NCBI GenBank assembly: GCA_947452135.1
Contig: CANGBT010000002.1
Location: forward strand, 3,586 to 67,585
DNA: 64,000 nt
Direction: 5' to 3'
Origin: Burkholderiales bacterium
Lineage (GTDB): Bacteria; Pseudomonadota; Gammaproteobacteria; Burkholderiales; Burkholderiaceae_C
Shown: one piece after another, positions 1 through 64,000 of the stretch
Layout of the letters: each line of letters begins with the position of its first letter
Position numbering within the stretch: the first letter of the stretch is position 1
Notes under the pieces: model-generated
What the model was told of the DNA's origin: nothing
The model's database searches: none
Seen by the model: only the letters and a program-made list of their open reading frames with translations
Made by a program: the position numbers and the translations under genes

Positions 1-1361
1 TTGGCCCACATGAACGCGCAGCTCACGGAAGCACCCAGCCCCAGAAACAAGATGGCTGCGTCGGTCAACGGCACCGCGCTCAAGACCGCCACGGCGAGCA
101 GCCCGCCCAGCACGGTACCGGTCACCCGCATGCTGACCTTGCTGACCGTGCCGGCCAGATCGGGCTTGCAGATCCAGGCGACGGTCAGCGGGATCCAGAA
201 GGCGTGGTTGATGAAGAAGCCCGCCCAGGGCCCCAGCGAGATCGCGGTGGCCAGACCATAGGTCAGGCTCATCTGCCGCGCGTGGCGGATGAAGACATCG
301 CCCGAATGCCCGTGCTGGCGCAGGCGCTCGAACCAGCCCGGGCCGGAAGCGGCGACCGGCGCACAGCTGGCCGCCGCGCCGATCGGCCAGGGCGCGATCA
401 GCAACTGCGTGGCGTCATCAAGCGCGCCGCGCAGCCGGGCCACCAGCGCGGCATCCGCCGGCTCGGCGTGCAACTCGCAGGCGGCATGCACGGCGCTCAG
501 CAGCGCGGGCAGCTCACTCACCCGGCGCGGGTGCACCAGCGCATCGGCAATCCCGCGGGTCAGACCCGAGGCGCTGGCGAGCAGCCGGTCGAGGGCCGCA
601 GGATCGGCCAGATGCCCGCGCCGCGGCACCAGCGCAAAGACCACGAGGCGGCTGTGTTCCAGACAGGCCAGCAGTTGGCGAAACCAGGCCAGCGTGGGTC
701 CGGCAGCACCGCTGATATCGACCGCGCGACTGGCGTCGAGGATGGCTGACGCCGATCCGGTGCCCGACCATCCGGCCAGCGGCTGCGCGCACACCTCAGC
801 GAACTTGCGACAGGCAATGCCCACCTTGCGGCGCGTTGCCTTGAAGTTGCGCGGTGCGTCGACCATGGCCAACGCCACCGCGAGGCAACCGCCGGCAGCC
901 ATTGCCGCTGCATTCATCAAGGCGGTGCCGCTGCTGATCTCGGAGCCCGCGTGAAGCGAAAACAGCGCCAGACAGACCACGCCCACCAGGCCACCCGCGA
1001 GCCCGAGCGCACCGGCGAAACCCACCGCCGCCGCCACCACGAAGGCCGTCACCAGATGCGCCAGCGGGGATTGGGACACCAACCCGCCCAGCAGTGTGGC
1101 CAGGGCGCAGGCCAACGCCATGGCGAGCATCGTGCGCCAGCGCAGCCAAGGCGGCTCGCTCATGTCGCTCAGGTTGGTCAGGAACACCGCCATGGCGAAC
1201 GGCAAGCCCAGTTCGAGGTTGTCCGAATGCGCGACGAGCACCAGCACCACGACGATGGTGACAAAGGTGCGAAAGGCCACGCCCCAGGCAATTTGCGAAC
1301 GCTCGACCGGCAGGCACGAGGCCAGCACGTTGCGCAGCGAACGCCACAGGATTGCGCTCAC
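1..1361 (-). CDS. FUSC/YccS-family inner-membrane protein (C-terminal end runs off the left window edge)
   Basis: Not in the ORF track because no stop lies in the window. My own reverse-strand translation from GTG 1359-1361 is open to nt 1 (VSAILWRSLRNVLAS...FWIPLTVAWICKPDLAGTVSKVSMRVTGTVLGGLLA). It has several hydrophobic helices, a FUSC-like W..LT...P..G.T..K...R..GT..G segment and G/C-rich third positions. Confidence 0.55.
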   Translation of the reverse strand, partial: MSAILWRSLRNVLASCLPVERSQIAWGVAFRTFVTIVVVLVLVAHSDNLELGLPFAMAVFLTNLSDMSEPPWLRWRTMLAMALACALATLLGGLVSQSPLAHLVTAFVVAAAVGFAGALGLAGGLVGVVCLALFSLHAGSEISSGTALMNAAAMAAGGCLAVALAMVDAPRNFKATRRKVGIACRKFAEVCAQPLAGWSGTGSASAILDASRAVDISGAAGPTLAWFRQLLACLEHSRLVVFALVPRRGHLADPAALDRLLASASGLTRGIADALVHPRRVSELPALLSAVHAACELHAEPADAALVARLRGALDDATQLLIAPWPIGAAASCAPVAASGPGWFERLRQHGHSGDVFIRHARQMSLTYGLATAISLGPWAGFFINHAFWIPLTVAWICKPDLAGTVSKVSMRVTGTVLGGLLAVAVLSAVPLTDAAILFLGLGASVSCAFMWA

Positions 1362-1386
1362 GGTTCGGCTCCGCTGCGGCCCATGC

Positions 1387-2580
1387 TCAGCCGGCGGCCA
1401 CGGGGTCGCCGGCCGTCGAGCCCGCGACCACCCACCGCACCGCCACGAAGGCCACCGTCATGCAGCACGCCAGGTAGATCGCCAAAGGCATTTGCGTGCC
1501 GTGTGAAAACCAGGCCATCAGCGCGCTGCTCACGCAGCCCATGAGGATCTGCAGGCAACCCAGCAAGGCGCTGGCGGCGCCGGCACGCTGGGGAAACGGC
1601 CGCAGCGCCAGCGTCACGCAATTGGCAAACACGATGCCCGCAGCCAGGTAGGTGATGAAAAACGGCAGCGCGACGGCCCACAGCGTGGTCAAGCCCAGCA
1701 GCGCCAGCCCCAGCAGCAAGAAAGCGCCGAACAGCGACACCCACAGCCCTGCCTTCACCAGATCGGCCTCATCGTGTTTCTTGACGAGAAAGGTGTTCGC
1801 GACGTTGCCCACGAGGTAGAAAACTGCGGTCGCCATGATGACGAAGCCGTACTGCTCAGGTCGCAGCCCGAGGGTCTTTTCGTAGAGGATGGGCGAGGCC
1901 GCCATGTAGGCCGCCGAATGGCTGAAGAACATGGCCGGCACGATCATGTAGCCCACGTACCAGCGGTTTTTCAGCAGGATGCCCATGGACGAGAACATCT
2001 CGGCCCAGCTGAATTTCGCGGCCGAGCCTTTGCGGGTTTCCGGCAGGTAGACGAAGGCCAGGCCCCAGCAAGCCACGGCGAACACGAAGATCAGCAGGAA
2101 ATTGGATTGCCAGTTGAGATAGTCCTGAACGTAGCCGCCGGCCACCGGCGCCAGCATGGGCACCAAGGCCCAGGCGATCGACAGCCACACCGACACCTGC
2201 GCGAGCCGCTTGCCTTCGCAGGTGTCTCGGGCCACGGCCCTCGGAATGACCACGCACGCACCCGCGGCAAAACCCTGCAGCAGCCGCCCGGCCAGCAACT
2301 GGGCGATCCCTGACGCGAAGAAGCACACCGCCGAGCCTGCGGCGTAGAGCAAGATGGCCGGAAGGATGACCCGGCGCCGCCCCAGGGCATCGGACAACGC
2401 GCCATAGAACAACTGCGACATCGCCATGCTGAGCAAGAACAGGCTCAGCGACAGCTCGATGTACTTCGGCGCCACATCGAGTGCGACGGCCATGGCGCCA
2501 AACGACGGCAGGTACAGGTCGACACCGACCTGACCGAGGATCACGAAAGTGATGATCAGCGGGATGACTGCGCGGTTCAT
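1387..2580 (-). CDS. MFS drug-efflux transporter, Bcr/CflA-like
   Basis: ORF 1387..2640. Multi-TM hydrophobic profile with an N-terminus MNRAVIPLIITFVILGQVGVDLYLPSF and an MFS motif-A-like GALSDALGRRRV. Start trimmed to ATG 2578-2580. Confidence 0.8.
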   Translation of the reverse strand: MNRAVIPLIITFVILGQVGVDLYLPSFGAMAVALDVAPKYIELSLSLFLLSMAMSQLFYGALSDALGRRRVILPAILLYAAGSAVCFFASGIAQLLAGRLLQGFAAGACVVIPRAVARDTCEGKRLAQVSVWLSIAWALVPMLAPVAGGYVQDYLNWQSNFLLIFVFAVACWGLAFVYLPETRKGSAAKFSWAEMFSSMGILLKNRWYVGYMIVPAMFFSHSAAYMAASPILYEKTLGLRPEQYGFVIMATAVFYLVGNVANTFLVKKHDEADLVKAGLWVSLFGAFLLLGLALLGLTTLWAVALPFFITYLAAGIVFANCVTLALRPFPQRAGAASALLGCLQILMGCVSSALMAWFSHGTQMPLAIYLACCMTVAFVAVRWVVAGSTAGDPVAAG

Positions 2581-2591
2581 GGACGTGCGCC

Positions 2592-2987
2592 TCACGAGGC
2601 GGAAGCCAGCGACTCGACCAGCCGGAAGCCCGCAGCGCAAAACATCAGCGCCCCCAGCAAATGGGCCAGCGCGTGCGCCGCGGCCCAGCCGAAGTCACCA
2701 CGTTGCAGCAAGCTGAGCGACTCGCCGGAGAACGACGAGAAAGTGGTCAAGCCACCGAGAAACCCGGTGACGACCAGCAGCCGCAGGGTTTCGTTGGGCG
2801 AGCGCGCAAACCAGGCCAGCGCCATGCCGATCAGCAGCCCGCCCAGGCAGTTGACGAACAGCGTGCCCAGCGGGAAAGCAGGCCAGCGTTCGTTGAGCCA
2901 CAGCTGCACGCGCCAGCGCGACACGCCGCCGACCGCCGAGCCAAACGCCACGACGAAGATCTGTAGCCAGGGAACGTTTTGCATCAT
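2592..2987 (-). CDS. crcB: fluoride ion channel CrcB/FluC
   Basis: C-terminal 131 aa of ORF 2592..3365 (MMQNVPWLQIFVVAFGSAVGGVSRW...FPLGTLFVNCLGGLLIG...GFLGGLTTFSSF). ATG 2985-2987 overlaps the moaE stop by 4 nt. Confidence 0.85.
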   Translation of the reverse strand: MMQNVPWLQIFVVAFGSAVGGVSRWRVQLWLNERWPAFPLGTLFVNCLGGLLIGMALAWFARSPNETLRLLVVTGFLGGLTTFSSFSGESLSLLQRGDFGWAAAHALAHLLGALMFCAAGFRLVESLASAS

Positions 2988-3466
2988 CGGGTGGCTTGAG
3001 GGTTGGCAGGGTCGATCGGGTTCCAGCGCGCCAGCGCCGCGTCGTCGCTCACGCGGGCATCCACCCAGCGCGTGCCGTCGGGCGTGGCTTCTTTTTTCCA
3101 GAACGGGGCTTGCATCTTCAGGTGGTCGATCAGAAATTCGCAGGCCTGAAACGCTTCGCCGCGGTGCGCCGAAGCCACCGCCACCAGCACGATCTGGTCT
3201 TGCGGCTGCAGCAGCCCCACGCGGTGGATCACGCGCACGCTGCGGATGTCGAAGCGCGCGCGCGCGGCGGCGATGTTGGCGGCGATCGAGGCTTCGGTCA
3301 TGCCGGGGTAGTGCTCGAGTTCCATCGAGCTGACCGAAGCGCCGTCGTTGCGGTCGCGCACGCAACCCACAAAGGTGACCACCGCACCCACGGCGGGGTC
3401 GGCATCGCGCAGCGCGGCCACCTCGGCGCCGAGGTCGAAGTCCGCGGTCTGAATGCTCACGCTCAT
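2984..3466 (-). CDS. moaE: molybdopterin synthase catalytic subunit MoaE
   Basis: ORF 2984..3466, 160 aa (GAVVTFVGCVRD...LEHYPGMTE...VAVASAHRGEAFQACEFLIDHLKMQAPFWKKE). Confidence 0.9.
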   Translation of the reverse strand: MSVSIQTADFDLGAEVAALRDADPAVGAVVTFVGCVRDRNDGASVSSMELEHYPGMTEASIAANIAAARARFDIRSVRVIHRVGLLQPQDQIVLVAVASAHRGEAFQACEFLIDHLKMQAPFWKKEATPDGTRWVDARVSDDAALARWNPIDPANPQATR

Positions 3467-3485
3467 GGCTGCAGCGCGGCTCGGA

Positions 3486-3737
3486 TCAACCGCCGGTGAT
3501 GGGCGGAAAGAACGCCACTTCGGCGCCTTCGGTGACCACCGCCGATTCCTCGCACATCACATGGTTCAGCGCGCAGCGCCGGCCGTGGCCGCGCACCAGG
3601 GCGGCCGCGTGGTCGGCGCTCGAACCCATCAGGCGGTCGCGCAGCTCGCCCACGGTGATGCCAGCGGGCACGTCGATCACCTCGTGCTCGCCGAGCACCT
3701 CGCGAATGGCGGCGAAGTAGCGCAGGTTCACCTTCAT
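3486..3737 (-). CDS. moaD: molybdopterin synthase sulfur-carrier subunit MoaD
   Basis: 83 aa, MKVNLRYFAAIREVLG...AFFPPITGG with the C-terminal Gly-Gly. ATG 3735-3737 overlaps the moeA stop by 4 nt. Confidence 0.9.
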   Translation of the reverse strand: MKVNLRYFAAIREVLGEHEVIDVPAGITVGELRDRLMGSSADHAAALVRGHGRRCALNHVMCEESAVVTEGAEVAFFPPITGG

Positions 3738-4993
3738 GACAGCAGCTCCGCGAAGCTGAGGTAGCGCACCGTGTCGCCGGCGCGGATGGTGCCGCCGATG
3801 GGGTTGTCGACCAGCCCGTCGCCCCACACCGCCGAGGTCAGCACGCCCGAGCTCTGGTTGGCAAACAGATCGAGCCCGCCCGCGGCGTTGAGCCGCACGC
3901 GCAGGAATTCGCGCCGCCGGTCGGCTCGCGGGATGTCGAAGTCGGCACGCATGGGCAGGCTGCGCGCAGCCACATCGACGACGCCTTGCAAGTGCAGCAG
4001 CACCGGGCGCACCACCAGCAAAAAGGTCACGAAGCTCGACACCGGGTTGCCGGGCAGTCCGATGAAATACGCGCCCGGCGCGCCAGCCGATGCGCCACGC
4101 CGCACCTCACCAAACGCCAGCGGCTTGCCGGGCTTGATGGCCAGTTGCCACAAATCGATGCGGCCTTCGGCTTCGACGGCCGGGCGGATGTGGTCTTCGT
4201 CGCCGACCGACACGCCGCCGCTGGTCACGATCACATCGTGTTCGAGCGCGGCGCGGCGCAGCGCATCGCGGGTGGCGTCAAGCCGGTCGGGCACGATGCC
4301 GAAATCGGTGCACTCGCAGCCCAGCGACTCGATCAGCGCGCGCAGCGTGTAGCGGTTGGAGTTGTAGATGGCGCCGGGCGTGAGCGGCTCGCCGGGCATC
4401 ACCAGCTCATCGCCGGTGGAAAACAGCGCCACGCGTGGGCGCTTGGCCACCGTCAAGGTGGCCGCGCCGACCGAGGCCGCCAGACCGAGCGCTTGCGGCG
4501 TGAGGCGGGCGCCCCGAGGCAGCACGACGGCGCCGGCGTTCACGTCTTCGCCGCGGCGGCGGATCCACTGGCCGGTCTGCGGCACGGTGTCGATGCGCAC
4601 CATGCTGCCATCGAGCGCGGCACACTGCTCTTGCATCACCACCGCATCGGCACCGGCGGGCACGTGTGCGCCGGTGAAGATGCGCGCGGCCGTGCCCGTT
4701 TGCAAAGGCGCGGGCACGGCGCCGGCGGCGATGCGCTGGCTCACCGGCAGGCGGACGCCGGGGGCAGGCACATCGGCACAGCGCAGCGCATAGCCGTCCA
4801 TCGCGGTGTTGTCGGCCGGCGGCACGTCGATCAGCGAGCGCAGATCGGAAGCCAGCACGCGAGCGCGGGCCTCGAAGGTGGAGATCAATTCGTTCGTGTC
4901 AGCCGCGAACGGCTGCACCGAGCGCAACAGCCGCCCCAGCGCCTCGTCAAGATCGAGCAAGGGCGGTCGCGGCGACGGTGCGCTGGACGTCAA
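3734..4993 (-). CDS. moeA: molybdopterin molybdotransferase MoeA (copy 1)
   Basis: ORF 3734..4993, 419 aa ([44 protein letters not shown]). The start overlaps the thrC stop (ATGA). Confidence 0.9.
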   Translation of the reverse strand: MTSSAPSPRPPLLDLDEALGRLLRSVQPFAADTNELISTFEARARVLASDLRSLIDVPPADNTAMDGYALRCADVPAPGVRLPVSQRIAAGAVPAPLQTGTAARIFTGAHVPAGADAVVMQEQCAALDGSMVRIDTVPQTGQWIRRRGEDVNAGAVVLPRGARLTPQALGLAASVGAATLTVAKRPRVALFSTGDELVMPGEPLTPGAIYNSNRYTLRALIESLGCECTDFGIVPDRLDATRDALRRAALEHDVIVTSGGVSVGDEDHIRPAVEAEGRIDLWQLAIKPGKPLAFGEVRRGASAGAPGAYFIGLPGNPVSSFVTFLLVVRPVLLHLQGVVDVAARSLPMRADFDIPRADRRREFLRVRLNAAGGLDLFANQSSGVLTSAVWGDGLVDNPIGGTIRAGDTVRYLSFAELLS

Positions 4994-6420
4994 ACGTGCT
5001 CGCTGAGGTAGGTCTTGACCAACTGCACGTCAGGAGGCATGACCTCGAACCGCTTGGGGAGGTCTTCGATGCCCCGCATGGCCGGTGGCCGGTCGGGCTC
5101 GATGCCGATGGCCTCGACGATGGTCTCGGCAAACTTGGCGGGCAGCGCCGTCTCGAGCACGATCATCGGCACGCCCCAGTCCATGCACTCGCGAGCGACC
5201 TTCAGGCCGTCGGCGGTGTGCGTGTCGATCACCACGCCGAAGCGGCGATAGGTGTCGCGGATGGTCGCCAGCCGGTCGGCGTGGGTGCTGGTGCCCGACA
5301 CGAAGCCGAACTCGGCCGTGCGCGCGAATTCATCGTCGGTGACGGTGAAAGAACCATGCTGCTCGACATCGGTCTTGAACAGTTGCTTGGTGCGCTCGCC
5401 GTCACGGCCGAGCAGATCGAACACGAAGCGCTCGAAATTCGACGCCTTGGAGATGTCCATCGACGGGCTGGAGGTTTCGTGCGTCTCGGCGCTGCCGCGC
5501 ACGCGGTAGGTGCCGGTGCGAAAGAACTCGTCGAGCACGTTGTTCTCATTGGTGGCCAGCACCAGGTGGCGGATCGGCAAGCCCATCATGCGAGCGACGT
5601 GGCCGGCGCAGATGTTGCCGAAGTTGCCCGACGGCACCGCGAAGCTGACCTGATCGCCGTTGTCGCGCGTGGCCTGGAAGTAGCCGGCAAAGTAGTAGAC
5701 GACCTGCGCGAGCAGACGCGCCCAGTTGATGGAGTTGACCGTGCCGATGTGGTGGCGGCGCTTGAACTCGAGGTCGTTGGAGACGGCCTTGACGATGTCC
5801 TGGCAGTCGTCGAAGACGCCTTCGATGGCCAGGTTGTGGATGTTGGGGTCTTGCAGGCTGAACATCTGCGCCTGCTGGAACGGGCTCATGCGGCCCAGCG
5901 GGCTGAGCATGAACACGCGCACGTTCTTCTTGCCGCGCATGGCGTATTCGGCCGCACTGCCGGTGTCGCCCGAGGTGGCACCCAGGATGTTGAGGGTTTC
6001 GCCGCGGCGCGCGAGCTCGTACTCGAACAGCTGACCGAGCAGCTGCATGGCCATGTCCTTGAACGCGAGCGTCGGGCCGTTGGACAGCGCCTGCAGGTAC
6101 ACGTCGACGCCTTCGGGCGTGTTGGCGGCGCGGTCGAGCGGCTTGAGCGGCGTGATCTCGGTCGAGCCAAAGACCTCGGGCGTGTAGGTGCGTGCGGTCA
6201 GCGCGCGCAGGTCATCGGCCGGGATGTCGTCGATGTAAAGCGACAGGATCTCGAACGCGAGCTCGTGATAGCGCAGGCCGCGCCAGCGAGCCAGCGTGGC
6301 CGCGTCGATGCGCGGGTAATGCGTCGGCAGGTACAGACCGCCGTCGGGCGCCAGGCCCTCGAGCAGGATCTCGCAAAAACTGCGCAGCTCGGCGTGACCG
6401 CGGGTGCTCTGGTACTTCAA
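4990..6420 (-). CDS. thrC: threonine synthase
   Basis: ORF 4990..6525 (KYQSTRGH...GGLYLP...PTLAFKDMAMQ). Start trimmed to TTG 6418-6420, which has an AGGAG 7 nt upstream. Confidence 0.9.
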   Translation of the reverse strand: MKYQSTRGHAELRSFCEILLEGLAPDGGLYLPTHYPRIDAATLARWRGLRYHELAFEILSLYIDDIPADDLRALTARTYTPEVFGSTEITPLKPLDRAANTPEGVDVYLQALSNGPTLAFKDMAMQLLGQLFEYELARRGETLNILGATSGDTGSAAEYAMRGKKNVRVFMLSPLGRMSPFQQAQMFSLQDPNIHNLAIEGVFDDCQDIVKAVSNDLEFKRRHHIGTVNSINWARLLAQVVYYFAGYFQATRDNGDQVSFAVPSGNFGNICAGHVARMMGLPIRHLVLATNENNVLDEFFRTGTYRVRGSAETHETSSPSMDISKASNFERFVFDLLGRDGERTKQLFKTDVEQHGSFTVTDDEFARTAEFGFVSGTSTHADRLATIRDTYRRFGVVIDTHTADGLKVARECMDWGVPMIVLETALPAKFAETIVEAIGIEPDRPPAMRGIEDLPKRFEVMPPDVQLVKTYLSEHV

Positions 6421-6448
6421 GCGATCGCTCCTGGGATGTGTGGGCGGC

Positions 6449-7777
6449 TCAACTGAGTTCTTCCTTGCGGATGCGCACGATCGGCGCGAGCACCGTGGGC
6501 AGCGCTTGCATCTGCGCGATGGCACGGTTCATCTCGGACTCGACGGTGTCGTGCGTGAGGATGATCACGTCGGTGTGCGCCGTGCCAGAGCCGCTCGGGC
6601 CGTCGTTGGGGCGCTGCAGCAGCGCATCGATCGAGATGGCGTGCTCGGCCAGGATGCCGGCGATGCGCGCCATGACGCCCGCCTGGTCGGTGACTTGCAG
6701 CCGCAGGTAGAACGACGTGATGGTCTGCTCCATCGGCAGCACCGGCGTGGAAGCCAGCGCGTCGTGCTGGAACGCCAGGTGCGGCACGCGGTGGTGCGGA
6801 TCGGCGGTGTGCAGCCGGGTGATGTCGACCAGATCGGCGATCACCGCCGACGCGGTGGGCTCGGAGCCCGCGCCCTTGCCGTAGTACAGCGTGCTGCCCA
6901 CGGCATCGCCTTGCACCATCACGGCATTCATGGCGCCTTCGACGTTGGCGATCAGCCGCTTGGTGGGCACCAGCGTCGGATGCACGCGCAACTCGATGCC
7001 GCCGGCGTCGTCGCGCCGCTTGGTGATGCCCAGCAGCTTGATGCGGTAGCCCAGGTGCTCGGCGTAACCGATGTCGGCCGCTTGCAGAGCGGTGATGCCT
7101 TCGATGTGCGCGCGGTCGAACTGCACCGGCACGCCGAACGCGATGGCGCTCATCAGCGTGAGCTTGTGAGCCGCGTCGATGCCTTCGATGTCGAACGTCG
7201 GGTCGGCTTCGGCGTAACCGAGCGCCTGCGCTTCCTTGAGCACCACGCCGAAGTCGAGACCCTTCGATCGCATCTCCGACAAGATGAAATTGGTGGTGCC
7301 GTTGATGATCCCGGCGATCCACTGAATGCGGTTGGCCGTGAGGCCTTCGCGCAACGCCTTGATGATCGGAATGCCCCCGGCCACCGCCGCCTCGAAGGCC
7401 ACGACCACGCCTTTTTCACGGGCAGCGGCAAAGATCTCGGTGCCGTGCACGGCGAGCAACGCCTTGTTGGCAGTGACCACATGCTTGCCAGCGGCGATGG
7501 CTTCGAGCACCAGCGTGCGCGCGATGCCGTAGCCGCCAATCAGTTCGACAACGATGTCGATGTCGGGGTGGCTGACGACTTCGCGAGCATCGGACACCAC
7601 CCGCACGCCATCGCCCACCAGCGCGCGGGCGCGGGCGGTGTCGAGGTCGGCAACCATGGTGATCTCGATGCCACGGCCGGCGCGGCGCTGGATTTCTTCC
7701 TGGTTGCGGCGCAGCACGTTGAACGTGCCGCTGCCCACAGTGCCTGCGCCCAAAAGGCCAACTCGGATCGGATTCAT
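6449..7777 (-). CDS. hom: homoserine dehydrogenase
   Basis: ORF 6449..7981. Start trimmed to ATG 7775-7777 (MNPIRVGLLGAGTVGSG...VVTANKALLA...). The C-terminus looks like an ACT regulatory domain. Confidence 0.9.
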   Translation of the reverse strand: MNPIRVGLLGAGTVGSGTFNVLRRNQEEIQRRAGRGIEITMVADLDTARARALVGDGVRVVSDAREVVSHPDIDIVVELIGGYGIARTLVLEAIAAGKHVVTANKALLAVHGTEIFAAAREKGVVVAFEAAVAGGIPIIKALREGLTANRIQWIAGIINGTTNFILSEMRSKGLDFGVVLKEAQALGYAEADPTFDIEGIDAAHKLTLMSAIAFGVPVQFDRAHIEGITALQAADIGYAEHLGYRIKLLGITKRRDDAGGIELRVHPTLVPTKRLIANVEGAMNAVMVQGDAVGSTLYYGKGAGSEPTASAVIADLVDITRLHTADPHHRVPHLAFQHDALASTPVLPMEQTITSFYLRLQVTDQAGVMARIAGILAEHAISIDALLQRPNDGPSGSGTAHTDVIILTHDTVESEMNRAIAQMQALPTVLAPIVRIRKEELS

Positions 7778-7853
7778 GAAAGATGTGGGCTCAAGGCCGC
7801 TGCGGTTCGGGTGAAGGAGGAGGTGGCGGACTGGAGCGCCCGGCGTCAAAAGG

Positions 7854-9080
7854 TCACTTGGCGTGGCGCTTGCGGTATTTCTCGAGGAAGTGCGCAATGC
7901 GATGGATCGCCTCGGCGAGGTCATCGGAGTTCGGCAGGAACACCAGCCGGAAGTGATCGGGCTGCGGCCAGTTGAACCCACTGCCCTGCACGATCAGCAC
8001 CTTCTCGGCGGCCAGCAGTTCGTAGGCGAACTCCTGATCGTCGGCGATCGGGTACATCTGGGGATCGAGGCGCGGAAACATGTAAAGCGCCGCCTTGGGC
8101 TTGACCACGCTCACGCCCGGGATCTGGTTGAGCATCTCGTAGGCCAGATCGCGCTGGCGGCACAACCGCCCGCCGGGCGCGACCAGCTCGCGAATGCTCT
8201 GATGACCGCCCAGCGCGGTCTGGATCGCCAACTGGCCCGGCGTGTTCGAGCACAGCCGCATCGAAGCCAGCATGTTCAGGCCTTCGATGTAGTCGGTGGC
8301 GCGTCCCTTGGCGCCCGACACCACCATCCAGCCTGCGCGGTAGCCGCACGAGCGGTAGTTTTTGCTCAGTCCGTTGAAGGTGACAAAGAACACGTCGTCG
8401 GCCAGCGAGGCGATGCTGGTGTGGGTTTCGCCGTCGAACAGCGTCTTGTCGTAAATCTCGTCGGCAAACACGATTAGCTGGTGCTCGCGCGCCACCTCGA
8501 CGATGTCGCGCAGGACGCTCTCGGGATACAGCGCGCCGGTCGGGTTGTTCGGATTGATGATCACGATGGCCCGCGTGTTGGGCGTGATCTTGCTGCGGAT
8601 GTCGGCGATGTCGGGGTGCCATTCCGACTGCTCGTCGCAAAGATAGTGCACGGCGGTCCCGCCAGACAGCACGACCGAGGCGGTCCACAGCGGGTAATCG
8701 GGCGCAGGCACGAGCACCTCGTCGCCGTCGTTGAGCAGGCCGTTCATGCTCATGGTGATGAGCTCGGAAGCCCCGTTGCCGAGGAACACGTCATCGACCG
8801 TCACGCCGCGCACGTGCTTTTCCTGCATGTAGTGCACCACCGCCTTGCGCGGCGCGAACAAGCCCTTGCTGTCGGTGTAGCCTGCGCTGTGCGGCAGGTT
8901 GCGGATCATGTCCTGCACGATCTCTTCGGGAGGCTCGAGGCCGAACACCGCGAGATTGCCGATGTTCAGCTTGATGACCTTCTGGCCTTCTTCTTCCATC
9001 TGCCGCGCCTTGTCCAGCACCGGACCGCGGATGTCGTAGCAGACGTTGGCGAGCTTGCTCGACTTGGCAATGGGTTTCAC
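7854..9080 (-). CDS. alaA: PLP-dependent alanine/glutamate-pyruvate aminotransferase (AlaA/YfbQ-like)
   Basis: ORF 7854..9284. It is near-colinear with my recollection of E. coli AlaA (KSSKLANVCYDIRGPV..., NPNNPTGALY, FNGLSKNYRSCGYRAGW). GTG start 9078-9080 has a GGAG 8 nt upstream. Confidence 0.85.
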   Translation of the reverse strand: MKPIAKSSKLANVCYDIRGPVLDKARQMEEEGQKVIKLNIGNLAVFGLEPPEEIVQDMIRNLPHSAGYTDSKGLFAPRKAVVHYMQEKHVRGVTVDDVFLGNGASELITMSMNGLLNDGDEVLVPAPDYPLWTASVVLSGGTAVHYLCDEQSEWHPDIADIRSKITPNTRAIVIINPNNPTGALYPESVLRDIVEVAREHQLIVFADEIYDKTLFDGETHTSIASLADDVFFVTFNGLSKNYRSCGYRAGWMVVSGAKGRATDYIEGLNMLASMRLCSNTPGQLAIQTALGGHQSIRELVAPGGRLCRQRDLAYEMLNQIPGVSVVKPKAALYMFPRLDPQMYPIADDQEFAYELLAAEKVLIVQGSGFNWPQPDHFRLVFLPNSDDLAEAIHRIAHFLEKYRKRHAK

Positions 9081-9135
9081 AGCAGGGTCTCCGGCACCGC
9101 GCCGGCGCGACGCGAAGCCTACAATTTTACGCCGC

Positions 9136-9531
9136 ATGACCTGGGAGTTGACGAGCTTGAAACTGCACGCTGAACGCATCGAAGGCACCAACGCGATCGC
9201 CCGCCACGGCAAGGACGGCGTGGTGGTCAACGGCGTCACCCACACCACCAGCGTGGTGGTTCCGTGGCAAGGCCCGGTGGCCACCTGGCCGGTTCAGAGA
9301 TTCGATCAACTCAGCGCCGCTCACTTTGCCGAGCTGGTGCTGCACGAACCCGAACTGGTGATCTTCGGCAGCGGCCTGAAGATGCGCTTCGCGCCGCCCT
9401 CGTACCTGAGGGCGCTGATCGAAAAAGGCATCGGTTTCGAGTCGATGGACACCGCCGCCGCATGCCGAACTTACAACGTGCTGCTCGCCGAAGGGCGTTC
9501 GGTGCTGGCCGCGTTGCTGTTTGAGCACTGA
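9136..9531 (+). CDS. Mth938-like (DUF498) domain protein
   Basis: 131 aa from ATG 9136 (MTWELTSLKLHAERIEGTNAI...ELVIFGSGLKMRF...IGFESMDTAAACRTYNVLLAEGR). Confidence 0.7.
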   Translation: MTWELTSLKLHAERIEGTNAIARHGKDGVVVNGVTHTTSVVVPWQGPVATWPVQRFDQLSAAHFAELVLHEPELVIFGSGLKMRFAPPSYLRALIEKGIGFESMDTAAACRTYNVLLAEGRSVLAALLFEH

Positions 9532-9620
9532 TTCAGGCTTGCAATTGAGAACTGCGGGGCGTTTGCTCCCCCTATAATCTGCGGCCACGCCCGCGCTGGC
9601 GACTCCCCCCTAGAAACCTC

Positions 9621-10088
9621 ATGACGCCAGCACTCAACAAGACCCTCCCGGAATTTGAAGCGCTCGCCACCGGAGGGGTGAAGTTCACCCCGCAGGCCTA
9701 TGCCAACCAGACCGTGGTTTTGTACTTCTACCCGAAGGACAACACCCCTGGGTGCACCACCGAAGCGATGCAGTTTCGTGACCACCACGACGAATTCCTG
9801 AAGGCCGGCGCCGTGGTTTTCGGCGTGTCGCGCGACAACATGGCCTCGCACGAGAAGTTCAAGCAAAACTTGGAACTTCCCTTCGAGCTGATCGCCGACA
9901 CCGAGGAAAAGCTCTGCCACATGTTTGGTGTGGTCAAGAACAAGATCATGTATGGCAAGAAGGTCAAGGGCATCGAGCGCAGCACCTTCTTGATTGACGG
10001 CACCGGCGTGCTGCGCGGTGAGTGGCGTGGACTCAAGGTCGCTGGCCACGTCGAGGAAGTGCTGGCTGCGGCCAAGGCGCTCAAGTAA
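9621..10088 (+). CDS. bcp: thiol peroxidase / peroxiredoxin Bcp
   Basis: 155 aa (VVLYFYPKDNTPGCTTEA peroxidatic-Cys motif). Confidence 0.9.
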   Translation: MTPALNKTLPEFEALATGGVKFTPQAYANQTVVLYFYPKDNTPGCTTEAMQFRDHHDEFLKAGAVVFGVSRDNMASHEKFKQNLELPFELIADTEEKLCHMFGVVKNKIMYGKKVKGIERSTFLIDGTGVLRGEWRGLKVAGHVEEVLAAAKALK

Positions 10089-10131
10089 GAGCCCCCGATC
10101 CAGGTGGCCTTGGCCGCCTCAAGCCAAGCGA

Positions 10132-10156
10132 AGCCGGCCTCGACGCCGGCTTTTTT
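10132..10156 (+). terminator. intrinsic terminator after bcp
   Basis: AGCCGGC-ctcgac-GCCGGCT followed by TTTTTT, 44 nt after the bcp stop. Confidence 0.7.
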
Positions 10157-10262
10157 GCGTCTGGTCACGGTCTGATTGGGGCCCTTGAGCGCCGTCAGAC
10201 TGACACCATGCCGTGTGCATAATGGTTCATGCCCGAGCTCCATGACGCGCACGTCGATCCCG

Positions 10263-10294
10263 AAAGCCGCACCCGGTTCTGTGCGGCTTTTTTG
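10263..10294 (+). terminator. second terminator-like hairpin, inside the leader of the PhoH-like gene
   Basis: AAGCCGCAC-ccggttct-GTGCGGCTT followed by TTTTGTTTT. It ends 32 nt before ATG 10326. Confidence 0.5.
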
Positions 10295-10325
10295 TTTTCC
10301 AGCCCCTTCACTGTTGCAACGACCC

Positions 10326-11981
10326 ATGCCACTTCCCAAGCCGCCTGCCAAACGTGCCGCCCAGTTGTCCGTGGTCGACTTCGAGTCGCAACCCGCGCCC
10401 AAACCCGGCAAGCGATCAGCGCGTCCCGGCGCCACGCCTGAGCCGGTTGCCGTTGCTGCGCTGAAGCCCCCCGCTCAGACCCGGGCGCAGGTGCCTGCAG
10501 CGGCGGCCCCTGCAGCACCCCGGCCGGCGGACGTGGAGCGGCCCGAGCCGAAGGCACGAACCGCCAAGCCGCGCGGCACCGGTCCGGCCAAGCTCTTCGT
10601 GCTCGACACCAACGTGCTGATGCACGACCCGATGAGCCTGTTCCGTTTTGACGAGCACGACGTGTACCTGCCGATGATCACGCTCGAGGAGCTCGACGAC
10701 CACAAGAAGGGCATGACCGAGGTGGCTCGCAATGCGCGTCAGGTCAGCCGCGACCTGGACGCACTGGCCGCGCAAATGAACTCACGCGACGCCAATGGCA
10801 TGAGCGAAGGCCTGCTGCTGTCGCAAACCGGGCACCGTGAGGCGACCGGAAAGCTGTTTTTCCAGACCAATCTGGTGAACGTGACGCTTCCGACCGGCCT
10901 GCCGCAGGGCAAGGCCGACAACCAGATCCTGGGCGTGGTGCAGGCGCTGCGCGACCAGCAACCCGACCGGCCGGTGGTGCTGGTGTCGAAAGACATCAAC
11001 ATGCGCATCAAGGCGCGCGCGCTGGGGCTGCCGGCCGAGGACTACTTCAACGACAAGACGCTCGACGACGGTGACCTGCTCTACACGGGCGTGCTGCAGT
11101 TGCCGGCCGATTTCTGGGATCGCCATGGCAAGACCATGGAGAGCTGGAACCAGGGCGGCTTCACCTACTACCGCATCAGCGGGCCGATGGTGCCCACGCT
11201 GATGATCAACCAGTTTGTTTACCTCGAGGCCCCTGGCGCTGCGCCGCTGCACGCCAAGGTGACCGAGATCACCGGCAAGACCGCCGTGCTGCGCACGCTG
11301 CGCGAATACACCCACGCCAAGAACGCGGTATGGGGCGTGACTGCGCGCAACCGTGAGCAGAACTTCGCCCTCAACTTGCTCATGGACCCGGACTGCGACT
11401 TCATCACGCTGACCGGTACTGCGGGCACCGGCAAGACGCTCATGACGCTGGCTGCCGGCTTGAGCCAGGTGATGGATGACCGCCGCTACACCGAGATCAT
11501 CGTCACCCGCGTGACCGTACCGGTGGGCGAAGACATCGGCTTCTTGCCGGGCACAGAAGAAGAAAAGATGAGCCCGTGGATGGGCGCGCTCGACGACAAC
11601 CTCGAGGTGCTGTCCAAGACCGACGGCGGCGCCGGCGAATGGGGGCGCGCGGCCACCAACGACCTGGTGCGCAGCAAGATCAAGATCAAGAGCCTGAACT
11701 TCATGCGCGGGCGCACCTTCCTCAACAAGTTCGTGCTGATCGATGAGGCTCAAAACCTCACGCCCAAGCAGATGAAAACGCTGATCACCCGGGCCGGCCC
11801 GGGCACCAAGATCGTCTGCCTGGGCAACCTCGCGCAAATCGACACGCCTTATCTGACCGAAGGCAGCTCGGGCCTGACCTATGCGGTCGATCGGTTCAAG
11901 GGCTGGCCGCACAGCGGGCACGTCATGCTCGCCCGCGGCGAACGCTCGCGGCTGGCCGACTTCGCCAGCGAGGTGCTTTGA
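10326..11981 (+). CDS. PhoH-family ATPase with N-terminal PIN domain (YlaK-like)
   Basis: ORF 10176..11981, start trimmed to ATG 10326. PIN segment KLFVLDTNVLMHDP...PMITLEELD, Walker A LTGTAGTGKT and Walker B FVLIDEAQN. Confidence 0.85.
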   Translation: MPLPKPPAKRAAQLSVVDFESQPAPKPGKRSARPGATPEPVAVAALKPPAQTRAQVPAAAAPAAPRPADVERPEPKARTAKPRGTGPAKLFVLDTNVLMHDPMSLFRFDEHDVYLPMITLEELDDHKKGMTEVARNARQVSRDLDALAAQMNSRDANGMSEGLLLSQTGHREATGKLFFQTNLVNVTLPTGLPQGKADNQILGVVQALRDQQPDRPVVLVSKDINMRIKARALGLPAEDYFNDKTLDDGDLLYTGVLQLPADFWDRHGKTMESWNQGGFTYYRISGPMVPTLMINQFVYLEAPGAAPLHAKVTEITGKTAVLRTLREYTHAKNAVWGVTARNREQNFALNLLMDPDCDFITLTGTAGTGKTLMTLAAGLSQVMDDRRYTEIIVTRVTVPVGEDIGFLPGTEEEKMSPWMGALDDNLEVLSKTDGGAGEWGRAATNDLVRSKIKIKSLNFMRGRTFLNKFVLIDEAQNLTPKQMKTLITRAGPGTKIVCLGNLAQIDTPYLTEGSSGLTYAVDRFKGWPHSGHVMLARGERSRLADFASEVL

Positions 11982-11994
11982 CCACCGCTGTGCT

Positions 11995-12879
11995 TCAAAG
12001 ATCAGCCGAAGCCGCTCGCCAGTAGCTCGCAAAACGCGGCACGCCCGCCGGGGTGTGGCCGCGGTGGGTGTAGGCGATCCAGCTGCCCACGGCGGGCGGA
12101 TCGCGGCGCTCGGCGTCGGTGAAGCCGCTGCCGATTCGAAATTCAATGCCCGACGCATTGCGCACCCGCAGCGCGCCCATCACACCGGCGAGCCGGCCGT
12201 GACCAGCCTCAAAGGCGAGCACCTGCGCCTCGGCGTCTTGCAACGGCTTGAGCTTGAGCACCGCCGTGCTGCGCCCGGCCGCCCACGGCGCATCGGCGCG
12301 GTGCAGCACCAGCCCTTCCCCGCCGCCGCGCACCACCGAATCGAGCCGGGATCGCAGGGCTGCGCGGTTGGTCAGCGTCGTCTGTTCAACGGCCTTGAGG
12401 GTGCCTGATGCGGCGACTCGCACCAGCGATTCGATGCGCTGAGCGCGCTGCGCGAAGCTGCCCTGCGCGCCCGGTAAGTCGAACACCATCAACCGCAGCG
12501 CGCGCCACTCGACGTCATCAGGCGCCGTTCGCCGCACGCAGGCCGACGTCACGTCGAAGCGCCCTCGCCCACCCCACAACTCGCCATCCAGCGCGTCATC
12601 GGGCCAGCCCTCGGTGAACCAGTCCGGCGCCGCAATCGACCGGCCGCTGCGAAAGCGCAGGCCCTGTCCGTCCCAGACGGCGCGCACGCCATCGAATTTT
12701 TCGCTCACCAGGTGGCCGTCGGGATCGACGTCCGGTGGTGCGATCGAAAGCAATTCGATCGACGGCGCACCGAGATCTGCGCAGGGAGTGCGCGAAGCAG
12801 CCCAGGGAGCCGCCGACCACAGGCCGGCAGCCGCCACAAGCGCGCGGCGACGGGAGACAAAGACATCGAACTCAGTCAT
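11995..12879 (-). CDS. minimal ATP-dependent DNA ligase, Lig E type, with N-terminal export signal
   Basis: ORF 11995..12939, start trimmed to MTEFDV. Adenylation motif I is SEKFDGVRAV (KxDG). Other segments are LDGELW, LMVFD, EGLVLH and LKLK. Leader is VSRRRALVAAAGLWSAAPWAAS. Confidence 0.8.
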   Translation of the reverse strand: MTEFDVFVSRRRALVAAAGLWSAAPWAASRTPCADLGAPSIELLSIAPPDVDPDGHLVSEKFDGVRAVWDGQGLRFRSGRSIAAPDWFTEGWPDDALDGELWGGRGRFDVTSACVRRTAPDDVEWRALRLMVFDLPGAQGSFAQRAQRIESLVRVAASGTLKAVEQTTLTNRAALRSRLDSVVRGGGEGLVLHRADAPWAAGRSTAVLKLKPLQDAEAQVLAFEAGHGRLAGVMGALRVRNASGIEFRIGSGFTDAERRDPPAVGSWIAYTHRGHTPAGVPRFASYWRAASADL

Positions 12880-12985
12880 GGCAGCAACCCACATCGTTGA
12901 GGAACTGCCAGTCTGTTCAAACCCTGCGCGTTCGACCATCCCCCTGAGGGAGTCGCCCGTTTGGGTGGAATAGCCGCCCGCCTGA

Positions 12986-14881
12986 TCAGCCCGCCACGGC
13001 GTCCTTGATCTGCCGCAGCGCTTCCGGATCGTCGAGGGTTGTCAGGTCACCGGGGTCGCGCTGCTCGCACAGCGCCTGGATCGTGCGCCGCAGCAGCTTG
13101 CCCGAGCGTGTCTTGGGCAGAAGGCTGACAAAAAACACGCGCGCCGGTCTGGCGACCGCACCGAGCAGTGTGTCGACGACCTTCATCAGTTCTGCCTCGA
13201 GCAGACGAGCCTCGTGCGCATCGGCCGGCCTGGCGTGGTCCTTGAGCACTGCAAAGGCCATCGCCACCTGACCCTTCAGGGCGTCGGCCACGCCAACCAC
13301 CGCCACCTCGACCACGCCCGGATGACTCGACAAGCTCTCCTCGATCTCGCGCGTGCCAAGACGGTGCCCGGCGACGTTGATCACATCGTCGGTGCGCCCA
13401 TGGATGAAGTAGTAGCCGTCCTCGTCGCGCAGCCCCCAGTCGAAGGTGTTGTAGACCCACCGGTCAGCGTCGCGGGTCCAGTAGGTCTTGATGAAACGCG
13501 CGTCATCACGCCACACCGTCTGCATGCAGCCCGGAGGCAGCGGGCCGTCGATGGCCACCACACCCCTCTGGTTGGGCGTGGTGAGCTCCCGACCGCTCAC
13601 CTCGTCAACGATGCGCACGTTGTAGCCGTACACGGCAAAGCCCGGGCTGCCCGGCCTCGAACGGGGCCCCTCGACACCGGCGCTGAGTGCGAGGATGGGC
13701 CAACCGGTCTCCGTTTGCCAGTAGTTGTCGACGACGGGCTTGCCCAGAGCTTGCGAGATCCAGTTCGAGGTCGGCACGTCGACCGGCTCGCCGGCCAGGA
13801 ACAGCGAGCGCAGCGACCGCAGGTCGTGCTGGGTCAGGTACTTCGGGTCGGACTTCTTGAGCACCCGGATCGCGGTGGGCGAGGTGAACATCACCGAGAC
13901 CTGGTACTTCTCGACCAGGCTCCACCAGATGCCAGCGTCAGGCCGCATGGGCAGCCCCTCGTAGACGATGGTGGCCATGCCGGCAATCAGTGGTCCGTAG
14001 ACGATGTAGCTGTGCCCGAGCACCCAGCCGATGTCGCTGCCGCTGAAGAACGTCTCGCCGGCCTGGCCGCCAAAGATGTGCTTCATGCTCGCCGCCAGTG
14101 CCACCGCGTAGCCGCCGGTGTCGCGCTGCACGCCCTTGGGCTTGCCGGTGGTGCCGCTGGTGTAGAGCGTGTAGCTCGGGTGCGTGGAATCAACCCAGAC
14201 GCAAGGCACCACCGTGTCGAGGTGCGCCTGGCGCAGGGCGGCGTAGTCCTCGTCGCGCCCGGGCACGCGCTCCATGGGGCACAGGCCCCGGTCGACCAGC
14301 AGCACCTTGCGAGGCTGGTGCGGCGAAAGCCGCAAGGCTTCATCGAGCAGCGGCTTGTAGGCGATCACCTTGCCCGAGCGACTGCCGGCATCGGCGCTGA
14401 CGATCACCGTCGGCTGCGCATCGTCGATGCGGCTGGCCAGGCTGGCGCTGGCAAAGCCGCCAAACACCACGCAATGGATCGCACCGATGCGCGCGCAAGC
14501 CAGCATCGCAAACACCGCCTGCGGCACCATCGGCATGTAGATCAGCACGCGGTCTCCCTGCGCCACGCCCAGCGACAGCAGGACGGCGGCCATGCGCTGA
14601 ACCTCGGCGTGCAGTTCGCCAAAGCTGTAGCTGATCTCCTGATCGGTCTCGGTCGACACCCAGATGAGCGCGCGCTGATCGGCGTGCCCGGCCAGATGGC
14701 GGTCGACCGCGTTGTGGCACAGGTTGGTCTGTCCGCCCACGAACCAGCGCGCAAAAGGCGGGTTGCTGTAGTCGCACACCTGCTCGAAGGGCCGGTGCCA
14801 CTCGATCAAGGCCGATTGCTCGGCCCAGAACCCGTCACGGTCGGCGAGCGATCGCTGGTGCAGCGTCTGGAGTTGGGTCAA
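12986..14881 (-). CDS. prpE: propionate-CoA ligase / short-chain acyl-CoA synthetase (AMP-forming)
   Basis: 631 aa (FWAEQS..., YTSGTTGKPKGV AMP-binding motif, PKTRSGKLLRR). TTG start has a GGAG 7 nt upstream. Confidence 0.8.
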   Translation of the reverse strand: MTQLQTLHQRSLADRDGFWAEQSALIEWHRPFEQVCDYSNPPFARWFVGGQTNLCHNAVDRHLAGHADQRALIWVSTETDQEISYSFGELHAEVQRMAAVLLSLGVAQGDRVLIYMPMVPQAVFAMLACARIGAIHCVVFGGFASASLASRIDDAQPTVIVSADAGSRSGKVIAYKPLLDEALRLSPHQPRKVLLVDRGLCPMERVPGRDEDYAALRQAHLDTVVPCVWVDSTHPSYTLYTSGTTGKPKGVQRDTGGYAVALAASMKHIFGGQAGETFFSGSDIGWVLGHSYIVYGPLIAGMATIVYEGLPMRPDAGIWWSLVEKYQVSVMFTSPTAIRVLKKSDPKYLTQHDLRSLRSLFLAGEPVDVPTSNWISQALGKPVVDNYWQTETGWPILALSAGVEGPRSRPGSPGFAVYGYNVRIVDEVSGRELTTPNQRGVVAIDGPLPPGCMQTVWRDDARFIKTYWTRDADRWVYNTFDWGLRDEDGYYFIHGRTDDVINVAGHRLGTREIEESLSSHPGVVEVAVVGVADALKGQVAMAFAVLKDHARPADAHEARLLEAELMKVVDTLLGAVARPARVFFVSLLPKTRSGKLLRRTIQALCEQRDPGDLTTLDDPEALRQIKDAVAG

Positions 14882-14920
14882 AGCGGGCTCCTTCAGTGAA
14901 CGGGCAAGCAGTTGCCGGGC

Positions 14921-15487
14921 TCAGCGTGCCTGATAGCTGAACTTCTGGCCGCCGATGGACGCCTCGTACATCAGCCCGCCCTTGACCACCGTGAACGTGG
15001 CCATGCCCTTGACGTAGCGGCCGACCGTCTTCGCGTCGTTTTCATTGCCACTCAGGCCGGCCGAATTGCCGGCGGTGTTGGCCTTGGCGCCTGCAGCCGC
15101 CGTGATGGCGACGGCTGAGGCCTCGGCGCCGAACTCGAAGTTGCCGCTGGTGAACTCATCCAGCGCTCGCTTGTCCTCGAAGAAAATGATCTGGCTGTAG
15201 CTCTGGCCACCGAGTTGCAGCCCGATGGTCACCTGGGTCATCGAGGCATCGCCGATGTGCTTGCCCTGCTGGTACACGCGTCCGCTGCCATAGGCGCCCC
15301 CGATGCCGAAACCTCCCTTGCCCACCGTGGGGAACACCGCATAGCCGTAGGCGCTCTTGAAAAAGCGCCCGCTCTCGCCGGCGGCCTTGAACACGTTGAT
15401 GGTGTCCTGATGCGGGTCGGCCCAGGCCGGCGAACCCAGCGCAACCAACACGAAAACGGCGATGAAAGACAGCAGACGCTTGATCAT
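14921..15487 (-). CDS. secreted SYLF (DUF500/Ysc84-like) lipid-binding domain protein
   Basis: 188 aa from ATG 15485-15487. Signal peptide MIKRLLSFIAVFVLVALGSPAWA. Domain segments GYAVFPTVGKGGFGIGGAYGSGRV...GLQLGGQSYSQIIFF. Confidence 0.75.
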   Translation of the reverse strand: MIKRLLSFIAVFVLVALGSPAWADPHQDTINVFKAAGESGRFFKSAYGYAVFPTVGKGGFGIGGAYGSGRVYQQGKHIGDASMTQVTIGLQLGGQSYSQIIFFEDKRALDEFTSGNFEFGAEASAVAITAAAGAKANTAGNSAGLSGNENDAKTVGRYVKGMATFTVVKGGLMYEASIGGQKFSYQAR

Positions 15488-15560
15488 GGAAGGCTCCCTT
15501 TTTCTGAAATTACCTGCGGTGCGCGATGGGTCCGGCGCTCGGGCACTCGACACGAAAAAG

Positions 15561-16541
15561 TCAACCGATCGACACCACGAGGCGGCCACGCACCCGACCA
15601 TCCATCAAATCCCGGGCGCGCTCGATGCAATCGTCGAGCGTGATGTCCTCGACCATGTCTTCGAGCGCATTGCGATCGACCTCCTCGGCCAAACGGCTCC
15701 ACGCCTCGACACGCAACGGCATCGGTGCTGTCGCACTGTCGATGCCGGCAAGCGTCACGCCGCGAAGGATGAAAGGCATGACGGTGGTCACGAGATCGGA
15801 GCCTTGCGCCAGCCCGCACGCCGCCACCACGCCACCTTGGCGCATCTGGGCAAGCGCGTTGGCCAGCGTGTGGCTGCCCACGGCATCGACCACGGCCGAC
15901 CATCGCTCCTTCTGAAACGGTTTGCCCGGCGCTGACAACTCGGCGCGGTCGATCACCGAGGCTGCGCCCAGACGCGTCAGGTAGTCGGCCTCGGCGAGTT
16001 TTCCAGTGGCGGCGACCACGTGGTGCCCCAGCCCCGCCAGCAGCATCGTGGCCACGCTGCCGACACCGCCGGTGGCGCCGGTCACCAGCACTTCACCGTC
16101 GCCAGGGCGCAGGCCGTGGCGCTCGAGCGCCATCACGCAAAGCATCGCGGTGTAGCCGGCCGTGCCCAGCGCCATCGCCTGCCGGGTGGTCAGCGTGCGC
16201 GGCAGCTTGACCAGCCACGAACCCTTCAGTCGGGCCCGTTCGGCCAGGCAACCCCAGCGCGTTTCGCCCAGACCCCAGCCGTTGTGGATGAAGCTGTCGC
16301 CGGGCTGCCACTGCGGATGGGTGCTCTCCAGCACGGTGCCCGCGCCATCAATGCCGGCCACCATCGGCCAGGCACGCACCACCGGTCCGCGCCCGGTGAT
16401 TCCCAATCCGTCCTTGTAGTTGAGCGTGGAATGCGCCACGCTGGCCAGCACATCGCCCTCGGGCAGTTGGGTCTCGTCAACGGGCTTCACCGCTGCGGAA
16501 AAGCCGGACTCGTTTTTCTCGAGCAATAGCGCCTTGAACAT
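15561..16541 (-). CDS. acuI: acrylyl-CoA reductase AcuI/YhdH (MDR-family NADPH oxidoreductase)
   Basis: 326 aa from ATG 16539-16541 (MFKALLLEKNESGF...STLNYKDGL...VLVTGATGGVGS). Confidence 0.8.
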   Translation of the reverse strand: MFKALLLEKNESGFSAAVKPVDETQLPEGDVLASVAHSTLNYKDGLGITGRGPVVRAWPMVAGIDGAGTVLESTHPQWQPGDSFIHNGWGLGETRWGCLAERARLKGSWLVKLPRTLTTRQAMALGTAGYTAMLCVMALERHGLRPGDGEVLVTGATGGVGSVATMLLAGLGHHVVAATGKLAEADYLTRLGAASVIDRAELSAPGKPFQKERWSAVVDAVGSHTLANALAQMRQGGVVAACGLAQGSDLVTTVMPFILRGVTLAGIDSATAPMPLRVEAWSRLAEEVDRNALEDMVEDITLDDCIERARDLMDGRVRGRLVVSIG

Positions 16542-16681
16542 GGGAACTCCGTGGTTGAGGCCCGGGCGAAGTCGCCGTGCAGGCCTGAGCCGACGATATT
16601 CGCACCCCAGGATTTCGATACGCTGACAAACCATCCCGGTGCGATTGACTCGATGCGAGGGCGTCGCCTATCCTGCGCCGC

Positions 16682-17332
16682 ATGCCAAAACATCGAGCGC
16701 CGCGCACCTGGATCGGGAGGTCGGGTGCGTGTGGTGTTCAGTGGCTGCTGCCCCTGAGTGTGGTTTTCGCGGTTCTACTTTGGCCGTCACCGGTCGTGGC
16801 CGCACCCGATGACCAGCTCGATGCGGTGTCGCGATTGCTGCTCGAACGCGGGCTGATCCCGACGGATGCAGCGCAAGGCCCGCCCACTCTGGCGCAAAAG
16901 GTGCGTGACGGCGCGTCCGACATGGTCATCACGGCGATGAACTTTCTGGGCGTGCCTTACCGGTTGGGCGGCTCGGGCGACAGCGGTGGGTTCGATTGCA
17001 GCGGGTTCACACGCCACATCTTCGAGATGAGTCTGGGGTTGGTGCTGCCCCGGCGCGCTGATGATCAAGCCAAGGCGGAAGGCCTGGTTGAAGTCCGACG
17101 CGATGAGCTGCGCCCCGGCGACCTGGTGTTTTTCAATACGCTGCGGCGCACGTTTTCGCACGTGGGCATCTACATCGGCGACGGCAAGTTCATCCACTCG
17201 CCGCACTCCGGGGCCTCGGTTCGTGTCGATGACATGCGATTTGCCTACTGGAACCAGCGTTTCACGGGCGCTCGCCGCGCGGGCGCCTCGCCCGACCCCG
17301 CGCCTGTGTCAAACCCCACCACGGGACGCTGA
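16682..17332 (+). CDS. NlpC/P60 (C40) peptidoglycan endopeptidase
   Basis: GVPYRLGGSGDSGGFDCSGFTRHIF...FSHVGIYIGDGKFIHSP (Cys-His catalytic pair context). The exact start is uncertain. Confidence 0.8.
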   Translation: MPKHRAPRTWIGRSGACGVQWLLPLSVVFAVLLWPSPVVAAPDDQLDAVSRLLLERGLIPTDAAQGPPTLAQKVRDGASDMVITAMNFLGVPYRLGGSGDSGGFDCSGFTRHIFEMSLGLVLPRRADDQAKAEGLVEVRRDELRPGDLVFFNTLRRTFSHVGIYIGDGKFIHSPHSGASVRVDDMRFAYWNQRFTGARRAGASPDPAPVSNPTTGR

Positions 17333-17416
17333 CGTCGACTTGCTGGTGGTCGGGTTGCACCCGCCACTTCGGGGCCACGCGGCAATGGCGGACAACCCAG
17401 ACCGCACAATGGCCCG

Positions 17417-18469
17417 ATGGACTGCGATGCCGCCCCGGACCGACTGACCGATAGCCTCGGCCGGGCTTTGCGCGACCTGCGCATCTCGGTCACCGATCGC
17501 TGTAATTTCCGCTGCAGCTACTGCATGCCCAAAGAGGTGTTCGACCACCGCCATGCGTTTCTCGCTCACAAGGAACTGCTGAGCTTCGAGGAGATCACGC
17601 GACTGGCGCGCGTGTTCGTGGCCCAAGGCGTGTGCAAGATCCGGCTCACAGGCGGTGAGCCGCTGCTGCGCAAGGACCTCGAGCATCTCGTGCGCATGCT
17701 GAGCGCTTTGCGCACGCCCGACTGCCGGGCGGTCGACCTCACGCTCACGACCAACGGATCGGTGCTGGCCAAAAAAGCGCAGGCCTTGCGCGATGCCGGG
17801 CTGAGCCGCATCGCGGTGAGCGTCGATGCGATCGACGACACGGTCTTCAGGCGCATGAACGACGTCGACTTCCCGGTGGCCGATGTGCTCGAAGGCATTG
17901 CCGCAGCCCAACGCGCCGGCTTTGCGCCAATCAAGATCAACATGGTGGTCAAGCGCGGCACCAACGACCACCAGATCCTGCCGATGGTGGAGCACTTTCG
18001 CGGCTCGGGTGTGATCTTGCGTTTCATCGAGTTCATGGATGTGGGCTCGACCAACGGCTGGCGCATGGACGAGGTGCTGCCCTCGGCTGACCTGATCGCG
18101 CTCATCAACGCGCGATACCCGCTCGAAGCGCTGGAACCCGCCGCAATCGGCGAAACCGCGCAGCGCTGGCGCTACCGCGATGGCGCCGGCGAGATCGGCG
18201 TGATCAGCAGCGTGACCCGGGCGTTTTGCCGCGACTGCACCCGCTTGCGGTTGTCGACCGAGGGCAAGGTCTACCTGTGCCTGTTCGCCCACCAGGGCCA
18301 CGACCTGCGCACCCTGTTGCGCAGCGGTTGTGACGATGGGCACATCGCCAGCACGATCGCCCAGATCTGGAGCCATCGCAGCGATCGCTATTCCGAACTG
18401 CGCAGCAGCGGCCAGGCGAGCCGGGACTCGGGTGTGCGACGCATCGAGATGCACTACATCGGTGGCTGA
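17417..18469 (+). CDS. moaA: GTP 3',8-cyclase MoaA (radical SAM)
   Basis: 350 aa ([18 protein letters not shown] CxxxCxxC motif, [10 protein letters not shown]). Confidence 0.9.
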
Positions 18470-18526
18470 GATGAGTCCGTTGCCGATGACCACCCGGGCG
18501 TTGGCTGCGTCCGGCCCGAGCCAGCC

Positions 18527-19144
18527 ATGATCGATCGCGCCGACATCACGGGATGGGTGCTGGCCGGCGGCCGGGGCAGCCGCATGGGCGGCATCGACAA
18601 GGGCCTGCAACTGCACGCGGGCGTGCCGCTCGCACTGCATGCGATGCGCCGGCTCGTGCCGCAGGTGGGCTGCGTCGCGATCAACGCCAATCGCCATGCG
18701 GATGACTATGCGTCCTTCGGGGTGCCTGTGCACCCGGACTCACTTGCCGACCACCCCGGCCCGCTGGGTGGCTTCCTCGCCGGGCTTGAACACTGCGCCA
18801 CGCCGTACCTGATGACCGTGCCGTGTGACACGCCGAACTTTCCACTCGATCTGGTGTCGCGGCTCGCCGCGGAACTGATCGCCCGGGATGTGCCCCTGGC
18901 CATGGCGGCCACCCGAAGCGCCACCGGCATGCAGCCGCAGCCGGTGTTTTGCCTGATGTCCCGCGACCTGCGGCAAAGCCTGCTTGACTTCACCGCCTCA
19001 GGCCAGCGCAAGCCGCAGCGGTGGGCCGAGTTGAACGGCTGCGCCTGGGTCGTGTTCGATGACGAGTCGGCCTTTGCCAACGCCAACACCCACGAGGAAC
19101 TGCAAGCCTTGCAGCCCGTGTCTGACCCCAAGCCGTCACCATGA
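18527..19144 (+). CDS. mobA: molybdenum cofactor guanylyltransferase MobA
   Basis: 205 aa ([19 protein letters not shown]...VPCDTPNFP). Confidence 0.9.
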
Positions 19145-20421
19145 CCCGCCTCCACGACATCGCCGCGCTCATCGACGGCTACGACGCCGAATCGCTGAGC
19201 GTGGTTGCCGCGCAGGCCTTCATCTCGCAGCTCGTGCCTCGGGTGGGAGACGCCGGAAGCGTGCCGCTCAAGGGCGCCCTGGGCCGCGTGCTGGCCCGCG
19301 ACATCGTGTCGCCGATCAACGTGCCCGCCCACGACAACTCGGCGATGGACGGCTACGCCTTGCGCTCGGGCGACCTCGCAGCCGACGTGCCGAACCACTT
19401 GCGGGTGGCCGGCAAGGCGCTGGCCGGCCAGCCCTTCGACGGCAGCGTGGCGGCTGGATCGTGCGTGCGCATCATGACCGGCGCCGTCATGCCGCCCGGC
19501 CTCGACACCGTGGTGCCGCAAGAGCTCGTGCAACTGGCCGGCGACGGCACGGTGACGCTGCCGGCCGGTGTGGTGCGCGCCGGTGACAACCGGCGCCTGG
19601 CAGGCGAAGACCTGTGCTGCGGCGAGGCGGCGCTTCAAGCCGGGCGGTTGCTGCGGCCGGCTGATCTGGGCCTGATCGCCTCGCTCGGTTTCGCGGACGT
19701 GCCGGTGGTGCGGCCGTTGCGGGTGGCTTTCTTTTCCACCGGCAACGAATTGCGCTCGGTCGGCCAAACGCTGGAGGCGGGCTGCCTGTACGACAGCAAC
19801 CGCTACACGCTGTGGGGCATGCTGCTGCGCCTGGGCGTCGAGCCGATCGACATGGGCATCGTGCCCGATGACGCCGCGTCGCTCGAGGCCGCCTTGCGCC
19901 AAGCCACCGAGTGCGCTGACGCGGTCATCACCTCAGGCGGCGTCAGCGTGGGCGAAGCCGACCACACGCGAGCGGTGATGGAAAAGCTCGGCGAGGTGTT
20001 GTTCTGGAAGCTCGCCATGCGCCCGGGCAGGCCGCTGGCAGTCGGCCGCATCGAAAGCCGTGGCCATCAGGCCATCCTGTTCGGCCTGCCGGGCAACCCG
20101 GTGGCGGTGATGGTGACCTTCTATGCGTTCGTGCGCGATGCCCTGCTCGCCATGAGCGGCGCCACGGCAAGTGCACTGCCGATGCTGCGTGCCGCCACCA
20201 CGACAGCCATGCGCAAGCGCCCGGGTCGCACCGAATACCAGCGCGGCATCGTGAGCCGCAGCGCCGATGGCCGCTGGCAGGTTGCTCTCACTGGCTCTCA
20301 GGGCTCGGGCATCCTGCGCAGCATGAGTCTGGCCAACGGTCTGATCGTGCTGGCGCACGATCAAGGCAACGTCGAAGCCGGCGAAGACGTCGACGTGCTG
20401 CCGTTTGACGGGTTGGTCTGA
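19141..20421 (+). CDS. moeA: molybdopterin molybdotransferase MoeA (copy 2)
   Basis: 426 aa ([45 protein letters not shown]). ATGA overlap with the mobA stop. Confidence 0.9.
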
Positions 20422-20560
20422 CTGACGACACCCGGGTTCGTTCTTCGCCTGGAGGCGGGATCGCCGCCGCGCCCGAGATCAACGAAACACCTTGTACCGC
20501 CGCCGGTACTCCAGACCCGCCTGGCGGTCACCTGCGCCGCGTCAAGCGGCGCAGCAACAC

Positions 20561-21007
20561 TCAGGCGTCGGCCGACGCCAGATCGAACAGCGAGGTGGCT
20601 TCAAGGTCGAGGACCTCGACGTCGAGCTGGTTGAACAGTTGCCAGCGCCAGCGCAAGACGCCCAGATCAGGCCGGCTGCGCGATGTGCGCGTGTCCAGCA
20701 CTTCGGCGCGCAGGCGCAACTGATCGCCAGGACGCACGGGATGCGGCCACTTCACATAAGCCAGCCCCGGACTGGCAATGGCGTTCGAGTCCTGCAGCAT
20801 GGCATCGGCCGCCAGACGCATCGCGATGCAGCAGGTTTGCCAGCCGCTCGCAATCAGACCGCCAAAGCGCCCTCGCGCCGCCGCCTCGGGGTCGGTGTGG
20901 AACCACTGAGGATCGAACTCGGTCGCGAAGCGGACGATCTCATCGGAACTCACGCTGCACGGGCCGGCCTGGATGACCTGCCCGGCGTGAAACTCGGCGA
21001 ACTTCAT
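20561..21007 (-). CDS. MaoC-like (R)-hydratase/dehydratase hot-dog protein
   Basis: 148 aa from ATG 21005-21007 (FDPQWFHTDPEAAARGRFGGLIASGWQT). Confidence 0.8.
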   Translation of the reverse strand: MKFAEFHAGQVIQAGPCSVSSDEIVRFATEFDPQWFHTDPEAAARGRFGGLIASGWQTCCIAMRLAADAMLQDSNAIASPGLAYVKWPHPVRPGDQLRLRAEVLDTRTSRSRPDLGVLRWRWQLFNQLDVEVLDLEATSLFDLASADA

Positions 21008-21089
21008 GTCGCAACGCGCGACGCGCGCTGCGACACCAGCCGCATCAAAGGAACCTCGAACGCATTCATCGCTCAGGCCCCCTGACGCA

Positions 21090-23498
21090 TCAGCGCTTGG
21101 CCAAGCGCTGCCAGGTCTCGACCACCGTGTCGGGGTTGAGCGAGATCGACAGGATGCCTTCATCGGCCAGCCAATCGGCAAAGTCGGGGTGATCGCTCGG
21201 GCCCTGACCGCAAATGCCGATGTACTTGCCGGCTGCGCGGCACGCTGCGATCGCCTTGGAGATCAGCGCCTTGACGGCAGGGTCGCGCTCGTCGAAATCA
21301 CGCGCCAGCAACTCCAGGCCGGAGTCGCGGTCCAGGCCCAGCGTGAGCTGCGTCAGGTCGTTCGAGCCGATCGACATGCCGTCGAAGAACTCAAGGAACT
21401 GCTCGGCCAGGATGGCGTTGCTCGGCACCTCGCACATCATGATCAGGCGCAGCCCGTCGGTACCACCCTTGGCGGCGCGCCTGAGTCCGCGCTCTGCGAG
21501 CATTTCCGTGACGCGTTGCGCCTGGCCCAGCGTGCGCACGAACGGAACCATGATCTCGACGTTGGTCAGACCCATGTCGCCGCGCACCCGCTTGAGCGCT
21601 TCGCATTCCATCGCGAAGGCCTCGCCGAACGCTTCGCTGATGTAGCGCGAGGCACCACGGAAGCCCAGCATCGGGTTTTCTTCCTCGGGCTCGTAGCGTG
21701 AGCCGCCGATCAGCTTGCGGTACTCGTTGCTCTTGAAGTCGCTCAGGCGAACGATCACCGGCTTGGGCCAGAAGGCGGCCGCGATGGTGGCGATGCCCTC
21801 GACGAGCTTGTCGACGTAGAACGCCCGTGGCGACGCATGACCGCGCGCCACCGATTCGACGGCTTTCTTCAGGTCGAGGTCGATGTTCGGGTAGTCGAGG
21901 ATCGCCTTCGGGTGCACGCCGATGTTGTTGTTGATGATGAACTCGAGCCGAGCGAGGCCGACGCCGCTGTTGGGCATCTGCGCGAAGTCGAACGCGAGCT
22001 GCGGGTTGCCCACGTTCATCATGATCTTGATCGGGCAGCTGGGCAGCTCGCCACGCACCACATCGCTGACTTCGGTCTCGAGCAAGCCGTCGTAGATGTA
22101 GCCGGTGTCGCCTTCGGAGCACGCCACGGTGACCAGCGCGCCGTCCTTGAGCGATTCGGTGGCGTCACCGCAACCGACCACCGCCGGCACGCCGAGTTCG
22201 CGGGCGATGATGGCCGCGTGGCAGGTGCGCCCACCCCGGTTGGTGACGATGGCACTGGCGCGCTTCATCACGGGCTCCCAGTTGGGGTCGGTCATGTCGG
22301 TGACCAGGATGTCGCCGGGCTGCACGGTGTCCATGTCGGCCAGGCTGTGCACGATGCGCACGGGGCCGGTGCCGATGCGCTGACCAATGGCGCGGCCTTC
22401 AGCCAGCACAGTGCCGGTGCTCTTGAGCTGGTAGCGCTGCTCGGCCTTCCCCTCGGATTGGCTCTTCACGGTTTCGGGGCGCGCTTGCAGGATGTAGAGC
22501 TTGCCGTCGCCGCCGTCCTTGCCCCACTCGATGTCCATCGCTCGCCCGTAGTGCGTCTCGATGATCAGCGCGTACTGCGCCAGTTCGGTCACGTCGGCAT
22601 CGCTCAGCGAGTAGCGGTTGCGCTGCTCGGGCGCGGTGTCCACGGTGGTCACGAGCTTGCCACTGGCGGCGCGGTCGGCCGCGCTGGCGAATTCCATCTT
22701 GATCAGCTTGGAGCCCAGATTGCGTCGGATGACAGCCTGGCGGCCGGCGCGCAGCGAGGGCTTGTGCACATAGAACTCGTCAGGGTTGACGGCGCCTTGC
22801 ACCACGGTTTCACCAAGGCCATAGCTCGAGGTGATGAACACCACGTCCTTGAAGCCGCTTTCGGTGTCGATGGTGAACATCACACCGGCCGCGCCGAGGT
22901 CGGAGCGCACCATGCGCTGCACGCCGGCCGACAAGGCCACATCGGCATGCGCGAAGCCCTTGTGGACGCGGTAGCTGATGGCACGGTCGTTGTAGAGGCT
23001 GGCGAACACCTCCTTCATCTTGTGCAGCACCTCGTCGATGCCCACCACGTTGAGGAAGGTCTCCTGCTGGCCGGCAAAGCTGGCATCGGGCAGGTCTTCG
23101 GCGGTGGCCGACGAGCGCACAGCGAACGATGCGCCCGGGTTGCCCGCGCTCAGCGATTCGAAGTGACGGCGAATGTCGGCGTCAAGATCGGCCGGAAACG
23201 GCGTGTCCTCGATCCACTGACGGATTTGCGCGCCAGCTTCGGCCAGTGCGCGCACGTCTTCGGTGTTGAGCGTGGACAAGCGCTGCTCGATGCGCACGGC
23301 CAGGCCGTTGTGCGCGAGAAACTGGCGAAATGCGTGTGCGGTGGTCGCAAAACCTCCGGGCACCCGCACGCCGGTGGCGGACAACTGGCTGATCATTTCG
23401 CCGAGTGAGGCGTTCTTGCCGCCGACCGACTCGACGTCGGTCATTCTCAAGGCATCGAAAGGTACGACCAGGGCGGTCGCCAATGGCTGGGTTGACAT
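21090..23498 (-). CDS. ppsA: phosphoenolpyruvate synthase
   Basis: 802 aa from ATG 23496-23498 ([29 protein letters not shown] phospho-His region, [17 protein letters not shown]). Confidence 0.95.
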
Positions 23499-23714
23499 GG
23501 AAGAGCTCCGTAAGGTGAAAAAACCGGTGCCCCGTGCCAACACAAAGCCCAGCCCGAGCAACGCTTCGAGGGCTGATCACTGAACGCACGCCGGTCGCGA
23601 ATGACGTCTCGGGGCGCAGGAATGGGGGCTCGCATGGAAGTCATAAGGGGAGTCAGACGAGTTTACGGTCGAATTCCCTATCATCCGGCAGCCTTTTCAA
23701 GCGAGCGATGCCCC

Positions 23715-24536
23715 ATGCCGAACCGCACGATCTTCTTTGTTTCCGATGGCACCGGCATCACCGCCGAGACCTTTGGCAATTCGATCCTGAACCAGTTTTC
23801 GATCCGCCCGCACCATGTGCGGCGCCCCTTCATCGACACCGTCGACAAGGCACACCAGGTGGTTCGTGAAATCAACCACTCGGCAGACCTCGAAGGACGC
23901 CGTCCGGTGGTCTTCGTCACGCTCATCGATCCCGAGGTGCAAGCCATCGTCAAGGCGCAGTGCAAGGGTCTGGTGCTCGACTTGTTCAACACCTTCATCG
24001 AGCCGCTCGAGGCCGAGTTTGGGGTGACCTCCAATCACCGGGTGGGGCGGTTCTCCGACGTGTCGAAGAGCCAGGAGTACACCAACCGGATCGAAGCCAT
24101 CAACTTTTCGCTCGCCCACGATGATGGGCAGTCGTCGAAGAATCTCGCCACCGCCGATGTGATCCTGGTGGGCGTGAGCCGCAGCGGCAAGACGCCCACG
24201 TCGCTGTACCTCGCGATGCAGCACGGCATCAAGGCCGCCAACTACCCGCTGATCCCGGAAGACTTCGACCGGGGGCACATCCCGCCGTGCCTTGCGCCGC
24301 ACAAGGGCAAGTGCTTCGGGCTGACGATCGACCCGGTTCGGCTCAACCAGATTCGCACTGAACGCCGCCCCGACAGCGAATACGCCTCGATCGAGAACTG
24401 CCGCTACGAGGTACGCGAGGCCGAAACCATGATGCGCCGCGAAGGCATCGCCTGGCTGTCGTCGACCCACAAGTCCATCGAAGAGATCGCCACCACCATC
24501 CTGAGCGACATCCGACCCGACAGGCTGATGTATTGA
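23715..24536 (+). CDS. ppsR: PEP synthase regulatory kinase/pyrophosphorylase PpsR (DUF299)
   Basis: 273 aa from ATG 23715 (TIFFVSDGTGITAETFG...VGVSRSGKTPTSLYLA). Divergent from ppsA. Confidence 0.9.
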   Translation: MPNRTIFFVSDGTGITAETFGNSILNQFSIRPHHVRRPFIDTVDKAHQVVREINHSADLEGRRPVVFVTLIDPEVQAIVKAQCKGLVLDLFNTFIEPLEAEFGVTSNHRVGRFSDVSKSQEYTNRIEAINFSLAHDDGQSSKNLATADVILVGVSRSGKTPTSLYLAMQHGIKAANYPLIPEDFDRGHIPPCLAPHKGKCFGLTIDPVRLNQIRTERRPDSEYASIENCRYEVREAETMMRREGIAWLSSTHKSIEEIATTILSDIRPDRLMY

Positions 24537-24561
24537 AGCGCGTCCTTCGACGGGGCGGTCA

Positions 24562-25779
24562 TTGATGCCGCATTTCGACGCAGTGGTCATCGGGGCCGGC
24601 GCCGCCGGGCTGCATTGCGCGGCGATGGCCGGACAGCTTGGCGCGCGCGTGCTGCTCATCGATCACGCCGAGCGGGTGGCCGAAAAGATCCGCATCTCAG
24701 GCGGCGGGCGTTGCAACTTCACCAACCGCGACACCACGCCGGCGCAGTTCGTGTCGGCCAATCCGCACTTTTGCCGCTCGGCGCTGGCGCGCTACACGCC
24801 GCAGGACTTCATTGCCTTGCTGCAGCGGCACCGCATCGCCTTCCACGAAAAGCACAAGGGCCAACTGTTTTGCGATGAGTCGAGCGAAGACATCATTCGC
24901 ATGCTGCTGCGCGAATGCGAAGCCGGCGGCGTGACGCGCTGGCAGCCCTGCGCGGTAGGCGAGGTGTCACACGGCGAGAGCGGCTTCGACATCGGCACCG
25001 ACCGCGGCCCGGTGCGTGCAGCGCAACTGGTGATCGCCACCGGCGGGTTGTCGATTCCGCAGATCGGGGCCACCGACTTCGGGCACCGGTTGGCCCGGCA
25101 GTTCGGTCACAAGATCGTCGAGACACGCCCGGCGCTGGTCCCGCTGACGTTCGATGCAGCGGCGTGGCAGCCGTTCGTCACGCTGGCGGGTCTGTCGGTC
25201 GAGGCCGTGGTTGCCACCGGCAGCGGCAAGACGCGCGGCGAATTCGCCGAAGACCTGCTGTTCACCCATCGCGGGCTGAGCGGACCGGCCGTGCTGCAGA
25301 TCTCGACCTACTGGCGCCCCGGCACACCGCTGGATCTGGATCTCGTACCCCAACACGATCTGCACGCCGTGTTGGCTGGGGCCAAGTCCAATTCACGACG
25401 CAAGCTGAGCAACGAACTCGCCGAGTGGCTGCCCCGTCGTCTGTCTGACACCTGGCTCGCCACCCATACCGATGTGCAGGATCGGTCGATGCCCGAGGTG
25501 CGCGACCGCGACATCGCAACGCTGGCAGCCGGTCTCAAGCACTGGAGCGTGACGCCCAACGGCACCGAGGGCTACCGCAAGGCGGAGGTCACTTCGGGCG
25601 GCGTCGACACCCGTGAGATCAGTTCGACCACGATGGAGAGCAAGCGCGTCGCCGGGCTTCATTTCATCGGCGAGGTGGTGGACGTGACAGGCTGGCTCGG
25701 TGGCTACAACTTCCAGTGGGCGTGGGCCAGTGCAGCTGCTTGTGCACAAAGCGTTGCCAAGCTCTCAGTCACTGGTTAG
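24562..25779 (+). CDS. HI0933/BaiN-family FAD-dependent oxidoreductase
   Basis: 405 aa ([31 protein letters not shown]-like [17 protein letters not shown]). Confidence 0.8.
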
Positions 25780-25829
25780 AATCTCGGGCTTCGCGCACTC
25801 GGCGCCTTCAATCTGGACCCTTTCGATAC

Positions 25830-26042
25830 ATGACTACGATCCGCGTGAAAGAAAACGAGCCGTTCGACGTGGCACTGCGTCGCTTCAAGCGCACCATCGA
25901 GAAACTCGGCTTGCTGACCGACCTGCGGGCACGCGAGTTCTACGAAAAGCCGACCGCCGAGCGCAAGCGCAAGAAGGCTGCGGCCGTCAAGCGTCATTAC
26001 AAGCGCGTGCGCAGCATGCAACTGCCCAAGAAGCTGTTCTGA
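25830..26042 (+). CDS. rpsU: 30S ribosomal protein S21
   Basis: 70 aa from ATG 25830 ([55 protein letters not shown]). Confidence 0.95.
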
Positions 26043-26064
26043 TCAGCCTCTTCGCAGTACCAAA

Positions 26065-26090
26065 GGGCCCGCTCACCGCGGGCTTTTTCT
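26065..26090 (+). terminator. intrinsic terminator after rpsU
   Basis: GCCCGC-tcacc-GCGGGC followed by TTTTTCTTT. Confidence 0.7.
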
Positions 26091-26115
26091 TTGCAACCCT
26101 TGATCGAGTCTGACC

Positions 26116-26562
26116 ATGACGCTGAAAGACCAAATCACCGAGGACATGAAGACTGCGATGCGCGCCAAGGATGCGCCTCGCCTGTTGACGATCCGCGGCT
26201 TGCTGGCGGCGTGCAAGCAGCGCGAAGTCGACGAGCGCATCGTGCTCGATGACGCTGCGGTGGTGGCCATCGTCGACAAGCTGATCAAGCAGCGCAAGGA
26301 TTCGATCTCGCAGTTCGCTTCAGCGGGCCGTACCGATCTGGTCGACAAGGAAACCGCAGAGTTGCAGGTGCTTGAGGGCTACTTGCCGCAGCGCCTCAGC
26401 GCTGACGAAATCACCGCTGAAGTGCGCGCCATCGTGACCGAACTCGGCGCCACAGGTCCAGGCGACATGGGCAAGGTGATGGCGGCGGTCAAGGCCCGTC
26501 TGGCTGGCAAGGCCGACATGGGTCTGGTGTCGTCCACCGTGAAGCAAGCGCTGGCGGGTTGA
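26116..26562 (+). CDS. GatB/YqeY domain protein
   Basis: 148 aa (MTLKDQITEDMKTAMRAKD...LIKQRKDSISQF...GDMGKVMAAVK). Confidence 0.85.
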   Translation: MTLKDQITEDMKTAMRAKDAPRLLTIRGLLAACKQREVDERIVLDDAAVVAIVDKLIKQRKDSISQFASAGRTDLVDKETAELQVLEGYLPQRLSADEITAEVRAIVTELGATGPGDMGKVMAAVKARLAGKADMGLVSSTVKQALAG

Positions 26563-26585
26563 TCCGACCGGCCCAAGGAGACCAC

Positions 26586-26930
26586 ATGAACCTGCCACCG
26601 CTTCGCCCGCTGAGCACCGACGTCAGCGTGGCCGGGCAACTTGAGGAATCCGCGATGGCTGCCTTGGCGCATGCCGGCTTCAAGAGCGTCATCAACAACC
26701 GCCCTGACCACGAGGGCGGGCCCGATCAACCCACGAGTGCCTCGATGGCGTCGGCGGCGAGTTCCGCAGGGTTGGCCTACGCGTACCTGCCCGTGAGTCC
26801 GGCGGTGCAAACTGCCGATGAGATCGCGCAGTTTCGTGCCTTGGTCGACACGCTGCCCAAGCCCATCCTGGCGTTTTGCCGCACGGGCACGCGTTGCGGC
26901 AAGCTGTTTCAGGCGGCACAGCTGGCGTGA
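26586..26930 (+). CDS. TIGR01244/DUF442-like (BLH N-domain, phosphatase/sulfur-transferase-like) protein
   Basis: About 114 aa from ATG 26586 (SVAGQLEESAMAALAHAGFKSVINNRPDHEG...AYAYLPV...LAFCRTGTRC). Confidence 0.6.
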   Translation: MNLPPLRPLSTDVSVAGQLEESAMAALAHAGFKSVINNRPDHEGGPDQPTSASMASAASSAGLAYAYLPVSPAVQTADEIAQFRALVDTLPKPILAFCRTGTRCGKLFQAAQLA

Positions 26931-26944
26931 AGTTCTGGCCCGCC

Positions 26945-27532
26945 ATGTTCGGGCTGTCGAGATTGATCGATCGGCTCAACGACGCCTTGGGGCGGTGGGT
27001 GTCCTGGCTGGTGCTGGCCGCCGTTCTGATCAGCGCGGGCAACGCGCTCGTGCGCAAGCTGTCCAACAGCAGCTCCAACGCCTTTCTTGAGATCCAGTGG
27101 TACCTGTTCGCCGCGGTGTTCCTGCTGGCAGCGGGCCGCACCTTGCTCACGCAGGATCACGTGCGCATCGATGTCCTGTCGTCACGTTTTTCGGCGCGCA
27201 CGCAGTCTTGGATCGAGGTGTTCGGGCTGGTGGCGTTTCTGTTGCCACTGGTGACAGTGGTGATCACGCTGTCGTGGCCGCTGGTGGTGCGAGCCTTTGT
27301 CAGCGGCGAGGTCTCGAGCAACGCGGGCGGCCTGGTGCGCTGGCCGGTGATGGCCCTGGTGCCGCTGGGCTTCGCATTGCTGGGTCTGCAAGGGTTGTCT
27401 GAACTGATCAAGCGCATCGGTCATCTGATGGGCCGCCTGCCAGCACCGTCGGGCGGCCGGGGCAACAACATCGACATGCCGCCGGCGGCAACCGCGGTTG
27501 GCACGTCGGACCAACCAGGTCACACCGCATGA
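26945..27532 (+). CDS. TRAP transporter small permease (DctQ-type)
   Basis: Four hydrophobic helices (MFGLSRLIDRLNDALGRWVSWLVLAAVL). An alternative GTG at 26927 would overlap the previous stop. Confidence 0.8.
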   Translation: MFGLSRLIDRLNDALGRWVSWLVLAAVLISAGNALVRKLSNSSSNAFLEIQWYLFAAVFLLAAGRTLLTQDHVRIDVLSSRFSARTQSWIEVFGLVAFLLPLVTVVITLSWPLVVRAFVSGEVSSNAGGLVRWPVMALVPLGFALLGLQGLSELIKRIGHLMGRLPAPSGGRGNNIDMPPAATAVGTSDQPGHTA

Positions 27533-29106
27533 CCGAACTGCTCGCCGCGAACATGGCACCGGTGATGTTTGCATCGCTGGTGGTGTTCCTTCTGGTGGGC
27601 TTTCCGGTGGCGTTCTCGCTGGGCGCGTGCGGGCTGTTCTACGCGCTGGTCGGCATCAAGCTGGGGCTGATGCCGGCGTCGCTGATGCAAGCGCTGCCGC
27701 TGCGCATCTTCGGGATCATGCAGAACGACACGCTGCTAGCGATCCCGTTCTTCACCTTCATGGGGCTGATCCTCGAGCGCTCGGGCATGGCCGAGGATCT
27801 GCTCGACACCATCGGACAGTTGTTCGGCCCGGTGCGTGGCGGTCTGGCATACGCAGTGATCTTCGTGGGAGCGATGCTCGCGGCCACCACCGGTGTGGTC
27901 GCCGCGTCGGTCATCTCGATGGGTCTGATCTCGCTGCCCATCATGCTGCGCTACGGCTACGACCGCCGCCTGGCCGCCGGCGTCATCGCCGCGTCCGGCA
28001 CCTTGGCGCAGATCATCCCGCCGTCGCTGGTGCTGATCGTTCTGGCAGACCAGCTCGGCCAATCGGTGGGCGACCTGTATCAAGGTGCTCTGGTGCCGGC
28101 GCTGCTGCTGACAGGCCTGTACGTGGTCTACGTGGCGGGGATCAGCCTGGTACGTCCCCAATGGGTGCCTGCGCTACCGCCGGAGGCGCGCACATTAGGT
28201 CGGCAGCACACCGGCAACGACGTGCCAGCAAGCCTCATGGCGCAAGCCCGACTGATCTGGCGAGTGGCCGTGGTGCTGGTGCCGCCGCTGGCGTTGATCT
28301 TTCTGGTGCTCGGCACCATCTTTTTGGGCATCGCCACACCCACCGAGGGCGGTGCGATGGGTGCTGTGGGGGCTCTGATCATCGCTCTGGTCAACCGCCG
28401 CCTCAGCCTGCTGCTGATGCGTCAGGCGATGGAAAGCACCGCCCGCCTGTCGTGCTTTGTGATGTTCATCCTGATCGGCTCCACGGTGTTCAGCCTGGCA
28501 TTCCAGGCGGTCGATGGACCGAAGTGGGTCGAGCACCTGCTGGTCTCGCTGCCGGGGGGCGTGCTGGGCTTCCTGATCGTGGTCAACCTGCTGATCTTCG
28601 GCCTGGCCTTTTTCCTCGACTTTTTCGAGCTCGCCTTCATCGTCGTGCCGCTGCTCGCGCCGGTGGCAACCTCGCTGGGCATCGATCTGGTGTGGTTTGG
28701 CGTCTTGCTGGCGGTGAACATGCAGACCTCGTTCATGCACCCGCCATTTGGCTTTGCGCTGTTCTACCTGCGCAGCGTGGCCCCGGAGATCGAGTACGAC
28801 GATGCAGTCACCGGCCGAAAGATCGCACCGGTCACGATCGGCCAGATCTACCGAGGCGCCATTCCGTTCGTGCTGATCCAGTTGATGATGGTGGCGCTGA
28901 TCATCAGCTTCCCGGGCGTGGTGTCCCGAGCCCGCGACCCGGCATCCGGGATCGACGCCGATGCCGCGCTGCGGCAGATGCAAACGAACACCGAGGCGGC
29001 CACTGCCGCTGAAGAGGCTGCATCGGAGTCAGCAGCGGTGGACGATGACCCGATGAAAGCGATGCAGCAGTCCATGCAGGCCGATCGGCTGCGCGCACCC
29101 CGGTGA
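27529..29106 (+). CDS. TRAP transporter large permease (DctM-type)
   Basis: 525 aa polytopic membrane protein. ATGA overlap with the small-permease stop. Confidence 0.85.
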   Translation: MTELLAANMAPVMFASLVVFLLVGFPVAFSLGACGLFYALVGIKLGLMPASLMQALPLRIFGIMQNDTLLAIPFFTFMGLILERSGMAEDLLDTIGQLFGPVRGGLAYAVIFVGAMLAATTGVVAASVISMGLISLPIMLRYGYDRRLAAGVIAASGTLAQIIPPSLVLIVLADQLGQSVGDLYQGALVPALLLTGLYVVYVAGISLVRPQWVPALPPEARTLGRQHTGNDVPASLMAQARLIWRVAVVLVPPLALIFLVLGTIFLGIATPTEGGAMGAVGALIIALVNRRLSLLLMRQAMESTARLSCFVMFILIGSTVFSLAFQAVDGPKWVEHLLVSLPGGVLGFLIVVNLLIFGLAFFLDFFELAFIVVPLLAPVATSLGIDLVWFGVLLAVNMQTSFMHPPFGFALFYLRSVAPEIEYDDAVTGRKIAPVTIGQIYRGAIPFVLIQLMMVALIISFPGVVSRARDPASGIDADAALRQMQTNTEAATAAEEAASESAAVDDDPMKAMQQSMQADRLRAPR

Positions 29107-29121
29107 CGGGGGCTGGCGCCG

Positions 29122-30204
29122 TCAGACCTTCAAACCCTGCATGTAGCGGTCGTAGCTCGCCTCTGCAAACCTGGACCACAAGTTCTGTTCGCGCAGGAAC
29201 GCCGCGTAGTCCTCGTGCACCTTGCGCCAGTTGGGGTTCTTCTCGCTCAGTTCGTCGTAGAGCGCCATCGACTGCTTGTAGGCCTCGTCGAGCACGGTCT
29301 TGGGAAACGGGAGTACCTTCACGCCGTTGCTGATCAGCGCCTTCAGCGCAGCCGGATTCTTCGAGTCGTAGTTGGCCTGCATGTCGACGTGCGCGTGAGA
29401 CGCAGCAGCCTCGACGATCGCCTTGTGCTCGGGCGTCAGGGCTGCGTAGGCCTGGGTGTTGACGTAGAAGTCGAGCTCGGCGCTGCCCTCCCACCAGCCT
29501 GGGTAGTAGTAGTACGGCGCCACCTTGTAGAGGCCCAATTTCTGGTCGTCGTACGGGCCGATCCACTCGGCGGCATCGATGGTGCCTTTTTCCAGTGCCT
29601 GATAAACCTCGCCACCAGCGATGTTCTGAGCCACTCCACCCATGCGCTCGATCACCCGGCCGGCGAAGCCACCAATGCGAATCTTCAAGCCCTTGATGTC
29701 AGCAGGCGACTTGATCTCCTTGCGGTAGAAGCCGCCCATCTGAGCGCCGGTGTTGCCGCCTGGAAAGCTGATGATGTTGTACTTGGCATAGAACTCGCGC
29801 ATGAGCTTCAGCCCGTTGCCGCGGTACATCCAGGCCGTGAGTTGCCGCGAATTCATCCCGAACGGGATGGCCGCGCCGATCGCGAAGGTCTCGTCCTTGC
29901 CGAAGAAGTAATACGGCGCCGTGTGCGCCATCTCGACCGTCGCCGCCTGGACGCCATCGACCACGCCGAACGCGGGCATCAACTCACCGGCCGCATGCAC
30001 GCTGATCTGGAAGCGCCCGCCCGTCATCTCGCCGACCTTCTTGGCGAAGGTCTCGGCCCCGCCGAAGATGGTGTCGAGCGACTTCGGGAAGCTCGAGGCC
30101 AGCCGCCAGCGAAGGCTGGGCTCTGCCCGAACCACCGCAGGGGCAACCCCGGCAGCGAGCACGCCGGCCAAACCGCTATGACGAATGAATCGACGACGTT
30201 GCAT
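29122..30204 (-). CDS. TRAP transporter periplasmic solute-binding protein (DctP/TakP-like) with twin-arginine leader
   Basis: 360 aa (MQRRRFIRHSGLAGVLAAGVAPAVVRA leader, then a DctP-like fold). Convergent with the permease genes. Confidence 0.8.
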   Translation of the reverse strand: MQRRRFIRHSGLAGVLAAGVAPAVVRAEPSLRWRLASSFPKSLDTIFGGAETFAKKVGEMTGGRFQISVHAAGELMPAFGVVDGVQAATVEMAHTAPYYFFGKDETFAIGAAIPFGMNSRQLTAWMYRGNGLKLMREFYAKYNIISFPGGNTGAQMGGFYRKEIKSPADIKGLKIRIGGFAGRVIERMGGVAQNIAGGEVYQALEKGTIDAAEWIGPYDDQKLGLYKVAPYYYYPGWWEGSAELDFYVNTQAYAALTPEHKAIVEAAASHAHVDMQANYDSKNPAALKALISNGVKVLPFPKTVLDEAYKQSMALYDELSEKNPNWRKVHEDYAAFLREQNLWSRFAEASYDRYMQGLKV

Positions 30205-30248
30205 GCTCAGTCACTCCATGGATGTGGCGCACCGCGCCGGGTTGGGAT

Positions 30249-31646
30249 TCAACTGCCGGCGATTTTCATCGAGCCAAGGAGGACCGACCCGATGGTCTTC
30301 CCACCCATGGTGTAAGCGTCGGAACCCACCGCGACGATGCCGCGCAGCATGTCCTTCACGTTGCCGGCGATGGTGATCTCGTGCACCGGGTGCACGATGC
30401 GGCCGCGCTCGACCCAAAAACCCGCCGCTCCTCGAGAGTAGTCGCCCGTCACGTGGTTGACGCCTTGGCCCATCAGTTCGGTGACGAACAGGCCGCGGTC
30501 GAGCTTGCGCAGCATGGCCACCAAATCGTCTTCTGGCTGTGTGAGGCGGCTGGTCAGCGACAGGTTGTGCGAGCCACCTGCGTTGCCTGTGGTGCGCATC
30601 CCCAGTTTGCGCGCCGAGTAGCTCGACAGGAAGTACCCCTGCGCCACGCCGCCCTCCACCACGCGACGCGCTCGGCTGACAACACCTTCGTCGTCGAAGG
30701 GCGAACTGCCCTTGCCGCGCCGCAGGTGCGGGTCTTCAGAGATGTCAAGGTGCGCAGCCATCACCGGCTGCCCCAGGCAATCGAGCAGAAAACTCGACTT
30801 GCGATACAGCGCCCCGCCGCTGGTCGCCTGCACGTAGGCACCCAACAGCCCGGCCGCCACCGTCGATTCGAACAGCACGGGGGCCTGGCAGGTCTTGATC
30901 TTGCACGCCTTCAGTCGCGACAGAGCTCGCTCTGCCGCGTAGCGCCCCACCGCTTCAGGCGCGGCCAGGTCGGTGGCGGCTCGCATCGAGCAGTACCAGG
31001 CGTCGCGCTGCATGTCGTCGCCGTTACGCCCCGGCAACGAGGCGATCGGCGCCACCGACATCGAATGCCGCGAGCTGGCGTAGCCACCACGAAAGCCGCG
31101 GCTGTTGCCCGCAAAAAAATGCGACTGCTGGGCCGACACGCCCGCGCCTTCGGAGTTGGTGATGCGCGGGTCGACCGACAACGCCGCCTGCTCGCAGCGC
31201 ATGGCGATCTCGGCAGCACCCGCAGCATCGATGGCCCACGGGTGGAACAGGTCCAGATCCATCAGCGCCGCATCACCCAGCGCCAGATCCTGTTCATCGG
31301 CCAAGCCGGCCGCAGGATCTTCGGCGGTGAACCGGGCGATGTCATGCGCGGCACGCACCGTCTGCTCAAGCGCCGCCGGAGAAAAATCGGAGGTGCTTGC
31401 ATTGCCGCGCCGCTGGCCCACGTAGACCGACACGCCGATCGACTTGTCGCGGTTGCGCTCCACGTTTTCAAGGTCGCCCTTGCGGACCGACACCGACAGC
31501 CCGACGCCTTCGGACACCTCGGCGCTGGCATCGCTGGCACCGAGACGCTTTGCCACGCGCAGCGCGTCTTCCACCAACTGCTGGAAACTGGCCCGGGTGT
31601 AAGCAAAACCGGTGTTCGAAGATGACGACGAAGGCGTGCGTGGCAT
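30249..31646 (-). CDS. pmbA: metalloprotease PmbA/TldE
   Basis: 465 aa (colinear PmbA/TldD-family sequence ending GSVLLGSMKIAG). Confidence 0.85.
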   Translation of the reverse strand: MPRTPSSSSSNTGFAYTRASFQQLVEDALRVAKRLGASDASAEVSEGVGLSVSVRKGDLENVERNRDKSIGVSVYVGQRRGNASTSDFSPAALEQTVRAAHDIARFTAEDPAAGLADEQDLALGDAALMDLDLFHPWAIDAAGAAEIAMRCEQAALSVDPRITNSEGAGVSAQQSHFFAGNSRGFRGGYASSRHSMSVAPIASLPGRNGDDMQRDAWYCSMRAATDLAAPEAVGRYAAERALSRLKACKIKTCQAPVLFESTVAAGLLGAYVQATSGGALYRKSSFLLDCLGQPVMAAHLDISEDPHLRRGKGSSPFDDEGVVSRARRVVEGGVAQGYFLSSYSARKLGMRTTGNAGGSHNLSLTSRLTQPEDDLVAMLRKLDRGLFVTELMGQGVNHVTGDYSRGAAGFWVERGRIVHPVHEITIAGNVKDMLRGIVAVGSDAYTMGGKTIGSVLLGSMKIAGS

Positions 31647-31826
31647 GGGTGATCGGAGGTGGTGAAGCGCAGCTGAGGCTGCCGATGAGGAGGGACGGAC
31701 AATCGCCGTGAGATGCGCGGTACGGGACCCGGCGCTGGCGTCAGCGCAACGCTGAAAGCCTCGTGACTATGATACCCATCGCCTTGTCTGCCGCAGCCGC
31801 GGCCCGCGCCTGAGGCCCCATCCCCG

Positions 31827-32408
31827 ATGCCACCGACCGATAACGAAGATCTGCCCTCAGCCACCCCCATTCCGGCGTGGTTGACCCGACCGAGCAAGAC
31901 CCGTCGCAAGAAGGATTCGCACGACCTGCAAGATCTGGGCGAAGCGCTGGTCGCCATGCCCGACGGTCGGCTCGTCGACCTGCCGATGGACGAGAGTCTG
32001 CTCGATGCGATCCGCCAGTACCGCGTCACGCGCACCCACGAAGGCAAACGCCGCCAGATGCAGTACATCGGCAAGCTGATGCGCCGCAACGACCCCGAGC
32101 CGCTGCGCGAGGCGGTGGCCTCGATGCAGCTCGGTCACGCCAAGGATGCGCTGGCGCTGCACGACGCCGAACGCTGGCGCGCCGAGTTGGTGGCCAGCGA
32201 CGATGCGCTCACCACCTGGATGGCAGAACACCCGCAAGCCGATGTGCAGCAGCTGCGCAGCCTGATCCGCGCCGCCCGCAAGGACGCCTCGGTGGCGCCC
32301 GAGCAGCGCAGCGGACGCGCCTTTCGCGATCTGTTCAAGTTCATCCGACAGCAAGCCACCGGAGCTGAACCGGCGGATGCCGACAACATCGACGACGAAT
32401 CGGAATGA
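31827..32408 (+). CDS. yjgA: ribosome-associated DUF615 protein YjgA (DarP)
   Basis: 193 aa (SKTRRKKDSHDLQDLGEALV...RQMQYIGKLMR). Divergent from pmbA, as in enterobacteria. Confidence 0.8.
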   Translation: MPPTDNEDLPSATPIPAWLTRPSKTRRKKDSHDLQDLGEALVAMPDGRLVDLPMDESLLDAIRQYRVTRTHEGKRRQMQYIGKLMRRNDPEPLREAVASMQLGHAKDALALHDAERWRAELVASDDALTTWMAEHPQADVQQLRSLIRAARKDASVAPEQRSGRAFRDLFKFIRQQATGAEPADADNIDDESE

Positions 32409-33007
32409 ACCCCGCTGACATGACGCTTGACACCGTGCGCATCGGCGTCGTCTCGGTCAGCGACCGTGCCTCATCGGGTGTCTATGAAGACAAGGGCGTG
32501 CCGGCGCTGCAGGACTGGCTGGGCCGCGCGCTGCTCAACCCGGTGATCTGGGAAACCCGGCTGATCCCCGACGAGCAGGCCGCCATCAGCGCCGCCCTGT
32601 GCGAGCTGGTGGATCAAGCGCGCTGCGATCTGGTGCTCACCAGCGGCGGCACCGGCCCGGCGCCGCGCGATGTGACACCCGAGGCCACGCTGGCCGTGGC
32701 GCACAAGGTGATGCCTGGCTTTGGCGAGCAAATGCGCAGCATCAGCCTGAATTTCGTGCCCACGGCGATCCTGTCGCGGCAAGTGGCGGTGATCCGAGAA
32801 AAGGCGTTGATCATCAACCTGCCGGGTCAACCTAAATCGATCGCCGAAACGCTGCAAGGCCTGCCCCAGGCCACACCACCCGTGCCGGGCATCTTTGCGG
32901 CCGTGCCCTACTGCATCGACTTGATCGGCGGGCCCTACATCGAGACCGACGCCGCACTGTGCACGGCCTTCAGACCCAAATCAGCCCTGAGGCCGAAGCG
33001 GCTGTGA
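32405..33007 (+). CDS. mog: molybdopterin adenylyltransferase Mog
   Basis: 200 aa (IGVVSVSDRAS...LVLTSGGTGPAPRDVTPEAT...NLPGQPKS). ATGA overlap with yjgA. Confidence 0.9.
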   Translation: MNPADMTLDTVRIGVVSVSDRASSGVYEDKGVPALQDWLGRALLNPVIWETRLIPDEQAAISAALCELVDQARCDLVLTSGGTGPAPRDVTPEATLAVAHKVMPGFGEQMRSISLNFVPTAILSRQVAVIREKALIINLPGQPKSIAETLQGLPQATPPVPGIFAAVPYCIDLIGGPYIETDAALCTAFRPKSALRPKRL

Positions 33008-33013
33008 GCCCGT

Positions 33014-33799
33014 CTATTTGACGAGCCGGTTGAGCGCGGCCGCGTCGAAGCTGTCGGCAGTCTGCGCGTCGGCCGGCACGCAAGCGGCAGAGGGCGAAGC
33101 ATCGTTCGGGCGCGCTGCGGACAGCTTCTCTATCGCCTGCCACAGCATCGTGATCTGATGCTCTTGCGCGGCTGCATGGTCAATCAGCGACTTCATCGCC
33201 TGCGCCACCGGGTCGTCGCCCTGGGTGATGCCGTAGGCCGAAAACCCCAACTTGGCTGCCGTTTCCTCGCGCTGAGCGTCGGCCCGTGCATCGATCACTC
33301 GAGCCGGGTTGCCCACCGCCGTGGCGCCGGCAGGCACCGCCTTGAGCACCACCGCGTTCGAGCCGATGCGCGCGTTGTCGCCCACCGAAAAACCGCCCAG
33401 CACCTGCGAATTGGCCCCGACGATCACACCGCAGCCCAGCGTCGGGTGCCGCTTGGCGCCCTTCCACAACGAGGTACCGCCCAGCGTCACGCCCTGATAG
33501 ATCGTGCAGTCGTCACCCACCTCGGCCGTCTCGCCGATCACCACGCCCATGCCGTGGTCGATGAACACGCGCCGACCGATCTTTGCGCCAGGGTGAATCT
33601 CGATCCCCGAGAAAAACCGTCCCAGATGGGAAATGAAGCGCCCCAGCCAGCGCAACCCACGCGTCCAGCAACCGTGCGCCAGCCGGTGAAACATGAGCAC
33701 GTGCAGGCCGGGATAGCACGTCAGCACCTCCCAAGCGGTACGCGCAGCAGGATCGCGCTCCAGAATGCAGTCGATGTCTTCGCTCAGACGCTTGAACAT
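33014..33799 (-). CDS. cysE: serine O-acetyltransferase
   Basis: 261 aa (hexapeptide repeats [44 protein letters not shown]). Confidence 0.9.
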
Positions 33800-33916
33800 G
33801 GTGGTTAAAGAGTATTGCGGCCTTCAGTCTAGTCGCAGAGATGGACGTCAGCCGGGTGACGACGCACCGGATGTCCAAGTCGCCGCGCTCTCAGCCCGTG
33901 AATCACGGACGGACGT

Positions 33917-33943
33917 AAAAAAGGCTCCCGAAGGAGCCTTTTT
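33917..33943. terminator. bidirectional intrinsic terminator
   Basis: AAAAAA-GGCTCC-cgaa-GGAGCC-TTTTT, 24 nt after the stop of the PEP-CTERM gene. Confidence 0.75.
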
Positions 33944-33966
33944 GCCGAACCGGAAAAAACGCGGTC

Positions 33967-34617
33967 TCAGGCGGCCCTGCGACGGCGAGCCATGAAGCCA
34001 ACCACACCCAGACCGGCTAGCATCAGAGCGTAGGTTTCGGGTTCAGGAACGGGCGTAACCGAGAAATTCGAAGCCTCGAATGCGTTCGAGGTCGACCCGA
34101 ATGACAGAGACACAATCCCATCCAAAGGGTCATCTGTGGTGAAGGTCACATATCGTGCGCTTTCACCCTCCCCGTTAAACGTCATTCCTGCCAAACCGAG
34201 GGTCAAAGAATTGAACTCGTAGACACCACCACCAACCGTCCCAATCCAAAGGTCGTTGTAGGCGTCAGGACTACCCCATAGGAAGGAAACCGACCCCACT
34301 CCCAAAGTCGCCGATGCATCAAGCGTCAACGTAGCCGAGCTGCTTACGATGTCATTCGGCCCCACCGCCAGCCAATCACCGCTCGTGGTCCTAACAGCGG
34401 GGCTGGTCGTACCAGGACGGGACGCGACAGGAAACAGGTAGGGGGGGTTGTAGACGATCGATTGCGAATCAGCGTAGAGATTCCCGCCAGCCACGTTTGC
34501 ACCGAGCGTGAGAAACGTGCTGGGGTTTTGATCGACCGCGACCGAGGCTGTGACCACGGCTTGCGCGCCAAGAGCGCAACAGGCCAGACTGGCTGCTGCA
34601 AGTACTTTTTTAATCAT
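33967..34617 (-). CDS. PEP-CTERM sorting-domain protein (predicted exosortase substrate)
   Basis: 216 aa. Signal peptide MIKKVLAAASLACCALGAQA. C-terminus is VPEPETYALMLAGLGVVGFMARRRRAA (PEP motif, TM helix, Arg cluster). GGAG lies 7 nt before the ATG. GC is clearly lower than the flanks. Confidence 0.9.
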   Translation of the reverse strand: MIKKVLAAASLACCALGAQAVVTASVAVDQNPSTFLTLGANVAGGNLYADSQSIVYNPPYLFPVASRPGTTSPAVRTTSGDWLAVGPNDIVSSSATLTLDASATLGVGSVSFLWGSPDAYNDLWIGTVGGGVYEFNSLTLGLAGMTFNGEGESARYVTFTTDDPLDGIVSLSFGSTSNAFEASNFSVTPVPEPETYALMLAGLGVVGFMARRRRAA

Positions 34618-34702
34618 GATGGACTCCAGGTTACTGAAAACGGAGCGCCACCCTTGGCGTCCCCACGTGGAGAACGGTAACAGTTGGTTTCAGATCCGGA
34701 CA

Positions 34703-34722
34703 CCCCCTATTCAGGGGGTTTT
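34703..34722 (+). terminator. plus-oriented terminator-like hairpin between two minus-strand genes
   Basis: CCCCCT-attc-AGGGGG followed by TTTT on the + strand only. No + strand gene lies upstream. Confidence 0.4.
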
Positions 34723-34744
34723 GCAGCGACAAATTTGTAACAAA

Positions 34745-35500
34745 CTAATTTATGCGCTTGGGTGGCGTGGCGGCGCGGGCGATTCCGCGCAATATCTGGA
34801 CCTCTTCGACGCTCAGTGACAGGCGATTCAGGGCCGAATTCAGCCTCGGCATCAGTTTCTTGGGCGAATTCGGATCCAGAAAGCCAATCTCGACCAGCAC
34901 CCGCTGCCAATGATCCAGCGCGCCCTGCACCGCCACCGCATCCGCCAGGTTGGCGTCAAGCGTGCGCGGCAGCACGCTGAAGCCGCCGATCGCCTGGCGC
35001 CAGTCGTAGGCGATCAGCTGAACCGCCTGCGCCAGGTTCAGGGAGCCGTAGCCTGGAGCGGTCGGGATGCTCAGGCAGGCGTGGCACTTGTAGACGTCGT
35101 CGTTGGTCATGCCGTAGCGCTCGCAGCCGAACACGAAGGCCACCCGGTGCGCGCTGGGCGCGAGGCTCGAAAACAACTCGCGCGGTGCGTGGGTGGGCGG
35201 TCCGAAGTCGCGTGGCGTCATCGCCGTGGCGCAGGCGTAGGTGACGCCATCAAGCGCTTCGGTAAGCGTGTCAACCACGCGTGCGCCGCCCAGCACGTCG
35301 AGCGCGCCGCTGGCCAGCGAAATCGCCTCGGCCTTGCCCTTGACGTTGGGGTAGCGCGGCGCCACCAGCACCAGGTCCGAGAAGCCCATCACCTTCATCG
35401 CCCGCGCAGTCGAACCCACGTTGCCTGGGTGGCTGGTGTTGATCAGCACGAAGCGGGTCGAATCAGGCGTGGCAGCGGTCATGTCGTCGGGCTTGGGCAT
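34745..35500 (-). CDS. trmJ: tRNA (cytidine/uridine-2'-O)-methyltransferase TrmJ (SpoU class)
   Basis: 251 aa (FVLINTSHPGNVGSTARAMKVMGF...FVFGCERYGM...SLNLAQAV). Confidence 0.85.
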   Translation of the reverse strand: MPKPDDMTAATPDSTRFVLINTSHPGNVGSTARAMKVMGFSDLVLVAPRYPNVKGKAEAISLASGALDVLGGARVVDTLTEALDGVTYACATAMTPRDFGPPTHAPRELFSSLAPSAHRVAFVFGCERYGMTNDDVYKCHACLSIPTAPGYGSLNLAQAVQLIAYDWRQAIGGFSVLPRTLDANLADAVAVQGALDHWQRVLVEIGFLDPNSPKKLMPRLNSALNRLSLSVEEVQILRGIARAATPPKRIN

Positions 35501-35613
35501 CGGGGCACTCTAAACTCGGCATTATCCGAAGGCGGTTGCATCCAACGCGTCTCGCGCCCTGAACGGGCGGCTCTTTACTCCTGTCAGTCCTCACACACCC
35601 ACAAGGTTGCACC

Positions 35614-36639
35614 ATGTCGCAAGCGCTACATCCCATGCTCAACATCGCCATCAAGGCGGCTCGCGCGGCAGGGTCCATCATCAACCGGGCATCCCTTGAT
35701 CTGGACTTGCTGACCGTCAGCAGCAAGGCGCCCAACGACTTCGTGACCGAGGTTGATCAAGCCGCCGAGCGCGCCATCATCGAGGTGCTGCTCAGCGCCT
35801 ATCCGGGCCACGGCATCCTGGCCGAGGAATCGGGCAGCGAACATGGGGCCAAGGACAGCGACTACCTGTGGATCATCGATCCGCTGGACGGCACCACCAA
35901 CTTCATCCACGGATTTCCGGTCTACGCGGTGTCGATCGCGCTGGCGTTTCGCGGCCAGGTGCAGCAAGCGGTGGTCTACGACCCTACGCGCAACGACCTG
36001 TTCTACGCGTCCAAGGGGCGTGGCGCGTTTCTCAATGACAAGCGATTGCGCGTGTCCAAACGCATCCGCATGAGCGAAGCGCTCATCGGCACGGGCTTTC
36101 CGTTCCGCAAGGGCGACAACTTCCGGCGCTACGTGCAGATGTTCGAAGCCGTGATGCAAAACTGTGCCGGTCTGCGCCGCCCGGGCGCCGCCGCGCTTGA
36201 TCTTTGCTATGTCGCTGCGGGCTACTACGACGGCTTCTTCGAGACCGGTCTCAGCCCCTGGGACATCGCCGCAGGCTCGCTGATGATCACCGAGGCCGGC
36301 GGGCTGATCGGCAACTTCACCGGCGAGGCCGACTTCATGTACCAGCGCGAAGTCGTCGCCGGCAACCCGAAGATCTACGGCCAACTGGTGCAAACGCTCG
36401 CGCCCTACACCCGTGTGATCAAGGCTGATGCGGCGAGCGCCAACAGCGCCCGCGCCGTCGCGGCACCAGCCGACAGCGCTGCGACCGGCACCGAGCTGAG
36501 CCCCGAGTCGGCACTGTCTGCCGCCCTGGGCGTGGGCGATGTACCGGCCGAGACCCCGCAGGAGGCCATTCCCGAGAAGAAGAAAGCCGTGCGCATCCGC
36601 AAGGCTGACATGCCGCCGAAGGACGACGCTCCGTTCTGA
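35614..36639 (+). CDS. suhB: inositol monophosphatase family protein SuhB with about 75-aa low-complexity C-terminal tail
   Basis: 341 aa ([34 protein letters not shown], the [12 protein letters not shown] signature). The tail is [22 protein letters not shown]...[21 protein letters not shown]. Confidence 0.85.
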
Positions 36640-36744
36640 GCTCCTGGTCTGCTCTTGCGAGAGGCATTGACCACGCTCAACGAGCGCGCTGGCTGACCGT
36701 TCGACATTGCCCGCGCAGCATCGGGCTGCGAGCGGGAGGCTCGG

Positions 36745-38778
36745 GTGCTCGAGGATTGGGTGTTGGCAGCGAGGCACGGCCTCGAGAGCGCGCGTGGCCT
36801 GAGTGTGGCCACGGGTGCGTCCGGCGCACCGGATGGGTCCGGCGGCGTGCTGCGCGGCGTGATCCAGCCTTGGGGCATCCGCGTTTGCGCGCACCGTGCA
36901 CACGGCGACGAACGTCCACGGTGGCGCGCCGTGTCGGGCAGCCTGTTCACTGCCTACGAATCGGGTGACTCTGGCGCGTCACGCGTGCATCACGGCCTTG
37001 TCGAGCGGCTGCTGCACGTCGAGCACATCGTCGAGACCGACGGGCAACAGCCCACCCCAGCGCCCGGCGGTTGCACCGCAGTTCGCTTCGACGCGGTGGC
37101 CTGGCTGTCGTCCGGTGCGGGTTCATCGTGGGTGAGCGAAGGCGCCTTGCCTGCCGAAGGACGTGCAGCCATCGCCTGCAACGGCATGTCCGGGCTGCTG
37201 GTGATCGACCGACCGGGCCGGATCGACGGCGACTGGGTCGCTGCCGTGCAGCGCCAACCCGTGCTTGGTCATGTCGCCGCACTGATCGACGTGGGCGGCA
37301 CCGGCTTGTGGCTGCGCGCCACCCATTTGCGGGCCACTCACCTGAGCGGCCCCGACGGGCTGGGGCATCTGGTGCTGGAACTGGCCGGCAGCCCGGTGCT
37401 GCCAGCGGCTGGGCGCTGGATCGTCACGCGCCGGGCCGCCCACCAGCGCGCCGCGCATGCGCTGCCGCCCGGCCAGCCGATGCCGGTGATACAGCCGCGC
37501 GGCGATACCGCCTGGCATGTGGCCGATGCGGCCGATCTGTTCCACGTGCTGCGGCCGACGACATCCGGGCCGCCGCGCACCGAATACGGCTTGCTGCACG
37601 ACACCACAACGCAGCGGCTGCACTTTGCACAGCCCCGCATCGAGCGCATCGCCGTCACCAGCAGCGGTGAATGCGGCCGGCTGCGGCTGCCGCCGGGGCA
37701 GCGCGTGCAGTTCGCCGACTGGTGCGCGCTGTTGAACTCGGACACCGAATTTCCGCCACCCGAAGCCACCCTCAGTTGGATGCTGACCGATGCCGAGATG
37801 CCCACGTTCGGCATTGATGGCTGGCATTTCCATGTGCGCCGGCTCTGGCCCGACGCCCGCAGCGCCACCCTGGTCGACACCGGTGCGGTGCAGTTGCAAC
37901 TGCACCGAGGCGACGCCGTGCAGTCCGACGCCGCAGGGCTGGACATCGCCTTCAACGACACGCGATGGTCAGTCTCGCAGGGGCCGCTTGCCATCGATGT
38001 GCAGGCCCACGGCGAGCGGCTTTTGACCTTCGCCTTCGACGCCGAACGCGCCGATTCGGACACCGCAGCGCAACTGGTGCATCCGCGCCTGATCCCGGGC
38101 CTGGCGCTCGAGCCGCTCGGCACCTGGCTGCCGGGGCTGTGGAACCTGAGCTCGGGCGCATCTGGAGGGTCGGGGGTCCCCGCCAGCGTGCCGTTGCAGT
38201 TCGATGGCCGGCAACTGAACATCGGCTGCGCCGTGGCCATCGGCGACGTGGCCTGGGGATTCGGCCGCCTGCACAACGCCACGCTGAAGCTGGGCGGCAC
38301 GCTCACCGCCTGCCCTGGCGGTGTCGATTTCGGTCTGAGCCTGGGCAGCGAGGCCGCGCCGGCCACGCTGACCGCCGGGCCGCACACCGGCCTGGCCATG
38401 GTCGACATCGGCGTGCGCAGCGACGGGCCGCACATCGATGTGCGCGTGGCGCTGGAGCTGCCGATGGCGCTGGCCACCGATGGGCCCCACAGCGGCGGCG
38501 CGGTGCTGGCGGTCCAGCTGCGAACGCAACGGGACCGCCCGGTTCGCATCGGCGGCGTGGCGAGCGGCCAGGCCATGGTCGACGTGCTCGATGGGCTGAC
38601 GTGCCTCAGTCTGGCGGTCGAGTCGCCCTGCCGCGTGCTGCCGGGTCGCCCCACACCCGCCCACGTTCGCCTCGAAGCCGATCTGATCGCCGGCGTGCAC
38701 CTGCCGCTGTGCAGCCTGCTCGACACGGATGGGCACATCGGCTGGCCGCTGGGGATCACCATCGAGCGCGGCGCCTGA
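36745..38778 (+). CDS. hypothetical protein, 677 aa, no recognisable domain
   Basis: Long open frame with G/C-rich third positions. GTG start is preceded by GGGAGG (36734-36739, 5-nt spacer). Amino-acid composition looks balanced (W/F/H/D/E present), unlike the Arg/Ser/Pro-rich antisense frames. I see no signal peptide or TM segment. Confidence 0.6.
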   Translation: MLEDWVLAARHGLESARGLSVATGASGAPDGSGGVLRGVIQPWGIRVCAHRAHGDERPRWRAVSGSLFTAYESGDSGASRVHHGLVERLLHVEHIVETDGQQPTPAPGGCTAVRFDAVAWLSSGAGSSWVSEGALPAEGRAAIACNGMSGLLVIDRPGRIDGDWVAAVQRQPVLGHVAALIDVGGTGLWLRATHLRATHLSGPDGLGHLVLELAGSPVLPAAGRWIVTRRAAHQRAAHALPPGQPMPVIQPRGDTAWHVADAADLFHVLRPTTSGPPRTEYGLLHDTTTQRLHFAQPRIERIAVTSSGECGRLRLPPGQRVQFADWCALLNSDTEFPPPEATLSWMLTDAEMPTFGIDGWHFHVRRLWPDARSATLVDTGAVQLQLHRGDAVQSDAAGLDIAFNDTRWSVSQGPLAIDVQAHGERLLTFAFDAERADSDTAAQLVHPRLIPGLALEPLGTWLPGLWNLSSGASGGSGVPASVPLQFDGRQLNIGCAVAIGDVAWGFGRLHNATLKLGGTLTACPGGVDFGLSLGSEAAPATLTAGPHTGLAMVDIGVRSDGPHIDVRVALELPMALATDGPHSGGAVLAVQLRTQRDRPVRIGGVASGQAMVDVLDGLTCLSLAVESPCRVLPGRPTPAHVRLEADLIAGVHLPLCSLLDTDGHIGWPLGITIERGA

Positions 38779-38791
38779 GCCGGTGACGGCG

Positions 38792-40186
38792 ATGGATGGC
38801 ACCGGCTTGTCGCTCCTGCTGTTTCCGCAGCGCTGGGACGGCTGCCGGCTGAGTGCCTCGCTGCTGGTGCTGCCCCGTGGCGATCCGCTGCACGCCTCGC
38901 TGTGGGCCGAAGGCGCGGCGTTTGCCGGCGCGCCGCTCGCGTTGCGGCTCGAGTTGCAGTCGGGTGGCGATGTGTTCACGCCGGGCGCAGCGGGCAACCT
39001 GTCGGTCGACTTCACGCTGCCGGGCGCGCCACGCGCCGTCGAGCTGTTCAACGCGCTGCACGCGCAGTTCCTGCCCACACCACCGCCATCGAACCCGCAG
39101 GCGCTGTCGCGCTGGCGCGAGCAGCGACGCGCCCGCTGGGCTGCGCTGGCAGCGATGCGCCAGGCGCGGCCAGACACCGACCTCGCCGTGCCGGGCCGCT
39201 CACGCGCCGGCGGCGGCACCTCCAAGCGGTCCTCGCCGGTGCTTTCCACTGCCGACTTGTCGCACCGCCTGATCCGATCAGCCAGCGACCCTAAGACTGC
39301 CTCCGAGCACCAGTTGTCATGGGGCGAGGTGCTGTCGCACGCGATGCGGCAGCCGGCGCTGTCGCGCGCACTCGGGCTGGTGATCGACATCGACACCGAC
39401 TTCACCGGCTGGGATGTGGCCGGGCGGTTGTCGCAAGGCGGTTGGTTGCAGGTGACGCCGGCCGCACCGCGGCCCCATCCCGCGCCGGGCCACGCCGTGC
39501 GCATCCCTCCGCTGGGTTCGGCTGCACGACCGCTGTTTGCCGCGGTGCTGTTTCGCGCGGACGCCGCCGGTGCGCCGCCCCGCCCTCACCCGTGGCGCAC
39601 CGAGGCCGAGGCCTACAGCGACGGCTTCGCGCGCGCGGTGCACTCGCGCGAGTTCCGGCCGCTCGGCGCCAGCCTGCCGCAGCCCCCACCGCCGGGCGTC
39701 CACCCGGGCCTCGCGATCGGCTGGGACGACGAGCAGGTGCTCGTGTGGGTTCAGCGCCAGATCGATGCGCTGTGCTCGCCCGATGCGTGCCCGGGTCTGA
39801 GCGGCGTGGCCGGCTACCGCGTGGACGTGCGCGAGGCCGGCAGCGGCCACACCGGCTGGCGCTCGCTGTGCGGCGTGCGTGGCACGGTGTCGGTGGGCGA
39901 CTGGCACAGCGAATTCATCGGCGAGTCGCGCATCGACGTGGCGCCGCTGCTCGCCGGTCACGGCGATGAGGCCTTTGCGTACCTGCCGGATCACTTTGCG
40001 GTGTGGCGTGGCGGCTCGCTGGTGGCGGGGCGGCTGAGTGCGTGGAGCGCCCAGCCGTGGCCGCCCGGGCAGCCGCTGCCCGAACTGCGCCCCGGCAGCG
40101 ATTGGGAATTGCGCGTTCGTCTGGTCGATCTGAGCGGCGGCGGACCGCAAGTCACCGACCAGCCCGTGGCGCACACCGCGCCTTGA
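38792..40186 (+). CDS. hypothetical protein, about 464 aa, no recognisable domain
   Basis: ORF 38729..40186, start trimmed to ATG 38792 (MDGTGLSLLLFPQRWDG...), 13 nt after the upstream stop. Same codon-position GC signature. No signal peptide or TM segment seen. Confidence 0.55.
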   Translation: MDGTGLSLLLFPQRWDGCRLSASLLVLPRGDPLHASLWAEGAAFAGAPLALRLELQSGGDVFTPGAAGNLSVDFTLPGAPRAVELFNALHAQFLPTPPPSNPQALSRWREQRRARWAALAAMRQARPDTDLAVPGRSRAGGGTSKRSSPVLSTADLSHRLIRSASDPKTASEHQLSWGEVLSHAMRQPALSRALGLVIDIDTDFTGWDVAGRLSQGGWLQVTPAAPRPHPAPGHAVRIPPLGSAARPLFAAVLFRADAAGAPPRPHPWRTEAEAYSDGFARAVHSREFRPLGASLPQPPPPGVHPGLAIGWDDEQVLVWVQRQIDALCSPDACPGLSGVAGYRVDVREAGSGHTGWRSLCGVRGTVSVGDWHSEFIGESRIDVAPLLAGHGDEAFAYLPDHFAVWRGGSLVAGRLSAWSAQPWPPGQPLPELRPGSDWELRVRLVDLSGGGPQVTDQPVAHTAP

Positions 40187-40259
40187 TTGAACTCAACGCC
40201 GCCGGCATGGCCGAGCCCGACGATGCCCACGTACCCGTCCGGCCGAACAAGGCAAACCC

Positions 40260-40919
40260 ATGACTCACCCCACAACGATGTTGTTTTCAGGCCGCTTGGT
40301 GCGCGCCATGCGATGGCTGAGCGGCGCGCTGGCTGTCGTGCCGGCCGTCGCGGTGCTCGCGGCGTGCAGTTCGTACTCGGCCACTGAGCCGGCGCCGTCC
40401 AAGATCAGCGCCGCTCCGCAGCGCTACCGCATCGGACCGAGCGACACGCTCAACGTGCTGGTGTGGCGCAACCCCGAGTTGTCGACCACGGTGATGGTGC
40501 GACCCGACGGCTACATCTCGACGCCGCTGGTCGACGACTTGCAAGCCGCCGGGCGCAGCCCCGTCGACGTGGCGCGCGACATCGAAAAGGCACTGTCGCG
40601 CTATGTGCGCGATCCGGTGGTCAGCGTGACCGTGCCCGGCTTCCAGGGCGACATCTCTGATCAGGTGCGCATCGTGGGCGAAGCCGCCAAGCCGCAGTCG
40701 GTGCCCTACCGCCAGAACATGACCGTGCTCGACGCCATCTTGCAAGCCGGCGGCATGACCGAATTCGCCGACGGCAACAAGACGGTGCTGATCCGCAGCT
40801 CGCAAGGCGACAAGCGCTACAGCGTGCGGCTCAAGGACCTGATGCAGCGCGGCGATCTGTCGGCCAATGTGCCGGTGATGCCCGGCGACATCATCCTGGT
40901 GCCTAGCGGATTCTTCTGA
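40260..40919 (+). CDS. polysaccharide export outer-membrane lipoprotein (Wza-like, PEP-CTERM/XrtA-locus type)
   Basis: 219 aa. Lipobox AVLAAC. Poly_export-like segments YRIGPSDTLNVLVWRNPELS...VRPDGYISTPLVDDLQAAGRSP. The true start may be ATG 40308 (MRWLSG...). Confidence 0.85.
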   Translation: MTHPTTMLFSGRLVRAMRWLSGALAVVPAVAVLAACSSYSATEPAPSKISAAPQRYRIGPSDTLNVLVWRNPELSTTVMVRPDGYISTPLVDDLQAAGRSPVDVARDIEKALSRYVRDPVVSVTVPGFQGDISDQVRIVGEAAKPQSVPYRQNMTVLDAILQAGGMTEFADGNKTVLIRSSQGDKRYSVRLKDLMQRGDLSANVPVMPGDIILVPSGFF

Positions 40920-41020
40920 TTCGCTGAACGCGATTCAGAAAAAGCGTAACAACTGTCAGCGAATCACCGTCCACAAAGCGCCACGCTGCGCAGCTTCGGA
41001 CATGAGTTCGGTGACGATCC

Positions 41021-41052
41021 GGCCGACTTGTAAGCGCCGCTTACAAGTGGCC
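41021..41052. repeat. inverted repeat / strong hairpin (perfect 10+10 palindrome CTTGTAAGCG-C-CGCTTACAAG, extended by GGCC arms)
   Basis: Read directly at 41027-41047, with flanking GGCC(g)A / TGGCC pairing. The 9-mer CGACTTGTA recurs at 41188-41196. Confidence 0.6.
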
Positions 41053-41165
41053 GGCCGTGCGTTTTCGTGGCGGGTTTGCCGGGCGACACGCTCGGCACAG
41101 GGGCGCACCACGCCGGGCGCCGGGGCTGAAAAAAACCCGGCCAGACACATTTGCTCACACGGAAC

Positions 41166-41188
41166 GGCCACCCCCGGGGTGGCCTTTC
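41166..41188 (+). terminator. GC-rich hairpin with a short T tract (terminator-like)
   Basis: GGCCACCCC-c-GGGGTGGCC followed by TTTC. Confidence 0.35.
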
Positions 41189-41353
41189 GACTTGTATCAA
41201 GGGGGATCTCGATCGATGGGGTAATGGCCAGGACGGCTGCCCGGCACTGCATCTGCATCCAGCGGAAGTGCGATGGCCAGTCGGCAAGAACGCAGCGTCG
41301 GGCGACACGCCTGAGCGCAGCAACCAGCCATCTGCCTATCCGATCGAGAACCC

Positions 41354-42451
41354 ATGCTGACCGACACCCTCAAGCAACCCCGAAAACTCCTCTTCTCCCT
41401 CATTGTTGGCGCCTTTGCCGCCAGCGGTGGTGCTCCGGCCCTGATGTCCAGTGCCCACGCCCAGACCGCCACCGCACCGACGCTGCTGATCGGCACCAAC
41501 AAGATCCAGCCGGCCGTCGACACCAACACCTCCGGCAAGGCCGAGGCGTTCCAGTTCTATTCGACGACGACCGGCACCGCCGACACGCTCAACCTGTACC
41601 TCGATGGCGGCAGCACCGCCACGAAAGTGATTGCCGGCGTGTACGTCGACGGTGGTGGCCAGCCCGCGCAGTTGCTGGGCACCGCCGTGTTGACCGCGCC
41701 CAAGGCCGGCGCCTGGAACACAGTGGCCATCGCGCCGATCAAGATCACCAGCGGCGTGCGCTACTGGATCGCCGTGCTGACACCGGCCGGTTACGGCACG
41801 GTCAAGTTCCGCGACATCGCCTCCGGTGGAGGCCGCGTGGTCACGACCTCGCAGTCCAACCTGACCACCGTGCCCGCTTCGTGGGTCGTCGGACAGGTCT
41901 ACACCAACTCTCCGATCTCGGCCTACCTGACGGCGCCGACTGCCACAACGGCAACAGCACCGGCCCCGGCCCCGGCTCCAGCTCCAGCTCCAGCTCCAGC
42001 TCCAGCTCCAGCTCCAGCTCCAGCTCCAGCTCCAGCTCCAGCGCCAGCACCGGCTCCAGCTCCAGCTCCAGCTCCAGCTCCAGCTCCAGCTCCAGCTCCA
42101 GCTCCAGCTCCGGCTCCGGCTCCGGCTCCGGCTCCAGCGCCAGCACCGGCTCCGGCTCCTGCTCCTGCTCCTGCTCCCGCTCCAGCGCCGGCTCCTGCCC
42201 CAGCGCCGACCAACACCGCCGCACTGAGCTGGACGGCCCCCGCCGGCACGGTCAGCGGTTACCGGATCTATTACGGAACCGCCTCGCGCAGCTACAGCCA
42301 GCCCCTGGGCAGCGGCACCTACTCGGCGAGCACCGCGTACACGCTGACGGGGCTGCCGACCGGGTTCACCTATTACTTCGCGGTCACCGCGGTCGACTCC
42401 GCCGGACGCGAGAGCGCTTATTCGACCGAAGCCACCAAGCTGGTTCCCTGA
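41354..42451 (+). CDS. secreted three-part protein: N-terminal beta-rich domain, (Ala-Pro)x42 linker, C-terminal fibronectin type III domain
   Basis: 365 aa. Signal peptide ...ALMSSAHA-QT. AP dipeptide run spans residues 202-285. The C-terminal 80 aa are FN3-like (LSWTAPAGTVSGYRIYYGT...YYFAVTAVDSAGRES). Confidence 0.8.
   Translation: MLTDTLKQPRKLLFSLIVGAFAASGGAPALMSSAHAQTATAPTLLIGTNKIQPAVDTNTSGKAEAFQFYSTTTGTADTLNLYLDGGSTATKVIAGVYVDGGGQPAQLLGTAVLTAPKAGAWNTVAIAPIKITSGVRYWIAVLTPAGYGTVKFRDIASGGGRVVTTSQSNLTTVPASWVVGQVYTNSPISAYLTAPTATTATAPAPAPAPAPAPAPAPAPAPAPAPAPAPAPAPAPAPAPAPAPAPAPAPAPAPAPAPAPAPAPAPAPAPAPAPAPAPAPAPAPAPTNTAALSWTAPAGTVSGYRIYYGTASRSYSQPLGSGTYSASTAYTLTGLPTGFTYYFAVTAVDSAGRESAYSTEATKLVP
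41957..42208 (+). repeat. 252-bp tandem hexanucleotide repeat (GCN-CCN)x42 encoding the Ala-Pro linker
   Basis: Blocks of gctcca, gctccg and gctcct units, punctuated twice by gcgccagcaccg. All three forward frames stay open across it. Confidence 0.95.
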
Positions 42452-42493
42452 GCGTCCCCTACACGTTTACTTCCCTGATCAACTGGAATTGAC

Positions 42494-43825
42494 ATGAAAC
42501 GAATCATTTATTCAATGGCATTTTCCGTGTGCCTGGCGCCTTTGTGCGCCGAAGCGGCAAACCAGTATGTACGCCCAGGCGCCACCGGACTCAATAATGG
42601 ATCCGACTGGACCAATGCATACTCAAAAATGCCCACAACACTCACCCGCGGAGATACTTATTATCTCGCCGGTGGAAGTTATGGCAGCTACACGTTTTCA
42701 ACCCCCGTCTCCGGCACGACGCCCATCACCGTGAGAAAAGCCACCGTGGCCGACCACGGTGTGGCCACCGGCTGGTCGGACGCCTACGGCACCACCCAGG
42801 CGTTGTTCAACGGGCTGGCGTTCAAGACCAGCTATCACGTGTTCGACGGCGTGACGGGCGGCGGGCCGGGCAACTGGGAAACCGGCTTCGGTTTCAAGGT
42901 GCAAGCCACGTATCACACCATCGACTTCCCGGCCGTGTTGTCGGACATCACGCTGCGCCACGTCGACATCCAGGGTGGCGGCCGCGCGGAAACCTCGGAC
43001 ACCGACTTGCTGTACCTGGTCAACAAGTTCTCCAACATCACGGTGTCGTACTGCTTCTTGCACGACACCTCGCGCACCATGATCCTGACCTGGCCGGCCA
43101 GTGGCAGCGGCATGTTGCTCGAGTATTCGAAATTCGCGCGAAACGGCAACGCCGAACACCGCGAAGCGTGGTCAGCCGGTGCCGACAGCAATGTGACCGT
43201 TCGACATAACCTGTTCGAAGATATTCTTGGAACCGGGGTGATTGCCATTGTCAACAGCAAGGGCGTGGCTAATAACTGGGATGTCTACGGTAATATTTTC
43301 TATCACACCGGAAAATACATGGACGGCATCATCAATACCGGCGTCCTGTTCAACCGTTATGACGCGGGCGGTTCACCCATCGCGGTGCAGGCCAGCAACT
43401 GGCACGTCTACAACAACGTGGTGGCCAACATCCGCAACGGCTCGTTCACGGCGGCATTCACCTCGCAGAACTCGGTGAACTACGTCGCCGAGAACAACAT
43501 CTGGTTCAACAACCAGTCCACCGACGTGGGTGCCAACGGGGTCACGACCGCCGACTACAACTGGTTCGCCGGCAACGGCGGCAGCGGAGCGCGCGGCCCT
43601 CACGACATCAACGGCACTGCCTCGCCGTTTGTGGATGCGCAGCCGTGGATCTCGGGCAACTGGGCCTTGAAAGCCCCAATCGGCGGCCTCGCGCTGGCTG
43701 CGCCCTACAACATCGACATGAACGGCACGGTCCGTGGTGCCGATGGCGTGTTCGACCGTGGCGTGCTCGAGTTCTCCAGCCAGGCGGCGGCCGTGCAGGC
43801 GCCCAGCAGCTTGCAGGTCAAGTGA
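42494..43825 (+). CDS. secreted right-handed parallel beta-helix protein (polysaccharide lyase/hydrolase/epimerase-like)
   Basis: 443 aa. Signal peptide MKRIIYSMAFSVCLAPLCAEA. Repeated N/H/G-rich rungs (NITVSYCFLHD, NVTVRHNLFED, WDVYGNIFYH, WHVYNNVV, ENNIWFNN). Several 60-nt lines I hand-counted have only 42-48 % GC. Confidence 0.7.
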   Translation: MKRIIYSMAFSVCLAPLCAEAANQYVRPGATGLNNGSDWTNAYSKMPTTLTRGDTYYLAGGSYGSYTFSTPVSGTTPITVRKATVADHGVATGWSDAYGTTQALFNGLAFKTSYHVFDGVTGGGPGNWETGFGFKVQATYHTIDFPAVLSDITLRHVDIQGGGRAETSDTDLLYLVNKFSNITVSYCFLHDTSRTMILTWPASGSGMLLEYSKFARNGNAEHREAWSAGADSNVTVRHNLFEDILGTGVIAIVNSKGVANNWDVYGNIFYHTGKYMDGIINTGVLFNRYDAGGSPIAVQASNWHVYNNVVANIRNGSFTAAFTSQNSVNYVAENNIWFNNQSTDVGANGVTTADYNWFAGNGGSGARGPHDINGTASPFVDAQPWISGNWALKAPIGGLALAAPYNIDMNGTVRGADGVFDRGVLEFSSQAAAVQAPSSLQVK

Positions 43826-43850
43826 ACTGAGCCCACCGGCCTGACGACAA

Positions 43851-43877
43851 CCCCGCAGTTCGCTGCGGGGTTTTTTT
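43851..43877 (+). terminator. intrinsic terminator at the convergence point
   Basis: CCCCGCAG-ttcg-CTGCGGGG followed by TTTTTTT. The T tract overlaps the stop codon of the minus-strand methyltransferase gene. Confidence 0.8.
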
Positions 43878-44730
43878 ACGCCTGAGGCGGCACCTCGAGC
43901 TGCACCAGCGCGTCGTGCGCAAACACCCGGGCCTGGCGCGTGGCGGTGGGCGGCAGCAGCCGCGCCGTCAGCGCCGCGCTGGTTTCGCTGTGCACCAGGC
44001 GCAGGCCCAGCGAGCGGTGAAAGTCCGCCAGCTCGCTCACGCACGTCGACAACCGAAACGGATCGCTGGTGCGCCCTTCCAGGCCGAAGCCATCGCGCAC
44101 GCCGCGGATCTTGTAGTCGTAGGCGATGCGGCTGCCCGCGGCCAGCCGCGTGGCCAGCAAGCGCAAGAAGGCGGTGAACGCATCGGTGTTGACGTACGGG
44201 CTCACGCCTTCCATCAGCACCAGCACGGGGCCCGCCGGCTGCGCCGCCAGGTTGGCCTCGAGCTGCGGCCACGCGCCGTCATTGAGGTCGATGCTGGCGT
44301 AGTCGACGTGGTCGGCCGGCAAGCGGCGCCGGGCAATCGCCTGCTTGGCCTCGATGGCGCCGGACTGATCGCACTCGAGCACGCGGATGCCCTTCGCGGC
44401 GAGCAGGTGCGCAAACCGGTAGGCGCGCGTGTCGCTGCCGCAGCCCACGTTGATGACGCGCTGCGCGCCGGCGCACAGCGCATCGACGAACACCTCGTCG
44501 TAGTAGCGCGTGCGCGCCAGCACGTAGTCATAGAACGGGTCGGCGCGCAGCCGCTGCAGCAGCAGCCGGCCGCGCCACAGGCAGCTCCAGCGCTGCGCCG
44601 GCGACAGAAACTGCCACACCAGCGTGTCGGGGTTCCAGAACGCGCCCGACTCGCGGGTGGACTGGATGTGGCGCAGCTGGCCCACTTTCATCATGCAGCT
44701 GAAGTCGGGCAGCGTGTGGCTCAGGTTCAT
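43876..44730 (-). CDS. class I SAM-dependent O-methyltransferase (LCMT/TIGR00027-like)
   Basis: 284 aa from ATG 44728-44730 (VINVGCGSDTRAYRF motif I, VLMEGVSPYV). Confidence 0.75.
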   Translation of the reverse strand: MNLSHTLPDFSCMMKVGQLRHIQSTRESGAFWNPDTLVWQFLSPAQRWSCLWRGRLLLQRLRADPFYDYVLARTRYYDEVFVDALCAGAQRVINVGCGSDTRAYRFAHLLAAKGIRVLECDQSGAIEAKQAIARRRLPADHVDYASIDLNDGAWPQLEANLAAQPAGPVLVLMEGVSPYVNTDAFTAFLRLLATRLAAGSRIAYDYKIRGVRDGFGLEGRTSDPFRLSTCVSELADFHRSLGLRLVHSETSAALTARLLPPTATRQARVFAHDALVQLEVPPQA

Positions 44731-44768
44731 GGAGGCACCTTGGTGGGTTGAGAAACAGGGCGTGCGGC

Positions 44769-45737
44769 TCAGCCGGCCGGCTCGAACTGCCGCACGGTGG
44801 TCTGGCGGCGCACGCTCCAACGCAAGACGGCGAGCCACTTGCGCCGCGCAGCCGGCTCTGGCGCCACGGCCGCCCGACCGCGCAGCGCCAGCGCCTTCAA
44901 TGCCGCCAGCCGCAGCAGCGCCACGCCCAGCATCGATGCGCGGTACAGCTCGCCATAAAAACGCCCGCGCGTCTTGGCCAGGTAGCGGCAGATCGACTCG
45001 CGCATGAGCACCACCGAGAAATTGCTCGGTGCTTCCTGCGAGCAGCCGCCGCCGTGGTGGATCACGCTGACCTCGGGCACGTAGTAGTTCACCAGCCCGG
45101 CGGCGTGCGCCTTGTGGCACAGGTCGATGTCTTCGGCGTACATGAAGTACTCGTCGCTGAAACGGCCGATGCGCGCGAAGACCTCGCGGCGCAGCATCAC
45201 GCAAGCGCCCGCGAGCGCCTCCACAGACTGCGGCGCCGGGTTGCCGGCGTACAGCGCCGCGGTGCCCCACAGCCACGAGGCCGGCCAGCGCTGGCGCAGC
45301 CCTTCGAAGTCGAGCGCCTGATTGAGCAGCGTCGGGAACGACTGCACGCAGCTGGTTTGCAAGCTGCCGTCGCTGTTGAGCAGCCGGCAACCCACCACGC
45401 CCGCATCAGGCAACTCGCGCAGCCGCCGGTGCAGTGTGGCAATCGCCGGGCCGACCACCTCGGTGTCGGGGTTCAGGAACAGCACCGCATCACCTCGGCT
45501 CGACTCGAACGCCAGGTTGTTGGCGCGCCCGAAGCCCAGATTGCGGTTGCACTGAACGAAACGCACGCGCGGGTGGTGCTCGTGCAGGAAGCGGTCGCAG
45601 CCGTCGTACGAGGCCGAGTCAATGACCACCACCTCGAAGGAGAGCAGGCTGTCGCGCATCTCGTACTCGACGCTGCGCAGACAGTCGCTCAGGTAGCCGA
45701 CCGAATTCCAGTTCACGATGATGATCGACAGGTCCAT
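44769..45737 (-). CDS. family 2 glycosyltransferase
   Basis: 322 aa (LSIIIVNWNS...VVVIDSASYDG...FLNPDT...YAEDIDLC). Confidence 0.85.
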   Translation of the reverse strand: MDLSIIIVNWNSVGYLSDCLRSVEYEMRDSLLSFEVVVIDSASYDGCDRFLHEHHPRVRFVQCNRNLGFGRANNLAFESSRGDAVLFLNPDTEVVGPAIATLHRRLRELPDAGVVGCRLLNSDGSLQTSCVQSFPTLLNQALDFEGLRQRWPASWLWGTAALYAGNPAPQSVEALAGACVMLRREVFARIGRFSDEYFMYAEDIDLCHKAHAAGLVNYYVPEVSVIHHGGGCSQEAPSNFSVVLMRESICRYLAKTRGRFYGELYRASMLGVALLRLAALKALALRGRAAVAPEPAARRKWLAVLRWSVRRQTTVRQFEPAG

Positions 45738-45749
45738 GGCGTTTCGGTC

Positions 45750-47627
45750 TCAGCGGCGGATGAAAGCGCGGTGCCACAGCTCCACCGACAGCAGCAGGTA
45801 GATGTGGCGGCGGAATTGGTCGTGCCCCTCGCGGTCGCGCTTGAGCATGAGTGCGATGTGTGCCTGGTTGAAGTACAGCCGCATCGACGACTCGGGGCTG
45901 AGCAGGCACTCTTCGATGAACGGCCGCATGCTCGTGCGCATCCAGTGCTCGACCGGGTTGGCAAAGCCCTTCTTGGGCGCGTGCACGCGCTTCGGGGGCA
46001 ACCACTTTTCGGCGGCGCGCTTGTGCAGGTACTTGCCGGTCAGTCCCTTGAGCTTGAGCGACGGCGGCAGGCTTTCCACGAACTCGACCAGCCGCCGATC
46101 GAGAAACGGCACGCGCACTTCGATCGAGTTGGCCATCGAGGTCTTGTCGCCCACCATCAGCAAGTCGTCGGGCAGGTTGCTGCGCGTGTCGATGTAGAGC
46201 ATCTGCGTGAGCGGATCGAGGTGCGCCACGTCGTTTTGCAGATGCGCCAGCGCAAAGCGCGAGCCATACGGATCGAGCTCGTGCGCCTGCTTCATCGCGC
46301 CGCGAAACAGATCGCTCTTCACGTCGGCGCTGAAAAACGAATACATGCGCGCCAGGCGACGCAGCATGTCGGGCTCGCCGAGCGACTCGGCACCGCGGCT
46401 GAGCCGCTCGTGCCGTCCCGGCAGCAGCGACACCAGCGAGGACACCGCACCCGTCAACGCGCCCGGCAGCCGGCTGTACGGCCCCGACAGCCGCGCACCC
46501 AGATGCCGCCCGTAGCCGGCCCACGGTTCGTCGGCGCCCTGCCCCGTCAACGCCACCTTGACGTCGCGCCCGGCCAGCCTGGCCACGAAGTAGAACGCCG
46601 CCGCGGTCTCGTTGCCCACCGGCTCTTCCACGTCGGTCATGTAGCGCTCGAAGTGGCGCTGGTAGTCGGCCGGCCCGAGCATCTCGAACGAGTGGTGGGC
46701 GCCGAACTGCTGCGCCAGCGCGCGCGCATCGTCCACCTCGTTGGTGGCCTCGCCGCCGTCGAAGCCGATGGTGAAGGTGTGCACCGGCGTGGCGAGCTGC
46801 TCGGTCATGATGGCCAGCAGCAGCGCCGAGTCCACGCCCGAACTCAGGAACAGCCCCAGCGGCACGTCGCTGCGCAACTGCAGCTTCACCGCGTCTTGCA
46901 GCAGTTGCTGGTACTCCTCGATCAGCTCGGACTCGGGGGCGGCGGCACGCTGCACCGGCACCCAGTTCCAGTAGCGCTCGATGCGCATCTCGCCGCCGCC
47001 CAGGATCATCCAGTGGCCCGGCGGCAGCTTCATGATTCCGCGAAACAGTGTGCGCGGCGACGGCACGTAGCGAAAGGTGAACAAGTCGCCCATGGCCTCC
47101 AGATCCACGTCACGGGGGCACAGCGGATGCACCAGCAGCGCCTTGATCTCCGAGGCGAACACCAGCTGCGTGCCCAGCACCGCGTAGTACAGCGGCTTGA
47201 CGCCCAGGTGGTCGCGCGCCAGGAACAGCCGGCGCTGGGTGCGGTCCCACAGCGCAAAGGCAAACATGCCGTTGAAGTGCTTCACGCAGTCGCTGCCCCA
47301 CTGCTCCCAGGCGTGCACGATCACCTCGGTGTCGCTGCGCGTGTGGAACTGATGGCCCAGCGCCTGCAGCTCGGTGCGCAGCTCGATGAAGTTGTAGATC
47401 TCGCCGTTGAACACCACCTGCACCGTGCGGTCCTCGTTGGCGATGGGCTGCTGGCCGCCTTCGATGTCGATGATGCTCAGTCGCCGGTGGCCCAGCGCCA
47501 CCGGTCCGTCGGCCAGCGCGCCCACGCCGTCGGGGCCGCGGTGGGCGATGGCGTCGCTCATGCGCATGACGATGTCCGCGTCGGCCAGGCCGCCGCGCAG
47601 CTCAAGGATTCCGCAAATGCCGCACAT
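45750..47627 (-). CDS. asparagine synthase-like glutamine amidotransferase (XrtA/PEP-CTERM-locus amidotransferase type)
   Basis: 625 aa (MCGICGIL N-terminal Cys nucleophile, HRGPDG, SGGVDS-like LSSGVDS PP-loop). Confidence 0.85.
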   Translation of the reverse strand: MCGICGILELRGGLADADIVMRMSDAIAHRGPDGVGALADGPVALGHRRLSIIDIEGGQQPIANEDRTVQVVFNGEIYNFIELRTELQALGHQFHTRSDTEVIVHAWEQWGSDCVKHFNGMFAFALWDRTQRRLFLARDHLGVKPLYYAVLGTQLVFASEIKALLVHPLCPRDVDLEAMGDLFTFRYVPSPRTLFRGIMKLPPGHWMILGGGEMRIERYWNWVPVQRAAAPESELIEEYQQLLQDAVKLQLRSDVPLGLFLSSGVDSALLLAIMTEQLATPVHTFTIGFDGGEATNEVDDARALAQQFGAHHSFEMLGPADYQRHFERYMTDVEEPVGNETAAAFYFVARLAGRDVKVALTGQGADEPWAGYGRHLGARLSGPYSRLPGALTGAVSSLVSLLPGRHERLSRGAESLGEPDMLRRLARMYSFFSADVKSDLFRGAMKQAHELDPYGSRFALAHLQNDVAHLDPLTQMLYIDTRSNLPDDLLMVGDKTSMANSIEVRVPFLDRRLVEFVESLPPSLKLKGLTGKYLHKRAAEKWLPPKRVHAPKKGFANPVEHWMRTSMRPFIEECLLSPESSMRLYFNQAHIALMLKRDREGHDQFRRHIYLLLSVELWHRAFIRR

Positions 47628-47654
47628 GGGCGCCTTTCAAGGGTGACATCGCAC

Positions 47655-48599
47655 TCACGGCTGGGCCCAAAAGCGCAGCCGCTGGCGCAGCTTGCCGCGC
47701 TGCTCGGTGCGCAGAAAGCGCACCACGTCGTCCGGCAGCGCATGGGCCTCGCGGCGCACCAGCGCCCACGCATAGCGCGCCAGCGCCACACCGCTGCCCA
47801 GCACGAACGGGTATTCGGTCGCGCGCGACACGCAGCGCAGCGCGAAGAACAGCGGGTCGTAGCCCAGCGAATAGAAGCGCCGCCCCTCGAAGAACTTGAT
47901 CTGCAGCGGGTTGCCGTAGGCGAAGCCGGTCGGGCGGTGCTCGTAGGCCGGCGCCTCGAGCGTCTTGCGCACCGTCCAGCCGTGCATGCGCGCCATGATC
48001 TCGGCGGTCGCGTCGATGCCGCCCCACGGCAGCGCGCGGTAGCCGCCGATGTCGTTGAAGCACTGGCGGCGAAACAGCTGCACCTTGCCGCCCACGCTGT
48101 CGCTCGTGTAGTCGTAGGTCTTGAAGGTGTCGGTGAACCGCGTGTAGACGATGCCGCCCGCAATGCCCAGCCGCGGTTCGTGGTCAAACGAGGCCAGCAC
48201 CCGGTCGAAGTACTCGGGCCCGAACGACATGTCGGCGTCGATGTTGCCGATGAAGTCGAACTCGACATCGTGCAACTCGTCCAGCCCGCGATTGAACGCG
48301 CCCACCTTCTTGGCGAAGTCGCGCTTCGGGTCGCGCACCATGCGCACCAGGCGGATGAAGTCGAAGCGCGCCGCGTAGCCGGCCACGATCTCGGCGGTGC
48401 GGTCGGTCGATCCGTCATCCACCACCACCCAGCGCAGCGGCGGCACCGTTTGCGCCACCATCGATCGCAAGGTGTGCTCGATGAATTCCGCCTCGTTGCG
48501 CGCCGGCGTGATCACCACATAGGGCGCGCGACGGGCCCGCGCAGGCTGCTGGCTGCCGGCAGCGGCCGCACCCACGCTCATCTCAGCGGCCGCGCTCAT
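47655..48599 (-). CDS. family 2 glycosyltransferase
   Basis: PYVVITPARNEAEFI...VVVDDGSTD...NIDADM. Start chosen at ATG 48597-48599, which forms an ATGA overlap with the upstream stop. The tracked ORF extends to 48623. Confidence 0.8.
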   Translation of the reverse strand: MSAAAEMSVGAAAAGSQQPARARRAPYVVITPARNEAEFIEHTLRSMVAQTVPPLRWVVVDDGSTDRTAEIVAGYAARFDFIRLVRMVRDPKRDFAKKVGAFNRGLDELHDVEFDFIGNIDADMSFGPEYFDRVLASFDHEPRLGIAGGIVYTRFTDTFKTYDYTSDSVGGKVQLFRRQCFNDIGGYRALPWGGIDATAEIMARMHGWTVRKTLEAPAYEHRPTGFAYGNPLQIKFFEGRRFYSLGYDPLFFALRCVSRATEYPFVLGSGVALARYAWALVRREAHALPDDVVRFLRTEQRGKLRQRLRFWAQP

Positions 48600-49483
48600 G
48601 CCGCCGCCCTCGCGTGGGTCCACTGGCGCCAGCGCTTGCTGGCCAGTTGCACGCCGTGCAGCCAGTCGTAGTCACCCTCCAGCTTGGCGCGAAACAGCTG
48701 CGCATCGTCATCGTCGTTGACCGGCAACCGCTTGAGAAACAAGGGCTCGTCGTCGGCGCTGGCACTGCCGATCGAGGTCGTCACGCCCCCCTCGTAGCCG
48801 TTGCGCCGCAACTGCCCGGCCAGCCGGGCGGTGAACCGAGCGTCTTCCTCGGGGAACCGGTACGGGTACGAAAACAGCGTGGCCGGCGCACCGGTGATCT
48901 GCTCGATGTCGTGCCGCGAGCGCAGCAGTTCCTTGTCGATCTCGGTCTGGCTCAGGTGCACCAGCCGCGGATGCGACACGGTGTGCGAGCCGAAGTTCAC
49001 CCCGCGCGCGGCCAGCTCGGCCACCTCGGAGCGGCGCAGGCAGGGCTGGCCGTTCACGAAGCGCCCGTTCAGGCAACCGGTGGCCAGAAACACCGTGGCC
49101 GGAATCTTCAGCGCGTCGAGCACCGGAAACGCCTGGGTGAAGAAATCGGCAAAGCCGTCATCGAAGGTCACCACCACCGGCGAGGGCTGCTCAGCGCCAT
49201 CGTCGAGCACCGGGGTGCGGATCCACTGCAACGCATCGGCCAGCGACATCACCCGGTGGCCGTCGTCGCGCAGCAGTTCCATGTGCTCGCGAAAGCGCTC
49301 GGGCGTGGTCACCGTGCGGTAGTACGGGTGGGCGTGGTCGTCGACGCGCCGGGAGATGCTGTGATACATCAGGATGCGCACGCGGTGGCCCGACGGCGCC
49401 GGCCGGTGACGCCGCCACGGACTGGCCAGCCCCAGCGTGAGCCAGCGGTCGAGTCTGAAGTTCGAAGTTGCGGATTCACCCAT
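48596..49483 (-). CDS. polysaccharide deacetylase (NodB-fold)
   Basis: 295 aa from ATG 49481-49483 (ILMYHSI, VVVTFDDGFADF, GSHTVSHPRL). 8-nt overlap with the upstream GT gene. Confidence 0.85.
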   Translation of the reverse strand: MGESATSNFRLDRWLTLGLASPWRRHRPAPSGHRVRILMYHSISRRVDDHAHPYYRTVTTPERFREHMELLRDDGHRVMSLADALQWIRTPVLDDGAEQPSPVVVTFDDGFADFFTQAFPVLDALKIPATVFLATGCLNGRFVNGQPCLRRSEVAELAARGVNFGSHTVSHPRLVHLSQTEIDKELLRSRHDIEQITGAPATLFSYPYRFPEEDARFTARLAGQLRRNGYEGGVTTSIGSASADDEPLFLKRLPVNDDDDAQLFRAKLEGDYDWLHGVQLASKRWRQWTHARAAA

Positions 49484-50684
49484 TGAGCAGCCTCCCCACG
49501 ATGTCCAGGTAATCGGCCTTTTTCTCGGCCCAGCTGTTGCGCCCGGCGAAGGCCTGCGCGCGTGCGCTGATCTCGGCGCTGCGCCGCCGGTTGGCGTAGG
49601 CGTCGAGCAGCACGCGCGCCAGATCGTCGGAGTCGCCGGCACGGAAAAAACGCACCAGCGAGTCGTCGAAATAGAAGCGGTCCACGCGCGTGTCGGCCAC
49701 CACCAGCGGCACGCCCAGCGACATGAACTCGAGCGTCTTGGTGCTGAACGCATCGCCGCCGAACGAGTCGTTGCGCTTGGGCACCACGCCCAGATCGGCG
49801 TTGGCCATCACCGCGGCGATCTCGCGGATGGGCAACGGCGGCATCAGCTTCACCCGCGCACCCAGCCGCAAATCGGCCACCAGCCGCTGCAGTTGCGGCT
49901 TGGCCGGACCTTCGCCGTAGATGTGCAGCTCCATCGAGGGTGCCTGCTCGCACACCTTCGAAAAAGCCGCGATGGCGATGTCCAGCCCCTGGTGCCAGTT
50001 CAGCGTGCCGGGGTAGATCACCACGAAGCGCCCGTCGTCAGCTCGCTCGCGCAAGCGCGGGTCGAAGATGCCCGCGTCGGGGTAATTGATCATCGCGGAG
50101 CACTTGTCGGCGCGGCTCGAACGCTCGGTGATCCGCTCCAGCCACAGGTCGTTGGCCACGATCACGTGGTCGGCAAACGCGGCCGACCAGCGCTCGGCGC
50201 GCTTGAGCGCGGCAAACACCAGCGACTGCTCGCTCACCTTGAACTTGGCGGCATAGAACTCGGGAACGATGTCGTGGATGTCGAGCACCACCTTGGCACC
50301 GAGCAGCTTGGGCACAAAAGCGGCGAACACCTCGAAATCAGGCACCGAGTGCACGTGGATCAGGTCGTAGGGCTGCTCCACATGCCGGCGCGTGATCTCG
50401 ATCATCGAGTTGACGAAAAACCGCAGCACCCGCAGCAGGTAAGCGCCCTTGCCGCGCTCGTTCTTCTCGCGGCCCTGGATGCGCAGCACCCGCACGCCGT
50501 TCATCAACTCCTCGGCTGGCAGCCCTTCGCGGCGCAGCACGATGGCGTCGACACGCGCACCCTCGTTGGCCAGCGCCTCGGCGTAGCGGATCACCCGGCC
50601 ATCGTTCTCGTAGAAGGTGTAGGCCAGCATGCAGGCATGGATGGGCATCGGCATGGTGCTCACGAAGGCGCTGGTGGAACTCAT
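49476..50684 (-). CDS. GT-B glycosyltransferase (family 4/1-like)
   Basis: 402 aa from ATG 50682-50684 (IHVHSVPDF..., VIYPGTLNWHQGLD, the EX7E-like region FSTKTLEFMSLGVPLVV). Confidence 0.8.
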   Translation of the reverse strand: MSSTSAFVSTMPMPIHACMLAYTFYENDGRVIRYAEALANEGARVDAIVLRREGLPAEELMNGVRVLRIQGREKNERGKGAYLLRVLRFFVNSMIEITRRHVEQPYDLIHVHSVPDFEVFAAFVPKLLGAKVVLDIHDIVPEFYAAKFKVSEQSLVFAALKRAERWSAAFADHVIVANDLWLERITERSSRADKCSAMINYPDAGIFDPRLRERADDGRFVVIYPGTLNWHQGLDIAIAAFSKVCEQAPSMELHIYGEGPAKPQLQRLVADLRLGARVKLMPPLPIREIAAVMANADLGVVPKRNDSFGGDAFSTKTLEFMSLGVPLVVADTRVDRFYFDDSLVRFFRAGDSDDLARVLLDAYANRRRSAEISARAQAFAGRNSWAEKKADYLDIVGRLLNG

Positions 50685-52066
50685 GACGCAGACCGCTCCA
50701 TCGGTGGTGTGGCGCGCTGCGGCTGGAGCACCACGCCGCGCGCGTAGCCGCGCGAGACGATGCGCCGCGCGGTGCCCACCAGCGAGCGCAGCTGGTGCCC
50801 CAGCGGGATGCGCAACCAGTTGGCCAGCAGCGAAAAGCCGCTGTAGCGCGGCGCCGCGATGCCCGCCGTGCGCAGCGTGAGCAGCCGGCCCCAGATCGCG
50901 CCGCGCTTGCGCTGCAGCTCGCGCTGCGACATCAAAAGCACCTCGGGCGAGACCGCCTCGAGCGACAGCACACCGGCGGCCACCGCCGCGCGCACCAGGC
51001 GCCGGCCGGTCTCGGTGCGCACCAGCAGCAGCGAGCGGCCGGCTTCGCCTTCGGCGATCTCGCGGTACCAGGGGTCGCCGCACGACAGGTCGGCGAACTC
51101 GCTGGTGCCGTCGGGACACAGGTGGCAGCGAAACGGCCGGTACTTCTGCAAGAAGCCCCAGGCCTCGGCGTAGGTGGCCAGATCGCGCCAGCCGCCCTCG
51201 CCGGTCTGGCCTTCGTCACCCTTCATGCGCACCGAAAACAGCCCCGGCCAGCCGCGCCCGCGGTAGCGGATCTCGGCCACCTGATCGGCGTCGATGCCGT
51301 GCTGCGCCAGCAGATCGAGCGTGCCTTGCGTGCTGGGCGTGCCGGCGCAGAAGATGCCAATCGCCAGGCCCACGTTGGCATCGAGCGCGGGGCGCAGCTT
51401 TTGCGCCTTGCGCAGGCCCTGCACGTCGCACGGCTTGCCGATGAACACGCACGGCCCGCCGGCGTCCTCGATGGCTTGCAGCTGATCGCACGGCGAGGCC
51501 GGCGAGTACTTCGATCCGGTGGCCGCCAGCAATTCGGCCGGTGTGCGACTGAAGCGGCTGGCGTTGAGGTAGCGCACCTCGTCATCCGCACCCACGTGCA
51601 CCACGCCGCGCATGCCCTGCTGCTGCACGGCAAACAGCGCCAGCGCGCTGGCCAGTCCGCCCGACGATCCGGCCAGACGCAGTGCGCCGTCGGTGGCAAA
51701 GCCTTCCCACACCTCGAGCACCGGGCCCCAGCTCTCGCGCAGCGCGCCCAGCGTGTCGGCCATCGCCCAACCCGGCTCATGGTCGATGCCGAGTCCCGGG
51801 CACACGGTGACGCAGTCGTTGCAGCTGGCGCAGGCGTCGGTGGCGGTGGCGGTGACAGCGGCGATGCGGGCGGTCGCACCACCCGCGATGGCACCTGTCG
51901 TGACGGCCGGGGTCTGCGCATCGACATCCACGAACACCGGGCGCAGCCCGTGCGCCACGAAGTCGTGCATCTCCAGCCGGCCGTCGCTGCAGGCGTAGAC
52001 GCACGCACCGCAGCCGTTGCACAGGTTCGAGCGCGCCACGTCGGTGGCGTTGCGAATCGCGATCAT
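50681..52066 (-). CDS. 2x[4Fe-4S] ferredoxin domain fused to an FrhB/FdhB (coenzyme F420 hydrogenase beta)-like domain
   Basis: 461 aa. Cys motifs are CNGCGACVYAC and CASCNDCVTVCPG. FrhB-like C-terminal segments are SSGGLASAL..., IGKPCDVQGL, GIFCAGTPS and RCHLCPD. Confidence 0.75.
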   Translation of the reverse strand: MIAIRNATDVARSNLCNGCGACVYACSDGRLEMHDFVAHGLRPVFVDVDAQTPAVTTGAIAGGATARIAAVTATATDACASCNDCVTVCPGLGIDHEPGWAMADTLGALRESWGPVLEVWEGFATDGALRLAGSSGGLASALALFAVQQQGMRGVVHVGADDEVRYLNASRFSRTPAELLAATGSKYSPASPCDQLQAIEDAGGPCVFIGKPCDVQGLRKAQKLRPALDANVGLAIGIFCAGTPSTQGTLDLLAQHGIDADQVAEIRYRGRGWPGLFSVRMKGDEGQTGEGGWRDLATYAEAWGFLQKYRPFRCHLCPDGTSEFADLSCGDPWYREIAEGEAGRSLLLVRTETGRRLVRAAVAAGVLSLEAVSPEVLLMSQRELQRKRGAIWGRLLTLRTAGIAAPRYSGFSLLANWLRIPLGHQLRSLVGTARRIVSRGYARGVVLQPQRATPPMERSAS

Positions 52067-53379
52067 GCGAACGCCCCCGCCGGCCTGGCCGCCACCGGTG
52101 TCAGTGCCACCGGCGCCAGCACATCGAGCGCCTGGCGCTTGACGCCCACCATGGTGCGGGCCAGCTGCGCACGGAGGATCTCACGCTGCGTGAAGGCGGC
52201 ATCAACCATGCGCACGATGGGCTCGATCGCCATGCTGCGCGGATCGGCCACCCACTGCCCGGCGCCCACGCTGGCCAGCACGCCGGCGAACTTCTGGCTG
52301 TAGGCGATGCCCACCGCAGGCACCGCCTGCGACAGCGCCGCGATGCACGCGTGCATGCGCGAGCCCACGAACAGGTCGCACTGGCCGATCACGTACTTGA
52401 TCTCGGCCTGATCGAGCGGCGCGGTGACCCGGGACAGCCGCCCCGGATAGCGCGCGGCCCACTTGTCGTAAAGCGCGTCGATGGCAATGGTGTCGCTCTC
52501 GGCGGCGCTGCCAAACACATGCGGCACCAGCAGCACGTTGGCGCCACGCGTTTCGATCAGCAGCGCGAGCACGCGCTCGATGAGTTCAGGGTAGTCGCAC
52601 TTCAGCGCGAAGGCGTTGTTGCCGCCGTAGCCGCCGATGTGGAGCAGGCCGCTCACGTTGAGCCCCACCAGCGGGCGCGGCCGGTTCGCGCGGTCCTCGT
52701 CGGGCAGCGCCAGCCCGGCGGGCGGGCGCGGCTCGAGCAAAAAACCCATGTCGTAGCCGAACACCACCTGGTGGCGTGAGGCGTCCAGGCCCAGCGCCGC
52801 AACCGCCTCACGCACGCCACCCACCTCGCGGCAGTACGACAGCTGCGAGCGCTTGACGATGTGGGCCGCGACCCAGCGCGCCAGCCGCGAGCGCAGCGGA
52901 CCGATGGTCTGCGGCAGCAGCACCAGCGGACGGTTCAGCAGCAGCACCAGCCACTGCGGCAGCACCATGTAGAAAAACCGCCCCATCCCGTAGATGTCGC
53001 TGAAGCTGTCGCCGCCCGACACCGCCACCGCCATGTCGGCTCGGGCCAGCTGCTCGAGCCAGGGGTTGCCCGCCAGGATGCGATCGCGCCGTTCGGGGCC
53101 GACCCAGCGCAGCAGCGCGGCGACCAGCAGCAAGCGCACGATGTTGTTGGGCAGCCAGGGCTTCCACGAGAAGCGCAGGTTCACCAGCGGGATGTCGACC
53201 ACCTCGCCACCCACGGTGACGCGGCTGGTGGTGGCCTCGTGGCCGTAGTCGACCAGCCGGATGTCGCAGCCGGGGAAGCGGTGGCGCAGGATGGTCAGCG
53301 CGCCCATGGCCAGCGCGCCAATGCCGCGGTTGTCGCTGTCCAGCGTGGCGCCCAGCAACAGCACCCGGGTCGGTTTCAT
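52063..53379 (-). CDS. polysaccharide pyruvyl transferase family protein
   Basis: 438 aa from ATG 53377-53379 (LLLGATLDSDNRGIGALAMG, VSGGDSFSDIYG, LFVGSRMHACIAAL). The N-terminal extension of tracked ORF 52063..54354 is rejected. Confidence 0.8.
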   Translation of the reverse strand: MKPTRVLLLGATLDSDNRGIGALAMGALTILRHRFPGCDIRLVDYGHEATTSRVTVGGEVVDIPLVNLRFSWKPWLPNNIVRLLLVAALLRWVGPERRDRILAGNPWLEQLARADMAVAVSGGDSFSDIYGMGRFFYMVLPQWLVLLLNRPLVLLPQTIGPLRSRLARWVAAHIVKRSQLSYCREVGGVREAVAALGLDASRHQVVFGYDMGFLLEPRPPAGLALPDEDRANRPRPLVGLNVSGLLHIGGYGGNNAFALKCDYPELIERVLALLIETRGANVLLVPHVFGSAAESDTIAIDALYDKWAARYPGRLSRVTAPLDQAEIKYVIGQCDLFVGSRMHACIAALSQAVPAVGIAYSQKFAGVLASVGAGQWVADPRSMAIEPIVRMVDAAFTQREILRAQLARTMVGVKRQALDVLAPVALTPVAARPAGAFA

Positions 53380-53399
53380 GGTGGCACCTCGTGAGGTTT

Positions 53400-54755
53400 T
53401 CAGTTGAACGTGCGGTTGGCCAGCGCCACCGAGGCACCGCGCGGCACCGCGCCGGTCCAGCTGGCGTGATCGGACTCGGCCTCGCGCGCGGCGGGCTGTG
53501 TGGCCGTGTCGACGGCCATGGCGGCGGTGGCCGCCAGCGTCAGGTAGAGCGCCACGAAGGACTGATCGAAATAAGACACCGACATGAACGAGACCGCATG
53601 CGCAAACAGCGAGGCTCCCAGCGCCCAGGCGAACCAGCCGCGCGGGTCTTGCGTACTGGTGCCGGCCTGCTCGAGCGTGCGGCCCACGCGGCGAAACGCG
53701 ATGACCAGGATCAACGCGAACAGCCCCATCAGCAGCACGCCGCCCACCACGCCCATGTGCAGGTATTCGTTGGTGATGTCGACGTGGGTCTTGTCGAGCG
53801 CGATCGGCATCCAGTGCGCGGTCACATCGGTGCCGCCCAGCCACCATTCGTTGATGTGCTCGAAGGCCGACTCGATCAGCCGCGCGCGGTACCAGCCGGT
53901 GCTGCCGCCGGCCAGGTCGATGCGCGCGAGCAGGTAGTACACCGGCGCGCTCATGGCCGCCGACAACGCCAGCAGCCCGGCCAACACCGACCAGCGCACC
54001 GCGCTCAGGTGCTGGCGCACCGGCCACAGCGCCAGCGCGGCCGCACCGGCCAGACCGCCAAGCACCGGCCCGCTCGATGCCGACGCCAGGATCATCACCA
54101 CGCACGCCGCCAGACCCACCAGTGCGATGCGGCGGTGCGAGGGCCACAGCGCGGCGGCCAGCGGCAGCCACACCGCGCCCACCGTGCCGGCCAGGATGGC
54201 GTGCGCGAACGGTCCTTGCGCGCGCAGCCGCCCGAAGCGCATCTGCGGCACGTCGATGGTGTCGCCAAACACCGAGTACAGGTTGTGCGCGCCGAACTGC
54301 TCGATCGTCATCTCGAGGGCCACCGGCACCATCAGCAGCACCGCGATGGCGCACAGCCGCCGGGCGTCATCGAGCGTGGGACACAGCACGCGCAGCACGA
54401 AGTAGCACGCGCACGCGTTGAACGCCATGCCGCTCTGGAACTTCAGCGCGGCCGCCACGTCGTCGTGAAAGATGGCAGAAAACACCGCCCACACGGCCCA
54501 CACCAGCATCGCCGCATCGAGCGCGTGCAACTCGCCGCTCAGCCCCTCGCGCCGCACCACCAGCCGCGCCAGCGCGGCCACCAGCAGCAGCCGGATCACG
54601 TACACGTTGAACGGCCCGATCACCACGCCCAGCCCGAACGGCATGTGCAGCGCACCGGCCAGCAGCGGCAACGCCGCCCAGCGCCGCGGCAGCATGAACG
54701 TCAGCAAGACCGCCACAGCCACGAACAGCATGCCGGCCGGGTTGAGCTCGCCCAT
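53400..54755 (-). CDS. O-antigen ligase/polymerase-like polytopic membrane protein (exosortase-locus O-glycosylation-ligase type)
   Basis: 451 aa from ATG 54753-54755. About 10-12 TM segments and a Wzy_C-like loop (RAQGPFAHAILAGTVGAV). Confidence 0.7.
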   Translation of the reverse strand: MGELNPAGMLFVAVAVLLTFMLPRRWAALPLLAGALHMPFGLGVVIGPFNVYVIRLLLVAALARLVVRREGLSGELHALDAAMLVWAVWAVFSAIFHDDVAAALKFQSGMAFNACACYFVLRVLCPTLDDARRLCAIAVLLMVPVALEMTIEQFGAHNLYSVFGDTIDVPQMRFGRLRAQGPFAHAILAGTVGAVWLPLAAALWPSHRRIALVGLAACVVMILASASSGPVLGGLAGAAALALWPVRQHLSAVRWSVLAGLLALSAAMSAPVYYLLARIDLAGGSTGWYRARLIESAFEHINEWWLGGTDVTAHWMPIALDKTHVDITNEYLHMGVVGGVLLMGLFALILVIAFRRVGRTLEQAGTSTQDPRGWFAWALGASLFAHAVSFMSVSYFDQSFVALYLTLAATAAMAVDTATQPAAREAESDHASWTGAVPRGASVALANRTFN

Positions 54756-56185
54756 CACACGCTCCTTGCTGCCGCCAGGCCCGACACGCGCGGACGCGCC
54801 ACCACCGCGTAGTCGCCCGCCCACAGGCCGCCCAGCAGTCCCAGCGTGGCGCGGTGGTAACGGCGCCAGCGGCCCGACACCTGCGGCTCGAGCTGCGTCA
54901 TCGCATAGCCGGCGCCCTCCAGCCAGCGGCGCACCAGACCCGGCGAGGTGATGTGGATGCCGCTGCGCGCGGCGTCACCCAGATGCTCGAGGTTGGGCGC
55001 ACGACGGAAGCGCCGCCAGCGCACCGAGGCGTGCTCGAGGTTCGGAAAGCTCGCGATCGCCAGACCGTCGGGCCGCAGCAGTTGCCGGTAGCTGCTCAGC
55101 AGCGCCACCGGGTCATCGACCAGATGGATCAGCCCCGAGATCAGCAGCGCGTCGAACTGCTCGCCGGCCAGCGCAGCGGGCGCGGCCTGCAAGCCGCACG
55201 GCAGCACGCGCACGCCGTGATCGGCGGCCAGCCGGCCGATCACCCGGTCGAGCGGCACGGCGGTGACCGCGATGCCGCGCTCGAGCAGCGCCTGCTCGGT
55301 GCGACCCCAGCCGCAACCGATCGACAGCACGCTCTTGGCCGAGGCGGGCAGCAGCGCGATCAGGTCGTCGCGGCACGGCTCGTAGTACGACTTGATCCAG
55401 CGCGCGCTGGGCAGCCGCGGCTCGACGCGCACCGCGCCGCTCGCCTCGGGCTGGCCGGGCTCGGTTTCCATCAGCGCGGCGAGCTGCGGCGCGAGCAGCT
55501 GCGCCGAGATGCCGGTGCGCCCGATGTAGCGGTTGGTCAGGTGCTGGCAGGTGAAGCGCGGCAGCTGCGAAATGCACACCAGCTTGCGAAAGCCGCACTG
55601 CGTGTACGGGTCGGTGGCCGCCGACACCAGCAAGTCGTACTTGCCTTCGTGCGGCGGCACGTTGAAGCCGCCCGAGGCGATGGCGCGGCGCAGCTGCGAG
55701 CGCGTGAGCAAGTAGCACGCGCCGTGCTCGTTGGTGAAGTGGGCGAACGTCTCGCCGCCGCGCCAGCGCACCGAGTTGACGTCCCAGTGGTAGTGGTTGT
55801 GGATGGTCGAGTAGTACAGCGTGCCGTCGGGCCCGCGCTCCGAACGCAGGAAGCCGGCGATCTCGTCGGGCTCGAGCACCGAGCTGGCCCACAGGAACGC
55901 CTCGATGTGGTCCTGCGTGATCAGCGTGTCGTCTTCCGAGTAGATGAACAGGTCGTGCTGCTCCAGCCGCTCGGCAAAGACGCTCTTGTGAGCGAACGGC
56001 AGCGACCACGGGTTGCCGGTGGGTGCGCCCACCAGCACTTCCACATCGGGGCCCAGATCGCGCGGCTCGTTGGACACCACCACCACGTGCACGTCGTACG
56101 GCATCGCGGCGTACTCGTCGAGCAGCTGCTGCAAATAGGCGTCGTTGCGATGGCCGTGGCTGGCGATGGCGACAAGGATCTTCAT
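54755..56185 (-). CDS. two-domain protein: N-terminal GT-A-like domain plus C-terminal class I SAM methyltransferase
   Basis: 476 aa. N-terminal half: MKILVAIASHG...VVVVSNEP...FIYSEDDTL (DxD-like). C-terminal half: VLSIGCGWGRTE...FDALLISGLIHLV. Confidence 0.7.
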   Translation of the reverse strand: MKILVAIASHGHRNDAYLQQLLDEYAAMPYDVHVVVVSNEPRDLGPDVEVLVGAPTGNPWSLPFAHKSVFAERLEQHDLFIYSEDDTLITQDHIEAFLWASSVLEPDEIAGFLRSERGPDGTLYYSTIHNHYHWDVNSVRWRGGETFAHFTNEHGACYLLTRSQLRRAIASGGFNVPPHEGKYDLLVSAATDPYTQCGFRKLVCISQLPRFTCQHLTNRYIGRTGISAQLLAPQLAALMETEPGQPEASGAVRVEPRLPSARWIKSYYEPCRDDLIALLPASAKSVLSIGCGWGRTEQALLERGIAVTAVPLDRVIGRLAADHGVRVLPCGLQAAPAALAGEQFDALLISGLIHLVDDPVALLSSYRQLLRPDGLAIASFPNLEHASVRWRRFRRAPNLEHLGDAARSGIHITSPGLVRRWLEGAGYAMTQLEPQVSGRWRRYHRATLGLLGGLWAGDYAVVARPRVSGLAAARSV

Positions 56186-57918
56186 GCGCGGTCCTGTGGA
56201 TGGGCGGGTGGCGGGTCGCTGCGGTCAAGGCGCCGCTTGAAGCGGCGCGCCCAGCCGTCGAGCGGCGGCGGCAGGCAGGTCAGCACGTTGGTCTTGAAGC
56301 CCAGTGCGCCGAGCTGCACCGCCAGCCGCACGCGCGAGGCGTACGGCAGGGGCGTGAGGCAGTGGCGCACCAGGCGCGCGCTGCGGTGGGGGTCGGTCAC
56401 CGAGCCGAACAGCCGCGCCAGCGCACCGTCGAGGCTGGTGGTCTGCGCCACGTCGCCTTGCTCGCCCACGCAGCCGCGCTCGGGCGTGGCGTCGAGCTGC
56501 GCGTACACGGCAGCCAGCGCACTGCGCCAGCCGTCGCCGCCGTGCAACTCGTCGATGCGCCGGCGCGCCAGCTCGCCACGCGATTCACGCAGCGCGGCGT
56601 CGTCGATCAGGCGCTCGAGGCACACCTGATAAGCCGCCGGCACGCTGGCCATTTCCATCGTCTCGTCGATGCCCGGCGCGCCCGGGCCGAGCAGCCGCAT
56701 GTCCTCGTCGAGGCCGCGGTAGCCCAGCAGCGCCAGACCGTGGCAGCCGGCTTCGAGCAGCGAGGTGATCGACGAGAACGGCACCGAGTCGAGGTACACG
56801 TCGGCTGCGGCAAACAGCACGTCGTTGTCCCAGCGCCGGCCCAGTGCCAGGATGCGCCCGTCGCACGCCAGGCTCGCGGCATGCCAGTCGCCGTGGTCCG
56901 ACGGGCCCACCGCCATGAAGTGCACATGGGGCCGGCTGGCCAGCACCGGCGTCACCAGATCGAGCAGCCCCACCTGACCCGGCGCGCTGTACTTGAAGGG
57001 CGACGCGATGGTCAGCAGCAGCACGCCGTCGGGGTCGAGCCCGAGTCGGCGCTTGGCCTCGCGCCGGCCCATGGCCAGCGCCGGTGGCGGTGTGGGTATC
57101 GGTATGGGCAGCAGCATGCGTCGCTCCACATCCAGCCCGCGCCGCTGGGCCAGGAAGGCATCGTTCTGGCTGCGCAGGTGGGCGATGCCGTGGGCCACGC
57201 CGGCACCCACCCAGAAGGTGTGATCCGAGTGATTGACCAGCAGCACGCGCGCCGAGTCGCAGCCACTGGCCAGCGCCAGCATGGGCACGATGTCGTACGG
57301 GTACAGGTGCAGCACCACCACATCGGCCTGCTGGCACAGCGCGCGCAGCTGGCGCGCCTGCGCCAGCGGCTCGGTGACCGGCGCGCCCAGCGTGTGCACC
57401 GCACCGCCCGACGAGTGCACCGCGCGGGTGAGCGCGCCCGGAACCTCGTAGGTGCCGGCGACTTCCTGCTGGCTGGTCAGCGCCACCGAATGGCAGCTGT
57501 CGCCGTCCAGTTCCATCCAGCGCCAGGCGTAGCGGCTGTCGCCGCCGATCGGCTTGGCATAGGTCAGCACGTGCAGCACCTGGCGGCGCTCGCCTCGCAG
57601 CGCAGGGGGCACCGCCGCGTCGGGTGCCGGCATGCGCCGGCCGATCTCGATGAGCAGCCGCTCCAGCCGCGGCGAGCCGAACAGCCCCACCGTGGCCGGA
57701 AACGCCTCGTTGGTGGCCAGCTTGGCCAGCGCGGCGGCGGCCGGCAGGTCGCCCGCCAGCAGCCGGGCTTCGGCCAGATCGAGCACGCCGCAAAAGCGCT
57801 GGTGCGCCTGCGCGGTCGGCCCGGCATGGGGCGGCACCAACGGCACCGTCGCGGGGACGGCGGTGCGCACGACGGGCTCGGTGGCGGGTTGCCACAGCGG
57901 GGTGGACAGGTCGCTCAT
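56182..57918 (-). CDS. divergent GT-B-like protein of unknown specificity
   Basis: 578 aa from ATG 57916-57918 (RQVLHVLTYAKPIGGDSRY..., LLTIASPFKY, YLDSVPFSSITSLLEAGCHGLALLG). ATGA overlaps at both ends. Confidence 0.55.
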   Translation of the reverse strand: MSDLSTPLWQPATEPVVRTAVPATVPLVPPHAGPTAQAHQRFCGVLDLAEARLLAGDLPAAAALAKLATNEAFPATVGLFGSPRLERLLIEIGRRMPAPDAAVPPALRGERRQVLHVLTYAKPIGGDSRYAWRWMELDGDSCHSVALTSQQEVAGTYEVPGALTRAVHSSGGAVHTLGAPVTEPLAQARQLRALCQQADVVVLHLYPYDIVPMLALASGCDSARVLLVNHSDHTFWVGAGVAHGIAHLRSQNDAFLAQRRGLDVERRMLLPIPIPTPPPALAMGRREAKRRLGLDPDGVLLLTIASPFKYSAPGQVGLLDLVTPVLASRPHVHFMAVGPSDHGDWHAASLACDGRILALGRRWDNDVLFAAADVYLDSVPFSSITSLLEAGCHGLALLGYRGLDEDMRLLGPGAPGIDETMEMASVPAAYQVCLERLIDDAALRESRGELARRRIDELHGGDGWRSALAAVYAQLDATPERGCVGEQGDVAQTTSLDGALARLFGSVTDPHRSARLVRHCLTPLPYASRVRLAVQLGALGFKTNVLTCLPPPLDGWARRFKRRLDRSDPPPAHPQDRA

Positions 57919-59492
57919 GGGGGTCCTTGTGTGTGCATGCGGAGCGCGCCGAGCAAGCGGCGCAGTGAGGCCGGCAGGTGCTGCGGCGACGCGAGCCGCA
58001 GCAGCACGCGCAGGGAATAGACCGTGCTGGCCAGCGTGATCAGCGCGCCGGCAGCCAGCGCCCAGGCCACGGGCCACCACTCGAAGGCCGCAAACACCGC
58101 GGCCACCGACACGCCGAACACGCCCACGCTGGCGGCGGTGTCGCCCGACCAGCGAAAGCCGCTGAGCGACCTCACGATCGGATACAGCATCAGCGCGTGA
58201 AACACGTACGAGCCGAAGAACGCCATGCCCGCGCCGCGGTGCCCGTAGCGGCCCACCAGAACCCAGGCCAGGCCGACGCTCACCAGCCCCCAGGCCAGCT
58301 CGGTGATGAAGAACAGCCGCTGGTCGCCGCGCGCCACGATGATGAAACCCATCGGCCAGGTGACCACCCGCAGCGTCATGCCCAGGCACACCCAGCGCAG
58401 CGTTTCGGCCGCCTCGCCGAAAGCCGGGCTGTAGAACACCGCAAGCACCAGCGAGGCCAGCGTGAGCGTGGCCGCCATGCCGGGGCCGGCCAGCAGCAAG
58501 CTGACCTGTGCCTGCTCGTTGACCACCTGGTTGCTTCGCGCGTTGTCGTGGATCAGCGCGACCAGCCGGGGGTAGAAGTCCGCACCCATCGCCTGCAGCA
58601 CGAAGCCCACATACAGACCACCCAGCGTCCAGGCGGCCTGGTAGTAGCCGGCCGCTTCGAGCCCGTCGTGGCGCAGCACGATCAGCCGCACCACATAGGC
58701 CGAGGCCATCACGATCAGCCCGCTGGCCATGAAGGCCAGACCCAGACCGAGCAGCGCGCTCGACTCGCGCCGCACCTCGGCCCAGCGCAGCGTCACCGCA
58801 GCCAGCGGCACACGCCGCGCGTACCACCACGACACGAGCGCCGCACCGGCAGCCATCGCCACCAGCGACGGCACCACGCCGGCCTCGCCCCACAGCGCGA
58901 CCAGCGCGATGCCGGCCAGCGAGCCGAGCAGCGCGCCGAAAAATCCCACGGCGGCGAAATCCCCGATGCGCCGCAGGCCCTGGATCAGCGCGCCCTGGCT
59001 GTCCGAGACGATGCGAAAGAACACCGCCGCGCCCAGCAGCGCCACCGACGGTGCGCGCTGCGCGTCGCCAAAGGTCAGCGTGGCCAGCGGGCTCGACGCG
59101 GCGGCCAGCAGCCCCGCGCCCAGCAGCGCGAGCAGCAGCGACACGCGGCGCAGCACGCCGGCGGTGAAGGCAATGCGCTGCGCATCGCCGGTGCCCGCGG
59201 CCGCGGCGATCTGCCGCACCCCGCTGCTGTTGATGCCCAGCTGCGCCACGCTGCGCACCAGATCGACGATCGAGCCGTACAAGCCCAGCAGGCCGAAGCC
59301 GGCCGGCCCGAGCAGCATCGCCAGCACCTTGGTGCGCACCAGCCCGACCCCGATGTTGAGCGCCGACGCCCCGCCGATCAGCGCGGTGGCCTTGAGGATG
59401 CCGCGGTAGCCGGCGCTGGCCGAGCCCGCGCTCGGCACCGACGGCTCCACAGCCACCGCGCGTGACGCGGTGAGGTCGGGAACGGCGCTCAC
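57915..59492 (-). CDS. Wzx-type oligosaccharide flippase (PST/MOP family)
   Basis: About 525 aa polytopic protein (ILKATALIGGASALNIGVGLVRTKVLAMLLGPAGFGLLGLY). GTG start at 59490-59492, 10 nt after the upstream stop. Confidence 0.8.
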   Translation of the reverse strand: MSAVPDLTASRAVAVEPSVPSAGSASAGYRGILKATALIGGASALNIGVGLVRTKVLAMLLGPAGFGLLGLYGSIVDLVRSVAQLGINSSGVRQIAAAAGTGDAQRIAFTAGVLRRVSLLLALLGAGLLAAASSPLATLTFGDAQRAPSVALLGAAVFFRIVSDSQGALIQGLRRIGDFAAVGFFGALLGSLAGIALVALWGEAGVVPSLVAMAAGAALVSWWYARRVPLAAVTLRWAEVRRESSALLGLGLAFMASGLIVMASAYVVRLIVLRHDGLEAAGYYQAAWTLGGLYVGFVLQAMGADFYPRLVALIHDNARSNQVVNEQAQVSLLLAGPGMAATLTLASLVLAVFYSPAFGEAAETLRWVCLGMTLRVVTWPMGFIIVARGDQRLFFITELAWGLVSVGLAWVLVGRYGHRGAGMAFFGSYVFHALMLYPIVRSLSGFRWSGDTAASVGVFGVSVAAVFAAFEWWPVAWALAAGALITLASTVYSLRVLLRLASPQHLPASLRRLLGALRMHTQGPP

Positions 59493-59502
59493 GGCGTGCC
59501 GA

Positions 59503-60675
59503 TCAGGCTGCGGCCGCCGACGGCGACACACCGGCCGCACGGCTGCACGCATCGATCAGCGCGCGCGCGATGTGCTGCTGCTCGGCCAGCGTCAGGCCGG
59601 GGTACAGCGGCAGCAGCACGCGGCGATCCTGCGCGCGCTCGGATTGGGTCAGCGCGTGGCGGTGCGGCAGATCGGCGCAGGCCACCTCGCGGTGCGAGCA
59701 CATGATCCCGCGCCGCGTGCTCACGCCGGCTTCGAGCATCGACTGCATCACCGCGCGCTGGTCGCTGTGCTCAGGCAGGCCCACGCTGAAGCTTTGCCAG
59801 TTGGAGCGCGCCCACGGCGGCTCCACCGGCAGATCGAGGCCGTGGTTGCCGGCCAGCAGCTCGTGGTACTGGCTGGCGAGTTGCCGGCGCTGGGGCACGA
59901 TGTCCGGCAGGCGCTTGAGTTGCTCGCGACCGACCGCCGCCTGGATGTCGGTCATGCGGTAGTTGAAGCCGACCTCGGGGTACGACTCGAAGATCACCTG
60001 GCTCGATCCGTGGCGCACGGTGTCGGGCACGCTCATGGCGTGCTGGCGCAGCAGGCGGAAGCGCTGGTCCCACTCGGCGTGGCGCGTGGTGATCATGCCG
60101 CCGTCGCCGGTGCTGATGACCTTGCGCGGATGGAACGAGAAGCACGCCACATCGCCGCGCGGTGCGCCGACCTTTTCCCACTCGCCGTTCCAGCGCACCT
60201 CGCTGCCGATGGCGCACGCCGCGTCCTCGATCACCGGCAACGAGTGCCGGCGCGCGATCGGCAGGATGTGCCGCAGATCGCACGGCATGCCGATCTGGTG
60301 CACGCACAGGATGGCGCGGGTGCGCGCGGTGATGGCCGGCTCGATCTGCGTGGCATCCAGGTTGAAGGTGACCGGATCGACATCGACGAACACCGGCACC
60401 GCGCCCAGATAGCGAATGCTGTTGGCCGTGGCGATGTACGAGTGGCTCACGGTGATCACCTCGTCGAGCGGCTTCACGCCGGCGGCGATCAGCGCCAGGT
60501 GCAGCGCGGTGGTGCAGTTGGACACCGCCGCGGCATGCGGCGCGCCCACGTAGTCCGCGAACTCGCGTTCGAAGGCAGCGACCTCGGGGCCCTGCGTGAT
60601 CCAGCCGCTGCGGATCACGCGGCCGGCGGCCTCGGCCTCGGCATCGCCCATCACGGGTTTGGCGCTCGGGATCAT
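59503..60675 (-). CDS. DegT/DnrJ/EryC1/StrS-family sugar aminotransferase
   Basis: 390 aa from ATG 60673-60675 (GWITQGPEVAAFE, AVSNCTTALHLAL, FSFHPRKVISTGDGGM). Confidence 0.85.
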   Translation of the reverse strand: MIPSAKPVMGDAEAEAAGRVIRSGWITQGPEVAAFEREFADYVGAPHAAAVSNCTTALHLALIAAGVKPLDEVITVSHSYIATANSIRYLGAVPVFVDVDPVTFNLDATQIEPAITARTRAILCVHQIGMPCDLRHILPIARRHSLPVIEDAACAIGSEVRWNGEWEKVGAPRGDVACFSFHPRKVISTGDGGMITTRHAEWDQRFRLLRQHAMSVPDTVRHGSSQVIFESYPEVGFNYRMTDIQAAVGREQLKRLPDIVPQRRQLASQYHELLAGNHGLDLPVEPPWARSNWQSFSVGLPEHSDQRAVMQSMLEAGVSTRRGIMCSHREVACADLPHRHALTQSERAQDRRVLLPLYPGLTLAEQQHIARALIDACSRAAGVSPSAAAA

Positions 60676-61652
60676 GCGCACGCCACCTCGGCGCGGTTGG
60701 CTTGCCACCACGCCACCAGATGCCGCAGGCCTTCGTGCAGGCGCACGCCGGATCGAAAGCCCAGCAGTCGCTCGGCCTTTTCGGTGGAAGCCAGCCGGCG
60801 CGGCACCGGGTTGACGCTGCGCTCGGGGCCGTGCTCGGGCACCAGGCCCTGCGCGTCCATCACCGTGAGCAAGGCGCTGGCCAGTTCGGCCAGCGACGTC
60901 TCGGTGCCGCTGGCCACGTTGAAGACTTCGTCCTCGCAATCGGCGCGCAGCGCGGCCACGTTGGCGCGCGCCACGTCGTCGATGTAGATGAAGTCCATGG
61001 TCTGCGAGCCGTCGCCCAGGATCAGCGGCGGCTGGCCGTTGGCGATGCGCTCCATCCAGCGGATCAGCACTTCGGTGTACTTGCCGTGGATGTCCATGCG
61101 CGGGCCGTACACATTGAAGTAGCGCATGGCCACGTAGGGCAGCCCGTACATCGCGTGGTACGAGCGCAGCAGGCCCTCGAGCATCACCTTGCTCGCGCCG
61201 TACCAGGTGCGGTTGTTGTACGGATGGTGGTCTTCGCGGGTCGGAAAGCTGTCGGCCAGACCATAGATCGACGCCGACGACGCCGCCACCACGCGCCGCA
61301 CGCAGGCCAGCCGCGCGGCCTCGACCACGTTGAAGCTGCCGTCGCACATGACCTCGAGCGCCTCGCGCGGCTCGGCCGCACACGCGGTGATGCGCAGCGC
61401 GGCCAGGTGAATCACCGCGTCCATGCCGCGCGTGACGCGCTCGACGGCGGCCGCGTCGGCGATGTCGCCCTCGACGAAGCTCACGCGGGGGTCGGCCAGT
61501 GCTTTCTCGACGTTGGCCAGCCGGCCGCGCACGAGGTTGTCGAAGATCACGATCTTGCCGGGCGTGTGCTCGCGCAGCAGCAGATCGATGGTGGACGAGC
61601 CGATCAGGCCCGCGCCGCCGGTGACGAGAATCTTGGCGCCGTTGATGTTCAT
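60672..61652 (-). CDS. NAD-dependent nucleotide-sugar epimerase/dehydratase (SDR)
   Basis: 326 aa from ATG 61650-61652 (ILVTGGAGLIGS, YGASK, RYFNVYGPR). Confidence 0.85.
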   Translation of the reverse strand: MNINGAKILVTGGAGLIGSSTIDLLLREHTPGKIVIFDNLVRGRLANVEKALADPRVSFVEGDIADAAAVERVTRGMDAVIHLAALRITACAAEPREALEVMCDGSFNVVEAARLACVRRVVAASSASIYGLADSFPTREDHHPYNNRTWYGASKVMLEGLLRSYHAMYGLPYVAMRYFNVYGPRMDIHGKYTEVLIRWMERIANGQPPLILGDGSQTMDFIYIDDVARANVAALRADCEDEVFNVASGTETSLAELASALLTVMDAQGLVPEHGPERSVNPVPRRLASTEKAERLLGFRSGVRLHEGLRHLVAWWQANRAEVACA

Positions 61653-61708
61653 GCCGAGGGTTCCGGTTGCACTGGAAGGTTTGAAGAAGAAGTCACTGCC
61701 GTGCGCGG

Positions 61709-62914
61709 TCACACCGCGCCCTCGCAGTGCAAAACGACGCGCACCGTGCGCACGAGCAGGCTCAAGTCGGTGGCGAGCGAGCACTCGCGGATGTAGCGCA
61801 GGTCCATGCGCACCATGTCGTTGAAGCTCACGCGGCTGCGCCCTTCGACCTGCCACAACCCGGTGATGCCCGGCTTGAGCGCCAGGATGCGGCGCAGGTG
61901 CCACGGCTGGTACTGCGCCAGCTCGTAGGGCAGCGGCGGGCGCGGGCCGACCAGGCTCATGTCGCCCTTGAGCACGTTGAAAAACTGCGGCAGCTCGTCG
62001 AGGCTGGTGCGCCGGATGAAGCGCCCCACCCGGGTCACGCGCGGGTCGACCTTGATCTTGTAGAGCACCGGCTCGTCGTCGCGTGCCGGCGCCGGATCGG
62101 CCGCCGTCTTGATGAGCTTGGCCACGAACTCGCGGTGGATCGCGTCGTTGCCGCCGGTCACCATCGAGCGGAACTTGTAGAAGGTGAACGGCGCGCCGCC
62201 CTTGCCCACGCGGGTCTGCTTGAAGATGACCGGTCCGCGCGACCCCAGCACCACCGCCAGCGCCACGGCCAGCATCACCGGCGAGAACACGATCAGCGCG
62301 AACAGCGCGCCCACCACATCGAGCGTGCGCTTGAGCCGGTAGCCGACCACATGGTCGACCGTCTCGGTGGCGATGAAAGGCTCGAACACCTGCGGCACGT
62401 CGATGCCCTGCGCGAGGCTGTCGAACAGGTCGTCGGGGAAGGTGGCCACGCTCATCACGAACGGCAGGTCACCGGCCTCGCGGCTGACCTTGCGCAGCAG
62501 GCTGCGCGTGCCGGACTCGTCGGTGTCGGGACACAGCACGGCCACCTGACCGTCACCGGCGTGGCCCACCACATCGGTCTCGCGCTTGACGGCGCACAGC
62601 GACTCGAGCAGCCGGTCGATCTGCAACGCACCGCGCTGGTTGCGGTCGGCCAGATGAAACATGGCCAGCGACAGCGAGGTGCGGCTGCGCTCGGCGCGGC
62701 GCTTTTCGCGGTGCAGCTGGTGCAGGAATTCATCGAAGCCGATCACCTCGGCACCGGCTCGCTGCTCGGCCGCACGCACCGGCGCGGCAGACACGGCGGG
62801 CGGCGCCGTGGCACGGGCGCTCGGGGCTGTCGCCGGTTGTGTCTCGCGGGCGCTGCCGGATCCCGACAACACCGCTCCCGAAGCAGAAATCAATCGTTCT
62901 TCCATGGAGTCCAT
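61709..62914 (-). CDS. monotopic (PglC/WbaP-C-like) polyprenyl-phosphate sugar-phosphate transferase with N-terminal degenerate GGDEF-like domain
   Basis: C-terminal half: single re-entrant helix [25 protein letters not shown], then [42 protein letters not shown]-terminal half: [30 protein letters not shown]...[23 protein letters not shown]. The start is uncertain (ATG 62914 or 62905, or GTG 62980). Confidence 0.8.
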
Positions 62915-63034
62915 TGCAAGCGCTGGGCGCGTTTGTCGATTGAGAAGACTCAACCGGCAGGCAAGTGTTCTGGCGTCCACTGAACCTCAGGCCGGAAACA
63001 CCCCATTCACGAAACCCCACAAGAAGCTCACACC

Positions 63035-64000
63035 ATGACCCACGCCTTGCAGGACCAATTCGCGCAGCTGCGACGCTGGACACGGCTCGTGTCGAGGCGC
63101 CGCTGGCTGGTGCTCGGCGTGGCCGCCGTGACCGCCGTGGCCAGTGCTGCGGTGCTGGTCACGCTGCCCGACCGCTACCAGGCCAGCGCCCGCATCTATG
63201 TGGACACGCAAACGGTGCTCAAGCCGCTGATGGCCAACCTGGCCTACCAGCCCGACATCGACCAGCAAGTGGTCATGCTCGCTCGCACGCTGATCTCGCG
63301 GCCGAACATCGAGCGCCTGGTGCAGCGGCCCGAGCTGAACTTCGATGTGTCCGACCCGCGCGAGACCGAGCAGCTGGTGTCGGGGCTGATGGGGCAGATC
63401 CACATCACACCCACGCCGTCGGGCAACCTGTACGACATCACCTACCGCGGCAGCAGCCCCGAGGGCGCGCAGCGGCTGGTCGAGGCCACGCTGGACCTGT
63501 TCGTGCACGCGGGAGCCCACGCCAAGCAGATCGATTCGCAAGAGGCCGGCCGCTTCATCGAAGCGCAGATCCAGACCTACGGCGACAAGCTCGCCGAAGT
63601 CGAAGAGCGCCTGAAGGACTTCCGCATGCGCAACCTCGGCCTGGCCGGCGTGAGCAACCAGGACTACTTCGGCCGCATCTCGTCGCTCACCGAGCAGGTC
63701 AGCCGCCTCAACGCCGAGCTGTTCGCAGCGCAGCACACACGCGACGCCTACCGGCGCGAACTGGGCATCGAAGGCGCGCTCGCTTCGGGCGACACGCCAG
63801 CCGACAGCCTGGCCGCGCCCGGCGAGAGCGAACTGCGCGCACAGGATCAGCGCAAGCGGCTCGACGAGCTGCTGACCCGCTACACCGAAGAGCACCCCGA
63901 CGTGATCGCCACGCGGCACCTCATCGAGCAGCTCGATGCCGAAGCGAGCCAGCCGCAAGCGCTGCAGGTCAAGCGCGTCGTGCGTGTGGGCAGCGACACG
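63035..64000 (+). CDS. polysaccharide chain-length determinant (Wzz/PCP, PEP-CTERM/XrtA-locus type), 3' end beyond the window
   Basis: Not in the ORF track (no stop in the window). My own translation from ATG 63035 gives MTHALQDQFAQLRRWTRLVSRRRWLVLGVAAVTAVASAAVLVTLPDRYQASARIYVDTQTVLKPLM...TYGDKLAEVEERLKDFRMRN... (TM helix, then coiled-coil). Divergent from the priming transferase gene. Confidence 0.8.
   Translation, partial: MTHALQDQFAQLRRWTRLVSRRRWLVLGVAAVTAVASAAVLVTLPDRYQASARIYVDTQTVLKPLMANLAYQPDIDQQVVMLARTLISRPNIERLVQRPELNFDVSDPRETEQLVSGLMGQIHITPTPSGNLYDITYRGSSPEGAQRLVEATLDLFVHAGAHAKQIDSQEAGRFIEAQIQTYGDKLAEVEERLKDFRMRNLGLAGVSNQDYFGRISSLTEQVSRLNAELFAAQHTRDAYRRELGIEGALASGDTPADSLAAPGESELRAQDQRKRLDELLTRYTEEHPDVIATRHLIEQLDAEASQPQALQVKRVVRVGSDT

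Follow-up and report, generated by a model that had tools for sequence, protein, structure and literature searches.

Gene content of the locus

The window analysed here, a 64,000-nt stretch of DNA from a Burkholderiales bacterium, carries two co-directional genes, A′ and B′, that lie between suhB and the first gene of an XrtA/PEP-CTERM exopolysaccharide (EPS) locus. Both flanking genes had been named from the sequence alone, and both identities were confirmed (Inositol_P and TIGR03027, respectively). The window also holds genes for a PEP-CTERM protein, a glycosyltransferase, an AsnB-like protein and a flippase. The features of the region, numbered from the first nucleotide of the window, are as follows; "clade" denotes the lineages that share the trimmed pair, and big-A and big-B are the larger homologues described below.

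35614-36639, upstream of A′: suhB, Inositol_P in syntenic loci
36667..36680, + strand: CRP/FNR-like palindrome TTGACCACGCTCAA, located between suhB and A′ with its centre 71.5 nt upstream of the A′ GTG
36703..36708, + strand: -10-like hexamer GACATT, ~21-22 nt past the box, with spacing and xAxxxT pattern kept in the clade
36734..36739, + strand: Shine-Dalgarno GGGAGG, in a conserved 5′ leader with a GCAGC..GCTGC inverted repeat, then GAGCGGGAGG
36745..38778, + strand: gene A′, 677 aa; residues ~35-675 are the counterpart of the last ~640 aa of big-A, at alignment columns ~894-1557
37315..37344, + strand: RATHL-RATHL repeat in A′, old, imperfect at the DNA level, within a conserved region
38779..38791, + strand: A′/B′ junction, 13 nt, inherited from the parent operon
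38792..40186, + strand: gene B′, 464 aa, ~98% of its length homologous to the N-terminal ~455-475 aa of big-B
40183..40196, + strand: second CRP/FNR-like box TTGATTGAACTCAA, overlapping the B′ stop codon (40184-40186), centred 70.5 nt before the export ATG
40219..40224, + strand: -10-like hexamer GACGAT, unvaried across the clade and as far from its box as its counterpart before A′
40260..40919, + strand: XrtA/PEP-CTERM exopolysaccharide export gene, first of the EPS locus (225 bits for TIGR03027, whose cut-off is 180; carries Poly_export and SLBB domains)

A′ begins with a GTG codon whose position is kept in relatives (GTG/GTG/GTG/TTG), and the GGGAGG noted previously was confirmed 5 nt before it. 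The first 34 residues form a lineage-specific leader, and the first ~35 codons show weak periodicity and no conservation; the protein ends in ...GITIERGA. B′ may be read as 485 aa from an ATG at 38729 or as 464 aa from the ATG at 38792, and in both cases ends in ...PVAHTAP. Since its homologues begin at the position equivalent to 38792 (MD...), the start is set there, which gives the 13-nt gap between the genes. The third-position GC content (GC3) is 0.81-0.92 in the A frame across 37150-38600 and then 0.82-0.92 in the B frame across 38650-40000, with overall GC1/2/3 values of 0.75/0.55/0.84 for A′ and 0.75/0.59/0.86 for B′. The two genes proposed by the sequence-only reading are real coding frames, which the frame-specific GC3 supports. 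Local GC is 72%, a content at which long ORFs persist more easily, and antisense ORFs of 474-511 aa are present here.

Neither A′ nor B′ matches any family in Pfam or NCBIfam at E ≤1, and neither has a match in PHROGs, PADLOC or PDB sequences; in a search of the same kind as that of NCBIfam, the adjacent export gene reached 225 bits on TIGR03027. Both sequences are free of a signal peptide and a PEP-CTERM motif, and a KD19 scan found no TM-like segment in either (maximum 1.28 and 1.16), so that the earlier description of proteins without a TM helix or recognisable domain is borne out. The AlphaFold model of A′ is unusable (pLDDT 34.6). The tandem RATHL repeat that had been reported in A′ is present at residues 191-200, 3 nt from the position first given, but it is not a recent duplication, because the two 15-nt units agree at no more than 11/15 bases and distant relatives carry a degenerate form of the motif.

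Homology to a family of giant protein pairs

The two genes had been described as orphans, a view that fails in light of hundreds of homologues. Residues 35-675 of A′ align with residues 853-1524 of the big-A protein of locus L013 (36% identity, E 7e-116, BLASTP), and an exhaustive HMMER search matched A′ to the C-termini of 1,350-1,700-aa proteins in 238 clusters. On the big-A HMM, A′ covers positions 923-1532 of 1,545. Similarly, B′ aligns with residues 4-473 of L013 big-B (42% identity, E 4e-89, BLASTP) and covers positions 3-463 of the 1,174 in the big-B HMM; its profile search returned 353 proteins, most of 1,150-1,310 aa. The best E-values against the giants are 1e-164 for A′ to the big-A C-terminus and 1e-158 for B′ to the big-B N-terminus. 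The search for longer homologues that had been advised yielded proteins of 1,350-1,800 aa for A′ and of 1,150-1,400 aa for B′, with a full-length architecture of ~1,400-1,870 aa (big-A, mainly given as ~1,500-1,800 aa) and ~1,180-1,450 aa (big-B, mainly given as ~1,200-1,400 aa). Each window protein aligns to one end of its giant counterpart, which supports the earlier suspicion that the genes are remnants of larger ones.

The big-A/big-B pair was found in 489 species genomes from more than 10 phyla and is widespread in soil bacteria. The two genes adjoin one another in ~75 of 80 loci, in the order and on the strand seen in the window, and are separated by 6-13 nt or overlap (12, 13 and 6 nt in L011, L013 and L014). 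Members are 71-81% identical across phyla, no conserved neighbour gene was found around the full-length loci, and the pair moves horizontally. The giants are annotated solely as "hypothetical protein" (WP_253579742.1, Bradyrhizobium japonicum; WP_207483545.1, Arenibaculum pallidiluteum; WP_219518845.1, Nonomuraea ceibae; WP_406551946.1, Streptomyces sp. YS-3), and PADLOC-DB 2.0 returned 0 families at E ≤1 for eight proteins comprising A′/B′ and full-length giants. The parent family is a novel system matched by no library searched, and the suggestion of an unrelated novel system, made for the window pair, is right for this parent family.

The window pair shares with the giants the homology of both genes, their order and strand, the tight junction and the N-terminal motifs of B. 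It differs in lacking the first ~890 residues of big-A and the last ~750-900 of big-B, in occupying a fixed chromosomal context where the full-length loci lie in variable ones, and in being under relaxed constraint.

A confident AlphaFold model of a full-length big-B (P0032; pLDDT 80.6, pTM 0.74) gave only FN3/Ig-like arrays as Foldseek matches (E 7e-5 in PDB, 1.6e-4 in BFVD, with low TM-scores). These include LAR/PTPRD FN3 domains (6tpw, 6x3a), insulin/IGF1 receptor FnIII, the SiiE adhesin (2yn5) and phage tip-attachment protein J, to which big-B compares with TM-scores of ≤0.15 on the query and sequence identities of 5-10%. The Pfam fn3 model has no match, and the modelled likeness of big-B is one of generic fold, not of membership. 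The previous statement that no repeat or known architecture is present nonetheless needs amending, as the family is large and full-length big-B holds predicted FN3/Ig-like sandwich arrays. Within B′, the segments GYRVDVRE and EFRVRLVDLSGGGP may resemble FN3 C and F strands, a reading with which a weak FN3con match (E 0.18) would agree. Most of the big-B sandwich array falls in the region missing from B′, and no signal peptide is present.

Truncation of the pair and an intermediate state

The big-A block motifs VP..R..LSGYGAS and GRT..E, which are near-invariant, are deleted from A′, and a further motif, VRTIT..R...GWV.R.DSGW, is destroyed by substitutions and an 8-aa deletion; 42 of the 72 near-invariant big-A positions are kept. 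Full-length big-A proteins have a hydrophobic, Gly/Ala/Ser-rich, glycine-zipper-like C-terminus with a maximum KD19 of at least 1.7 in 39 of 40 cases, whereas that of A′ is polar (1.28). B′ keeps 73 of 96 near-invariant big-B positions (full-length range 80-96) and every N-terminal signature motif, namely SWGEV..LRQP, GGWL, YxDGFA..VH, GWDDEQ, GYRVDVRE, RVRLVDLSGGGP, FPQRWDG and RVRLxDLSGGGP. Across the window clade, 24-42% of family-invariant residues are lost. B′ stops ~10 residues past the conserved LSGGGP, just short of the next conserved strand, and the earlier remark that the second ORF ends abruptly was right. Both truncations cut inside conserved elements and not at linkers, as accidental deletions would be expected to do. 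No fragments of the missing halves were found elsewhere in the 64-kb window, and the clean truncations and intact ORFs speak against the alternative of frameshifted fragments.

The breakpoint at big-A column ~894 and the 8-residue deletion are common to the window, L033, L002 and L017, and two further A′-type proteins (P0132, P0133) represent a deeper lineage of this type. L017, a Burkholderiales metagenome-assembled genome, has an A gene truncated as in the window and a long B gene. Its module adjoins the same export gene (66% identity), with a left flank that differs from that of the window clade. From the N- to the C-terminus, the B protein of L017 keeps 91/94, 31/40, 26/55 and 1/28 conserved positions, a gradient by which L017 reads as an intermediate whose big-B is decaying from the C-terminus.

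Selection on the trimmed genes

Within the trimmed clade, dN/dS is 0.30-0.60 for A′ and B′ (A′ 0.31-0.60), and the bootstrap 95% intervals (0.29-0.72) exclude 1 in all six comparisons. The flanking suhB, spoU and export genes give 0.08-0.27 and the same A/B regions in full-length pairs mostly 0.06-0.25, such that the values for A′/B′ are 2-4x those of neighbours and full-length homologues. Indels among at least 10 lineages are all in frame, every lineage seen (P0001-P0025, L001-L007, L015, L016, L033, L097, L098) carries both ORFs unbroken and colinear, and codon-position periodicity is still strong at clade dS values of up to ~0.7. Frameshifts and internal stops, hallmarks of a pseudogene, are absent from all of these lineages, and a dN/dS of ~1, a further hallmark, does not apply in the comparisons made. 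Composition has drifted, with a FYMINK fraction of 0.07-0.08 against a host median of 0.185 and a shift to GC-rich codons. A dN/dS below 1 but above that of the flanks, together with the loss of invariant residues, indicates a constraint that is relaxed but real.

The reading favoured here, to which we assign a probability of roughly 60%, is that an operon of two giant genes was gained horizontally and that A′ and B′ are its remaining inner halves, truncated and kept by weakened purifying selection. The same record could be left by functionless, pseudogene-like relics, whose frames stay open only through the rarity of stops at 72% GC and the presence, in this DNA, of the promoter and leader of the export operon, any translation being noise. 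Such an origin would accord with the cuts within conserved blocks at both ends, the loss of the big-A signature motif and of invariant residues, the raised dN/dS, the drift in composition, the ease with which long ORFs arise here (the antisense frames included) and the position of the B′ stop codon inside the putative export promoter box. It is harder to reconcile with bootstrap upper bounds of no more than 0.72, the periodicity that persists despite the clade's divergence, the in-frame indels and colinear ORFs, the full set of signature motifs in B′, the conserved ribosome-binding site, start position and 13-nt junction, and the deeper A′-type lineage. We consider it unlikely.

Relation to the XrtA/PEP-CTERM locus and putative promoters

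The export gene starts 73 nt 3′ of B′ on the same strand, and the pair adjoins, and is co-oriented with, the first gene of an exosortase EPS locus of the XrtA/PEP-CTERM kind (TIGR03027, TIGR03013/TIGR03025 glycosyltransferases, PEP-CTERM substrates). It differs from such loci in having no homology to their components and, at the loci compared, no co-occurrence with them outside one Burkholderiales lineage. Within 10 kb of the pair, the export gene is confined to the trimmed clade and L017, with no case among ~78 full-length loci, and the module is absent from 60 other export-gene loci. With no link between any full-length locus and EPS genes, neither homology nor phyletic pattern supports the pair as an exosortase component.

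FNR boxes have the form TTGAT-N4-ATCAA and are centred at -41.5 in class-II promoters. The boxes of the window are alike in being TTGA-N6-TCAA palindromes that match 8-9 of 10 consensus positions and are followed by a -10-like hexamer; they depart from the consensus in that the second half-site opens with C, not A. The 64 kb contain just two TTGAYNNNNCTCAA sites (0.13 expected), one on either side of the module. The A′-side box is kept in L015, L001, L033, L002, L006, L097 and L098, and the architecture of box, ~21 nt and hexamer is identical in eight genomes, with A2 and T6 of the hexamer conserved. The export-side box is the best FNR-consensus match in the window (9/10), with a core invariant across the clade, and has no counterpart in front of 60 export genes that are more distant. 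The FNR-like sites that are intergenic number three, and they occupy successive spacers where the EPS locus begins. In L017, a Crp-family regulator is encoded beside the box, divergently from A′ and with the box in the shared spacer; no homologue of this gene was found in the 64-kb window. A simple sigma-70 scan found nothing at the A′ promoter region, as no -35 element would be expected at a putative class-II promoter, and no terminator-like site was found in 36400-40500.

From this geometry, the A′ box would be centred at about -41.5. The putative promoter of A′ mirrors the one before the export gene, and joint expression of the pair with the first part of the EPS locus is therefore probable; a promoter type apparently shared by the two suggests co-regulation and hints at a weaker, regulatory link of the pair to the EPS locus. 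Alternatively, the two boxes could be an insertion scar.

It had been proposed that the pair could be an undescribed accessory of the exosortase system; on this view it would act in EPS export, modification or floc formation. Its place directly upstream of the TIGR03027 gene is kept in all trimmed lineages and in L017 despite the different left flank of the latter, no terminator intervenes, and A′ and the export gene, possibly also the gene that follows, are preceded by matching CRP/FNR-like architecture. These observations are outweighed by the missing NCBIfam or Pfam match, signal peptide, TM segment and PEP-CTERM motif, and by a parent family spread over more than 10 phyla with neither a conserved neighbour nor linkage to EPS or exosortase genes. 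The module is also missing from other export loci, and an insertion site passed on vertically accounts for its linkage in one lineage; an accessory role is improbable.

Proposed history and residual role

Under the favoured reading of truncated but constrained remnants, a big-A/big-B pair in a Burkholderiales ancestor would have preceded the export gene of the XrtA/PEP-CTERM EPS locus. The initial deletion would have taken away the N-terminal ~890 residues of big-A with a cut through its most conserved block, and the near-invariant motif VRTIT..R...GWV.R.DSGW would have been lost alongside. Big-B would then have decayed from its C-terminus, a state presumably preserved in L017, and in the window clade a deletion past residue ~464 may have brought the B′ stop codon onto the export promoter box. 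The remaining genes are probably still translated, under weakened purifying selection, from their own putative activator-dependent promoter of CRP/FNR class-II geometry, with translational coupling likely across the A′/B′ junction. The C-terminal region of A and the N-terminal region of B flank this conserved, tightly coupled junction, and the likeliest residual role is that of an A′·B′ complex, soluble and cytoplasmic, which most likely still forms. It would be devoid of the hydrophobic, Gly/Ala/Ser-rich big-A C-terminus and of the FN3/Ig-like array of big-B.

That A′/B′ form a still-active minimal mobile conflict system (anti-phage defence or toxin), with the A C-terminus and B N-terminus as effector-sensor core, is very improbable: the parent pair is self-contained, patchy and mobile-cassette-like at 71-81% identity across phyla, some copies adjoin D5 primase, HTH_17, CHAT, AAA_16 or Zorya-III-like genes, and the big-A C-terminus is glycine-zipper-like, but no member matches PADLOC, only ~5% of nearest neighbours match defence models, and in the window clade the C-terminus is polar, the conserved big-A motif gone, the constraint relaxed and the locus vertically inherited in a housekeeping/EPS context.

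A more far-reaching version of the favoured history, in which the remnants acquired a new use, is speculative and rather doubtful. Here big-A/big-B would be an undescribed mobile two-protein system, big-A with a membrane-active, glycine-zipper-like C-terminus and big-B with a conserved acidic N-terminal core followed by an FN3-like array. A′·B′ would represent a domesticated core that has shed the outer modules and come under a promoter of CRP/FNR type in common with the export gene. If so, this Burkholderiales lineage would have recruited a pair trimmed from a horizontally mobile system for controlling or assembling exopolysaccharide or flocs.

An unannotated gene pair ahead of the exopolysaccharide locus

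The gene pair that separates suhB from the export gene of the exopolysaccharide (EPS) locus, ORF A and ORF B (products A' and B'), is a reduced derivative of an undescribed parent family. The features of the region are as follows:

33967-34617 (-): secreted PEP-CTERM protein, 216 aa, with the C-terminal sorting signal VPEPETYALMLAGLGVVGFMARRRR
35614-36639 (+): suhB, 341 aa
36667-36680: box TTGACCACGCTCAA, upstream side of A', conserved palindrome in the clade spacer alignment
36745-38778: ORF A, GTG start, 677 aa
37315-37344: RATHLRATHL motif within ORF A
38792: ATG of ORF B used by all homologues (frame open from 38729), 464 aa, 13-nt junction to ORF A
40183-40196: box TTGATTGAACTCAA, overlapping the B' stop codon, conserved palindrome in the clade spacer alignment
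41354-42451 (+): gene for a 365-aa protein; N-terminus like a signal peptide, about 50 Ala-Pro dipeptides in a row, and an fn3 domain at the C-terminus

The coordinates and the starts of the homologues uphold the sequence-only reading, which had recognized two ORFs here with a 13-nt junction and clear coding signatures. GGGAGG is found 5 nt upstream of the ORF A GTG, as that reading had also noted. The GC content by codon position is 0.75/0.55/0.84 for ORF A and 0.75/0.59/0.86 for ORF B, and in a sliding frame plot the high-GC3 frame moves from that of ORF A to that of ORF B at about 38650-38800. Thus, both frames are coding, unlike the ORFs that often arise by chance at 72% GC. RATHLRATHL had been described as a tandem duplication; the motif is present, but its halves agree at only 11 of 15 bases and it is degenerate in distant relatives, so the duplication is not recent. 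Neither protein contains a hydrophobic segment, and neither has a match in Pfam or NCBIfam.

Downstream of B', the export gene scores 225 bits on TIGR03027 (XrtA/PEP-CTERM EPS export protein), and beyond it are glycosyltransferases, an AsnB-like gene, a flippase and a priming transferase. On the other flank, about 75 aa of low complexity extend the suhB product at its C-terminus, and the length of this extension is conserved in relatives (333-341 aa). The PEP-CTERM protein matches TIGR02595 and NF038126, and floc_PepA weakly; its gene is separated from the EPS locus by spoU and suhB. The EPS-locus proteins encoded at 42494-43825 (+), 53400-54824 (-) and 56182-58893 (-) have no Pfam or NCBIfam match, and the 443-aa protein among them has a signal-peptide-like N-terminus. 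The antisense of the Ala-Pro repeat gives spurious GA and EL-repeat ORFs.

Homology to a giant gene pair

A first search returned only close relatives of similar length, with ORF A yielding 9 clusters at 51-97% identity and ORF B about 16, all within the same spoU-suhB-A-B-export synteny. Three distant ORF B matches lay in unrelated contexts, and the ORF A profile matched the ORF directly upstream of each. The ORF B profile matched 353 proteins, nearly all of 1,150-1,310 aa, whose N-termini align over about 98% of B, while an exhaustive HMMER search with the ORF A profile gave 238 clusters, the full-length members of which (1,350-1,700 aa) are matched at their C-terminal ~640 residues; the pair is not the orphan module it was first taken for. 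In direct comparison, residues 35-675 of A align with positions 853-1524 of a protein of 1,524 aa (36% identity, E 7e-116), and residues 2-456 of B with positions 4-473 of the product of the adjoining gene, a protein of 1,367 aa (42% identity, E 4e-89). A check for longer homologues had been proposed alongside the suggestion that the ORFs are remnants of larger genes, and both proved apt: A' is the C-terminal part of one giant protein (big-A) and B' the N-terminal part of the other (big-B).

Relatives of big-A and big-B were recovered in 489 genomes in a scan of one genome per species, many of the loci being derived from metagenome-assembled genomes (MAGs). They occur in Acidobacteriota, Actinomycetota (Streptomyces, Nonomuraea, Mycobacterium), the alpha-, beta-, gamma- and delta-proteobacteria, Myxococcota, Bacteroidota, Ignavibacteriales, Verrucomicrobiota, Planctomycetota, Chloroflexota and Eremiobacterota. 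big-A (1,400-1,870 aa) is encoded directly upstream of big-B (1,180-1,450 aa) at about 75 of 80 loci, the others being contig ends or assembly frameshifts. Pairs of 71-81% identity are found across phyla (Solibacteraceae/Udaeobacter; Actinomycetota MAG/Acidisoma; loci L047/L056, L045/L086, L029/L077 and L038/L065), which indicates recent horizontal transfer if the MAG binning is right, and mis-binned contigs otherwise. Mycobacterium sp. OTB74 carries two separate copies on different contigs (L035, L046).

The giant pair constitutes an undescribed family, and neither protein resembles anything characterized. Public records list both as "hypothetical protein". Neither the window proteins nor six full-length giants have a match in Pfam, NCBIfam, PHROGs or PADLOC (YukD at E 0.1, the sole return, is noise), profile searches of PDB sequences with alignments A1, A3 and A5 gave nothing significant, and literature searches by accession and locus keywords gave nothing relevant. 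That A and B might be paralogues was rejected (hhalign of A1 against A3, probability 0.1). The C-terminal region of big-A is hydrophobic and Gly/Ala/Ser-rich in 39 of 40 members. A full-length AlphaFold model of big-B from a deep alignment reached a pLDDT of 80.6 and a pTM of 0.74, and Foldseek with this predicted model retrieved generic tandem FN3/Ig-like arrays only, at low TM-scores, a likeness of general fold; the model of A' (10-sequence alignment) has a pLDDT of 34.6, too low for use. The nearest "known" things to A' and B' are unnamed hypothetical proteins and the generic FN3 fold.

A conserved third gene was sought by all-against-all clustering of 2,741 flanking ORFs and rejected; the best cluster is present at no more than 8 of 80 loci, and the top clusters are generic SDR, ABC, histidine-kinase and AMP-binding families. 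Among the 139 nearest neighbours, scanned in bulk against Pfam, no family has more than 4 members. A defence island was likewise rejected on the weak signal of a bulk PADLOC scan, in which about 5% of these neighbours match defence models. The same set (A4) includes two T4 gp19-type tail-tube proteins and two phage integrases, too few for linkage. The closest full-length pair (L013, 689-5066; L018 has an identical set of genes) is divergent from a DUF3348/DUF802/OmpA/DUF2894 cluster that looks like Zorya type III, its DUF3348 protein being ZorG according to PADLOC. In Bradyrhizobium japonicum GCA_054823685.1 (L011, 1-23592), HTH_17 and D5_N primase genes are found upstream of the giant pair, and Metallophos, CHAT protease, AAA_16 and two more large hypothetical proteins downstream; these surroundings look like a mobile or defence island.

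Stepwise truncation

In the window and at loci L033, L002 and L017, trimmed A starts at about column 894 of the big-A alignment, mid-way in the most conserved block of big-A. The trimmed proteins do not contain 'VP..R..LSGYGAS..S.W' and 'GRT..E', and an 8-residue deletion common to them, together with substitutions, destroys the near-invariant 'VRTIT..R...GWV.R.DSGW'. The same start column and the common deletion point to one ancestral event, and two more A'-type proteins (P0132, P0133) make the A' lineage a deep one. Three proteins of ~700 aa (P0191, P0179, P0169) were rejected as natural short forms; each retains the motifs of the full-length proteins and resembles a piece of a full-length gene. 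The end of ORF B, previously remarked on as abrupt, is so in the alignment, where B' stops about 10 residues past 'RVRLVDLSGGGP', immediately ahead of the next conserved strand '..RF.R..PPK'. The rest of the window contains no pieces of the missing big-A and big-B parts.

The Burkholderiales MAG locus L017 holds an intermediate state, in which trimmed A is followed by a B of ~1,335 aa, by the same export gene at 66% identity and by the gene after it in the EPS locus. This B keeps 91 of 94 conserved positions in the part retained in the window, and then 31/40, 26/55 and 1/28 toward its C-terminus. Accordingly, the N-terminal half of big-A was presumably lost first, and the C-terminus of big-B would have decayed and then been deleted in the window clade. 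Truncation in steps has turned the giant pair into A' and B', whose ORFs have stayed intact and under constraint. In L017, an additional short ORF-like stretch (14190-14700, +) is found past the stop codon of B, ahead of the export gene.

CRP/FNR-like boxes flanking the module

No terminator-like or sigma-70-like site was found in 36400-40500. The pattern TTGAYNNNNCTCAA of the two flanking boxes occurs in the 64 kb solely at 36667 and 40183 (expected 0.13). In eight genomes, a -10-like hexamer follows each box at a distance of exactly 21 nt, and it is GACATT, GACAGT or CAGAGT ahead of A' and invariantly GACGAT ahead of the export gene; the distance from box centre to start codon is 71.5 and 70.5 nt, respectively. 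By class-II CRP/FNR geometry, the box centres would presumably lie at about -41.5. The window has 18 sites that match the FNR consensus at 8 or more of its 10 positions. Only three of them are intergenic, in the three consecutive spacers heading the EPS locus, and the best is that at 40183 (9/10). Read from motif geometry alone, the boxes are candidate promoters; the flanking two may be a duplicated promoter or an insertion scar.

Boxes of the form TTGA-N6-TCAA are found at 36667-36680, 40183-40196 and 41187-41200, in three consecutive spacers, and at 62940-62953, at the 5' edge of the priming-glycosyltransferase gene and of a divergent gene at 63035. These four may mark a regulon for the XrtA/PEP-CTERM locus. 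L017 also has a box on both sides of the module, and a Crp-family regulator (6057-7064, -; cNMP_binding, HTH_Crp_2 and Crp domains) divergent from its trimmed A; this regulator has no homologue in the window. In a metagenome scan with the export protein, more distant export genes had neither the A'-B' module nor the box, and no relative had an empty site with suhB directly beside the export gene.

Maintained proteins or relics

Relative to the window, dN/dS of A'/B' is 0.31/0.30 for a 97% relative, 0.38/0.38 at 73% and 0.60/0.45 at 51%, with bootstrap 95% intervals that span 0.29-0.72 and never include 1; codon bias at high GC may depress dS. In the same comparisons suhB, spoU and the export gene give 0.08-0.34, and the homologous regions of full-length pairs of similar divergence mostly 0.06-0.25, one high-GC actinobacterial pair giving 0.37-0.61. 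These values, together with the features given next, are read as purifying selection that is weakened but genuine, and that acts more strongly on B' than on A'.

The main rival explanation is that A' and B' are functionless relics carried in the leader of the EPS operon. Both fall below the full-length range in conserved positions (at ≥85% conservation, 42 of 72 in A' against 53-70; 73 of 96 in B' against 80-96), the A' C-terminus is polar where that of big-A is hydrophobic, and both are poor in residues with AT-rich codons (FYMINK 0.07-0.08; host median 0.185, full-length homologues 0.11-0.16). However, the dN/dS intervals exclude neutrality at 1, the indels of the trimmed proteins are all in frame, and A' and B' are intact in every recovered lineage, so they are not the frameshifted fragments that the sequence-only reading had allowed for. 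Relic status is doubtful. An accessory component of the exosortase system, as first suggested for genes so placed, is unlikely to a greater degree, because the family has no EPS linkage elsewhere. A conflict system that is still active ranks lower still and is very improbable, because the motifs and hydrophobicity have been lost.

Most likely, A' and B' are maintained and would still form a soluble complex, the retained C-terminal piece of big-A and N-terminal piece of big-B appearing to be those that adjoin the conserved gene junction. This complex would be expressed alongside the EPS export gene, from the CRP/FNR-type candidate promoter.

Significance

Two "orphan" ORFs serve here as the entry to a large body of bacterial dark matter: a self-contained giant pair in at least 489 species-level genomes of more than ten phyla, exchanged between phyla and unseen by Pfam, NCBIfam, PHROGs, PADLOC and the PDB. 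Position alone is no ground for annotating A' and B' as exosortase-system components. The CRP/FNR-like boxes heading the XrtA/PEP-CTERM locus offer a regulatory lead for EPS and floc biology that is independent of the role of A' and B'. For the family itself, the natural deletion series, from the full-length pair through truncated A with a decaying B to the minimal A'/B', marks the C-terminal region of big-A and the N-terminal region of big-B as the part able to persist alone, and this core is a starting construct for structural and interaction studies.

Follow-up and report, generated by a model that had tools for sequence, protein, structure and literature searches.

The protein described here joins a small monotopic phosphoglycosyl transferase (PGT) of the PglC type to an upstream, degenerate GGDEF-like domain in which the residues of an RxxD I-site appear to have been kept and those of a cyclase have been lost. 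The gene lies within a window of 64,000 nucleotides from a Burkholderiales bacterium, which is the whole stretch of DNA that was analyzed. With modest confidence, we favor the reading that the GGDEF-like domain is a putative c-di-GMP receptor that gates the committed step of exopolysaccharide (EPS) assembly. As far as computation can probe it, the interpretation given in the initial annotation held up throughout. The coordinates of the features are collected in Table 1.

Table 1. Features of the transferase gene and its neighbors in the window (residue numbers are those of the 401-residue protein)
Feature	Position (nt)	Strand	Basis
Whole gene, sugar-phosphate transferase fusion	61709..62914	-	ATG at 62914; 401 aa plus stop codon
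N-terminal tail, residues 1-56	62747..62914	-	Poorly conserved, predicted disordered
Truncated, degenerate GGDEF-fold domain (predicted), residues 57-168	62411..62746	-	Profile, AlphaFold2, phmmer, dN/dS
alpha0 helix motif E70-x2-R73-x2-R76	62687..62707	-	R76 aligned to WspR R198
RETD, R111-D114, RxxD I-site motif	62573..62584	-	Aligned to RxxD of WspR, GcbC, and others
GDGQV, residues 120-124, former GG(D/E)EF position	62543..62557	-	Aligned to GGEEF; decayed
K142 on helix alpha3, 18 residues past the last GGDEF-position residue	62489..62491	-	Position counting
Flexible linker, residues 169-194, from GGDEF-like domain to membrane helix	62333..62410	-	pLDDT ~50
Putative re-entrant membrane helix of monotopic PGT, residues 195-224	62243..62332	-	pLDDT >90
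PGT catalytic domain (predicted)	61712..62242	-	KFRSM; DELPQ..N....G.MSLVGPRP; Bac_transf match
Epimerase/dehydratase, DegT aminotransferase, and Wzx-type flippase genes, downstream	57915..61712	-	Pfam
Wzz/PCP chain-length determinant gene, divergent	63035..64000	+	Cut by window end; codon-bias gene call

The longest open reading frame (61709..62980, minus strand, 423 amino acids) starts at GTG 62980. The ATG used here is the choice of the gene callers and of a 99%-identical homolog (P0001) in public assemblies; R76, R111, and D114 of the 401-residue form are R98, R133, and D136, respectively, in the 423-residue ORF. The positions of the gene, RETD, and GDGQV agree with the initial annotation, with five residues between the two motifs, which is the canonical I-site spacing. 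The N-terminal tail has pLDDT values <50, a dN/dS of 0.41-0.63, and no consensus in the alignment of 115 close homologs. The linker is variable in sequence in the alignments of the close homologs and of 73 more diverse relatives. It had been claimed that no in-frame start codon lies between RETD and the transferase helix. This was wrong, as GTG GTG at 62567-62572 and ATG at 62453-62455 are both present, and the conclusion is unchanged: the GGDEF-like domain is translated despite these downstream starts, as its conservation at the protein level and its dN/dS of 0.19-0.38 demonstrate. A promoter scan found no sigma-70 promoter in the divergent intergenic region, and a terminator scan gave two terminator-like signals inside the 3' end of the gene, both at chance level.

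The sequence identifies the C-terminal half as a small monotopic PglC-type PGT, as initially annotated. Pfam PF02397 (Bac_transf) was matched over profile positions 1-178 of 179 with 217.9 bits, against a cut-off of 27 (E = 9e-65), and the KFRSM and DELPQ motifs are present. Foldseek returned PglC structures 8g1n and 8e37 at E ~1e-12 (36% identity for 8g1n) and WbaP 8t53 at 6e-11. There is only one hydrophobic helix in the protein, with a basic N-cap (K195/R196) and a break at S211-P212 (nt 62279-62284). Among the 115 close homologs, K195 is conserved in 100% and P212 in at least 90%, and the Asp-Glu dyad D306-E307 (nt 61994-61999, within DELPQ) is invariant. From sequence and model together, the PGT half is predicted to be catalytically intact. 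We infer the re-entrant topology of the helix from PglC, in which a domain N-terminal to the re-entrant helix is cytoplasmic. Membership in the large-PGT class (WbaP/WcaJ) was rejected, since the protein has one hydrophobic helix and not an N-terminal arrangement of four TM helices plus a cytoplasmic domain.

The region upstream of the helix had been matched to a degenerate GGDEF domain by eye, and GGDEF was also the result of profile searches of the PDB, of phmmer, and of AlphaFold2 combined with Foldseek. The domain is built as alpha0-beta1-alpha-beta2-beta3-alpha3-beta4-alpha. A profile of the 73 relatives matched GGDEF-domain chains only (28 distinct sequences at E <= 0.01), with 5euh as the best match at 3e-12 and WspR at 3e-10. 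When the N-domain alone was compared by phmmer with 1.84 billion representatives, the canonical diguanylate cyclases P0224 and P0259 were found at E values of 4.6e-6 and 1.4e-4, respectively; their own Pfam GGDEF scores are E = 6e-83 and 6e-70. PF00990 (GGDEF) was matched by 20 of the 73 relatives. It had no match to the window protein alone, for which the sole GGDEF-type match was GGDEF_2 at 14.8 bits, below the cut-off of 24.5 bits. Of the hmmscan that the initial annotation had proposed, the PF02397 part was thus borne out and the PF00990 part was not, for the single sequence. A word-indexed protein search with the single N-domain sequence gave no matches, and phmmer of the N-domain against the PDB gave WspR at a non-significant E of ~0.3-0.6, amid troponin C noise. 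Because the single-sequence searches with the N-domain are weak, profiles and structure prediction were needed.

In two AlphaFold2 models, the GGDEF-like domain has blockwise pLDDT values of ~76-96, and the domain-only model has a pTM of 0.74. The models favor the GGDEF assignment: the top 50 Foldseek matches of the domain model in the PDB are all GGDEF domains (TM 0.53-0.67, normalized to the query), and with the two models every match outside the PGT is a GGDEF structure. The best structural match (TM 0.66 on the query and 0.73 on the target) is 6KHU, a "DGC protein" of 131 residues from Thermotoga maritima. Identity to it is only 16%. The profile of the 73 relatives also covers almost all of 6KHU, at E = 1e-8, and a GGDEF-like fold as small as this one can therefore be stable by itself. 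The whole-protein model has a pTM of 0.58 and a linker pLDDT of ~50, so that the relative placement of the GGDEF-like and PGT domains is uncertain. The dN/dS is 0.19-0.38 in the GGDEF-like domain versus 0.14-0.26 in the enzyme half, and purifying selection on the two is comparable. Profiles and models together confirm that the upstream domain has a shrunken, degenerate GGDEF fold, the resemblance being more than chance.

The same searches bear on whether the upstream region is instead the cytoplasmic pre-catalytic domain of WbaP/WcaJ-type large PGTs, to which we assign almost no probability. Alignments to NCBIfam TIGR03025 and TIGR03023 do reach back to residue 76-79 of the 423-residue ORF, but the scores for TIGR03022, TIGR03023, and TIGR03025 are all under the curated cut-offs (286.5 versus 295.55, 239 versus 403, and 233 versus 411). 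Foldseek aligns WbaP 8t53 over ~210 columns of the catalytic half only, the other matches being GGDEF, and the profile search of the PDB gives GGDEF chains only. These profile and Foldseek results rule out the WbaP/WcaJ-type identity.

None of the marks of an active diguanylate cyclase (GG(D/E)EF signature, D-x-D, and FK..ND..GH) is found in the window domain. As the initial annotation had claimed, the D-x-D...ND-x-x-GH segment is missing: the alignments to solved cyclases show an 8-residue gap where these have the D-x-D-x-FK..ND..GH segment for GTP and metal. The domain also ends after beta4/alpha, without the C-terminal alpha/beta elements that form the last third of the canonical fold. In 238 non-redundant copies of the domain, the GDGQV columns hold G in 46%, D in 35%, D in 35% or G in 25%, no preferred residue at the fourth, and I in 48%. 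With its GTP/metal segment gone and its signature motif eroded, the domain cannot make c-di-GMP. A domain that is still an active cyclase, supplying c-di-GMP locally to the EPS machinery, would draw on the homology to GGDEF. We consider this extremely improbable, and the deletion of D-x-D and FK..ND..GH, a GDGQV that varies among orthologs, and the absent C-terminal third refute it at the level of sequence.

The conservation is concentrated elsewhere. R111 and D114 are invariant in the 115 close homologs and are each found in 98% of the 238 copies, where they form the two lowest-entropy columns of the domain, although the homologs were collected by similarity to the query and the apparent conservation of the motifs is inflated as a result. 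The RxxD motif at canonical I-site spacing, as first proposed, is thereby upheld by its alignment to WspR and GcbC and by these frequencies. Between the two residues, E is found in 64% and T in 82% of the copies. In WspR, the c-di-GMP at the I-site is contacted by R198 in addition to R242 (PMC2270323). The alpha0 helix that carries the aligned R76 is conserved at E70 (94%), R73 (91%), and R76 (95%) in the 238 copies; part of this conservation may be structural, because the E-x2-R-x2-R helix is also conserved in many ordinary GGDEF domains. Position 142, which we take to be that of PleD R390, is K in 64% and R in 16% of the copies, or 80% basic, and K in at least 90% of the close homologs. The sequences show here a GGDEF remnant that appears to be kept under selection for an I-site composed of RxxD, the alpha0 arginine, and a basic residue on alpha3.

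In some homologs the GGDEF-like module occurs in two to three tandem copies (two in P0067), and in those inspected RxxD is kept in every copy but one, which has KxxD. It is unlikely, in our estimation, that the remnant binds no nucleotide and is a module for protein-protein interaction or dimerization, with RxxD and the arginines kept for salt bridges or an interface. Such a module might, for example, dock to Wzz/BY-kinase, the next glycosyltransferase, or an active diguanylate cyclase. Against an interaction module speaks the fact that conservation peaks in the two ligand-contacting I-site residues, on a domain whose remaining surface drifts, and so do PelD and PopA, since degenerate GGDEF domains that keep RxxD have, where tested, been c-di-GMP receptors. 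The heavy truncation of the domain, the generic occurrence of the alpha0 E/R/R motif in GGDEF folds, and the tandem copies, which could be plain interaction repeats, are on its side, and EpsW-EpsZ is a known case in which a protein partner regulates the initiating PGT (PMC12802240).

It is quite improbable that the I-site-like pocket has been turned to another ligand, such as 3'3'-cGAMP, c-di-AMP, GTP, (p)ppGpp, or a nucleotide sugar, and that the PGT responds to that compound. A pocket rebuilt on a shortened scaffold, the unusual and strongly conserved E-T after R111, and the lack of any link between the locus and c-di-GMP genes in the scanned parts of the window would be consistent with such a change. 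However, RxxD with the alpha0 arginine is the c-di-GMP site in all of the matched solved GGDEF complexes (5euh, 3ign, 3bre/3i5b, 6zxm, and 6tts), and we know of no alternative ligand established for an RxxD I-site.

The PGT gene heads a conserved EPS locus of the Wzx/Wzy type in Burkholderiales, in which the divergent Wzz gene lies on one side and PGT, epimerase, DegT, and Wzx run in this order on the other. By the gene calls of L013, 61709-61712 is shared by the PGT stop and the start of the NAD-dependent epimerase/dehydratase, and the order PGT-epimerase-DegT-Wzx is repeated in L013, L017, L018, L011, and L007. On the full contig, the Wzz/PCP gene is followed by a BY-kinase-like ATPase and then a UDP-sugar dehydrogenase. 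A scan of ORFs from 12.9 to 64 kb showed no diguanylate cyclase, EAL, or PilZ genes, and an Rfam scan of the whole window gave no c-di-GMP riboswitch (0 matches). A single-protein locus scan yielded 12 loci, 11 of them from Burkholderiales or other Betaproteobacteria; cultured carriers of the fusion are Rhizobacter sp. Root404 and Azohydromonas aeria. A word-indexed search with the profile of the 73 relatives returned five proteins, which is not a census of the fusion. Short matches of 150-250 amino acids were rejected as stand-alone domains: one (P0282/L018) is a frameshift fragment of the fusion from a long-read assembly. Other matches of this length may be similar fragments. The GGDEF-like module was found on a transferase of the WecG/TagA family as well, which is what one would expect if it were a portable unit of regulation.

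In the gating mechanism that we favor, the PGT would initiate synthesis of the lipid-linked repeat for an exopolysaccharide of the Wzx/Wzy-dependent type, and the cytoplasmic GGDEF remnant of ~110 residues at its N-terminal side would bind c-di-GMP. The nucleotide would probably be bound as an intercalated dimer, with the RxxD of one module bridged to the alpha0 arginine of another; the partner module would belong to another subunit or, in homologs with two to three tandem copies, to the same chain. The short, flexible tether that leads to the re-entrant helix would relay this binding and so alter the activity or the oligomeric state of the PGT, and EPS assembly would, at its committed step, track the cellular level of c-di-GMP. 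By analogy with PelD, Alg44, and BcsA, the most likely effect would be activation at high c-di-GMP. We know of no validated c-di-GMP receptor as short as this domain, which counts against the gating reading. The missing last third of the GGDEF fold and the lack of c-di-GMP genes in the scanned ORFs were counted against it as well.

Direct post-translational control of EPS synthesis by c-di-GMP is well documented in synthase-dependent systems, namely those for cellulose, alginate, Pel, and PNAG (PMC8461298). The present sequences suggest that a pathway of the Wzx/Wzy type may also be under the direct on-off control of this biofilm signal. If true, the fusion would be the first phosphoglycosyl transferase gated by c-di-GMP, direct gating would not be confined to synthase-dependent polysaccharides, and the messenger would act where scarce undecaprenyl phosphate gets committed to one polymer. 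We also put forward, tentatively and with some doubt, a broader proposal: a portable "mini-GGDEF" I-site module would place lipid-linked glycan assembly of the Wzx/Wzy type under direct post-translational control, with an otherwise monomeric small PGT switched on or off as modules are cross-linked by a c-di-GMP dimer, and would also have been recruited to WecG/TagA-type transferases. For annotation, the fusion proteins are filed under the plain database name "sugar transferase", and the GGDEF-like domain is unlabeled in most members; it is overlooked by Pfam, because the precomputed annotation is PF02397 only in 115 of 120 homologs among the matches listed.

The initial annotation was not aware of a description of this fusion, and no paper on a GGDEF-PGT fusion was found in the literature searched, O'Toole et al. 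2021 being outside that search. A 2024 paper on monoPGT annotation makes no mention of GGDEF, receiver, or c-di-GMP. The window PGT is like PglC in its fold, its Asp-Glu dyad, and its helix with a Ser-Pro break, which we take to be re-entrant as in PglC; PglC has no N-terminal extension, whereas the window protein has ~190 extra residues before the helix. The neighboring dehydratase/epimerase and DegT aminotransferase resemble an amino-deoxy sugar supply of the PglF/PglE type.

In WspR (R242xxD245 plus R198), RxxD has the same five-residue spacing as the aligned RETD, and R198 is the counterpart of R76. The I-site of PleD is R359xxD362 plus R390, and by position counting K142 is at the R390 position. 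In WspR and PleD, the I-site serves product inhibition of the same domain. The window domain has no cyclase activity left to inhibit, and the output must therefore be the fused PGT.

A close parallel in an EPS system is with PelD of Pseudomonas aeruginosa, which is likewise a catalytically dead GGDEF that has kept the RxxD I-site and an inner-membrane-held part of an exopolysaccharide machine. Pfam PelD_GGDEF was matched by 2 of the 73 relatives (best E = 3e-6), and the window domain gave no match to PF16963 (PelD_GGDEF). PelD is a separate protein with four TM helices, a GAF domain, and a full-length GGDEF domain that acts in a synthase-dependent pathway and recruits PelF (PMC8461298). The window domain, by contrast, is ~110 residues long, has no GAF domain, stops short of the last third of the fold, and sits in cis on the PGT that initiates a pathway of the Wzx/Wzy type.

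Control of an initiating PGT by a signaling domain has been described in Myxococcus, where the receiver EpsW acts on EpsZ (PMC12802240), and fusions of receiver domains to small monoPGTs are attributed to O'Toole et al. 2021, as cited there. Both resemble the case proposed here in that the first committed step would be under post-translational control. EpsW and the receiver fusions use phosphorylation-dependent receivers, whereas the window module is a putative domain of the second-messenger (I-site) type; and EpsZ, on which EpsW acts in trans, is a large PGT and dimeric, whereas the window module is fused to a small one.

The longest minus-strand open reading frame spans 61709..62980 (423 aa, GTG start), and public gene calls place the start at the ATG at 62914, giving a protein of 401 aa with which a 99% identical homolog (P0001) agrees. 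Residues are numbered here by the 401-aa form; the numbering of the initial annotation is higher by 22. The coordinates given there for RETD and GDGQV, and the spacing of five residues (VVGHA) between them, were correct on re-reading the sequence.

An intact small monotopic phosphoglycosyl transferase (PGT) makes up the C-terminal half. It covers the full Pfam Bac_transf model (E = 9e-65), and its hydrophobic helix starts with K195-R196 and contains an S211-P212 break. A Ser-Pro break is typical of the PglC re-entrant helix. Among 115 homologs, K195 and the Asp-Glu dyad D306-E307 (in DELPQ) are invariant, and P212 is at least 90% conserved. The PGT half of the AlphaFold2 whole-protein model (mean pLDDT 77) was matched by Foldseek to Campylobacter PglC (8g1n; E = 1e-12, 36% identity) and to the catalytic half of Salmonella WbaP (8t53). 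These results bear out the earlier PglC-like assignment.

The window sequence alone is too diverged for Pfam. The initial annotation had pointed to PF00990, and hmmscan of the window protein gave no match to this model; the sole match for the domain was to GGDEF_2, at 14.8 bits (cut-off 24.5). Against PDB sequences, the N-terminal domain alone reached WspR with no better than E ~0.3-0.6. Four independent results settle the homology to GGDEF domains. At E ≤ 1e-3, an exhaustive phmmer search of 1.84 billion representatives with residues ~49-195 yielded 166 clusters. Two of them, P0224 (E = 4.6e-6) and P0259 (1.4e-4), represent canonical cyclases, with Pfam GGDEF E-values of 6.5e-83 and 6.5e-70, respectively. 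The A2 profile, built from 73 domain copies with mutual identities <45%, matched only GGDEF-domain proteins at E ≤ 0.01 in the PDB (28 distinct sequences), with GcbC (5euh, 3e-12) and WspR (3e-10) at the top and PleD at 2.7e-4. Pfam assigned PF00990 to 20 of the 73 members, GGDEF_2 to 7, and PelD_GGDEF to 2. In two AlphaFold2 models the domain (blockwise pLDDT ~76-96; domain-only pTM 0.74) has the order alpha-beta-alpha-beta-beta-alpha-beta-alpha. GGDEF structures made up every non-PGT match among the top 50 Foldseek matches of the full-length model in the PDB, and all of the top 50 for the domain-only model, with query-normalised TM 0.53-0.67 (147 residues in the query, ~24-30 of them of low confidence). 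The closest solved structure is that of a similarly short Thermotoga maritima "DGC protein" of 131 residues (6khu).

The NCBIfam large-PGT models align farther upstream, yet score under their curated cut-offs, and WbaP aligns structurally over the catalytic half only; the upstream region is therefore not a WbaP-type cytoplasmic domain. With only GGDEF structures found outside the PGT by the A2 profile and Foldseek, a WbaP-like domain is refuted, retaining a negligible probability, and the degenerate GGDEF fold proposed initially stands.

Conservation was evaluated with 283 domain copies from all fetched proteins, gathered by similarity to the query and reduced to 238 at 80% identity. As first described, the GTP- and metal-binding segment is missing: when the domain is aligned to solved cyclases, a gap of 8 residues falls exactly on D-x-D-x-FK..ND..GH. 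GDGQV does occupy the signature position, being aligned by the A2 profile onto GGEEF of solved cyclases, and these columns are variable in the 238 copies (G 46%, D 35%, D 35%/G 25%, no preferred residue, and I 48%). The gap and the variable signature refute an active cyclase, which we regard as practically impossible. The domain model stops after beta4 and one helix, and thus lacks the final third of canonical GGDEF domains.

The lowest-entropy columns in this query-derived set are R111 and D114 (98% each), which are invariant in the 115 closest homologs. R76 (95%), E70 (94%), T131 (92%), R73 (91%), and G135 (91%) are also conserved; the E-x2-R-x2-R helix motif is common in ordinary cyclases as well, as judged from the A2 profile alignments. 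Position 142, 18 residues past the last signature residue, is K (64%) or R (16%) and corresponds in position to PleD R390. The profile-to-WspR alignment places RETD on R242-S-S-D245, in agreement with the canonical I-site spacing first noted, and R76 on R198. In WspR, R242 and R198, the latter contributed by a second GGDEF domain, bind an intercalated c-di-GMP dimer, and the R242A and R198A proteins purify nucleotide-free (De et al. 2008; PMC2270323).

Contrary to the initial annotation, GTG and ATG codons are present in frame downstream of RETD. Pairwise Nei-Gojobori dN/dS values against three orthologs (N-domain 80-90% identical) were 0.19-0.38 for the GGDEF-like domain, 0.14-0.26 for the PGT half, and 0.41-0.63 for the N-terminal tail. 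The value for the GGDEF-like domain points to its being translated and under constraint despite these start codons.

The module precedes the PGT in two tandem copies in P0062, P0067, P0070, P0101, and P0110, and in three in P0124 and P0215. In the inspected homologs P0062, P0124, and P0215, every copy but one carries RxxD, the exception being KxxD in P0124. The module is not restricted to PGTs, since in P0175 (532 aa) two copies are joined to a glycosyltransferase of the WecG/TagA/CpsF family (PF03808, E = 5e-58). A separate family (P0204, P0209, P0189, P0261, and P0219; about 480-540 aa) has two GGDEF-like copies that retain R/K-x-x-D, no PGT, and flanking N- and C-terminal parts without Pfam assignment. 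One short "stand-alone" match, in the long-read metagenome contig L018, was rejected as a fusion gene fragmented by frameshift into pieces of 234, 52, and 83 aa, with DegT split too (6001-7241 and 8306-9102); other database matches of this kind may likewise be artefacts of assembly or frameshift.

The protein is an intact initiating PGT tethered to a cytoplasmic GGDEF remnant, through a linker of ~26 residues that is poorly conserved and of low model confidence. No surface feature of the remnant other than the I-site residues is strongly conserved, and from this sequence pattern we lean toward a c-di-GMP receptor whose occupancy would control the PGT. An interaction module without ligand is unlikely, and binding of a different nucleotide ligand slightly more so. 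For a c-di-GMP receptor, a c-di-GMP dimer would cross-link two modules, which might alter the oligomeric state of the PGT or access to its membrane-interface active site. Cross-linking of two modules is favored on two grounds: conservation extends to both I-site halves (RxxD as well as the alpha0 arginine), and some homologs carry tandem modules. High c-di-GMP would activate the PGT by analogy with PelD, Alg44, and BcsA, rather than as a result obtained here.

Features of the EPS region, with genes of the co-oriented run in order from the PGT gene
Feature	Coordinates	Strand	Remark
Wzz/PCP gene	start 63035		divergent from PGT gene
RETD	62573-62584	-	R111-D114
GDGQV	62543-62557	-	residues 120-124
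Epimerase/dehydratase			directly after PGT, co-oriented
DegT aminotransferase, then Wzx flippase			co-oriented
578-aa protein			after flippase, co-oriented; no Pfam match
Methyltransferase, then 451-aa unknown			co-oriented
Pyruvyl transferase, FrhB-like protein, GT4, polysaccharide deacetylase			co-oriented
FrhB/FdhB-like Fe-S protein and adjoining polysaccharide pyruvyl transferase	50681-52066 and 52063-54354	-
GT2, AsnB-type amidotransferase, GT2			co-oriented
Wza-type export protein	40260-40919
Codon-bias-supported ORFs without Pfam match (E ≤ 1e-5 or 1e-4)	36745-38778, 38729-40186, 41002-42492, 42494-43825	+
Same	about 52063-53400, about 56182-57900	-
Giant repeat protein	L013 1-4880, L016 1-2850, L017 1-5729, L018 1-365		beyond window end (64000)

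The gene lies in a Wzx/Wzy-type EPS locus as the first of a co-oriented run. Its TGA stop overlaps by 4 nt (61709-61712) the GTG start publicly called for the epimerase/dehydratase, which suggests translational coupling; an alternative ATG lies at 61650-61652. The 578-aa protein is possibly the Wzy polymerase, and the FrhB/FdhB-like protein beside the pyruvyl transferase suggests a pyruvylated EPS. Beyond Wzz/PCP, the complete contig encodes a BY-kinase-like ATPase and a UDP-sugar dehydrogenase. Unrelated housekeeping genes (acetyl-CoA synthetase, MoaA/MoeA, PEP synthase and its regulator, a TRAP transporter, and PmbA) occupy 12.9-36.6 kb. No GGDEF, EAL, or PilZ genes were seen among the window ORFs scanned, and an Rfam gathering-threshold scan of 1-64000 found zero RNA families, hence the locus lacks a c-di-GMP riboswitch.

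The block of Wzz divergent from PGT-epimerase-DegT-Wzx recurs in the distant carriers L017 and L018, divergent Wzz with PGT-epimerase in cultured Rhizobacter sp. Root404, and the PGT-epimerase pair in Azohydromonas aeria. In the genome scan, 11 of 12 carrier loci were from Burkholderiales or other Betaproteobacteria. A giant secreted-type protein (about 1200-2240 aa; Big_5/DUF4082/CopC-like/Big_7 repeats) adjoins the Wzz side in four otherwise divergent carriers, a conserved association.

The architecture is already implicit in databases, where a few two-copy homologs have precomputed PF00990 and PF02397 and one JGI name mentions GGDEF; most members are labelled "sugar transferase" only. In our full-text literature search, no report connected GGDEF domains or c-di-GMP binding with PGTs or "sugar transferase" proteins. 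For the control of EPS by c-di-GMP, a 2021 review treats synthase-dependent systems only (PMC8461298), and a 2025 study describes post-translational regulation of Wzx/Wzy pathways as incompletely understood (PMC12802240). Receiver-domain fusions to small monoPGTs are attributed in that study to O'Toole et al. 2021. The window domain has no match to the PelD-specific model. It resembles the degenerate-GGDEF receptors PelD and PopA in their defining sequence feature, a putative I-site RxxD at the canonical spacing, and differs from both in being much shorter and in its cis fusion to an enzyme from another class of pathway.
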